Below are positions 1-38,091 of a stretch of DNA of 38,091 nt, one piece after another. The number at the start of each line of letters is the position of its first letter. Within the stretch, counting starts at the first letter, position 1. This stretch comes from Candidatus Lindowiibacteriota bacterium. GTDB lineage: Bacteria; Lindowbacteria; 2-12-FULL-62-27. The notes below the pieces were generated by a model, which worked only from the letters and a program-made list of their open reading frames with translations, was not told where the DNA came from and ran no database searches. Position numbers and translations under genes: made by a program. The stretch spans positions 3,845 to 41,935 of the forward strand of contig JAHFCY010000002.1 in the NCBI GenBank assembly GCA_023249255.1, written 5' to 3'.

Positions 1-3000
1 TTTGTCGAGTCCGTCTCCGTTGATCCTTGGCGGATCGGCTAAAAGATCAATACGATCCGCCTCCCCCGGCAGTACAACGATCTGAACGGCGGTATCCAGA
101 AGTACCCGGCTTCCCTCTATATCCTCAATCTTTATTGTCGCCGTTCCGGATGTCGCGTCGGGATAAAATTCCGCAACGGCCGGCCTGTTTGTATCAGTGA
201 CGTTGTTGGTTGCCGACAAAAAACACGATGTCAGAACCGGCGAGTTGTCGAGCGCGTTTCGAAAATCGCATGAAAACTGGATGAAATCATTCGGTATGAC
301 GTGGCCCAGCGCGTCCCGCACTGACACTTCAATGATCGATTTGTCCGCCACGTCCACTGCCTTGAGTTCCCGTTTGCTCACCGCGATGTCGAACGTCGCC
401 GGGTCGCCTTCGATGATCGTGAGAACAAGGCTGTCCACAAGCGGCGTATCGGCTTCGATGTCCATGGCCGTCAACAGGAATTGACCCAGATCAGGTCCCG
501 TGAAATATGTGAACGCCGTGCTGCCCGTCGGGCTTCGCGTCGTCTTCCGCCTAACGTCCACCCGCCCCCCGTCACCACCGGCAATCGGCGTGATGTCTAT
601 TTGAATCAGTTCACGCGGCACGCCGTTGCCGTTCTTGTCGAACGCCGTGACCGCGAATGCCATCGAATCCTTCCCGTCCGATTTCAGCGCCGTACGGGGT
701 ACGAAGATTTGTATCCTCTGCGCCCGGTCGACCAGCCGCACCGTCACGCTGTCGCTCGGTTTCGGCGCGGCGCCTTTGGGCGAAAACTCCACGATTTCGT
801 CGCCCGGTGTAAGACTCGCCTTGTAGTCGACTTGGACTTCACCGCCGGCGTCGCTCACGTCCTCCGACGGGGAAAATTCCCCGGAGCCTTTAAGCTGAGC
901 CACGGTCACCGGAAATCCCGGCACGGGATTGCCGTCCACCGCGCTTCGGAGTTCGGCCGTCAGAAGCGTCGTGTCTTTCCTGTTCGCCCGCATCACGATG
1001 GGATCTTCCGACGTCACCATGATCTCCACCGGCCTTAATACAATCACCGCCGTTTCCACTAGGTCCGTTTCCGGTGAGGCGTCGACGAACTGCACGATCA
1101 CTGTCTCCGTACGGGTCCCGCTCACGTAAAGTGATTGGGCCTTCCCCAAGAAATTCGTGACGGCGCTCGCTTGACCGATCTGTCCCGGCCCCTGGAGAAT
1201 GGAAAAAAATATCGTATCGCCGGGTACCGGATGGTCGAAAGCGTCCAGCGCCTCTGCGTCCAGCAGAACCTCCGACCCCCCGTCCGCCACCACTTCCGAG
1301 GGGATTGCCGACACGTTCAGTTTGGACGCCACGTCGTTCGTCAAAACAAGATCGACCGCCCGGCTGATTGCCGGCTGGGATCCCGCCACCGTCACCCGCA
1401 CGGTCGCCACGCCCAGCGCCGAATCGCTCGCGAAAACAAATCTCGCCGATTCCTCGGCCGCAAGCGCCGCTCGCGTGTCAACACGCACCAACCCGGGACC
1501 GCTCACGACCTCCGCGGCAAGCGCCACGGCCTTCATCGTTCGGCCGAATTCGTCGCTCACCCGCACAGAAATGGATGCCGTGTCCTTCTTGTTCGCCTTC
1601 ACGAAAATCTTGTCCGCCGAAACCTCGATCTGGCGCGGCGGACCGGCGATAAGTTCGATGGAAACAGTGTCGCGGAACGTCCCGGCGCCCGCGTCCACGG
1701 CGGAGATCACAGCGCGGCCCACGTCCGTGCCGGCTCTGTAAAACCCCGTCGCAACGCCTTTCGTGTCCGTCAGCGTCTCTATCCCTCGCGCCTCCCCGCT
1801 ACCGGAGGTCACAGAAAACAAAACCGTGCGGTTCGGAGCGCCCGCCGGATTTCCGAACGTGTCGAGAAAATTTACCGTCAGAAATGCAACGGATCGCCCG
1901 TCCGCGTACAACGCGGGGGTGTCAGATCGGAGTTGCAACCTCGCCGGCGGGCCTGCAACCTGGTCGATGTCCAAAAAGTCGTCGATGGCTGTGTCCTCTG
2001 AAGAAAAGGCCGTCACGGTCGATACACCTATCGTGTCTGATGCGGTATAAATGTTCCTCGCAAAACCTTCCGACAGTATCGCACTCACGCTGCTGTCCAG
2101 ACGGCCCGATGCTCCAACGATGGACGAAAGCGTAAATGAAACGGAGCCGCTGAAAATGATGTTTCCAACCGCATCTTCCACTTGCGCAAAAAGATTTGTC
2201 GTATCTTTGGATCTGGCAACCAATACGGTCGTGTCCGCCGACAATTTCATATGGTCAGGCGGACCCGGCAAAACCACCAGCACGGCTGTTTCGAACGTCT
2301 GGCCCGTCGTGTCCGCCAAATTGTCTACTCGAATGACCACCTTCCCCGCTATGAGGTCTCCGACGTAGAAAGCCTGCACTTGTCCGGATAGATCTGTAAC
2401 CGTATCGGTCGTTACGATTTCCCCGCTTCCGCGCTCGACGACGATGGACAACGTGTCCCCCGGTCGGACGATGCCGAACGTGTCCAGAGATGTGACCGTA
2501 ATTTTGACGAGACTGTTTGCAGCAACTGGATTTGAGTCGAATGAAATGACGAGGTTTTCCGGCTCGTCCGGCGTGTAGGGGATGATCCCTTCGGCGGCAA
2601 GTCCCACAGCCCGCGGGAAAGCCGATGTGTCGATCCTTGCGCGTACCCGAACGAATTGCTCAGGCCCCCGGCCCGCCGTCAGTTCAAACTCCGCATGGCC
2701 CACCGTGTCGGTTACGGCATTGATCACGCGGAACGATCCTTGCCCGTTCACAATCTCAAATTGAACCTGCTCTCCGGGGATCGGCGTGTTCGGCACTCCC
2801 CATTTGTTTTGTTCCAGCACCACCACGCTCACGATTCTTGTGTCCGTGCCGTTCATACGGAAAACGGGAGGAGAGTTATCCTGGCATATTTGTAGGTCGT
2901 CCGGTCCAAAAAATCGGACGAATACTCCGTCGCCTTCTCCACCCAATCCAAGATTTTGATACGCGCTCCACTCGAATGAAATCCGAAGCGGTTCCGTCCT

Positions 3001-6000
3001 TGTCAGTCTCGCCTCGGCCACCCCCGCGGCGTCCGTAACCGTACTCGGGGGCGACCCGGCGATAAAGATTTCATTGAAATCCAGGATGCTGGTCGTCTGA
3101 AAGTTGCAGTTCCCGTCGAAGCTGGCCACAAAGGGATCCGGCCGGGAAGTCGGCACAAACGTAGACAAGGCAAAGAAAACCGGTACGTCCGCGATCGGAG
3201 ACCCGTCCGTCGTTCTGCGGTATCGGACGCGGATGACCGTGCTGTCTACGCCGTCCGCCCTCACGGGATCCTTCGTTTTGCTCACAAATTCCGTGAAATA
3301 ATCGACGATGGTGATGCTGGCAAATTGCGGTGGGGTTCCCTGCACATCGCTCCGAACCGTAACCACGCCAGTGTCGCTCCCCGAGGTGTAGACCGTTACC
3401 CCTTCAAATCCGTGAAGCCTGGCGAAAAACTCCGAAAACGCCGCCACACCCGTAAAAACGTTCTTATCTCTGAGGCTCCCGGAATCCGGCGGCCCCGTGT
3501 CAATCGCGACCATCCCCGTTATTTCGGGCAGATCGTTGCCGTAAACGTCATATACCTGAAGCGTCAGCGACGACTGACGGGCGTCGCCCGGCACGGTCAC
3601 GCCAGGGCCGCCGGCGGCGGGAAGGTTGTTACGATGGAAGAAGGGAAAATTTCGGACGGGCGGCCCGCCCCGAATGTTGATGACTTTCGTGTCTCCGGGT
3701 CCCGCTTCCGCCACGATTTGAAGCGGCCTGTTGAACTGGCCCGATGTCATGGGTACGCGCACGCGTCCCTCTGTATCGCTCACAAAAACTGTTTTTCTTC
3801 CGCTGTTGAGCGGCCTGCTGTCTATGATCGCCGCCAGAATGCTGCCGACCGGTTGGTTGAAATTATAATTGGATCTGGCCGTCGTGTTCGCGTATTTCAC
3901 TCTTACGGTCACCGGCTCGTTGGGGACTCCACGGCCTGCACGGTCCAAAACCTGTATGTCCAGAGGCGTGGTTTCGTCGCCGGACCCTACGCCGCTGACG
4001 GACAAATCCCTGTCGGCGATGGTTAGAATGACATGATCCACCCTGCCGGCCGGCAGTTCGATTTCAATCGTGTCGCAGATCGTATCGGCGCAAGCCTGAA
4101 CGACCGCCTTGTCCAACGATTTGTCGGCGCCGGACGAAGAATACAAAGTCGTTGCAATACCGGCGAAATCGGATGACGCCTTTTTGGGAAACACGGCGCC
4201 GCCCCCGGGTGTTGACACGGCAAAGTTGACAGGTTTATTTAGCACGTCGTTGCCGAAACGGTCTGTCACCTCCGCTTCCAAATACGCCAGAGTGATTGCG
4301 TTTTTTAAGTCAATCGTCTGTGTCCTGATCCTCAGGTCAACCATCGCCGCCGGCCCCGCCGTCACCCTCACCCGCGCCTTTTTCGTCTGATCGGTGTCCA
4401 AAAGCCCCGGCAACGTCGCATCAAACGTCACCGGCCCCGCCAGTGTGCCGGCAAAATAGCCGGTGCGAGCCACGCCGGCGACGTTCGTAAAGATAGTGAT
4501 CGTCGTCTCGCCGTTTTCAAACGATCCGAACGGCCGGCCCGGCCGCGTGTCGCCGGAGGCTTCCATGATCCGGATCGCCACCGCCTGACCCGCAAACGGT
4601 CCCAGCGCGTCCGACACCTTCACCGTCAGCGTCGCCGATTCCGCCTGGCCCGCCGTCATCACATTCGTGTCGGCCACCACGTCGAAATCGAACGTCGCGT
4701 CCAGGGGCAGTTTCACCCGGATTTCGAGGTCCGAAAACACGGCCGCCTTGTTCACCGACTGGGCGCGGACAATGGCGGACGTGTCACGTCCTTCGATTGA
4801 GAGCAGGGCGCCCGCCTCCCCGAACTCGTTCGTCCCCGCCGCCGTGGTCTTTTGCAAATTGTCAAACACGGCCGGACCTGCGGCGACGGTGAAATTGATC
4901 GTATCGATGACACCCACCTTGTTCCCGAACGTGTCCGCTTCTTCCGCCAGAATGCGCGTCAGCGACCTTAGGCCGTTGCCGCGCACGGGCGTGTCGTGGC
5001 TCAAAAGAATCCGTTCAACCGGACCCGGCAATATTTTGAGCTTCGCAATCCCGCGCACCTGCGAAAACCCCAGCCCGTCGAACACCCGGATTTCGACGTC
5101 GCCGGCGACTGTGTCCGCTTTGAACACCGTCCGCACGACGCCCGACAGGTCCGTCGTCGCCGGCGCCGTGATCGTCCCTGTCCCCTCCTTGATTTCAAAC
5201 CGCATCGGCCGGTTGATGATCGGAAGGCCCTGTCGGTCGTACACCCGCGCCTCGATCAGCGAGGTGTCCCGCGCGCTCAAGAGTTGGATCGTATCCGGAA
5301 CCGCGCGCGCGTCGATGCTGTCCGGCGGAGACTGTACCACCGTCACGATCAGCGTGTCCGACAGCGCCGGATTCGCCACGACCACGCCTGAAATCGCAAC
5401 TGTCCCCGAAATAATCGACGGAAAATAGAACGTCCTGGCCTCGCCGTTCAGATCCGACGGGCCGGCTTCCTCGGAGGTGAAACTTCCGGACGACGCGCTG
5501 AATCTGACCATCCGGCCCGGCACCAGATTGCCGAAGAGGTCCCGGAGCCGACCGCCCACCATCAGCTTGTCCTGGCCGTCCGACACCACAACTCCCGTGT
5601 CCGAAAATACTTCGATGCTCGCCGGATTGCCCGACACCAGACGGATCGGAAATTCCGCGTTTGTCGGCGGCGAATCCGACGTCACCGTCACACGGATCGT
5701 GGCTATACCCGCGCGCGTGTCGGCCTTGTACAGAATTTGGGCCGCCCCGGCGCTGTCGGCCGATAACGCCGGCGTCGTCACCGACCCGGGGCCTGACACG
5801 CTCATGAGGATGGCGGACAGAGGCTTTGGAATCGGAGTCGGCGATGTCTTGTCTGTGATCCTGATCGCCAGGTCCGACGTGTCCCCCTTGTCCAGAATCA
5901 CCGGCTCCGGAGACGCCGTGAAATGAATCAGCGTCTCCTTGCCGTAAACGAAAAGCTCCGCCGTGTCCGAAAACGTGTCGGCCGGGTCCGTCACGTCGGT

Positions 6001-8500
6001 CGCGCGGATTACGACGATCGCCGCACTGTCGCCCGCAAGGTACGTCGCACGTACGCGGCCGTCCTCGAACGATGTTGCCGGCTCCGTGAACACGATGGAT
6101 CCGAACGACCCGTCCTGGTTCAACACATCAAATACCACCCTCTCGCTGCCTACCGCGTTGCCGAACGTGTCCGTCACCCGCGCCGTGATCGCCGACGTGC
6201 CGACCCCGTCCGCCACAAGTCCCAGCGGCGCGCGGCCGACGATCTTGATGATTTCCGGTTTCGCCGGCACGACAAGCACGGTCAGCGTGTCGGTCAGCGC
6301 GGGAAACGGAGATATCTTTTCCACGATGATCCGCACCGTGTCGGCTTTCGTCCCAACCTCGTACGACGCCGTAAAACGCCCCTCGGCGTCAGTCAGCGGC
6401 GCGCCCAAAACGCGGGCCCGCCCAAGCTGTGGACCCACGCCGCTGCGCGCTCCCGTCACGCGCAAACTCACCACTTCGCTATCGGCGAAATTTCCGAACG
6501 TGTCGAATATCTGCACCTCAATGAATCCCGCCTCCCCGCCCCCCGCCGTCATGAGGGTGCTGTCGATCGTCGCCGTCATCCGAACGCCCGGCCCCGGCTC
6601 CTTCAAAAATCCGATCGTATCGTTTACCCGCTCGAATTTCTGCACCTGTGCGAATACCGTCACGTTCCCGGCTACCGTGTCCGCCCGGAAAAACACGGTG
6701 GCCCGGCCGGAAACGTCCGTGTGGCCGAATGTGTCCGCAGGCGTCGCCCGCCCTGACGTCACACGAAACTGCACCGTCTCCCCCGGTACCGGCGTTGCCA
6801 GCCGGTCGTAGACTGTCGCCGTCACTGCCGCCAGGCTGTCCCCGTTCGCCACGATCACCGACGGCTTGACCTTCAAAACGATCGTGTCCGGATTGCCCGC
6901 CAAAAAGACCGTCCGCTGGAACGTCAGGTCGGTGTCTCCCGCACGCGTCACCCGGCCTTCGATGGGTACCGTGCCCGGTTCCGTCCCCGCATGAAATGCC
7001 AACGCCGTCCGCCCCATCTCGTCCGTCACGCCGATGGTGTCCGTGAAATTTCCGCCGGAAATGAATCCGCTGTCGTTCAATACGTCAAACGCGATCGGCG
7101 TGAACGGAATGGGATTCAAAAACGCGTCGTTAAGCGTCGCCGCGAGCGCCGAAGTATCCCGCCCGTTCGCCTTGATCGTTCGGGGCGTTGCGTTGATCAC
7201 CAGCTTTGACGGCGGCCCGGGAAACACGAAATAGGCCACAGTCTCCGCTACGTTCGTGCCGAAAACTTGCGCGCGAAAGAGGCCCGAGCCGGACTTGGTC
7301 TGCCCTCCCACCACGAACTTCGCTTCTCCCGCACCGTTCGATGTGGCCGTCACACCCGGCGAAAAATTGAGGCCCGCCCCGGTCTCCGTCGTCACAAACA
7401 TGTTCGCGCCCGGCACCGGATTGTTCTTTGAATCCAACAACCTCACCGTCACCGTTGCCGTGTCACGGTTGCCCACCGCCAAAAGCGTGTCCGGATCGAA
7501 GCTCACCAACACCTTCGCCACCGCGCCTGGGATGAATGTCAACACCTTCGTCCCCGTGATATTTCCGTCTTCCGGCGCGCGCGCGATGATCGTCGCAAAT
7601 CCGACGCTGTCGGCGCGGATGGTGGTCGCCGCCTTTCCTAGAAAATCTGTTATGAGAATTGTATCCGCAAGAGTGCCAATATTGGGAATGACCGATACTT
7701 CAATCTTGGTGTTTGGAACGGGTGTTCTGCTTGAATTCGTAGCAATTATTCTGATTGTACCCCGGCTGCCGTCCGCCTTCATCACACTGTCTTGGGGTTT
7801 GAGTGGATTGATGGGGCTGTCTGGTCTGAAATCTACAAAAAGACGGCTCGCCACCCCCACCCGCTTGATGCTCTTCGCCGTAGACACGCTTGTCTTGTTG
7901 ACCACCTCTGCGGAAAGCTGCGCCGTCCCTTCCTCAAACGTCTGCACGAAATAGACCGATCGCGCCGTCCCGCCCGTGTCGGTCACGAGTTGAGGCGGAG
8001 GAGGCGCAACCGCGCCCAAGATTTTCCCAAACCCGTTCGGCACGACCTTGAGGTCGATCACCACGTCCGGCACGGGATTGCCCAAGTCGTCGAACGCCCG
8101 CACTAAAATCCGCGTCGTGTCCGAGCCGTTTGCCTTTATCGGCGGCGGGTCGCCCGCAAGGTCCGGAAACGAAATCTCGATCCGCGCAATTTCCCCTTGC
8201 TTTCTCGTCACCGTCACCGTCTCCGCCGCCTGCCGCGGTATCGTCGTTGACATGACGTGCATCCCGATCTCGGACGTGCCTGCCACGGTAGCGCCTTGGA
8301 ACGTAACGGTATGGAATGTCGGCGCAAGGGACGGGCTTGTGACCGTGATCTCTCCTTCTCCAATCCCGCTCGGCGACAGTTTGGCGTCCAGCGTTTCGCC
8401 TTCAAGAGCATTCCCGCGCGCGTCCACGATCTCCGCGAAAAACTGTATGTTGTCCCCCGGCACGTTCGTCCGAACTTCGTAGGGCGGACTTGGGCTTACG
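1..8500 (-). repeat. Long array (roughly 25-30 units, not counted exactly) of bacterial Ig-like domains of the invasin/intimin (Big_1-like) type within the giant protein
   Basis: A recurring ~90-100-aa unit, for example IKANGSDTTRILVRAFDDLGNPVPDVVIDLKV, IKANGRDTSALAATLNDAFLNPIPFTPIAFDV, VIVANGDSLAAVTATVYDRLATPVPGETVQFRV and MRANRKDTTLLTAELRSAVDGNPVPGFPVTV. Each unit is followed by a TD..G.A...Y.AG...G segment. Confidence 0.6.
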
Positions 8501-11500
8501 ACCCGAATTCCGGAAGGCTTGGACAAAAATACGCGTACTCCCGCCATCGACGAATCCCCGGTTTTGTCGAACGCCGTCACCACGATGTCGTAATCCGCGC
8601 TCGAAAACCCCGCCGTTCCCCAGAGGCCGATCAGGCCGGAAATCACCGTGTCAAACCCCATGTCAGTCGTCGTGACGTCGCTCGGAGCGGCAGTCGGGCT
8701 GACCTGCACGAAATGCGTGTCCACGGACGGACCCGTGATCGAGCCGGTCACGTCCGTTATGTGCGGCCCGCCGGCCGTATCTGATATGAGCTGGTTGAAC
8801 GTCGGCGACGTGATGACGATCAACGGCAACGTGGACTTGACTCGAATCCGTCCCGTGTCCGAATACGGGCCGTCGAATGTTCCGTCGTTAGCGCGGACGC
8901 GCCAAAAATATATGCTGTCCGACAGAGCCGAAACCGCCGGCAATTCAAACCGCGTGCTTACGGGTTGCTGTGGAATTCCCGCGAACACGCGCGGCACGGT
9001 GAAATTCGGGTCCGTGTCGATCTCCAGTCGGTAGGTCAGAGTGTCTTTCTTGTTCTCGTCCGTCGCGTTCGTCCAACTGAACGCGGGCGTCGAGTCGGCC
9101 GTCGGCGAGGCGGCGTATGGGTTCCGGGGAGCCGATGGCGGTCGCGGGTTGTCCACCCCTACCCGCACAACGTCGCTTGCCGTGTTCCCGCTCGTGTCGC
9201 GCACGATCAACTCGATCCGGTACGTCCCGTTCTTCTCCAGCGCGCCGACGTCGAAACTTCCCAAGAGGCCGTCCACCACCGCCGTTGTCGGTGTCGCCGT
9301 GAATAACCCCACCGCCGAATCCGGCGGGCCTTCGAAAAAAGCGCGAAGTTCGTACGAAAGGAAAAACGAATCGGTGGCCGTTCCTCTGACCTCGATCACC
9401 GTGTCCGAAAAATCGGGTTCCGCTCCTGTTGGTTGGGTGATGTCGGCGATCGGCGTAACGTCGTCGGCAACCGTAAACTGCCGCGACGCCGTGTCGACGT
9501 TTCCCGCCACGTCCGCCGCGCTTGCCCGAAACTCGAACGCTCCAAGTCCCAGCTCCTCCATGACGAGGATTTGGCCGTTGGCAAGCGGCGTGTCTCCGAA
9601 CGGATCGGCCAGAACGATTCGCAAGCTCGCAGGGTCGACTCCGGACAGGTTGTCCGTTGTCTGAACGTCGATCGTGGTGGTTTCGCGAATGGAATAAGTT
9701 CGGGGAAGCGGCTCAAGGACCGAAATGCGCGGCGGGGTGACGTCGGTGACGACGTATATGACCGTATTGGAAGGCGGCGAGCGGTTCCCCACCGCGTCCA
9801 GCGCTTCGGCCGAGATCACGTGCGTATCGAAACCCAGGGCTGATCCCTGCGGGACCTCGACCTGGAAATAGCCGCTCGACCGGTCCGCAAACGTGGACGC
9901 CAAAAATGTTCCGCCGTCGAATATCTCAACCCGCGTGCCCGGCTCCGCCGATCCCGCCACGAGCGGCGTTGTGTCCTCCGACCGCGTTCCATCCGAAGGC
10001 GTCGTAATCACGGGGGCCGCCGGGGCCGTGCCGTCGATTGTGTCCTGCGCCCCGGCCGAAAATTCCGAATGATTTCCGACGGCGTCCGTCGCGCGCGCAG
10101 AAAACGTGATCGGCCCGTCAGGCAACGAAACCGGCGAGACCAAAGTGAATTTCCCCGTTGGATCGGCCACCGCCTCTCCAAGAAGAAATGGAATGGCGGC
10201 TTTGCTCTCAAACTGCACGGGAACGCCGTTCAGCACGATCGGAAATCCCTTGTCGTCCGCCAGCCGGAACTGCCAGTCCCCTCCTGCCGCCGCAGAGCCT
10301 GCACCGGCGAACAAAAATCCGTTTCCTTCCGAAAAAATGGTGTCCGGACTTAGAAACGGCGCGCTCGTCGGCGTGAGGCCGATCCCTTTCAGCACGAACG
10401 AAAACCAGTATGTTTTCCCAGCCTCGAATATGACGCCGGACAACGGAAAACTTGCGGGATTCAGAATCGCCCCGATTTGGTCGGTCAGGGTCGGACTAAC
10501 AAAGATGCGCCGAAGATTGGCGATGGTCTCCCCCTCGTAAATCTCAAGCCCGTATTGCGCGTTCAGCGTCATTCCGGTCGCCGACGCCCGCATTTGAACG
10601 CTCGACGCGTTCTTCACCGTTTCCGTAAACCGCACCCGCTGAACGAAACTGTCTCCCCGGCCGATCATGAATCCGTCTCGGCCCGCGCCGAACGGGGCGT
10701 TGTCCAGTTTCCGCAAATCCACGAATATCGCGACGGTCGATCCCGCTTCCGCCGTTCCGACGATGACCGGCCTCGGAACCGTGTCCACGTTCAGCGGTGA
10801 TGTGATCACCGGCGGACCCGGAGCCGTCGCGTCAACGTTCCACGTCACCGTGTCCGAACTCAGCGTCGGTTCGCCGCTCGCCAAAAATCCGCGCGCCGTA
10901 ACGTCGCGCCGGCCGGACGCCAGACCGGGGAACAACAAAAATTTCGCCCGCATCGTCGCCGTGTCCACCCGCGCCGCAAACAAAACTGCGCCGCCCTCCA
11001 TAAGCTGAACCGTATCTATTCCCGCCGCCGCAATCTCCACAACTGGATTCCCCGAAACAAGCGCCCCCGAATCCGGCGATAATATCGTCGGCCTCACGAC
11101 GGACACGGCCGCCTGCGGCAGCGCCGCAATCGTCTCCGTGAAAAACGATTCGTTCGGAAACGCCGCGCCGTCGAACGCCGTCAGCCGGTAATAGAGTCTC
11201 ACTCCGGCCGCAACCGGCGTGTCGACGTACTCCGTATCCGCCGCCGTTACTTCCGCGATGAACGATCTGGCTTTCCAATCCTGTTGCGCGGGATCCGTGT
11301 CCCTGTAAATTCTGAATCCAGCCAACCCCGTCAATGCTCCGCCCTCTTCGTCCAAAGTCGGCTTCTGCCACGTCAACCTCAGCTGCCCGCCCACGCTCGT
11401 GTCGGCCGCCACGGCTGACGGCGCCGCCGGCGCCGTTGTGTCCACGTCGGTACGTGTATCGACTTCTCCGAGTCGATACGGCAAAAACGCCGAAACAGGA

Positions 11501-14500
11501 TCATTGAATTTGGTGGCGATCTCTCCCTCGTTTGTCGTTCCCCACCAGTTGCGGGTCAGCGTTTGGCTGTCTCCCGACTCGTTGAATGCGTTGTTAACCC
11601 GGTTCCCGAATATGTTGTTCTTGGTGATGGCATTCCCGCTCGATGCCCCAAAAATCCAAATCCCAGTGTCGTTCTCAGAGATGTCGTTTTGCTTTAGTGT
11701 GTTGAAACTCGCGATGCCGATAGATGCGCCAGCGCCGTTTGCCCGAAGAACATTGTTCGTCACTATGTTGTTATTCGACCCTCCAGCCAGATCGATCCCT
11801 GCCTGACCGTTGCCGATAGCGGCGATTCCCGTCATCTCCGATGCGCTCACTCCCTCCAACCGGATGCCTTGGTTCGAGCCCATCACCGCCAAGTCCTTGA
11901 CCGTAAGTTCTGTCCGGTTCGCCGCCAAAATTCCGTATAATCCCGTCGTCGTTTGCTCGCCCGGCGGATCGATCACCGTCACGCCCGCCCCCGCGCCCGT
12001 CACGCTGATCCGGTCCGTCTCGATCACCACCGTCTCAGCATATATTCCTGCGTCGATCGATATCGCCTCGCCGGACTTCACAGCCTCAAGCGCTCGGCGG
12101 ATTGTCCGAAACGGACGGCTCGGCGAGCCGACGTTTGTGTCGTTCCCCAACTCGCTCGTGAACCGGTCGCCCGTTGTCGACGTATCGTTCACGTACCAGA
12201 TCGGCCCAGCCCAAAAAACTCTGTTGTCGGGTACGGCCTCCTGTTTCACCACCACCCACGTGTCCGTGGTTGATGTTTGACTCGACGGGCCCGTTTGAAC
12301 GTATCCGTATCCTCTCATCTGTTTGACGGCATCGTCGAAATATTCCAGGAGAATCGTCGTGTCCGACAGTTCCACTCGCGCGCTTTGCACGCCCTCGCTC
12401 CCCATCGTCACTTTCACCCTCTCTAGACGGTTGATCACGCTGCCGCCTGTGTTCGCGCTCGCCAGGATAACGCTACCAGTATCCCGACGCAGGATGCTGA
12501 TGTTCCCCCCTCCTCCGTTCGACACTGACATTAGATAGCCCTGGCCTGGGAAGGTTCCAAAAACGTCCGTCGCAAACGTGTCCCAGGCGTAATGATATTG
12601 AAATAAATCCGTGATCCCAAAGCTCATCTGCAGGAAGGATATGTCGACTTCCATCGTGTCCCGGTCCGTCCACGTCACCGCCGGTGGGTTCGAATTGATG
12701 TCCCGCCCCGTCACATTCCCGATAAACGATCCTCTCGACCCACCAGATCCCTTGGCCCCCGTGGACAGTCTGAGCGCCCCGCCCACGATTTGCGCCGTGC
12801 AGATTGTGATGTTATCGGCGCATCCCATCTTGTATTGCACAGCATCCGGGAACGGATCCACGCGGGTGTCCCAAGTCTCCCGGTGCACGGCTGTGGTTTG
12901 GTAGATGACAGGCACAGGTATCTCCGGCGGCCTCGGCGGGCCCTTCTTCGTATAGACCACCCACGTATCGCCTCTCTGGCTAAGGATCACCCCCGGGCTA
13001 CCAAATGCCCCCGCAAAAAATTGTAAGCCCTTCTTCACTCCGAACGGCTTGTACGTGCCCTCGTAAAACGCATATTGCCGGCTGAACGGCATCCCCGTGT
13101 CGTATTCCGCCGTTATCTGGTGAAGCCCTTCCCCCGTTTGCTCGATCACCAGCCGACGCAGGAAAAACAACGGATTGAATCCGAGTGCCGTCGATGAAAG
13201 CAGAACGTTCACACCGCCGTCCACGCGCCAGAAATGAATCTCGTTTGACTGCGATACGAATTCCACCACGTACCCCGTCCGCGATCCCGACACTCTCTGC
13301 CCTGTACTCGAGAACACGGCCTCAAGCGCCGGCCAAGAACTTATCGTCCCAAACGGCCCGCCGGGGTGCTGCGGGCCGACCGGACCCAAGTTGTATCCCA
13401 TCCACATTCGCACCGCCAAAGTCGAGCCCCCGCCCAAAAATCCCATGTCGATCACGTACGTGTCCTCGCCGACAGGCATCAGCGGCACCGTGCATTCCAG
13501 CAGGCTCCCCGTCGCCCCGCTGTACGTCAGCAACACGCTCCCGTTATCCACGGACACCTGCCCGATCTTTTGAAACACGTCCGCGTTGTTGATCACCTCC
13601 GCCGTGTCGAATACCTCTCGAAAAACGAAGGTGGTCGTCTCCGTCTGCGGCACAGGAATGGCCGCCATTATCGTGTCCGAGAACCAGCTCTCGTTCTCCC
13701 GCCCGTTCGCGTTTGTATCGTATGAAGTCAGCCAATAATACAGCGTGTCTCCGGGATTCCCCGTGTCCATATAACTCGTCGCACCAGTCCCCAAATCCGC
13801 CAGGGCCGGATGCCTTGATGACGGGTCGCGGGCTATGCTCCTGTATATCCGATAGCCGACAAGATCGTTGAGCGGCCCGACCTCTTCGTCTGTTGTCGGG
13901 GTATCCCACGTAAGCCGCACTCCCGTGCCCTGCACAAGAACGCCAATGTTTCGCGGCGAAGCAGGGGCCGTCGTGTCCGCGCCGGAGGACGTGTCAACCT
14001 CTCCGATCCGATAAGGCACGAACGCCGATGCAGGGTCATTGAATTTGGCCGCGATTGAACTTCTGTCAGTCGTTCCCCACCAGTTGCGGATGAGACTCTG
14101 GACATTTGCACTCTGATTCAAAATGTTGTTGGTGCTGTTGAAAACAATATTGTTTTTTGCGATGACGTTCCCGCTCGAAGTTCCCGGAATCCAAATCCCC
14201 GTCCCGTTTGAGGCAATATCGTTTTGATGAATGTCGTTTGCGTTGGAGGATTCTACCCGGATTCCCGCCGAATTCGAATTGGCTGTGTTGCCCTCTACGA
14301 GATTGCCGTTCGAACCGGACGAAAGATGAATCCCTTGGACTGTATTCGAGTTTGCCATGCTTTGGTTGATGACATTGTTTTCGGACCCGGTTAGGTAAAT
14401 CCCGTTGTTCCCGAGAAAACTTGCGTCCACATTCGCGACGACCGACCAATCCACGTTCTCAAAATGAATGCCGTCATACGCGTCGATGACATTGAAATTT

Positions 14501-16695
14501 TTGATGACAAGCCCCGTGTGGTTCGTCGAACTGATCCCGTAAAGCCCCCCGACGGTCTTCGCCCCCGGCGGGTCGATCACGGTGAGGGCCGAATCGACGC
14601 CGATGAGAATGGCGGTGTCCTTGTCGATCACAACCGTCTCCGAATACAGGCCGGCGTCGACAAAGATCGTGTCTCCGGGGTTGGCCACGCTTAGGGCTTT
14701 GGTGATCGTTCGATACGGCGCTGTCCGGCTGCCGTTTCCCGTCACATTGTCGCCCGTCGCGTATGTGTAGCTGTCGCTCGCCCGCGAACTGTCGTTCACA
14801 AAAAATCCGACGAAGGGAGGGGGCGTGTGGATTTTTAATATTTTCAGATTGTCGACAAATGCGTTTCTGTTGAGGTTGAGACCGCCAAGAGCATTCACCC
14901 GGAAAAAATCCTGATTGCCGATATGCAGATTCTGAACGGTGTCTTGGGTGGTATAGGTAGCGTCAAATATACTGAGTACGGCCTGGGGATGCGGGGTTTC
15001 ATTCGTGTTGGACGTCGGATAGTAGGTTGTGCATGTGTGTTCTCCGTCGCCCGTGTAGTGTATCTCTATCCCACGGGCGCCTTTAAATCCGACAAGAGTC
15101 CCGCAAGTACCGGCGCCGTCCTTCAACTCTTTTCTCACCCATGTGAATGAAGCGTCGAATGCACCGGTCACAATTCCCAACACGGTTTGAATTTGCCTGC
15201 CGTCGGCCTGCCGCCCGTCAACCCGATACATTTGCATTCTATCGGAAACTTCAGAGAACCCGCCGGACGAAGCACCCCCCGTAAAATCGATCTTGTACCC
15301 CGTGCCGTCCATAGCAGGTGTAATCTCATTTTGAGGATTAACGTTGTCGGCAAGCACGGACCCGGCCAACACTTGGTTCGAACTTCCGGCGTAAAACAGC
15401 CGAACGTCGTTGAAATAGCCAATGCGCGCGGCGCCGCCTGTCAGGCCGCAATTGACGTCCCAGTTGACGACCTCCTCTCCCTTGATGTCGAATTTGATTA
15501 GAGCCGCATCGTCTTCGGTCAACCCATACTGAACACGCGCGCCGAGATAACATCCGGGAATGTGTTGTGCGGAATTTTCCCGTTGTTGGAGTTGTACCCA
15601 CTTATTCGTCGCGTCGTAACTCGGGACACCTTGGTTGCTTCCAGGGGCGGCAAGCGTATAAATAGAGGTGTTTAGAATGCTGTTTACATCAAAGTGATCA
15701 TCGAGGAGTAGAACCGTATCGGTGGATGCCGGTGGCGGGGGAGGAGGTGGCTCAACCGCGGGTCCTTCGATCTGTTTGATGTTTATGTTGTCGAGAAACG
15801 CCTGCTGCTGTCCGCCTTGGCCGGACTTCCGCTGAAGGTCCTGGGCGCCGATGTTCAGGTATTTCGGCCCGGGGCTCGATGTATATGTGTTGTCAATCGC
15901 GGTCACGGCCGGCGAGCCGTTGAAGACGACGCCCGTGCAGGTGTGAACTCCGTCGGCGGTGTAGTGGATATGCACGGCCCGCGACCCGCTCAGGAACGTG
16001 CGGTTCTGACTCGGGATGAACTGCGACTTGACGAAGATGAAAGATTGTTGTCCCGAAGAAAAGGCGTTCGTGGTCGTTGCAAGCACGGTCTGTATTTGAG
16101 CCCCATCCACGTTCCGCCCGTCCACCCTGTAAATGCGCATGCTGCTGAACGGCTGCTCCGTGACGCTCGGGGGGTCTCCTCCGCCGTCTCCCACAAAGTC
16201 CACCTTGTACCCAGTTCCGTTTACCGCCGGCGTGATCGTGTTCGCCGGCGGGTCGCAGTTCTGGCAGTTTCCGCTGCGGATCGAGTTGCTCGACGCCGCG
16301 TAGAATACGCGCGCGTCGTTCGATATGCCATCGGTCGTGCTGAACGTGGAATTTTCTTTTCCGAACCAGTCCCACCTAGCCAGGAAGGCGTCGCCGCCGC
16401 CGAGCGTGTAGTCGAGTTTCACATTGAAGTAAGAGCCTGGGACATAGTTCGACAGGTCATCGTGGGTGAACACCACCTGGCCGTTGCTGAAGCCGGGCTC
16501 GAAGGCGTTGTCGCCGCGGCCAACGCCAAAAGGTGTGGGGGTCGTCTTGAAGTAGAGGTCGGCGTTCCCCGTGCTGTCGGTGTCGAACGTGTCGTTGAGG
16601 AGGAGGGTGTCTCCATAACTTGTGCGGGTGATTAATATCGCCAGACCGAGAGCATAGATGCCGACCCAGTCGACCCACGTTCGACCGGGTCTCAC
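1..16695 (-). CDS. Giant secreted cell-surface adhesin-like protein, partial (first 5,565 codons; the stop lies left of the window)
   Basis: Absent from the ORF track because it has no stop in the window. All 17 listed minus-strand ORFs between 1 and 16,690 have end coordinates equal to 1 or 2 mod 3, and none is in frame 0. Hand translation of frame 0 at 60, 3000, 9000, 14460 and 16695 gives clean protein (ADRIDLLADPPRINGDGLDK; RTEPLRISFEWSAYQNLGLG; TVPRVFAGIPQQPVSTRFEL; ENVDWSVVANVDASFLGNNG). The frame is closed upstream by TAA at 16714-16716. The first start is GTG at 16693-16695, overlapping the TGA of the upstream gene (GTGA). The N-terminus MRPGRTWVDWVGIYALGLAILI looks like a signal peptide or membrane anchor. 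Confidence 0.88.
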   Translation of the reverse strand, partial: MRPGRTWVDWVGIYALGLAILITRTSYGDTLLLNDTFDTDSTGNADLYFKTTPTPFGVGRGDNAFEPGFSNGQVVFTHDDLSNYVPGSYFNVKLDYTLGGGDAFLARWDWFGKENSTFSTTDGISNDARVFYAASSNSIRSGNCQNCDPPANTITPAVNGTGYKVDFVGDGGGDPPSVTEQPFSSMRIYRVDGRNVDGAQIQTVLATTTNAFSSGQQSFIFVKSQFIPSQNRTFLSGSRAVHIHYTADGVHTCTGVVFNGSPAVTAIDNTYTSSPGPKYLNIGAQDLQRKSGQGGQQQAFLDNINIKQIEGPAVEPPPPPPPASTDTVLLLDDHFDVNSILNTSIYTLAAPGSNQGVPSYDATNKWVQLQQRENSAQHIPGCYLGARVQYGLTEDDAALIKFDIKGEEVVNWDVNCGLTGGAARIGYFNDVRLFYAGSSNQVLAGSVLADNVNPQNEITPAMDGTGYKIDFTGGASSGGFSEVSDRMQMYRVDGRQADGRQIQTVLGIVTGAFDASFTWVRKELKDGAGTCGTLVGFKGARGIEIHYTGDGEHTCTTYYPTSNTNETPHPQAVLSIFDATYTTQDTVQNLHIGNQDFFRVNALGGLNLNRNAFVDNLKILKIHTPPPFVGFFVNDSSRASDSYTYATGDNVTGNGSRTAPYRTITKALSVANPGDTIFVDAGLYSETVVIDKDTAILIGVDSALTVIDPPGAKTVGGLYGISSTNHTGLVIKNFNVIDAYDGIHFENVDWSVVANVDASFLGNNGIYLTGSENNVINQSMANSNTVQGIHLSSGSNGNLVEGNTANSNSAGIRVESSNANDIHQNDIASNGTGIWIPGTSSGNVIAKNNIVFNSTNNILNQSANVQSLIRNWWGTTDRSSIAAKFNDPASAFVPYRIGEVDTSSGADTTAPASPRNIGVLVQGTGVRLTWDTPTTDEEVGPLNDLVGYRIYRSIARDPSSRHPALADLGTGATSYMDTGNPGDTLYYWLTSYDTNANGRENESWFSDTIMAAIPVPQTETTTFVFREVFDTAEVINNADVFQKIGQVSVDNGSVLLTYSGATGSLLECTVPLMPVGEDTYVIDMGFLGGGSTLAVRMWMGYNLGPVGPQHPGGPFGTISSWPALEAVFSSTGQRVSGSRTGYVVEFVSQSNEIHFWRVDGGVNVLLSSTALGFNPLFFLRRLVIEQTGEGLHQITAEYDTGMPFSRQYAFYEGTYKPFGVKKGLQFFAGAFGSPGVILSQRGDTWVVYTKKGPPRPPEIPVPVIYQTTAVHRETWDTRVDPFPDAVQYKMGCADNITICTAQIVGGALRLSTGAKGSGGSRGSFIGNVTGRDINSNPPAVTWTDRDTMEVDISFLQMSFGITDLFQYHYAWDTFATDVFGTFPGQGYLMSVSNGGGGNISILRRDTGSVILASANTGGSVINRLERVKVTMGSEGVQSARVELSDTTILLEYFDDAVKQMRGYGYVQTGPSSQTSTTDTWVVVKQEAVPDNRVFWAGPIWYVNDTSTTGDRFTSELGNDTNVGSPSRPFRTIRRALEAVKSGEAISIDAGIYAETVVIETDRISVTGAGAGVTVIDPPGEQTTTGLYGILAANRTELTVKDLAVMGSNQGIRLEGVSASEMTGIAAIGNGQAGIDLAGGSNNNIVTNNVLRANGAGASIGIASFNTLKQNDISENDTGIWIFGASSGNAITKNNIFGNRVNNAFNESGDSQTLTRNWWGTTNEGEIATKFNDPVSAFLPYRLGEVDTRTDVDTTAPAAPSAVAADTSVGGQLRLTWQKPTLDEEGGALTGLAGFRIYRDTDPAQQDWKARSFIAEVTAADTEYVDTPVAAGVRLYYRLTAFDGAAFPNESFFTETIAALPQAAVSVVRPTILSPDSGALVSGNPVVEIAAAGIDTVQLMEGGAVLFAARVDTATMRAKFLLFPGLASGRRDVTARGFLASGEPTLSSDTVTWNVDATAPGPPVITSPLNVDTVPRPVIVGTAEAGSTVAIFVDLRKLDNAPFGAGRDGFMIGRGDSFVQRVRFTETVKNASSVQMRASATGMTLNAQYGLEIYEGETIANLRRIFVSPTLTDQIGAILNPASFPLSGVIFEAGKTYWFSFVLKGIGLTPTSAPFLSPDTIFSEGNGFLFAGAGSAAAGGDWQFRLADDKGFPIVLNGVPVQFESKAAIPFLLGEAVADPTGKFTLVSPVSLPDGPITFSARATDAVGNHSEFSAGAQDTIDGTAPAAPVITTPSDGTRSEDTTPLVAGSAEPGTRVEIFDGGTFLASTFADRSSGYFQVEVPQGSALGFDTHVISAEALDAVGNRSPPSNTVIYVVTDVTPPRISVLEPLPRTYSIRETTTIDVQTTDNLSGVDPASLRIVLADPFGDTPLANGQILVMEELGLGAFEFRASAADVAGNVDTASRQFTVADDVTPIADITQPTGAEPDFSDTVIEVRGTATDSFFLSYELRAFFEGPPDSAVGLFTATPTTAVVDGLLGSFDVGALEKNGTYRIELIVRDTSGNTASDVVRVGVDNPRPPSAPRNPYAASPTADSTPAFSWTNATDENKKDTLTYRLEIDTDPNFTVPRVFAGIPQQPVSTRFELPAVSALSDSIYFWRVRANDGTFDGPYSDTGRIRVKSTLPLIVITSPTFNQLISDTAGGPHITDVTGSITGPSVDTHFVQVSPTAAPSDVTTTDMGFDTVISGLIGLWGTAGFSSADYDIVVTAFDKTGDSSMAGVRVFLSKPSGIRVVSPSPPYEVRTNVPGDNIQFFAEIVDARGNALEGETLDAKLSPSGIGEGEITVTSPSLAPTFHTVTFQGATVAGTSEIGMHVMSTTIPRQAAETVTVTRKQGEIARIEISFPDLAGDPPPIKANGSDTTRILVRAFDDLGNPVPDVVIDLKVVPNGFGKILGAVAPPPPQLVTDTGGTARSVYFVQTFEEGTAQLSAEVVNKTSVSTAKSIKRVGVASRLFVDFRPDSPINPLKPQDSVMKADGSRGTIRIIATNSSRTPVPNTKIEVSVIPNIGTLADTILITDFLGKAATTIRADSVGFATIIARAPEDGNITGTKVLTFIPGAVAKVLVSFDPDTLLAVGNRDTATVTVRLLDSKNNPVPGANMFVTTETGAGLNFSPGVTATSNGAGEAKFVVGGQTKSGSGLFRAQVFGTNVAETVAYFVFPGPPSKLVINATPRTIKANGRDTSALAATLNDAFLNPIPFTPIAFDVLNDSGFISGGNFTDTIGVTDEMGRTALAFHAGTEPGTVPIEGRVTRAGDTDLTFQRTVFLAGNPDTIVLKVKPSVIVANGDSLAAVTATVYDRLATPVPGETVQFRVTSGRATPADTFGHTDVSGRATVFFRADTVAGNVTVFAQVQKFERVNDTIGFLKEPGPGVRMTATIDSTLMTAGGGEAGFIEVQIFDTFGNFADSEVVSLRVTGARSGVGPQLGRARVLGAPLTDAEGRFTASYEVGTKADTVRIIVEKISPFPALTDTLTVLVVPAKPEIIKIVGRAPLGLVADGVGTSAITARVTDTFGNAVGSERVVFDVLNQDGSFGSIVFTEPATSFEDGRVRATYLAGDSAAIVVIRATDVTDPADTFSDTAELFVYGKETLIHFTASPEPVILDKGDTSDLAIRITDKTSPTPIPKPLSAILMSVSGPGSVTTPALSADSAGAAQILYKADTRAGIATIRVTVTSDSPPTNAEFPIRLVSGNPASIEVFSDTGVVVSDGQDKLMVGGRLRDLFGNLVPGRMVRFSASSGSFTSEEAGPSDLNGEARTFYFPSIISGTVAISGVVVANPALSDTLIVTVVQSPPDSIDARAVPDTIQLLSARDTSLIEARVYDRQGLPIINRPMRFEIKEGTGTITAPATTDLSGVVRTVFKADTVAGDVEIRVFDGLGFSQVRGIAKLKILPGPVERILLSHDTPVRGNGLRSLTRILAEEADTFGNKVGVIDTINFTVAAGPAVFDNLQKTTAAGTNEFGEAGALLSIEGRDTSAIVRAQSVNKAAVFSDLEIRVKLPLDATFDFDVVADTNVMTAGQAESATLTVKVSDALGPFAGQAVAIRIMEASGDTRPGRPFGSFENGETTITIFTNVAGVARTGYFAGTLAGPVTFDATLPGLLDTDQTKKARVRVTAGPAAMVDLRIRTQTIDLKNAITLAYLEAEVTDRFGNDVLNKPVNFAVSTPGGGAVFPKKASSDFAGIATTLYSSSGADKSLDKAVVQACADTICDTIEIELPAGRVDHVILTIADRDLSVSGVGSGDETTPLDIQVLDRAGRGVPNEPVTVRVKYANTTARSNYNFNQPVGSILAAIIDSRPLNSGRKTVFVSDTEGRVRVPMTSGQFNRPLQIVAEAGPGDTKVINIRGGPPVRNFPFFHRNNLPAAGGPGVTVPGDARQSSLTLQVYDVYGNDLPEITGMVAIDTGPPDSGSLRDKNVFTGVAAFSEFFARLHGFEGVTVYTSGSDTGVVTVRSDVQGTPPQFASITIVDYFTEFVSKTKDPVRADGVDSTVIRVRYRRTTDGSPIADVPVFFALSTFVPTSRPDPFVASFDGNCNFQTTSILDFNEIFIAGSPPSTVTDAAGVAEARLTRTEPLRISFEWSAYQNLGLGGEGDGVFVRFFGPDDLQICQDNSPPVFRMNGTDTRIVSVVVLEQNKWGVPNTPIPGEQVQFEIVNGQGSFRVINAVTDTVGHAEFELTAGRGPEQFVRVRARIDTSAFPRAVGLAAEGIIPYTPDEPENLVISFDSNPVAANSLVKITVTSLDTFGIVRPGDTLSIVVERGSGEIVTTDTVTDLSGQVQAFYVGDLIAGKVVIRVDNLADTTGQTFETAVLVVLPGPPDHMKLSADTTVLVARSKDTTNLFAQVEDAVGNIIFSGSVSFTLSSIVGASGRLDSSVSAILSEGFARNIYTASDTIGVSTVTAFSSEDTAIDDFLDIDQVAGPPARLQLRSDTPALYADGRSVAFLTVNFLDTFGNPAGAPNRTVLFSVTSGSGEARGIETLTDTKGVATGFYRAGTDVGRAVISAVDAGAGTFRDTVSIELIAGPPRQIEVSADKIFVKANKKDTASISVRVSDEFGRTMKAVALAAEVVSGPGLVRVDTRAALAAEESARFVFASDSALGVATVRVTVAGSQPAISRAVDLVLTNDVASKLNVSAIPSEVVADGGSEVLLDAEALDAFDHPVPGDTIFFSILQGPGQIGQASAVTNFLGKAQSLYVSGTRTETVIVQFVDASPETDLVETAVIVLRPVEIMVTSEDPIVMRANRKDTTLLTAELRSAVDGNPVPGFPVTVAQLKGSGEFSPSEDVSDAGGEVQVDYKASLTPGDEIVEFSPKGAAPKPSDSVTVRLVDRAQRIQIFVPRTALKSDGKDSMAFAVTAFDKNGNGVPRELIQIDITPIAGGDGGRVDVRRKTTRSPTGSTAFTYFTGPDLGQFLLTAMDIEADTPLVDSLVLTIIEGDPATFDIAVSKRELKAVDVADKSIIEVSVRDALGHVIPNDFIQFSCDFRNALDNSPVLTSCFLSATNNVTDTNRPAVAEFYPDATSGTATIKIEDIEGSRVLLDTAVQIVVLPGEADRIDLLADPPRINGDGLDK
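11110..12130 (-). other. Right-handed parallel beta-helix followed by an FN3 domain, copy 2 (domains of the giant protein)
   Basis: RPFRTIRRALEAVKSGEAISIDAGIYAETVVI, then NDTGIWIFGASSGNAITKNN and NWWGTTNEGE. This is followed by TTAPAAPS..LRLTWQKPTLDEEGG..GFRIYRD..YYRLTAFDGAAFPNES. Confidence 0.65.
13660..14730 (-). other. Right-handed parallel beta-helix (PbH1/NosD-like) followed by an FN3 domain, copy 1 (domains of the giant protein)
   Basis: Entry motif APYRTITKALSVANPGDTIFVDAGLYSETVVI. Repeated N/G/I-rich turns (NNGIYLTGSENNVINQS, SAGIRVESSNANDIHQN, NGTGIWIPGTSSGNVIAKN) and an NWWGTTD cap. This is followed by TTAPASPRN..VRLTWDTPTTDEE..GYRIYRS..YYWLTSYDTNANGRENES. Confidence 0.65.
14830..16620 (-). 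repeat. Two paralogous ~280-aa beta-rich N-terminal modules of the giant protein, joined by a poly-Pro linker (EPPPPPPPAS, ~15724-15753)
   Basis: Shared blocks between the two modules: MRIYRVDGRNVDGAQIQTVL / MQMYRVDGRQADGRQIQTVL; HIHYTADGVHTCTG / EIHYTGDGEHTCTT; ITPAVNGTGYKVDF / ITPAMDGTGYKIDF. Fold family not recognised; it may be a lectin or jelly-roll type. Confidence 0.6.
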
Positions 16696-17060
16696 TTCCA
16701 GTTGATTCTCCCCTTATACTTCAGAACCTTCCTTGCATACTCAATAGCCTCTGTTACGGTGGCAAACGTGTCGTCGCCAGGGTCATGCCTCCACATGATC
16801 AGACTCGGTGTGTCGGACTCGATCCATCCCACAGCGCTGTCCGTCCCGTACGGCTGGATGAACGAGTAGGCGCGGACGATCCCCGTCGTGTCGGTGGTCA
16901 TATTGTTGTCGAGGACGATGCAGGGCAACCGCGTATTATCGTTCGGCACCGAATCGAACTCGTAGTGGCACTTGACGTATATAATGTCGGCCTGCGCCGA
17001 AATACCCATGCCCGCAATGCCCAAAACAACCAGCAACAAAACGGCTAAGGTTCGCTTCAT
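16692..17060 (-). CDS. Small secreted protein of unknown family (122 aa), translationally coupled to the giant gene
   Basis: Track ORF. Signal peptide MKRTLAVLLLVVLGIAGMGISAQA. GGAG lies about 6 nt upstream of the ATG. Its stop TGA overlaps the GTG start of the giant ORF. Paralog of the ORF at 17071-17418. Confidence 0.7.
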   Translation of the reverse strand: MKRTLAVLLLVVLGIAGMGISAQADIIYVKCHYEFDSVPNDNTRLPCIVLDNNMTTDTTGIVRAYSFIQPYGTDSAVGWIESDTPSLIMWRHDPGDDTFATVTEAIEYARKVLKYKGRINWK

Positions 17061-17070
17061 GGCTCCGCCC

Positions 17071-17418
17071 TCAAAACCTGTTCAAATTTCCGGCATACCT
17101 CAGCACCCGCCGGATGTAGTCGATCGCCACCAGCCGGTGCGGAAATTCCGAGATGTGGCTGGACGTCCTCAAAATCGCCATGCTGTCCGAAGTCGCCGTC
17201 ACCCGCACCACCGCCGTCTCGGCGCCCGGTGGAAACACCGCCACCCAGTTCTGCACAGAGGCAGTGCTGTGGATAAGAAAACACGGCACAAGCTGGCTGT
17301 CCGAGTTCAGGTGGTACTTGCACTGAAAATACGCCACATCCGACGACGCCGGGGCGGACCACGCATGGACGAAAAATGCCGCGGCAATCAGCGCCGGAAG
17401 GACAGATCGAAATTTCAT
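17071..17418 (-). CDS. Small secreted protein (115 aa), paralog of 16692-17060
   Basis: Internal ATG at 17416-17418 of track ORF 17071..17556, preceded by AAAGGAG about 9 nt upstream. Signal peptide MKFRSVLPALIAAAFFVHAWS. Motifs shared with its neighbour: D[IV].Y..C.Y...S, L.PC, and AI[ED]Y.R[KR]VL[KR]Y.G.[IL]N. Confidence 0.65.
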   Translation of the reverse strand: MKFRSVLPALIAAAFFVHAWSAPASSDVAYFQCKYHLNSDSQLVPCFLIHSTASVQNWVAVFPPGAETAVVRVTATSDSMAILRTSSHISEFPHRLVAIDYIRRVLRYAGNLNRF

Positions 17419-17699
17419 GTTCGACACGCTCCTTTCGTTGTCCTTGAATTTTGGAATGGGGAATGGAATTTCAGGGGGAAGGACGGACCAGACCGGTACG
17501 CACGGACTCCACCACCGCAGATTCTCTCTCCTGCTGCAAACGCCATCTTCAACCACCCCCGTATATAATATGGAAGAAGGACTGCGTTTAAGCCCCTGTT
17601 CGCCTCTTCAATCAATGCCTTACATCTTATTGGGTAACTTCAGCCCTTTAACCTTCTTGCCCCTCCCCATGTCAAGCTGTATTTTTTGCTATGGGCCGC

Positions 17700-19217
17700 C
17701 TACCCAAGCAGCGTCAGCACGTTCTGCGGCCGCAGATTCGCCTGCGCCAGCATCGCGTTCGCCGCCTGCGACAATACCTGCGCCTTTGTGAACTCGATCA
17801 TCTCCGCCGCCATGTCGGTGTCGCGGATCCGGCTCTCCGCGCTTTGCATCCCCTCCGCAGCCACCAGCGCGAATTGGTACGCGTGGTCCAGGCGGTTCGA
17901 CTGCGCGCCCAACTTCGCGCGCATCCGCGATACGCGATTGATGCCGTCGTCAATTTTTCCGATCGCCGACTCCGCCTTCGCCTGCGTCAACACCGACACG
18001 TCGTACACGTGAAGATTGCCGGCGCGAACGTCCGCCGGCAAGTCCAGCATGATCAGTCCGTTCTTGTTCGCCGACGCCTGGATGGAAATCGGATCCTCCC
18101 GGTCCCCCGCCTTGTCGATGATGTCCTGCGCGATCTTCGGCATGATGTCGGTTTGATACGCCGCAACCGATTGGTTGGAATTTATGACGCCCAAATCGTT
18201 GTCCACGACCAACGCGTCGTATGCCGCAATGGTCCCAGGAACCAAATCGTTGGTAAGAACGTAGGTCGTCACGGTGTCGTCCGTTTTGCCGTCCACATTT
18301 GGATCCAACAGGATATTTCTGGCGGCGGCCTCTCCGTTTGCATTTGTGTTCGGCGGACCCGGCGGCGCGCCGCTGGCCAAATTGTCAATTTCAGTTCCGA
18401 CGGGGTCGTCGTTTTCGGGAGCATAGAGTAGGAAACGTTTCGCATCCGAAGCATAACTGGGGATGCCTCCGTTCATCGTGCCGACAAAGGGCGTATAAAC
18501 ATTGAATAAATTTGCTATGGCATTATAGCCCGGAGAAAAGTCAAAATCGACGGCAACAGCATTGAGCGCCGCTTGAAAGGCTGTGATGTTGTTCGTAAAA
18601 TCGAGTACCTTTCTTGTGTCTTCAGGAACAGACCCATCGCCCACCGTGACCAACGACAAGCGAAAATCAATATTTGCCTTTTTGAGCGCGTCCGTCAATG
18701 TTGTGAGACTGGCCTGTAACCCCGCAAGCGCAGGTGTCGTAACCGCGCTCCCCGTATCTATTCCAAAAACAATATCCGCCTTCGTGTTTTTCGGACCCAG
18801 GATTTTCTTCTCGTTGAACTCCACTGACGTGGACATTCGGTCCAGTTCGTTGATGAGCTGGTCCACCTCAAGCTGAATCAGCGACCGGTCCGAGTCCGAA
18901 TACACGCCGTTCGCCGCCTGCACCGCCAGTTCCCTCATCCTCTGCAGGATGTCGTGAACGGTCTGCAGCGCCGACTCCGCCGTCTGCACCATCGACTGAC
19001 CGTCCTGGATGTTGCGCGCGGCCACCTGATAACCCCGCACCTGCGTGCGCAGTTTCTCCGACACGGCCAGCCCCGCCGCGTCGTCCGAGGCGCGGTTGAT
19101 TCGATAGCCGCTCGACAGCCGCTCCAATGCCTTCGTCAGCGTCCCGTTATTCAACGTCGCTTGCCGGTGCGCAAACATCGCGCTGATGTTATGCCGCACG
19201 TTGAAAATCTCAGACAT
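17700..19217 (-). CDS. fliC: Flagellin (505 aa) with a large central insert
   Basis: N-terminal LSSGYRINRASDDAAGLAVSEKLRTQVRGYQVAARNIQDG and C-terminal MRAKLGAQSNRLDH...ESRIRDTDMAAEMIEFTKAQVLSQAANAMLAQANLRPQNVLTLLG are canonical flagellin D0/D1 segments. Confidence 0.95.
   Translation of the reverse strand: MSEIFNVRHNISAMFAHRQATLNNGTLTKALERLSSGYRINRASDDAAGLAVSEKLRTQVRGYQVAARNIQDGQSMVQTAESALQTVHDILQRMRELAVQAANGVYSDSDRSLIQLEVDQLINELDRMSTSVEFNEKKILGPKNTKADIVFGIDTGSAVTTPALAGLQASLTTLTDALKKANIDFRLSLVTVGDGSVPEDTRKVLDFTNNITAFQAALNAVAVDFDFSPGYNAIANLFNVYTPFVGTMNGGIPSYASDAKRFLLYAPENDDPVGTEIDNLASGAPPGPPNTNANGEAAARNILLDPNVDGKTDDTVTTYVLTNDLVPGTIAAYDALVVDNDLGVINSNQSVAAYQTDIMPKIAQDIIDKAGDREDPISIQASANKNGLIMLDLPADVRAGNLHVYDVSVLTQAKAESAIGKIDDGINRVSRMRAKLGAQSNRLDHAYQFALVAAEGMQSAESRIRDTDMAAEMIEFTKAQVLSQAANAMLAQANLRPQNVLTLLG
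18093..18779 (-). other. vWA-like (Rossmann-type) insert in the flagellin variable region (aa ~147-375)
   Basis: ADIVFGIDTGSAV resembles a vWA beta1 strand plus a degenerate MIDAS motif. It is followed by RLSLVTVGDGS, AKRFLLYAPENDD and TVTTYVLTND in the order expected for vWA strands. Recognised by pattern only. Confidence 0.35.
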
Positions 19218-19717
19218 GATCGATCACCAGATCGTTTCCGCCTTTCCTCTTCTTCACCTCGCACACACCCCCCTCCGCATAGACATACACCTACACCCTC
19301 CCCCTCCAGACGGACGAACACGCACCGCTCGCCTGTCCTTCTTTTTGAGGGTGCAAATGATCCACAACCGCCGGCAGGTCGAACTCTGCCCTGTTCGCTT
19401 GTGGATCCGATATGAACCGTTCGTACCCTTCCTCAAACGGCGCGTCCTGCACCGCTTCGGGTACGATGACATCCATGTCATCGAAAGCGCTTGAAACCGC
19501 CGCTTTCGCCGGTAACTTTTTGGCCCGGCGGAGCTTAAAAAAGCGCCACCGCCGCCTGCGGACAGAACGTCCCTGTCCGTAACGGCTCCACTGGCAACAA
19601 AGGATGGAATGGTGATGAAAGGGATGGAAAAAAAGTCAGTCCATATGGCGGATCAGGTTGTGAATCCCTTCACACTCATTCAGCCTTCCTTGGCCTATAG
19701 ATAGATCCTATCCGCAT

Positions 19718-19745
19718 TCTTCGACCGATAAACGGCTAAACTTTA
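19718..19745. promoter_or_regulatory. Sigma-28 (FliA)-like promoter elements, strand ambiguous
   Basis: The minus strand reads TAAAGTTT-N12-GTCGAAGA (8/8 and 5/8 against TAAAGTTT-N11-GCCGATAA) and points toward the flagellin about 500 nt away. The plus strand of the same DNA contains ACCGATAA (7/8 for the -10 element) at 19724-19731, about 115 nt upstream of the FG-GAP ATG, but has no TAAA -35 element. Confidence 0.25.
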
Positions 19746-19846
19746 TTGGATTGGGCGGTTACGGCTGATCGGGAGTTTCTATTTTCAGGTTGACATAACC
19801 CCCCGCCTGTTGGAACATCAGCTTGGATATCCGCTTATCATTCATA

Positions 19847-22800
19847 ATGCATAAATCGGGGTGTGGGCTGGGGCGTCTTCTCCATATTATCGTACTCGTC
19901 TTGGGAGCCTGTATTCTCTTCGCGGGGCCACGCGAAGCGGGGGCGGCCTTTACCCGGGCCGACACCGAATCGGGCATCTTTGACGCCGCAAACGGCAACG
20001 GGGTCGCCTGGGCCGATTTCGACAACGACTCCGACCTCGACCTCTTCGTCGCGAATAGTTCCGGCCAGGCAGATTCCTTGTATCGCAACAACGGCAACGG
20101 CACATTCACGGAAGTTTCGGCGGCGGCCGGGATGACCGGAACGGCGGATGGATTCGGCGTCGCCTGGGGCGATTACGACAACGACGGCGACCTCGACCTC
20201 TTCGTCGCAACGAGCGGACAGGATATTCTCTATAAAAATAACGGCGGGGGCGTATTCACCGACGTGGCTGCGAGTGCAGGCATGACCGACGCCGTGGGTG
20301 GATTCGGGGCCGCATGGGCCGACTACGACGCCGACGGCGACCTCGACCTCTTCGTCGCCAACACCGGCACGGGTCAGGATTTCCTGTATCGCAACAACGG
20401 CAACGGCACATTTTCCAACGTGGCGACAAGCGCGGGCATGACCGACGCCGCAAACGGCGCGGTCGCCGCGTGGGCCGACTACGACAACGACGGCGACCTC
20501 GATCTCTATGTCGTCAACAGCGGAGGCGACCAGGACTTCCTATACAAAAACAACGGCTACGGCGCGTTCACGAGAGTCGATACCTCGGTCGGTATGATGG
20601 ATGCCTCAAACGGCGTGGGCGCGGCGTGGGGCGACTACGACGCCGACGGGGATCTCGATCTCTTCGTCGCCAATCAAACCGCCCAGGAGGATTTTCTCTA
20701 CCGCAATAACGGCGACGGAACCTTTACCCGCGTCGACACGACCGTTGGCATCAATGTCGCTTCTTATGGCTTGAGCCCCGCTTGGGGCGACTACGACAAT
20801 GACGGCGACCTCGATCTCTTTCTCACCAACGACGTCGCCCAGCAGGATATTCTCTATCGGAATAACGGCAACGGCGCGTTCACACGGGTCGACACGGCCC
20901 TGGGCATCATCGACGCGCTGGACGCCGGCGGTTCCGCGTGGGCCGACTACGACAACGACGGAGACCTCGACCTTTACGCCGCCAACTGGAACGGCCAGCA
21001 GGACTATCTGTACCGCAATGCCGGCCCGGTCCAGAACTGGATTAAAGTCATCACCCTCACTGATTCCAACGGCAACGCTCGTGAGTCGGACCCGGACTCG
21101 GACCGTCTTGACGTCGGAGCAAAAGTGGAAGTTGATTTGGACGGATCTGCGGATTTCGCCGTCGGCACGGGCCGTTACGCCTCTCTTCTCATCACCTCCG
21201 GGTCCGGCTTCGGCCGGTCGGCCATCCCCGCGCATCTGGGCGTAGGCAGCGCCACGACGGTAGATGTGCGCGTGACGTTTTCCGATGGAGACGTCTGGAT
21301 CGAAACCGGCGTCGCCGTCAACCAGACCATCACCGTCCGCGACCCGCCGAGATTTGTACAGTCGGCCCAATTGGCCGGCTTGAACGACGCCGCGTTCGCC
21401 TACGGCTCGGCTTGGGGCGATTACGACGGCGACGGCGACCTCGACCTCTTCGTCGCCAACGACGCCGGCGAGCAGGATTTTCTGTACCGCAACAACGGTA
21501 ACGGCACGTTCACCAACGTCGCCGTCGCAGCCGGCATGTCGGACGCGTCCTACGGGATCGGACCGGCGTGGGGCGATTACGACAACGACGGCGACCTCGA
21601 CCTCTTCGTCGCCAATTGGAGCGGCCAGCAGGATTTCCTCTACAAAAACAACGGCAACGGCACGTTCACCAGCGCGGCGGCAAGCGCCGGCATGACAGAC
21701 ACAGCGCACGGCTACGGCGCGGCGTGGGGAGACTACGACGGCGACGGCGACCTCGACCTCTTCGTCGCCAACGGCAGCACGACGGCGCAGGATTTCCTGT
21801 ATCGCAACAACGGCAGCGGCACCTTCACCAACGTGGGGATGACCGCGTTGGGGACGGACGCATCGGATGGCAAGGGCGCGGCGTGGGCCGATTACGACAA
21901 CGACGGCGACCTCGACCTTTTCGTTTGTAATTGGGGAGCTCAAAATTTCCTGTACCGAAACGACGGCGGCGGAGCCTTCACCAACGTCGCGGCAACTGTG
22001 GGTTTGCCCGAATCGTCGAACTCGACCTCGGCGGCCTGGGGCGATTTCGACGGCGACGGTGACTTCGACCTCTACGTCACCACATCCGGCCCGCAGGATT
22101 TGTTCTATCGCAACAACGGCAACGGCACCTTCACCCGCGCCGACACTACCGTCGGCTTCGTCGACGCCCATAACGGCCACGGCGCGGCCTGGGCCGATTT
22201 CGACGGCGACGGCGACCTCGACCTCTTCGTTTGCAATTACAGCAGTCTTCAGGACTTTTTATACCGCAACAACGGCAACGACTCGTTCACCAACGTCGCC
22301 AAGGCGCAGGGCGTGGACGCAGGCAATTTCGGCATCGGCCCGGCGTGGGCCGACTACGACAATGACGGTGACCTCGACCTCTTCGTAGCCGACGCCAATA
22401 ACGTTCAGGATTTCCTGTACAAAAATTCCCGCGTGAACGCCAAAAAGTGGCTCAAAGTCGTACCGCTCACCGATTCGAATCACGACGCCGAATTTTCGGA
22501 CGGCGAGCCGGACCGGCTGGCGATCGGCGCAAAAGTCGAGATCGATCTGAACGGCGGCGCCAATTTTGATACGGGTATCGGCAAATACACTTTCGCCGCC
22601 GTCGGCTCGGGACAGGGTCCAGGCCAGTCCGCCGCACCGCTTCACTTCATGCTCGACACCGTGGCGACCGTGGACGTGCGCGTCACCTTTCCCGACGGCG
22701 ACACGGCACTTGTCGCCAACGTCGCCGCCAATCAGACCATCACGGTCAAAGACCCGGCGCAGAAACTATTCATGGTATCGGGCAACCATCAGCTTGGCGC

Positions 22801-24451
22801 CGCGGGCGGGTCGCTTGCTTCGCCGCTGGTCGTCAAAGTCTTCCATCCCGTCGGCGGGGCGATTGCGGCGCCTGTGACGTTCAGCGTTTCCAACGCTCCG
22901 GACGGCGCGTCGGGATATTCTCCGGCGACGACGGTCATGTCCAATGCCGCCACCGGTCTGGCAAGTTTCAATTTCACCCTTGGCGCTAAAAACGGCGTCT
23001 ACCGGGTGACGGCGAGCGTCGGATCGCAGAGCGTGACGTTCACGGCCTACACGGATCGGGTGGACGTCGCGGCCGGCAAGTGGAAAATGGGCGGGCCTGT
23101 CAAAAAGCCGTCGGACGGAAGTCTGGCGGGCGTGATCGAGGACGACGGATTCGGCTCGCGCGAGACGACGGGCAAAGGAACTCTCACGAGCGGATACCGC
23201 ATCTATCGCTGGGATCCGACCGCCGGCGTCGATCCCAATTTCAGCCGGTTCAAAGTGCCGTCGATCATCGAGTCGGCCAAATCGTATTGGTTCAAAGCGG
23301 CCTCGGCCGGCGCGCTGGATGTGGACGGGACGGCGCTGACGGACACGTTTGAGCTTCGCCTTGATCAGGGATGGAACATGACGGCCAATCCGTTTGCGTT
23401 TTTCATCGACTGGGATTCGGACGTGCGATTCGAGACGTTCCCGGTGGCGGGCGAGGCGGTTGCGCCGAAGACTCCAAGTCAAGCGAGATCGGACAGCATC
23501 GCCGACGACGTGACGTTCTGGTTCGAGGACCCGCCGCCAGCGCCCGTCGGATATCGCTGGGGTCCGCGGTCCATTTCCTACGGCGCGCCGCTGGTGGCGA
23601 GTCTTCAGCTCAAACCCTGGGTCGGCTACTGGGTCTACGCGCACAGATCGTGCACGATGGTGTTTCATCCCAATCCGCGGGACCCTGCGTCGGCCGCGGT
23701 CGTGACACAGGCTCCGAGACTCCTCTCGGCCTCGTACGGCGCCGTTACCACGGGCGACACGGCCGAATGGACGATTCAATTGTCGCTCTCCGGCCTCCGG
23801 TCAACCGCTTCCGGTCTGCAAAAATATGAAGATGCGGAAAACTTCGTCGGCGTGCGCCGCTCGGGCATGACGGCGGTGCGCGACGCGCCGGCGTCGCCCG
23901 GCGGCGTGAATTTGAGCGTGTCGCGCCCCGGCGGGGAGGCCCCCCCATACGCGTTATTGTATTTGCCGATGAACCTCAACCGTCCGGCATCGAGCGGCGG
24001 CTGGTTTTCGTCGTGGGCCTTCGCGGACGAAGGGGAGCAAAGCCCCGCTTGGGAACTTTCGTCCTATTCGGCGGATGCGGGTGACGTGACGATCCTCGCC
24101 GACAACGTGCAGAACGTGCCTTCGGCCGTCCCGCTCCTCTTGCGGGACGAATCTACGGGGATCGTCACCGACCTTCGCCGATCACCTTCCTACTCCTACT
24201 TTTCCGCGCCGGGCGAGAGCCGCCGCCTCCTCCTGTCCGCCGGTACGGCGGGATCCGGCCCTTTGACGTCAATCAAATATCCAGCCGCATGTCTCATCAC
24301 GCGTCTTGTGGGCTCTGACCGAAAGTCTATCTTCGCCGCATTGCCCTCCGGCATTCGGCTGTATTTTCTGACGTGCCTTAGACAGGCCAGAGACGCTTTC
24401 CTACAATCGGCACTCGGCCGGCACGCGGTATGTCTCTATTACAAGTTGTAG
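19847..24451 (+). CDS. Secreted FG-GAP/VCBS-repeat protein: 2 x (seven-bladed propeller + ASPIC/UnbV-like domain) + Ig-like domain + ~470-aa unassigned C-terminal region
   Basis: Track ORF 19823..24451. I prefer the ATG at 19847 (MHKSGCGLGRLLHIIVLVLGACILFAG looks like a signal peptide). There are 14 repeats of the type G.AWGDYDNDGDLDLFVAN...QDFLYRNNGNGTFT.V. Segments NWIKVITLTDSNGN...QTITVRD (21035-21343) and KKWLKVVPLTDSNHD...QTITVKD (22442-22753) look like UnbV_ASPIC domains. Confidence 0.9.
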   Translation: MHKSGCGLGRLLHIIVLVLGACILFAGPREAGAAFTRADTESGIFDAANGNGVAWADFDNDSDLDLFVANSSGQADSLYRNNGNGTFTEVSAAAGMTGTADGFGVAWGDYDNDGDLDLFVATSGQDILYKNNGGGVFTDVAASAGMTDAVGGFGAAWADYDADGDLDLFVANTGTGQDFLYRNNGNGTFSNVATSAGMTDAANGAVAAWADYDNDGDLDLYVVNSGGDQDFLYKNNGYGAFTRVDTSVGMMDASNGVGAAWGDYDADGDLDLFVANQTAQEDFLYRNNGDGTFTRVDTTVGINVASYGLSPAWGDYDNDGDLDLFLTNDVAQQDILYRNNGNGAFTRVDTALGIIDALDAGGSAWADYDNDGDLDLYAANWNGQQDYLYRNAGPVQNWIKVITLTDSNGNARESDPDSDRLDVGAKVEVDLDGSADFAVGTGRYASLLITSGSGFGRSAIPAHLGVGSATTVDVRVTFSDGDVWIETGVAVNQTITVRDPPRFVQSAQLAGLNDAAFAYGSAWGDYDGDGDLDLFVANDAGEQDFLYRNNGNGTFTNVAVAAGMSDASYGIGPAWGDYDNDGDLDLFVANWSGQQDFLYKNNGNGTFTSAAASAGMTDTAHGYGAAWGDYDGDGDLDLFVANGSTTAQDFLYRNNGSGTFTNVGMTALGTDASDGKGAAWADYDNDGDLDLFVCNWGAQNFLYRNDGGGAFTNVAATVGLPESSNSTSAAWGDFDGDGDFDLYVTTSGPQDLFYRNNGNGTFTRADTTVGFVDAHNGHGAAWADFDGDGDLDLFVCNYSSLQDFLYRNNGNDSFTNVAKAQGVDAGNFGIGPAWADYDNDGDLDLFVADANNVQDFLYKNSRVNAKKWLKVVPLTDSNHDAEFSDGEPDRLAIGAKVEIDLNGGANFDTGIGKYTFAAVGSGQGPGQSAAPLHFMLDTVATVDVRVTFPDGDTALVANVAANQTITVKDPAQKLFMVSGNHQLGAAGGSLASPLVVKVFHPVGGAIAAPVTFSVSNAPDGASGYSPATTVMSNAATGLASFNFTLGAKNGVYRVTASVGSQSVTFTAYTDRVDVAAGKWKMGGPVKKPSDGSLAGVIEDDGFGSRETTGKGTLTSGYRIYRWDPTAGVDPNFSRFKVPSIIESAKSYWFKAASAGALDVDGTALTDTFELRLDQGWNMTANPFAFFIDWDSDVRFETFPVAGEAVAPKTPSQARSDSIADDVTFWFEDPPPAPVGYRWGPRSISYGAPLVASLQLKPWVGYWVYAHRSCTMVFHPNPRDPASAAVVTQAPRLLSASYGAVTTGDTAEWTIQLSLSGLRSTASGLQKYEDAENFVGVRRSGMTAVRDAPASPGGVNLSVSRPGGEAPPYALLYLPMNLNRPASSGGWFSSWAFADEGEQSPAWELSSYSADAGDVTILADNVQNVPSAVPLLLRDESTGIVTDLRRSPSYSYFSAPGESRRLLLSAGTAGSGPLTSIKYPAACLITRLVGSDRKSIFAALPSGIRLYFLTCLRQARDAFLQSALGRHAVCLYYKL
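19950..22415 (+). repeat. Coding tandem repeats (14 FG-GAP blades of ~50 aa each, in two blocks of seven)
   Basis: The DNA block ggcgactacgacaacgacggcgacctcgacctcttcgtcgcc recurs with small variations about every 150-160 nt. Confidence 0.85.
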
Positions 24452-24460
24452 CGGCGGGCT

Positions 24461-25369
24461 ATGAAAAATAAAGTCGTCATCTGCATCGTTTTTCTGATTC
24501 TGGCGGCAATGGCATGGGTCGTATGGTCCCGCTCAAAAAACGATCCGCCGCCACAATTTCCGGAGAATCCTGTTACAGAACTTCTTGCCAGTCTCCACAG
24601 AAACCAGCAACAGACTGATGAAGAGATGGTAAAGATATTGGAAATGTTACTTGCACAACAGGCTCATATTTTAAAAACGACGAAGCTCTTCGAAAATTCT
24701 CTCATCGCCATTGTGGACTCCCACCGCCGGATTCAAACGATTCGGTCGGAGATTCCCGGAGTTCTGGAGGAATTAGAAAAAGCAGACGGGGAAACCCGCT
24801 TGGAATACTTCAAACCGAGCATAACGCTCACCCAACTTCAGGCGTCTCTAAGCGTATACGGTCTGACGTACGAAGCTGACCGCAAAGTCGGCGAACTTGC
24901 CTTGGAAAACTTGGGAGGAGTGCTCCAAATAGCCAACATGATATATACTATTCGAGACCAAAGGAAAACTTGGTTCTCAGGCACGCAGGCTCTTCAAGAA
25001 ATGATTGAGGGACTGCGCCGTGTCCGTACTGGAAACGAGAGCGGCCTTTCAATCATGGAAGCCTCCTCAAAGGCCCTTGTGGAACGACACCGTGAAGATT
25101 TGAAAGCTATGTTGGAAATCCTTGTTGCGGCAAAGGATATCCTGGAGTGGAGCGAAAAGACCCATGCCTCCAAAACAGCCATGCTCCAAAGGTTCGCTGT
25201 TTGGATGAACCAAACGATCGAGCCGGCACAGTCCGAAACTCTGAAACACGCAAAGTTCGTCGCCGCACTTGAAGAATATGCCGCCAAAGAAAAGAAATCC
25301 TTGGACGAAAAAACAAATTCGTTGGACGACGTCTCCAAGGAAATCGAACTGTTACACCGGCCGGAATAA
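24461..25369 (+). CDS. Membrane-anchored helical/coiled-coil protein, unknown function (302 aa)
   Basis: Track ORF. N-terminal TM segment VVICIVFLILAAMAWVVW, with the remainder E/K/L/Q-rich. The lower-GC region begins here. Confidence 0.6.
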   Translation: MKNKVVICIVFLILAAMAWVVWSRSKNDPPPQFPENPVTELLASLHRNQQQTDEEMVKILEMLLAQQAHILKTTKLFENSLIAIVDSHRRIQTIRSEIPGVLEELEKADGETRLEYFKPSITLTQLQASLSVYGLTYEADRKVGELALENLGGVLQIANMIYTIRDQRKTWFSGTQALQEMIEGLRRVRTGNESGLSIMEASSKALVERHREDLKAMLEILVAAKDILEWSEKTHASKTAMLQRFAVWMNQTIEPAQSETLKHAKFVAALEEYAAKEKKSLDEKTNSLDDVSKEIELLHRPE

Positions 25370-25383
25370 TTCGGCTTCCGCCT

Positions 25384-25989
25384 CTATCGACCAAGTTCCT
25401 GCAGTATTTTCTGTCGGATCAGTCTTGTTCTATCGGTATAGTTCACACGGAACTGCGCGAACGCCTCGTCTGAGAGAACCCATCGCTGACCCTTGGTCAT
25501 ATTCTCCTGCGTATTCGAAACGATGCGACCAAGTTCCACGAAGTCCTCGTGAAAGGTTGTGTCATACACCACTTGGAAAGTCGATTCCATCCCGACGAGG
25601 TCCAATTCAACGACCAAACACTCCCGATCCTGTACCATCGCCCTTGGCGCCATCATGCAAGCGATGAGCCGGTTGCTCCGGTCTTCGAAATCTTTTAGCA
25701 AGTTCAATTTGAGTTCTGACTGCCGACGTTGGTACTCCCATCGATCGGTGATGGCTGTGGCGATTAAACCCAAAATAAGCGCATTGATCACTGCGATGAG
25801 CAGCTTATCGAGAATAAACTTCTTAATATCATCTTGCATGACTGGCCCCCCCAAACTGTGATGGGTGGCATTCAAGATCGTCAGATGATCGAAGTCAAGC
25901 GAAATTTTCATGGATGAATTTTCATAGATGATTCTGCCGAATATCGAGGAGTTGCTCATGGATTTATTTATTGACCTAGCCTTCCACAT
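25384..25989 (-). CDS. Hypothetical protein with one TM segment (the start may be the internal ATG at 25839)
   Basis: Track ORF. TM segment LLIAVINALILGLIATAI. Convergent with 24461-25369, with only 14 nt between the two stops. Confidence 0.45.
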   Translation of the reverse strand: MWKARSINKSMSNSSIFGRIIYENSSMKISLDFDHLTILNATHHSLGGPVMQDDIKKFILDKLLIAVINALILGLIATAITDRWEYQRRQSELKLNLLKDFEDRSNRLIACMMAPRAMVQDRECLVVELDLVGMESTFQVVYDTTFHEDFVELGRIVSNTQENMTKGQRWVLSDEAFAQFRVNYTDRTRLIRQKILQELGR

Positions 25990-26070
25990 ACATATACTTT
26001 TTTCGGAGTATCTGAAACGACCTTTCTTGCATTTGGACTACAGTATTCCCGAACTACAAAGGGGCGAAAT

Positions 26071-26329
26071 ATGTTGTTCTTTACTCGACCGACTCGCGTG
26101 GAGACCGAAATTCTTAGGATATTACGGGATGGCGATTTGACCGGATACGATATCTGTCGGAGACTTCAGGATGCAGATCCACATGTGCCCCTGACGGGAG
26201 AGGGTCTACTGTATCCCATCCTTTACCGCTTGGAGGATCGGAGGGTTGTTCATGCGGAATGGAGGATAAATGAGAGGTAGGAAACGCAGATACTACAAGT
26301 TGACAAACCCGCGGACTGAAAAAAATTAA
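26071..26329 (+). pseudogene. PadR-family transcriptional regulator, frameshifted
   Basis: The track ORF ends at WRINER*. Relative to copy 2 (gagagagggaggaaacgc), copy 1 reads gagaggtaggaaacgc, a 2-nt deletion. The conserved tail RKRRYYKLT continues in the +1 frame to a TAA at 26327-26329. Confidence 0.7.
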
Positions 26330-26428
26330 AACGCTGTAGCGATTTACGGGGCTTGGCGCTGTCTGTCCTGCCAAATCACTTCTCCTGTTGCATACGAGGG
26401 GGGCTATTCCAAATAGGAGGACGGACAA

Positions 26429-26467
26429 ATGGCCCCCACATTCTTTTGTGATAGTGTTTTTATTTAA
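26429..26467 (+). promoter_or_regulatory. Conserved 12-codon leader uORF (MAPTFFCDSVFI) with a perfect Shine-Dalgarno sequence, inside a conserved leader
   Basis: AGGAGGacggacaaATG. The length and the termination context tttatttaa are conserved in copy 2. GGGGGC...GCCCCC flanks the SD and ATG. Confidence 0.4.
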
Positions 26468-26493
26468 GGCCGACAGCGCATCTTGCCTATCCG

Positions 26494-26973
26494 ATGAGCA
26501 ACCTAACGGTCCCTATCCACGTGTTCTTGAGAAATTGCGTCTCCGAACTATCTCCCGCCGTACAGGACGCGATCATTTCACCGGAGATATTGAATGGCGA
26601 GCACCCCCCGTCCGTAGAGGAACTCGTGACGCGGTTCCCTCCGATGTGTGTTGTGCTCGCATTTCCAAATCACGATAAAGGATATTTGCTCCGTGTTGCG
26701 AAACGCCCGAAGGCGGGCGGGTTAAATCTGGATATCGAACCTCTGCCGGACACTATCATTTTGTTCGGCCTGACGGATGAGCACAAGCAAGCGGTCCATT
26801 TTCTGGCGCAGAAATGCAGAGCGATGAATCAACCCGCGCGGCAGGATCGTGCGCCCTGGCCCCCCAAGAAATTTATCCCGAAAAAGAAAAACATCCTCAA
26901 GAGTGGCGGGCACATCTGTTACAGGCCCGGGCACATTGAAACGGATCGACGAGCTTCTGCGCGTGCCGGCTGA
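26494..26973 (+). CDS. Hypothetical protein, C-terminally truncated paralog of 34471-35034
   Basis: MSNLTVPIHVFLRNCVSELSPAV aligns with MSRRTVPIHMFLKNCVSELSPAV. Similarity ends near 26915, and the tail SGGHICYRPGHIETDRRASARAG is read-through into unrelated DNA. Confidence 0.45.
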   Translation: MSNLTVPIHVFLRNCVSELSPAVQDAIISPEILNGEHPPSVEELVTRFPPMCVVLAFPNHDKGYLLRVAKRPKAGGLNLDIEPLPDTIILFGLTDEHKQAVHFLAQKCRAMNQPARQDRAPWPPKKFIPKKKNILKSGGHICYRPGHIETDRRASARAG

Positions 26974-27030
26974 GATTCGATTTCTGTCGGTTGAGCCGCT
27001 CTTAGCGCCGGTTGATTTGTCACCATGGTG
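26900..27030 (+). pseudogene. Internal fragment of a DUF5131 (phage Gp37/Gp68-like) gene
   Basis: In the frame of track ORF 26849..27376, GTSVTGPGTLKRIDELLRVPAEIRFLSVEPLLAPVDLSPW matches the ..G.S.E....Ri..L...p..vrFlS.EPLLgp..L core of that family. No N-terminal or C-terminal part of the family is present. Confidence 0.5.
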
Positions 27031-27082
27031 CCCCTTGGAATATGGATTGACACTGCATCCCCCCGAAAATACTCTGCCGCCT

Positions 27083-27376
27083 ATGAGTCGGTACGGATAC
27101 TATGTCGAGGGCTACGAAGACATCTCCGTTGTTGGCTGGGACCCGCCGTTAAGAACGCATTACGCGCAAATATCACACAACAACGATCCGACCCCCGATG
27201 ACGAACGGCCGACAAGATGTTGGATTGGCCAATTAGCTTATGAATGCCCGACTGTGGAGGAATTGGACGGCAAACTGAAAGGGCACGGGTTACAGGGGCT
27301 CCCGCAACGAGAGCATCCCGGCGCGAAGGAAGACTTGTGGGATCTCCTGCGTCTGGACAAGAAGATGAGCCGATAG
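27083..27376 (+). CDS. Hypothetical protein (97 aa if it starts at the internal ATG); may be only the tail of a chimeric ORF
   Basis: Same frame as track ORF 26849..27376. MSRYGYYVEGYEDISVVGWDPPLRTHYAQI... reads like real protein, but I do not recognise the family. Confidence 0.3.
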   Translation: MSRYGYYVEGYEDISVVGWDPPLRTHYAQISHNNDPTPDDERPTRCWIGQLAYECPTVEELDGKLKGHGLQGLPQREHPGAKEDLWDLLRLDKKMSR

Positions 27377-27390
27377 GGGCCGGGTTTCAC

Positions 27391-27918
27391 ATGGGCAATA
27401 GATGGAAATTTGCGGAATCAAAATCGTCCAAAAAATTCAAAGAACCGACGCTGGAAGAGAAGGCCGCGTTGGAGCTTTACATCTTGGTTCTACAGCACGG
27501 CGATAACCCATCCGTATTACCTCAAGAGCAGAAATCAAAATTTGATGTGGCCGACGAACTCGTGGAATGCTCCATTCGAAGGTGGATTCGATCTCGCCCT
27601 GTGGCAGATGAGGGTTGTCGGGATTGGCGTAAGAAATTGCACGAATCTCTACGCATCCTACATCATCGCCTGTATCTCGATTCTTACGTTGAACTCACAA
27701 CTATAGGGAGGATGATTTCTGCGCCGGCAAATCGAGGCAAGGAACCCGATGAAGAAGCAAAGCAGAAAATCCGATATATCGGTCAACGTCTCTGGGATGC
27801 CGGCAGTATAGAAATGATGCAGGCGGTATTTTATCCCGTCGTCAACAAACTCCGTGTTCCAGATTTTAATGTCCATCTTTCCTACATCTGGTCTGGTATC
27901 GGAACTTGGAGATACTGA
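27391..27918 (+). CDS. Hypothetical protein (175 aa), ends 1 nt before the ftsZ-like ATG
   Basis: Internal ATG of track ORF 27244..27918, 14 nt after the preceding stop. Ends ...LSYIWSGIGTWRY. Family not recognised. Confidence 0.6.
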   Translation: MGNRWKFAESKSSKKFKEPTLEEKAALELYILVLQHGDNPSVLPQEQKSKFDVADELVECSIRRWIRSRPVADEGCRDWRKKLHESLRILHHRLYLDSYVELTTIGRMISAPANRGKEPDEEAKQKIRYIGQRLWDAGSIEMMQAVFYPVVNKLRVPDFNVHLSYIWSGIGTWRY

Positions 27919-27919
27919 T

Positions 27920-29338
27920 ATGGCAGAACCCGAGGGAGAAAAGGACCTGAAAAGTGAGAAAGAAGCGGGGGCGGACCGCCTTGACCTGAAAGTGATTGGG
28001 ATCGGTGGTGCCGGTGGTAATGCAATAAACCGTATGATTGATGTTGGAATTAGTGGTGTTGAATTCGTAGCTATGAATACGGATTCCCAAGTCTTGAAAA
28101 GCTGCCGAGCGCCGAACAGACTGCTCCTCGGCGAGAACCTGACGGGGGGACTCGGCGCCGGCGGAAAGCCCGAGATTGGTCGAAAGGCGGCGAATGAAGA
28201 TCGAGATGGCATTCTGGGTATGTTAGAGGGAGCCAAAATGATATTTCTCACCGCTGGTATGGGCGGAGGTACAGGAACGGGGGCAGCACCTGTGGTTGCT
28301 GAACTGTCCAAAGAACTGGGCATTCTGACGGTTGGTATCGTCACAAAGCCGTTTGCGTTCGAAGGCCCGGTGCGGCTCAGGAACGCCGAGGATGGCATCA
28401 TGGAACTCAAGGAGCACGTCGATACCCTCATCACTATTCCGAACGACAAGATCCTCGAAGTTTGCACAGAGAGGCTGTTCATCAACGATGCTTTTGCTCG
28501 CGTAGACGACACGCTCCGGCAGGCCATCCAGGGAGTTTCGTCCATCATTGCCGACGAGGGCGTCATCAACGTCGATTTTGCAGATATTAGGACTGTCATG
28601 GGCGAACGTGGAGAGGCGCTCATGGGCATAGGTCTAGCATCGGGCGAAAACCGTGCGAAAGTGGCGGTAATGCAGGCAATGCGCAATCCCCTTACGGAGA
28701 ATTTATCGATCACAGGAGCCAAGTCGGTTCTCCTCTGGATCCGCGGGGGGGTTGATTTCGAAATGCGGGAATTTAGCCAGATCGCGACGATGGTTCAAGA
28801 GGAGGCTGGTGGCGGAACCAACATAATCACCGGTTACAGTATCGACCAATCTCTAGTTGACCGTATTCAGGTTATCTTGATTGCATCGGGCATTCGAAAG
28901 TCGGCTGTAAAACAGAAGACCTATGCAAAGGACGAGGTGTCACAAATGCCTGCCATATCGTCCCCCGCTTGGAGAGTTGTGGCAGGCGGACGGATTGTTA
29001 GAACCGTCGTTTCTGGGATTGAAGGGAATCTGGTACTTCAAGAGGAGCAAGAGGAACTGGATATTCCCAGTTTCCTTCGGAGGGCAAAGCCAGGAAATAA
29101 GGGCTCGATAGCAGTAAGTACGTCTTATGACCTTGCAGATTTCCGGCGCGATCACGTCTGGATAATGGAAAATCGCCAGAGTCTGCCTGAGCGATACGAT
29201 GGGCAGTGGATAGCCGTCAAAAACGAGAAAGTCATTGCCCACTTCCAAGATTTGGACGCGTTGCTCTCCGCACTACCCAATGCCGCACATACTTGCATTG
29301 AACATCTCACGCGGGATGAGCCAGACGTGGTCCAATGA
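27920..29338 (+). CDS. ftsZ: FtsZ homolog (472 aa) with an additional C-terminal DUF5678-like domain
   Basis: LKVIGIGGAGGNAINRM, NTDSQVL, GGGTGTGAAPVVAELSKELGILTVGIVTKPFAFEG, and INVDFADIRTVM (T7 loop). GGAG lies about 8 nt upstream of the ATG at 27920. The conserved C-terminal peptide DIPSFLRR is at aa 381-388 (nt 29060-29083) and is not terminal. Confidence 0.92.
   Translation: MAEPEGEKDLKSEKEAGADRLDLKVIGIGGAGGNAINRMIDVGISGVEFVAMNTDSQVLKSCRAPNRLLLGENLTGGLGAGGKPEIGRKAANEDRDGILGMLEGAKMIFLTAGMGGGTGTGAAPVVAELSKELGILTVGIVTKPFAFEGPVRLRNAEDGIMELKEHVDTLITIPNDKILEVCTERLFINDAFARVDDTLRQAIQGVSSIIADEGVINVDFADIRTVMGERGEALMGIGLASGENRAKVAVMQAMRNPLTENLSITGAKSVLLWIRGGVDFEMREFSQIATMVQEEAGGGTNIITGYSIDQSLVDRIQVILIASGIRKSAVKQKTYAKDEVSQMPAISSPAWRVVAGGRIVRTVVSGIEGNLVLQEEQEELDIPSFLRRAKPGNKGSIAVSTSYDLADFRRDHVWIMENRQSLPERYDGQWIAVKNEKVIAHFQDLDALLSALPNAAHTCIEHLTRDEPDVVQ
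29084..29335 (+). other. 84-aa extension after the FtsZ C-terminal peptide; DUF5678-like
   Basis: DHVWIMENRQSLPERYDGQWIAVKNEKVIAHFQDLDALLSAL fits the ..Y.GkWVA[IV]..g.V[IV]...d...l pattern of small DUF5678-type proteins. The family name is from memory. Confidence 0.5.
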
Positions 29339-29769
29339 AACTTCCTGGTTTCTATCAAGGGGCCAAACCTTGTGTCTTCGCCGTGGTGAGGGGCGGCAAT
29401 TCTCTGCATTCGTTTTCGGGCTATGTTCGGTTTGTGATAGATACGGCGGCGGTTCGGACAACACTTTTGGATGCTGATGCGCGGCGTCTGCGAATACCCG
29501 AGGAACTACTAAACCCGAGGGATAAGCTCGTTGGGCTTGGCGGTGCCGTCAGAACCTTTCTTATAGATAAGGCAGAGTTAATATTCGAATCCGCCGATGA
29601 AGATTTTTCCGTGTCCATGGCAATTTGTGTGACGCGCCACGATCTGGATGGAATGCCAACCGATGATAGAGCCAAGGTCGCCGCGCTTGCCTCGGTTCTT
29701 GGCTTGGACTTCATCAACAAGTTCAAACTGCTCTGTGAATATAGAAAAGACGTTGTGCGAATGGAATAG
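29335..29769 (+). CDS. Retropepsin-like (clan AA aspartic protease fold) protein with a DTA in place of the catalytic DTG
   Basis: The start overlaps the ftsZ stop (ATGA). GYVRFVIDTAAVRTTLLDADARRLRI and SVLGLDFINKFKLLCEY match the v.vDTGA..t.l....a..lgl and ilGmDfL..f.l..dy blocks. D-T-A-A is encoded at 29440-29451. Confidence 0.6.
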   Translation: MKLPGFYQGAKPCVFAVVRGGNSLHSFSGYVRFVIDTAAVRTTLLDADARRLRIPEELLNPRDKLVGLGGAVRTFLIDKAELIFESADEDFSVSMAICVTRHDLDGMPTDDRAKVAALASVLGLDFINKFKLLCEYRKDVVRME

Positions 29770-29834
29770 AGTGATGTCTCTGTTGCGTGTTAATCACTTG
29801 GTCGGCAGTCATTAACTTGAGGAGGGTTTCGACC

Positions 29835-30443
29835 ATGCTCGACAAGATAAAGGAATGGGATCCGAAGTTGGGGCAAATAATCAGTTGGTTTCTATTTTTA
29901 GTTACAATTTCGTCATTCCATTATTGCGTCGGGTATTACACGCCTTTTGGAATTGCTATTGGTAATTTCTTCTCCCCGTCGGACTACTGTTTCAATAAGT
30001 TGACATCCGTGGTCGGTCAGAACGTGGTTGTATTCATCGTGCTCCTTGTCGCCGCGATTCTTTGTGATGCTTTGAGGAAGTGGCACCCGTCTTTTCTTAA
30101 CGAAGGAACCTTCACTGCGGCCCGCTTGTTACTCCTTATATTGGCCGCCATGGGATTGGCGATGTTCTATTTATATGAAGGGCACGAGGCCGGCGTGGGC
30201 GCGAAAATGCAGCCCCATTCCGTTATTCGTTTGACTTCTCAGGATACACCGCTGAATGCAGTCATCATTGGAGCTTCGAGTAACTACCTATATCTATTGG
30301 AAGTTTCGGATTCTCATACCATCGTAATCCCCCTCTCCTATGTGATGCGCATTGAGACACCGCAAACATTCGTTGTAGCCGCTCGCGGGCGGGACGCAAG
30401 GGGAATGACCGATACTGGTCCGACGCGTTCTACGAATGAGTGA
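29835..30443 (+). CDS. Integral membrane protein (3-4 TM) with a small C-terminal soluble domain
   Basis: ATG at 29835, preceded by GAGGAGGG about 8 nt upstream (the track ORF starts at a GTG at 29787). TM segments IISWFLFLVTISSF, VVVFIVLLVAAILC and LLLLILAAMGLAMFYL. Confidence 0.65.
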   Translation: MLDKIKEWDPKLGQIISWFLFLVTISSFHYCVGYYTPFGIAIGNFFSPSDYCFNKLTSVVGQNVVVFIVLLVAAILCDALRKWHPSFLNEGTFTAARLLLLILAAMGLAMFYLYEGHEAGVGAKMQPHSVIRLTSQDTPLNAVIIGASSNYLYLLEVSDSHTIVIPLSYVMRIETPQTFVVAARGRDARGMTDTGPTRSTNE

Positions 30444-30660
30444 ATTCTGTTTTGACCGTTACGGAAATACTGCCAACCGGAAGATCTGAATGTGGCGGCG
30501 GTCAAATTGTCCGACGAGACCGAACTCTGCGAGGGTTGCGGGCAGTTCAAACAAATCGTCGAGGAAGTGGCCGAACCGAGGAAGAGGGGTGATCACAATA
30601 GATTCGATTTGGAACGCCGCCCCCTACTCAATCGGATGATCCCATGGGTGTGCTGGATTT

Positions 30661-31185
30661 ATGAATGATTCTGAAATTCGTTCCTACATCGAGCGCGACC
30701 TCAATTCTCTCCTCGACGAATTCTGCAATTCGGACAGATGGTTTTTGCACCGTCAGATATTGATGGCACGGCGAGATCGGAAGCCAGAAGACATGCTTAC
30801 GTATCTTACTTTCCAGACAAAGCGTCGGTCTAACTGGCGTGATGTATTCCCGGATTGGTTCACGGCCAACGCCGCACGTATCCATGAACTCGTGTGTGTG
30901 AAATGGCAGTATTGCATCAAACGGGAGGAAGGCCGCTTCAACGACCAAGTATCCTTCGTGGCCAGCCTTTCGGATGTGGTCGCGGTTCTTACCATGGGTG
31001 TTCCCCCGGTACTTCTTGCAACCATTCTACTCAAGCTTGGCCTTGATAAATTCTGTGGGTGTACCGACACGGCGACCGGCGCTGTCACTGAATACTCTTG
31101 TGGCCATATTACCAAGTCCGGCAGAGCGTGTTCCCGGCGTGTTGGGTCCAGGGGGATACACTGTTTCCAGCACAAAAAATCGTGA
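30661..31185 (+). CDS. Hypothetical protein with a Cys/His-rich C-terminal tail (possible zinc-binding)
   Basis: Track ORF. Tail CGCTDTATGAVTEYSCGHITKSGRACSRRVGSRGIHCFQH. Confidence 0.5.
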   Translation: MNDSEIRSYIERDLNSLLDEFCNSDRWFLHRQILMARRDRKPEDMLTYLTFQTKRRSNWRDVFPDWFTANAARIHELVCVKWQYCIKREEGRFNDQVSFVASLSDVVAVLTMGVPPVLLATILLKLGLDKFCGCTDTATGAVTEYSCGHITKSGRACSRRVGSRGIHCFQHKKS

Positions 31186-31258
31186 GGATGCCAACATGGG
31201 TGGCGGAAGCAATAAGGTAGAAATGGCTCCTACCCTTGACCTCCGGCAGTGATATTGT

Positions 31259-32113
31259 ATGAAATTGACATATCTATTCGACACATCGGCAATGCGTGGG
31301 GCATCGGTTCAGACGATCGAAAATTTGCAACGGCGCAATTATTACCTGTGCGTGTCTCCGTACTCATTTTGGGAAACGCTTTGCCATCTTGACGAAGGCG
31401 ATTTCGGCCGTTCAAAGGGCCAATTGCTGAAATTCGACCGCGTTGGAATTCTGGACGACCCCCGCGCGGAAATTGAAGCCCCTATATGCAACGCCGATCC
31501 CGATCTCGAAGACCGGTCGCCCGACGGCCATCTGATTAAAGCGGTACTTGTTTCGTTGAGGACATCAGTATCTCTTCGTGCCTTTTACTCTTCCAATATA
31601 CAGGATTCGAAGGGCAGAATGCGTCAGATTTCCGGAATCGCGGACAGGGTGCGTGCCGCCTTGGACGAGGAAGAGAGAAGATACATCAGAATGACCAATG
31701 ATATTGTTCAGGCGCTGGCCTCCGGGACTGTTGCGCACGAAACTGACAGACATCGTCACCGGGCCATATTAGATTTAGTAGAAGGATATGTGATTCAGTT
31801 ATCCCAGCGTGGCGCCTCCGAAATAGGGCTACGAGCTCGTCTCATCAATGATTCTTACATTCACTATGCCTACATTTTTATTCGGGCGTTGAAACTCTTT
31901 CAGTTCCGTAATACTCAACTTTCCAGAAATGATTATGAGGACGGTAGAATATGCCTCCATTTAAAATTGAATGTGCCATACTGTCTTGTCACGGCCGATA
32001 AAAGACAGAAGGAAACGATTGAGGAAATAATTGCGATTGTACGCCGACTCGACGATCCCCAATTCCAAATTATCCCCACGGTCACACATTTAGATTCACT
32101 ACGAGGAGCATGA
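31259..32113 (+). CDS. PIN-like nuclease-fold protein with a large internal insert (284 aa)
   Basis: N-terminal YLFDTSA (first acidic residue of the PIN fold), then SPYSFWETL, and near the C-terminus NDYEDGRICLHL...YCLVTADKRQ (distal acidic residues in a ..lvT.D context). Recognised by pattern only. Confidence 0.5.
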   Translation: MKLTYLFDTSAMRGASVQTIENLQRRNYYLCVSPYSFWETLCHLDEGDFGRSKGQLLKFDRVGILDDPRAEIEAPICNADPDLEDRSPDGHLIKAVLVSLRTSVSLRAFYSSNIQDSKGRMRQISGIADRVRAALDEEERRYIRMTNDIVQALASGTVAHETDRHRHRAILDLVEGYVIQLSQRGASEIGLRARLINDSYIHYAYIFIRALKLFQFRNTQLSRNDYEDGRICLHLKLNVPYCLVTADKRQKETIEEIIAIVRRLDDPQFQIIPTVTHLDSLRGA

Positions 32114-32246
32114 TCAACGTGCCGACGCTTCCTTTTTTACGTGGTTACGCATGGAAAACGAGATAAACTGGGGATTGTTATCCTTAATACCATACATAAG
32201 AGAGGTCGCGGCCCGGTGGTCATCCTGACCTCCGGCATATTACATC

Positions 32247-32507
32247 TCACTTCAACTCCCTCAGCCCCAATTCATCCAGCACCCACGAAATGTCGATGGT
32301 AAATCCCTTGTCCTTGAACTGCCCCTCAAGCCCGTGGAGATGGTCCTTCATGAGTTCGATCAGTCGTGGCCGCATCTTGGGATCCTCTATGAAAAAAGAA
32401 GTCAAGGGTAGACTTTCCCCGTCAGCCGAAGGCTGAAGATGCGCTGCTTCGGCGGATATGATGTGTGGATCAGACGAAACGTTTTGACACCTCGTGGATT
32501 GTCCCAT
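32247..32507 (-). CDS. Hypothetical ORF (86 aa), possibly the 3' remnant of a gene interrupted by the IS
   Basis: Track ORF. The C-terminal two thirds read like real protein (FFIEDPKMRPRLIELMKDHLHGLEGQFKDKGFTIDISWVLDELGL). The 5' end abuts the structured IS flank. Confidence 0.3.
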   Translation of the reverse strand: MGQSTRCQNVSSDPHIISAEAAHLQPSADGESLPLTSFFIEDPKMRPRLIELMKDHLHGLEGQFKDKGFTIDISWVLDELGLRELK

Positions 32508-32519
32508 TACCGTATGCGT

Positions 32520-32804
32520 TCACGACCGATGCTGACCTGGTTCCCGAATCCTTCCCACAGGGTTCGACTACTCCTCTATCCGAGACTCGCGACCGCCTCG
32601 ACGCCCCCTTGAAGAGGGCGGCGAGGGGCTGCGGTCTATGGGAACAACGGGTCTGAGGGGTCGAGCGGCCAACCCCGGCGAGAGACTGAACCCAGCGTGG
32701 GAACGTCTAGAACCCCTAATCGGACCTTGTGCTCGACCGACCGTCGGGAACCGAAACCGTCGTGAGAACGGATGCGGCATGGGAAAAGCCCTTCGGTGTT
32801 TTCC
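32520..32804 (-). ncRNA. Candidate IS110/IS1111-type bridge (seek) RNA in the 3' flank of the transposase gene
   Basis: A non-coding, GC-rich stretch. It has an 8-bp long-range stem between ggtcgagc (~32660) and gctcgacc (~32731), and an extended imperfect hairpin cgcctcgacgccccct-tgaag-agggcggcgagg at ~32595-32617. No covariation analysis is possible from this window. Confidence 0.35.
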
Positions 32805-33869
32805 TCAGACTCGTTGAGTATGTGTCAGGAATCGATCCGGATCGAACGCCTCCTTTCGCTTCCACATCGCCCAGACCGTTGTGAGGATTTTGCGTTGAGT
32901 CGTCAGGCGCGCGTGGACGGGATTGAGGTTGCGTTTGCGCAGGTCGAGATAATAGTGCGCGACGGCATTTTTGCCGGAGTTACGTTTCATCGCCCCGATG
33001 AATGCCCGGCGCGTCGCGGATTTCAGTACGCCGAGTCCCTGCCGGGAGAGATGCCGGCGACCGAGCTGCTTGCCGGCGGACGACCGATCAACGACGCCCA
33101 GCCGGCCATAGCTACAGAGTTGGGATTTGTGTTGGAAGCGATCCGGCGTTTGGATGTAGGCCGAAAACTCGCAGGCGGTGATGATGCCGATGCCGGGGAT
33201 GGTCCGGAACCGGCCGACCTCCTCGAAGGCACGGCTCATCTTATGGACGTGGCTGAGAATCTCCTTGCGAGCGGCCATGAGTTCATCCAACACGCGATAC
33301 CATGCGCGGAGGCGCACCTGAGCCACGTCGGGAAGAGCCTCCATCGCCCCTTCGCGTCGCTGCGGGTGATAGATCTGCGTGGCCGACGGGTCGACGCCGT
33401 ATTGGTTGTAAGATTTTCGGACGCGGTTCTTCATTTTGACGATTTCACGAACAATCGTCTCGTATTGCTGGACGGCTCGCCGGAATGCGACACGTGCGGG
33501 GTCGATGGAGTGATAGACCTCGACGATGGCGCCGATGCGGAAAAGGTTTGCAAGTTTGTAGGCGTCGACGGGGTCGCTTTTGGTGTCCGCCTCGGCGATG
33601 AGGCGGTTGCGTCTGGGGTCGACGGAGATGATGCGGTCTACCAGGGGCGTCAACTGTTCGACGAACCATTGCGCCATCGCCGATTCCTCGATGACGAGGG
33701 TCACCGGCGCCGGAAATACGCCGATGGCTTTCTTGAGCGCATCAATTTTGGTGGGCAAGTCGCGGAACCGGCGAATCAACGTGCCGCCCCTGTCCATTCC
33801 GCACAAGTCACACGTTCTGAGATGGCCGTCCATTCCGATGATGGTTCCTGTTGCCTTGTCTATCGTCAT
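32805..33869 (-). CDS. IS110-family (DEDD) transposase/recombinase
   Basis: ATG at 33869 preceded by AGGAGG. N-terminal IIGMDGH...LVIEES...DPVDAYKLA (DEDD domain). C-terminal FRTIPGIGIITACEFSAYIQTPDRFQHKSQLCSYGRLGVVDRSSAGK (Transposase_20-type helix-hairpin-helix). Confidence 0.9.
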   Translation of the reverse strand: MTIDKATGTIIGMDGHLRTCDLCGMDRGGTLIRRFRDLPTKIDALKKAIGVFPAPVTLVIEESAMAQWFVEQLTPLVDRIISVDPRRNRLIAEADTKSDPVDAYKLANLFRIGAIVEVYHSIDPARVAFRRAVQQYETIVREIVKMKNRVRKSYNQYGVDPSATQIYHPQRREGAMEALPDVAQVRLRAWYRVLDELMAARKEILSHVHKMSRAFEEVGRFRTIPGIGIITACEFSAYIQTPDRFQHKSQLCSYGRLGVVDRSSAGKQLGRRHLSRQGLGVLKSATRRAFIGAMKRNSGKNAVAHYYLDLRKRNLNPVHARLTTQRKILTTVWAMWKRKEAFDPDRFLTHTQRV

Positions 33870-34048
33870 TGCGGACCTCCTGTTGTTGGGATATGGTGGC
33901 TCTTCAAATGAGCACCGGCACACACTATCTCAACAGCATATCCGCTTTTCTTATTACCCCGGCCGCCTGACGCGGCGTCCAGTTATCGATCGCCGGCACC
34001 GGCTCATCCATAAATTTGGTGAACACCCAAACCAGAGAGGGGCAAAAT

Positions 34049-34318
34049 ATGCTGTTCTTTGCTCGACCGACTCGCGTGGAGACCGAAATTTTAAGGATAT
34101 TAGAGGATGGGGATTTGACGGGATATGAAATCTGTCGGAGACTCCGGGAGGTGGATCCCTATGCGCTCATGATGGGGGAGGGTCTGCTGTATCCAATCCT
34201 TCAGCACATGGTGCATCGGAAGTTTATTTATGGAGAATGGAGAATAAATGAGAGAGGGAGGAAACGCAGATACTACAAGCTGACAAAATGCGGGCTAGAA
34301 AAAATTAAAACGCCGTAG
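34049..34318 (+). CDS. PadR-family transcriptional regulator (89 aa)
   Basis: MLFFARPTRVETEILRILEDGDLTGYEICRRL...GEGLLYPILQHMVHRKFIYGEW....RKRRYYKLTKCG is the PadR winged-helix pattern. The ATG at 34049 corresponds to the copy-1 start. Confidence 0.8.
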   Translation: MLFFARPTRVETEILRILEDGDLTGYEICRRLREVDPYALMMGEGLLYPILQHMVHRKFIYGEWRINERGRKRRYYKLTKCGLEKIKTP

Positions 34319-34405
34319 CAACTTACGGGTCTTGGCACTGTCTGTCCTCCCGGATCACTTCTCCTGTTGCATAGAGGGGGCTATTCCAAATAGGAGGACG
34401 GACAA

Positions 34406-34444
34406 ATGGCCCCCGCATTATTTTTTGATCGTGTTTTTATTTAA
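34406..34444 (+). promoter_or_regulatory. Conserved 12-codon leader uORF (MAPALFFDRVFI) with a perfect Shine-Dalgarno sequence
   Basis: AGGAGGacggacaaATG ... tttatttaa. Same length and position as in copy 1. Confidence 0.4.
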
Positions 34445-34470
34445 CGCCGACAGCGCATGTTGCCGATCTG

Positions 34471-35034
34471 ATGAGCCGCCGAACGGTCCCAATCCACATG
34501 TTCTTGAAAAATTGCGTCTCCGAGCTATCTCCCGCAGTCGAGGCGTTGGCCATTTCGCCGAAGATATTGAATGGCGAGCGCCCCCCGACCGTCGCGGAAC
34601 TCGTGACGAGATTCCCTCCGATGCGCGTTGTTCTCGAATTTCCAGATCGGACCGGAAGATATTTCCTCCGCCTCATCCAGCGCTTGGAGGCACTTGGGCC
34701 AGAAATTCCGAAGGGTAAGATGATGAGAGAGGCTGCGCTTGTTGTTGACGCCATTGATGACCGCGCGGATACGATTATTTTGTCCGGCATGGCGGATGAA
34801 TATAAGGTGGCGATCCGTGCTTTGACGCAGAAATGTCGAACGATGACTCAGTCCGCACGCAAAGATCGCGCGCCCCAGCGCCCCAAGAAATTTGCCCCGA
34901 AAAAGAAAGACATCCTCAAAGGCGGCGGTCAAGTAAATCCAGAGGCGAACAAGAGGGCGGACATCATCCGATCCCGCGCCGCGCGAACGGGACGTTTCGA
35001 AAAGTTGTTTGACGACGACGATTCGGCGGCGTGA
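34471..35034 (+). CDS. Hypothetical protein (187 aa) with a basic tail, partner of PadR
   Basis: Track ORF. Full-length paralog of 26494-26973. There is no SD upstream of its ATG, which lies 26 nt after the uORF stop. Confidence 0.55.
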   Translation: MSRRTVPIHMFLKNCVSELSPAVEALAISPKILNGERPPTVAELVTRFPPMRVVLEFPDRTGRYFLRLIQRLEALGPEIPKGKMMREAALVVDAIDDRADTIILSGMADEYKVAIRALTQKCRTMTQSARKDRAPQRPKKFAPKKKDILKGGGQVNPEANKRADIIRSRAARTGRFEKLFDDDDSAA

Positions 35035-35238
35035 CGGGAGTGTCGAAATAAAATACACGTCCACTTACGAATGAAACTTGGTGCCAAAATAGTGCCAAGT
35101 CTGCGGTTAAATCCGCTGAATTCGCGTGAGTGCCCGTGAAGCGGACGGGACGGTATAATTTTTCTGTAACTGGTTGGAAGTTGCGTAAATACATGTATAA
35201 AGAGTGGGATGCGAGCGGGATGTATCAGAGGGTAGGTA

Positions 35239-35282
35239 TCGGCTTAGAAGGCCGATGCTCTATCCAACTGAGCTACGGGCGC
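35239..35282 (-). tRNA. 5' fragment (positions 1-43) of tRNA-Arg(UCU); T arm and 3' acceptor strand are absent
   Basis: The minus strand reads GCGCCCG-UA-GCUC-AGUUGGAUA-GAGC-A-UCGGC-CUUCUAA-GCCGA, with anticodon UCU at 35246-35248. The following sequence, UACCUACCCUCUGAUACAUCCCGCUCGC, has no GTTCGAAT-like T loop and no CGGGCGC. Confidence 0.7.
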
Positions 35283-35334
35283 CCAATTGATACTGAATAT
35301 GTTACACAATTATTCGGAAAATCCAAATTCAACT

Positions 35335-35356
35335 TGTACCGGATTTGTACCAGATT
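35335..35356 (+). repeat. Tandem 11-bp direct repeat TTGTACC(G/A)GAT x2 in the AT-rich spacer between the tRNA fragment and the recombinase gene
   Basis: ttgtaccggat ttgtaccagat, followed by a partial ttgga. The position is typical of recombinase or directionality-factor arm sites, but that function is only inferred. Confidence 0.45.
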
Positions 35357-35490
35357 TGGAAGTCGAGTTTTCCACAATAATCTCATGATGAGGGAATCCT
35401 ACCATGATTGGGAGGGACCGGCGATAATGAAAATCCAAACCCGCCCAGCCCAAGTGTCGACTTTGACATTATCGAGGGAGGTGATGGCCT

Positions 35491-36507
35491 GTGTCTGACT
35501 ACGTACACCGAGCCAAGATCATAGGCAATTGCTTGAGCATAGTAAAGAAGTCGGCCTATAAAAAAACGGCGCTCACAAAAGACGAATTATTAAAACTGAC
35601 CGAATCCTTTTTTTCTTCGATACGCCCGAATACGCAGCGAGGCTACAACAACGCAATCAGACAGTATTGCGAGTTTGTAGGAGTAAGAAGTCCGTCCGAA
35701 CTCATCCGCCTGCTGTTTCAAGTCGGCCCCGGGAAAGCTCATTGCATGTTTTTGGATTTCAGAAATCATTTGCAAAAAAAATGTCTGGCACCGGGTACCA
35801 TCAACAGCCACATCAGCGCTATTCGACAACTTGTGAATTTTGCCAACACGGTTGGAGTAATCAACTGGAAAGTATCCCTCAAGCGCCTGCCATATCAGTT
35901 GCTACGAGATACGCGAGGGCCTGGGCGGGAAGGCATGATCAAAATGCTTGCTGAAGCGGCCAAACTGCCCGGTCTAAAAGCAATTCGAGCAATAGCTCTT
36001 CTACGCGTCTTCTGGGACTTGGGATTTCGGAGGGGGGAGGTTGAGCATTTGGACGTATCGGACGTTGATCTTGATGACGGACATGTTTGGGTCCTCGGCA
36101 AGATGAGGACGCAGAAGGAGAAAGTAACCCTTCCGCCGGAAACCATCGAGGCACTCAAAGCATGGTTGGGTGATCGGCGATCTGGACCGCTTTTTATGAA
36201 CCTGGTGCGTGGTGCGTATCAGGGAAAACGGATGAGTGATGACAGTATCTACGCTCTGATCCGCGCACTGGGTAAGGCGTGCGGAATCAGAGTTCATCCG
36301 CACGGGATTAGGCATGCGGCGATAACGGATGTCCTCGATTTGACCAACGGAGACGTCCGGTCAGCTCAGAGATTTGCACGACATAAGACCTTGGACATGG
36401 TCCTGATATATGATGACAACCGAAAAGATATTGGCGGGGTTGCATCGAAGCTGATTGCTAGACACTTGCCCACGCCTCCCATTCCGCCGGCACCCACTCC
36501 GGCCTGA
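35491..36507 (+). CDS. Tyrosine recombinase/integrase (338 aa)
   Basis: GTG start with GAGGGAGG upstream. Catalytic pattern GFRRGEV (Arg I), HPHGIRHAA (H-x-x-R), and RHKTLDMVLIYDD (His/Tyr). Confidence 0.9.
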   Translation: MSDYVHRAKIIGNCLSIVKKSAYKKTALTKDELLKLTESFFSSIRPNTQRGYNNAIRQYCEFVGVRSPSELIRLLFQVGPGKAHCMFLDFRNHLQKKCLAPGTINSHISAIRQLVNFANTVGVINWKVSLKRLPYQLLRDTRGPGREGMIKMLAEAAKLPGLKAIRAIALLRVFWDLGFRRGEVEHLDVSDVDLDDGHVWVLGKMRTQKEKVTLPPETIEALKAWLGDRRSGPLFMNLVRGAYQGKRMSDDSIYALIRALGKACGIRVHPHGIRHAAITDVLDLTNGDVRSAQRFARHKTLDMVLIYDDNRKDIGGVASKLIARHLPTPPIPPAPTPA

Positions 36508-36603
36508 AACTCACGAATCAACTTAAAATCATGGGTATTGGTATTGGATTCCGCCCCCTTATATCCTTCGCCCGTCTACCGGCACCAGATGGCCGCCGGC
36601 CGC

Positions 36604-36631
36604 CGGCGACCGGTTCAGAGTGACCGGTCGC
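36604..36631. terminator. Perfect 10-bp GC-rich hairpin between convergent genes
   Basis: GGCGACCGGT-tcagagtg-ACCGGTCGCC. There is no U-run on either side, so intrinsic-terminator function is uncertain. Confidence 0.35.
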
Positions 36632-36662
36632 CTTAGGCGGCCAGATCGTCAGCCCTTTTCGA

Positions 36663-37022
36663 TCAATCCCCAGTCCAGTTCGGATCGAGGCCGGGCGGTT
36701 CGCCAAATGTTGTCAGCGTGTTCTTGGCCCACGCGTGATCGACCTTTGGCTTTCTCTTGGGCTTGGCCTGCTTGGAGGACTTCTTGGCCACGGCTGGCTT
36801 TTCGACGACTTTAGGACGAGCGGATGGATAATGTATCGCTTCATCTTTGCTACAAATGGCGCCGCCTAAATACATCCCACAATTCTTCGCGGATTTTCGG
36901 TGGCCGAATGCCGGCTTTGAAAGATCTCCACCTTTGAAGTAGATCATCATAGGTTCTTCGCACTGCGGGCATCTGGGAACTATGCACCGTTCCTCGGATA
37001 CTGCTTCCACGCCGTCGGCCAT
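36663..37022 (-). CDS. Small zinc-ribbon protein with a lysine-rich basic tail
   Basis: CPQCEEPMMIYFKG...NCGMYLGGAIC (C-x2-C ... C ... C), then AVAKKSSKQAKPKRKPK. The start overlaps the upstream stop (TAATG). Confidence 0.5.
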   Translation of the reverse strand: MADGVEAVSEERCIVPRCPQCEEPMMIYFKGGDLSKPAFGHRKSAKNCGMYLGGAICSKDEAIHYPSARPKVVEKPAVAKKSSKQAKPKRKPKVDHAWAKNTLTTFGEPPGLDPNWTGD

Positions 37023-37348
37023 TATTTCAACACCCCCGTTACGTTCAAGATTGCAATGACGCCCGCGAGGCAGGCGATGAAAAGTATAAACGCGAACAAT
37101 CCTCCAACCGTCGTGGGGCCGTAGTATGGCCTGAAGCCCACCTTGTATAGCGGCTGCGGTTGGGGTGCAGATCGATTGCCGCTGAAATTTCTTCGAGGCA
37201 TTTTGGAGAACACGGATGTCATGGAGTTGAGCAGGGATCCGATACGTTCAGATAGCAACGGTTTCTTTTCTGTCGGCCAGTCGGTCGGGTTGTAATGATA
37301 AGCGAGAGGCGGCCGTGTTTTCTTTTTGCTTTTGGATTTTCTGCTCAT
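37022..37348 (-). CDS. Hypothetical tail-anchored membrane protein
   Basis: Basic N-terminus MSRKSKSKKKTRPP. C-terminal TM segment LFAFILFIACLAGVIAILNV. ATGA overlap with the upstream gene. Confidence 0.5.
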   Translation of the reverse strand: MSRKSKSKKKTRPPLAYHYNPTDWPTEKKPLLSERIGSLLNSMTSVFSKMPRRNFSGNRSAPQPQPLYKVGFRPYYGPTTVGGLFAFILFIACLAGVIAILNVTGVLK

Positions 37349-37854
37349 TTGTAGAGATCAAGCCGCTCACGCTTGATTCGTCTGACGACCTCGAATGCCT
37401 CCGGGCTGTCCTGAATCGCGAGCGCCCGGCCGACTTCTTTTTTGGCGTCTTCCCACCGCCCGAGATCACACATGGCGGCGGCCCTCGACGTTAAAAGCGG
37501 GGGATTGCCTTTCGCCGTAAACTTCGCCGTCTCGTCGAGGGCACGCTGGGGTTCCCCCTTCGCGCGCAGGATGGAGCACAGCGTCGAGCGCGTATCGCTT
37601 CGCTCCGGGTCCTTCGCCATGACCTCCCAGATATGTTGTTCCGCGAGGTCATATTGCGCGGCAGTTCTCAAGCTGTTGATAAAGTGCAGCCGCTCGTCGG
37701 CGCTGAAGGTCGTCTGACCTTTGAACGCCTCGTCCAGCTTCAGGTTCAATGTTCCGCGAGTTTCAAGACGCGGTTCCTCGCCGCTGGTGTCATAGAACCG
37801 GGTCTCATCCCAGATATAGGTCTTGTTTTTGATTTCAAATTGCATTCTCGGCAT
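37345..37854 (-). CDS. TPR-like helical repeat protein (169 aa)
   Basis: Track ORF. Helical pairs such as AAQYDLAEQHIWEVMAKDP, LCSILRAKGEPQRALDETAKF and AAAMCDLGRWEDAKKEVGRALAI. Confidence 0.5.
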   Translation of the reverse strand: MPRMQFEIKNKTYIWDETRFYDTSGEEPRLETRGTLNLKLDEAFKGQTTFSADERLHFINSLRTAAQYDLAEQHIWEVMAKDPERSDTRSTLCSILRAKGEPQRALDETAKFTAKGNPPLLTSRAAAMCDLGRWEDAKKEVGRALAIQDSPEAFEVVRRIKRERLDLYK

Positions 37855-38091
37855 GACGACTCCGGGTGACGTTCAAGAAGCGTTCACCCAGAAAAAAAGG
37901 CGAACGTCCTGGAACTTTCTGTGACACCCGGCAAGGCGTACAGGGTTCCATAAAAGGACGCTCGCCCACGTGTGACCCGACTTTTTCAACTTGCAACATT
38001 TGAGCCCCGAGATCTGTTGACAAACTTGGCCTCACGCGGTTGAACTTCCCACTCTTCGTACAAGCCCCACTGCTGAAGCGCAAGCCGGACG

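Follow-up and report, generated by a model that had tools for sequence, protein, structure and literature searches.

Canonical bacterial FtsZ (TIGR00065; PF00091 + PF12327) combines a GTPase core with a T7 loop, an FtsZ_C domain, a disordered linker and the docking peptide DIPSFLRR. Prophage Kil, DicB and the toxin CbtA are small element-encoded proteins that bind FtsZ. The Magnetospirillum magnetosome island encodes FtsZm, which lacks the C-terminal part, including linker and docking peptide, and functions in magnetosome biomineralisation. FtsZm is reported as likely interacting with the generic FtsZ (ref. 66 in PMC7017999), a precedent for an island FtsZ doing so.

The locus described here lies in a window of 38,091 nt (the whole stretch of DNA that was analysed), and its features are listed in Table 1. 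All the elements of canonical FtsZ named above are shared by its FtsZ, but the gene stands outside a division/cell-wall cluster and has the composition of an island. Like FtsZm, it encodes what is very probably an accessory paralogue on a genomic island beside a generic ftsZ; unlike in FtsZm, a foreign domain that has its own partner gene has been added at the C-terminus. With Kil, DicB and CbtA it would share the proposed outcome, in which a mobile element modulates the Z ring of its host, but there is no sequence relationship, and here a modified FtsZ subunit would come from the element itself.

Table 1. Features of the island ftsZ locus (positions are those of the window)
Feature	Position	Strand	Details
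Left direct repeat, ~880 nt (truncated PadR + ORF159)	26048–26912		77–86% identical to 34026–34931
Upstream ORF, 175 aa	27391–27918	+	TGA at 27916–27918, then t, then the ftsZ ATG
FtsZ-DUF5678 fusion gene	27920–29338	+	472 aa; Pfam Tubulin, FtsZ_C, DUF5678; TIGR00065
FtsZ polymerisation core	27986–28894	+	GTPase domain aa 23–182, FtsZ_C domain aa 231–325
Docking peptide DIPSFLRR (conserved C-terminal peptide)	29060–29083	+	aa 381–388, internal; 84 residues after it
Junction linker AKPGNKGSIAVSTS	29084–29125	+	between docking peptide and DUF5678 domain
DUF5678-type domain	29126–29317	+	homologous to the cassette's small first gene
Degenerate tail end EPDVVQ	29318–29335	+	TGA stop at 29336–29338
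Retropepsin-like partner P0121, 144 aa	29335–29769	+	start overlaps the ftsZ stop as ATGA
Active-site triplet D-T-A (gat acg gcg)	29440–29448	+	aa 36–38; D-T/S-G in relatives
Membrane ORF, 202 aa	29835–30443	+	ATG at 29835, 65 nt past the stop at 29769, behind GAGGAGGG
IS110-family transposase	32805–33923	-	Pfam DEDD_Tnp_IS110 + Transposase_20
Right direct repeat	34026–34931		ORFs intact but run past the repeat: PadR, 100 aa, 34016–34318; ORF187, 34471–35034
tRNA-like sequence, probably a remnant	35210–35282	-	Rfam RF00005, 33.3 bits versus 29
Tyrosine integrase	35491–36507	+	Pfam Phage_integrase 4.3e-20

An earlier note, made from the sequence alone, had credited the ORF at 27920–29338 with every FtsZ hallmark. 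Indeed, the motifs GGGTGTG, NTDSQVL and NVDFADIRTVM are all present, and the ORF was matched by Tubulin (1.2e-51) and FtsZ_C (1.9e-23) in Pfam and by the ftsZ equivalog TIGR00065 in NCBIfam at 392.2 bits (cut-off 295.2). Compared with 40 other FtsZs, the core showed three conservative changes only (L44I, A195V and V223I) at columns that are at least 90% conserved, whereas the canonical P0010 and P0011 deviated at 6 and 7 of the same columns. Judged by this conservation, the FtsZ half of the fusion looks functional. The internal docking peptide with its 84 extra residues and the ATGA overlap with the next ORF, both pointed out in the same note, were read directly in the translation and at the start codon. 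DIPSFLRR lies 4–5 residues from the C-terminus in the ten closest relatives (EIPSFLRRAQGQ), whereas the island protein continues into a folded domain. All ten of these canonical relatives also keep the N-terminal peptide NYEEHExLKIRP, which has been replaced in the island FtsZ; this suggests that it has evolved independently for some time.

The extension, suspected of being DUF5678-like, scored above the gathering score of PF18929 (DUF5678; 23.2 bits), with 25.3 bits in the whole fusion protein and 27.9 bits for the tail alone. A local partner HMM, built from 49 small proteins encoded just 5' of homologues of the downstream ORF, matched the tail at 70.9 bits over model positions 7–70 of 76. 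The tail is also 48% identical over 63 residues to the 76-aa partner, in L009, of the closest downstream-ORF homologue. AlphaFold modelled the domain with a pLDDT of 83.6, and the DUF5678 fold had no match among solved structures. The final EPDVVQ residues were modelled with low confidence. The fusion ends in VVQ, whereas a hydrophobic tripeptide (MVL, MIL, FIL, LIL, etc.) closes every one of the 77 free-standing partners. A survey of FtsZ proteins for this extension recovered the island fusion but no second one: PF18929 was carried by this protein only among the best 120 FtsZ matches. Its 90% cluster has one member, and the fusion is therefore a singleton.

The tail and the downstream ORF each have a counterpart elsewhere. 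A DUF5678-type ORF of ~76 aa was found directly 5' of 77 of the 83 P0121-related genes, 31 of 34 small partners matched PF18929, and a 4-nt overlap was present in all 43 distinct pairs measured. These observations directly support the tail and P0121 as the two halves of a widespread cassette. Given the partner genes, the overlap and the homology of the tail, the FtsZ in the window has been joined to the first gene of a toxin-antitoxin (TA)-like cassette for which no description was found. The earlier note had stated that small DUF5678 proteins are commonly encoded beside retropepsin-like genes, and had proposed an adaptor/protease-like pair grafted onto FtsZ within a mobile element, an architecture for which it knew no described system. 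The first statement holds for the P0121 family and the second is directly supported; in line with the third, literature searching found neither such a system nor a description of a DUF5678 gene overlapping a retropepsin-like gene.

The cassette is TA-like in its gene order and neighbourhood. As in type II TA modules, the small first gene overlaps the second, by 4 nt, and the pair is found among PIN, MazE, HEPN/MNT, HepT and DUF433 genes; the 122 flanking ORFs in 21 loci included PIN (four), PIN_3 (two), MazE (three), Polbeta (four), HEPN (two), HepT (two), DUF5618 (two) and DUF433. The small protein has a predicted flexible C-terminal tail and sometimes an N-terminal DUF433 fusion. The likeness is one of genes, however: neither protein is a member of any known family of toxins or antitoxins, and the standard 76-aa small protein has no DNA-binding domain. 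No PADLOC model or PHROGs entry matched either half. A 167-aa DUF433-DUF5678 protein, encoded directly 5' of the P0121 relative P0124 and also without the hydrophobic end, is a precedent for N-terminal fusion to the cassette's small protein.

P0121 fell below every curated family threshold in Pfam and NCBIfam, including the Pfam retropepsin thresholds when searched alone (19.1 versus 28.2 and 17.7 versus 24.3). An exhaustive search returned 98 homologues. The family motifs are DTGA, GxGG and LPSLLGRD, and the family profile matched the solved structures of ApRick (8.5e-7) and FIV protease. Top Foldseek matches of the AlphaFold model (pLDDT 95) were all retropepsins, with a probability of 1.0. 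The retropepsin identity, read earlier from short sequence blocks, was thus confirmed by the family profile and by the predicted structure. This fold and, within the family, the motifs D-T-G-A, GxGG and LLGRD are shared with the clan AA retropepsin-like proteases (TIGR02281 clan_AA_DTGA, Asp_protease_2, ApRick/APRc of Rickettsia, PDB 5c9b/5c9d/5c9f); TIGR02281 matched 26 of 40 family members, and some passed the Asp_protease_2 Pfam threshold. P0121 differs from these proteases in scoring under all curated thresholds and in reading DTA, and its family is soluble, ~145 aa long and encoded directly 3' of an overlapping DUF5678 gene.

From ~24.4 kb on in the window, GC drops from ~0.60–0.64 to 0.47–0.54. 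The ftsZ operon is bracketed by the two copies of the ~880-nt direct repeat, and ORF159 is 57% identical to the region of ORF187. A truncated PadR (26071–26280) and a DUF5131 fragment (26849–27376) were also identified, the other neighbours being ORFs without a family. The composition, the integrase and the IS element fit an integrated island, in keeping with the PadR repeats, IS110 element and integrase in lower-GC DNA reported before; of the tRNA fragment reported with them, the Rfam match stands, but ARAGORN called no tRNA at this position. Both adjoining ORFs were placed correctly, the preceding one stopping 1 nt before the ftsZ ATG and the membrane ORF following behind a strong SD. The former had no match in Pfam, NCBIfam, PADLOC, PHROGs or PDB, is missing from the ENA gene calls and has no homologue in any fetched cassette locus; its GC1/2/3 of 0.55/0.39/0.47 is compatible with coding, and its status as a gene is uncertain. 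Both the ENA and the Logan records annotate the membrane ORF as a gene. It had no match in Pfam, PADLOC or PHROGs and no homologue in the cassette loci, and does not count among the conserved genes of the cassette.

We hypothesize that the small cassette protein binds its retropepsin-like partner, as in a TA-type binding pair, and that its flexible hydrophobic C-terminal tail probably contributes to binding. As part of the island fusion, the FtsZ half would polymerise, probably together with host FtsZ, and the tail would recruit P0121, which is expected to form a homodimer as other retropepsin-fold proteins do. Such a dimer could bridge two FtsZ tails or, alternatively, mask the docking peptide ~16 residues upstream; bridging or masking would alter Z-ring bundling or membrane anchoring. 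The net effect would be control of division by the element, most likely inhibition. The earlier note had offered three candidate roles, namely a guard or decoy for phage FtsZ inhibitors, a conditional division blocker, and a cytomotive or partition device of the element. Since the catalytic glycine has changed to alanine and the hydrophobic end has been lost, the pair is probably a tether and not a protease with its substrate or inhibitor. In this role the tail would link FtsZ filaments to a dimeric, probably non-catalytic partner. The second cassette gene has been kept downstream of the fusion with the ancestral 4-nt overlap. Taken as a whole, a genuine island fusion whose tail recruits the partner and gives the element control over host division is a reading that we regard as evenly poised.

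An unlikely but serious alternative is a neutral or decaying accident, in which a captured ftsZ copy lost its stop beside a cassette and the resulting fusion is recent and without selected function. This would agree with the singleton status of the fusion among the best 120 FtsZ matches, and with an island that holds a truncated PadR, a DUF5131 fragment, a tRNA remnant and IS110. Both halves have lost family-invariant features (DTG to DTA, and the hydrophobic tripeptide to VVQ), and relaxed selection would also yield these changes of catalytic glycine and tail end; however, P0124, the other DTA member, is identical on four contigs from four samples, so DTA variants can be stable. All 472 and 144 codons are open, the tail and P0121 retain their scores of 70.9 bits and pLDDT 95, and the 4-nt coupling is maintained. 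The FtsZ core deviates less at conserved columns than canonical orthologues do. This conservation could have been inherited from a recent donor that depended on the gene, and the same donor could account for the GC3 of 0.56, but the replaced N-terminal peptide suggests a period of independent evolution.

It is improbable that P0121 remains an active protease in spite of its DTA and cleaves either the fusion or host FtsZ, for instance by cutting the junction linker to free a normal FtsZ or by trimming FtsZ tails, which would amount to regulated proteolysis of the division ring. Asp36, Thr37 and the GxGG flap are retained and the predicted fold is intact, and PMC11957791 describes a retropepsin-like protease of the bacterial cytoplasm by which a ribosome modification is regulated. 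However, D-T/S-G is found in ~95% of P0121 relatives, with G38 at least 90% conserved across the family, and DTA occurs in only 2 of ~77 full-length members; "degenerate", the word used before, holds as a description of the sequence. The partners of both DTA members are without the conserved C-terminal tail, consistent with a catalytic or inhibitory relationship having been lost. From its active-site residues, P0121 is probably non-catalytic.

A relocated FtsZ that is the organism's only one would pass the equivalog cut-off and keep its docking peptide, as the island FtsZ does. Nevertheless, we consider this very improbable. In agreement with the earlier note, no ftsA, ftsQ or mur genes were found near the island ftsZ within the window, and the gene sits between integrase, IS element and repeats with a composition matching the island (GC3 0.56, against 0.77 in a flanking FG-GAP gene). 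The phylogeny proposed there grouped it with Lindowbacteria-type FtsZs: in the NJ tree it fell inside the clade of P0002–P0011 and L005 (Candidatus Lindowbacteria). Its core is 73–78% identical to clade members and 68% to the deep-branching P0011, whereas the canonical P0002–P0010 are mutually 78–92% identical; its overall identity to Lindowbacteria-type division-cluster FtsZs is 60–72%. The search for a second ftsZ in a division cluster succeeded in part. A canonical same-clade ftsZ (P0010; GC3 0.74) was found in a murB-ddl-ftsA-ftsZ cluster from the same ENA sample as the window, and the Logan contig that carries it (L001) is from run SRR14366766, which also gave contig L094, 100% identical to window positions 29160–32412. 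The GC of 0.606 and GC3 of 0.74 of this locus match the window's non-island genes. The canonical ftsZ is tied to the window at the level of sample and run, and the island FtsZ is very probably an accessory copy.

Least probable of all is an artefact of sequencing or assembly, in which a stop was missed, a frameshift arose or the join is chimeric. The sequence is metagenome-assembled, L094 begins right of the junction, and stop codons occur in both other frames no more than 30 nt from the docking peptide. Against an artefact, the DUF5678 part lacks its own start codon and could not be a separate gene even given an upstream frameshift, and its first ~12 residues are already in frame left of 29160, so that a mis-join there would not make the fusion. 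In the alignment with free-standing small proteins, ATA at 29108–29110 occupies the position of their start Met, and no ATG, GTG or TTG codon occurs in frame within the junction until the ATG in the first helix of the tail. Unbroken frames of at least 5570 codons and of 1542 codons on the same contig indicate that indel errors are rare, GC3 is continuous across the junction (0.56, 0.535, 0.52), and the identical fusion protein occurs in records of 41,935 and 33,083 bp. The fusion of FtsZ and DUF5678 is genuine and lies in an integrated, partly decayed mobile island.

This single example suggests that a mobile element may act on the division ring of its host. If true, the element would control host division through its own FtsZ subunit and a cassette partner.

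The gene of interest encodes an intact FtsZ that continues, past the docking peptide, into a fused DUF5678-type domain, and it is followed by a translationally coupled gene for a retropepsin-fold partner. All three FtsZ motifs listed in the earlier note, the G-box GGGTGTG, NTDSQVL and the T7 synergy loop NVDFADIRTVM (NxDxxD), were recovered in the 472-aa ORF by the ORF map. The protein matched the Pfam families Tubulin (PF00091, 1.2e-51, 176 bits vs a cut-off of 33) and FtsZ_C (PF12327, 1.9e-23, 83 bits vs 27), and it reached 392.2 bits on the NCBIfam ftsZ equivalog TIGR00065 (cut-off 295.2). The docking peptide DIPSFLRR is indeed internal (aa 381-388) and followed by 84 residues. The ten best FtsZ relatives (60-72% identity, 399-416 aa), after which identity falls to about 50%, all end ...EIPSFLRRAQGQ or similar, with the C-terminus 4-5 residues past the docking peptide; the N-terminal peptide common to all ten is replaced in the window FtsZ. 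At columns that are at least 90% conserved among 40 FtsZs, the window protein carries only three changes, all conservative, vs six and seven in its canonical relatives P0010 and P0011, so that by sequence comparison it is not a decaying gene. A neighbour-joining tree placed it inside the clade of its best relatives (Candidatus Lindowbacteria-type), and the core of one FtsZ relative was 100% identical to that of an FtsZ from a Candidatus Lindowbacteria genome. Core identity of the window FtsZ was 73-78% to clade members and 68% to the deep-branching P0011; the canonical P0002-P0010 are 78-92% identical to one another.

The partner gene overlaps the stop codon of the fusion gene and encodes P0121, a 144-aa protein. 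On its own, P0121 stayed below the curated cut-offs of PF13650 (17.7 vs 24.3), PF13975 (19.1 vs 28.2) and TIGR02281 (13.9 vs 57.95), and a word-index homologue search found only P0121 itself. Among 1.84 billion representative proteins, searched exhaustively with HMMER, there were 98 relatives, mostly free-standing and 130-155 aa long. Their alignment displayed the retropepsin signature (FLxDTGASxT, GxGG and LPSLLGRDxLN), with Asp36 invariant and Gly38 at least 90% conserved in the family. When compared with solved structures, the family profile matched the Rickettsia retropepsin ApRick (8.5e-7) and FIV protease. Two relatives, P0126 and P0127, exceed the PF13650 threshold, and TIGR02281 matched 26 of 40 relatives at E <= 0.01. 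The AlphaFold model of the P0121 monomer (pLDDT 95, pTM 0.88) gave top Foldseek matches in the PDB that were all retropepsins (ApRick and the RSV, EIAV, FIV and HIV proteases; probability 1.0, target-normalised TM up to 0.68). The earlier note had suggested family profiles for both the tail and this ORF; the tail was recognized, by PF18929, and the ORF alone was not by the Pfam retropepsin profiles. Its retropepsin-like character nevertheless holds at the level of family profile and predicted fold. The exhaustive search also returned P0125, a protein of 2221 aa in which 12 separate stretches match P0121, forming a tandem array of retropepsin-like domains.

According to the earlier note, small DUF5678-type proteins are commonly encoded next to retropepsin-like proteins. 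This association is real in the present family: an ORF for a DUF5678-type protein, typically of roughly 76 aa, lies directly upstream of the retropepsin-like ORF in 77 of 83 cases, and three of the six exceptions are at contig ends. The metagenome scan was limited by a sequence pattern derived from 10 closer sequences and returned 222 relatives, from which 80 loci were kept; the 40-sequence family alignment offered no conserved stretch for such a pattern. P0123, the closest relative of P0121, shares 4 nt at the start of its gene with the end of a 76-aa gene, whose small product scores 23.0 bits on DUF5678. The overlap was exactly 4 nt in all 43 distinct pairs measured, as it is in the window (ATGA at 29335-29338), and PF18929 matched 31 of 34 sampled small partners. 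In the small-protein clusters, one protein carries a Bathyarchaeota archaeon as its named source. Two variants of the small partner were also seen, one of 214 aa with two DUF5678 stretches (contig L069, 1506-2147) and one, the cluster member P0233, of 140 aa and carrying a 64-aa N-terminal extension.

The tail of the window FtsZ belongs with these small partners. PF18929 gave 25.3 bits for the whole protein and 27.9 bits for the tail alone (gathering threshold 23.2), with positions 4-28 of the 49-position model aligned. On an HMM of 49 small partners, the tail reached 70.9 bits at E about 1e-21, aligned over positions 7-70 of 76, and the small partner upstream of P0123 (in L009) is 48% identical to it over 63 residues. 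A word-index homologue search with the tail alone found nothing, and tblastn of the tail against plasmid records gave no match. Given this homology and the 4-nt overlap shared by the cassette pairs, the ATGA junction of the window is the ancestral junction of the two-gene cassette. The inference in the earlier note that a two-gene pair was grafted onto FtsZ within a mobile element is therefore supported structurally by the tail score, the junction and the island context. Free-standing small partners end in a hydrophobic C-terminal tripeptide (77 of 77: MVL 41, MIL 9, FIL 8, LIL 8, others), which is missing from the window tail; it ends in EPDVVQ. When the tail was modelled with AlphaFold (pLDDT 83.6), confidence was low over the last ~ten residues, so this end is probably flexible. 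No significant PDB match to the DUF5678 fold was obtained, either in a structure search with the tail model or in a profile search of PDB sequences.

The start methionine of the free-standing small partners aligns with an ATA codon at 29108-29110, and from the docking peptide up to where the first helix of the domain begins, no ATG, GTG or TTG lies in frame. Read from the codons, the DUF5678 part thus cannot be a separate gene, whatever lies upstream. Indel errors appear to be rare on this contig, as frames of at least 5570 codons (minus strand) and 1542 codons are unbroken on it. L094, a Logan contig matching the window, begins at 29160, inside the DUF5678-type domain; a mis-join at this point would not create the fusion, because the first residues of the domain are already in frame with FtsZ to the left of it. 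The same fusion protein was also present in records of two different lengths, and an assembly or sequencing artefact is, all in all, hardly credible.

The catalytic triplet of P0121 reads D-T-A instead of D-T/S-G, as the earlier note had pointed out, and only two of ~77 full-length family members have DTA. The other, P0124, is not the nearest relative of P0121. It recurs unchanged on four contigs, which stem from four samples; a DTA variant thus need not be in decay. P0124 is preceded by a 167-aa protein with an N-terminal DUF433 and a C-terminal DUF5678-type domain (59.5 bits), which likewise is without the hydrophobic C-terminal end. Two independent cases that combine a DTA partner, an N-terminally fused small protein and loss of the tail are anecdotal, although they would be consistent with a catalytic/inhibitory pair having become a plain binding pair. 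The R-to-L change in LLGRD was considered as the mark of a degenerate subfamily shared by P0121 and P0124 and was rejected, since 10 of 77 members have GLD and the two proteins are not nearest neighbours.

To place the cassette functionally, 122 ORFs flanking 21 distinct loci were inspected. These included PIN (four), PIN_3 (two), MazE (three), Polbeta (four), HEPN (two), HepT (two), DUF5618 (two), DUF433 and IS200. PADLOC gave no match for either cassette protein, and Pfam returned for the window cassette only DUF5678 and the sub-threshold protease matches, with no known toxin, antitoxin or defence family. The cassette was not found on IMG/VR viral contigs, and tblastn of P0121 and two relatives against plasmid records gave no match. 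Literature searches (DUF5678, retropepsin with antitoxin, Pfam family names) found nothing relevant to prokaryotic cassettes and no paper on this one. Like type II toxin-antitoxin modules, the cassette comprises two small co-directional, translationally coupled genes and is associated with other toxin-antitoxin genes; unlike them, its proteins lie outside the known toxin and antitoxin families. DUF433 occurs in antitoxin-like partners of PIN-like proteins. Based on the neighbourhood, the gene order and overlap, and the DUF433 fusion, we infer that a toxin-antitoxin-like binding pair is the best available reading of the cassette.

Features of the ftsZ region and of the comparison locus (window positions unless a contig is named)
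Feature	Position	Strand	Remarks
Giant gene	4-16713	minus	one stop-free frame of at least 5570 codons, off the left window end
FG-GAP repeat protein, 1542 aa	19823-24451	plus	many 156-nt (52-aa) tandem units, about 19950-22450
Direct repeat, left	26048-26912		~880 nt; PadR (69 aa) and ORF159, truncated
DUF5131 (phage Gp37/Gp68-type) fragment	26849-27376	plus	model positions 132-173 of 243; phrog_2045 match
Upstream ORF, 175 aa			ends TGA one base before ftsZ ATG; absent from ENA gene calls
FtsZ-DUF5678 fusion gene, 472 aa	27920-29338
P0121 gene, 144 aa	29335-29769		retropepsin-like
Membrane ORF, 202 aa	from 29835		starts 65 nt beyond P0121 stop; behind GAGGAGGG
284-aa ORF	31259-32113	plus	begins MKLTYLFDTSAM; LVTADKR near end
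Direct repeat, right	34026-34931		~880 nt; PadR (100 aa) and ORF187, intact
tRNA-like sequence	35210-35282	minus	Rfam 33.3 bits (weak), ARAGORN no call; between right repeat block and integrase
167-aa DUF433-DUF5678 protein	L010, 4462-4965 (also L011-L013)		followed by P0124; adjoins HicB-like gene

The surroundings agree with the description in the earlier note, both in the junctions (the TGA one base before the ATG, the ATGA overlap and the membrane ORF 65 nt further on) and in the lower-GC context away from any division cluster, although the tRNA fragment described there is a weak match. GC is 0.47-0.54 from about 24.4 kb onward vs 0.58-0.64 elsewhere, the drop at this point being from about 0.60-0.64, and GC3 of the island genes is 0.47-0.57 vs 0.77. 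A truncated PadR gene, the DUF5131 fragment, an IS110 transposase and a tyrosine integrase were identified here, and the deviating composition together with integrase and transposase genes indicates an integrated island. The tRNA-like sequence may be an old attachment-site remnant. The two ~880-nt repeat blocks share 77-86% identity, and both contain a PadR gene next to an unknown ORF. They bracket the ftsZ operon and IS110, an arrangement that points to a tandem of two related elements or to a composite element, and are paralogous blocks rather than short attachment sites. Directly ahead of the ftsZ operon, the DUF5131 fragment represents a leftover of phage-like DNA. Neither the 175-aa nor the 202-aa ORF had a family match (Pfam, PADLOC, PHROGs) or a homologue in any cassette locus; they do not belong to the conserved cassette, and only their spacing links them to ftsZ. 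The 284-aa ORF had no Pfam or PDB match; its start and the LVTADKR near its end look, by eye, like the first and last acidic motifs known from PIN-domain nucleases, of which it would be a putative member. PADLOC and PHROGs searches with all operon proteins gave nothing except the PHROG match of the DUF5131 fragment, and promoter and terminator scans found sites no more numerous than in shuffled sequence. A 27-nt inverted repeat (27900-27926 / 35887-35913, 78% complementary) was set aside as chance. The left 17 kb was also considered as a prophage of small unknown genes. This was rejected, as the 26 plus-strand ORFs there are antisense to the one giant gene, are without Pfam or PHROG match and look like artefacts.

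No division or cell-wall cluster genes (ftsA, ftsQ, mur) were found within the window. The relatives P0010 and P0005 do lie in such a context, and P0010, which is in a murB-ddl-ftsA-ftsZ cluster, comes from the same ENA sample as the window contig. L001, the Logan contig carrying P0010, was assembled from run SRR14366766, which is also the source of L094, and L094 is 100% identical to window positions 29160-32412. In GC3, the P0010 gene (0.74) and the FG-GAP gene of the window (0.77) lie above the island ftsZ core (0.56), the tail (0.535) and P0121 (0.52). These data are most simply read as an accessory FtsZ that has spent some time in lower-GC mobile DNA, beside the canonical ftsZ of putatively the same organism. 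That the window ftsZ should be the sole FtsZ of the organism is very improbable.

We propose a working model for the accessory protein. The island FtsZ would polymerise and probably co-assemble with the host FtsZ; for Magnetospirillum, a likely interaction of an island FtsZ with its generic homologue is reported (PMC7017999, reference 66). The tail, in turn, would bind P0121. Retropepsin-fold proteins are homodimers, and P0121 could therefore bridge two tails, or it could mask the nearby docking peptide. In either event, the ring would be expected to bundle or anchor differently. To judge by the DTA change and the loss of the tail end, P0121 and the tail would act as a tether and not as protease and substrate. 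The outcome, speculatively, would be control of division by the element.

The strongest competitor to this model is a neutral accident in a decaying island. Truncated genes do surround the operon, and the FtsZ itself is well preserved at conserved columns; we regard the accident as rather unlikely, yet deserving of serious consideration. It is improbable that P0121 is a still-active protease acting on FtsZ, a putative activity that the retropepsin fold would allow and the D-T-A triplet speaks against. Quite improbable, too, is that the cassette forms a new class of toxin-antitoxin or abortive-infection system, with a cytoplasmic retropepsin-like protease checked by the hydrophobic C-terminal tail of its partner, and that the island version wires this system to an FtsZ decoy or sensor subunit. 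The island version would then read disturbance of the Z-ring, for instance by phage FtsZ inhibitors or element excision, through the tethered partner. If this were true, the guard would derive from a duplicate of the very cytoskeletal protein that it watches.

To our knowledge, accessory FtsZ copies on mobile DNA are rare. In the sources searched, no description was found of an FtsZ with a folded foreign domain past the docking peptide together with the partner gene of that domain. The fusion architecture is unprecedented among these sources and is a single example; accessory FtsZ on mobile DNA is as such a known kind. The cassette, a DUF5678 protein with a hydrophobic tripeptide end and a soluble retropepsin-like protein, is tightly conserved, widespread and uncharacterised, and merits follow-up of its own. 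For DUF5678, the FtsZ and DUF433 fusions give a first hint of its function, which may be that of a partner-binding module. If the FtsZ fusion is functional, it would represent a mobile element acting on the division ring of its host from inside the polymer.
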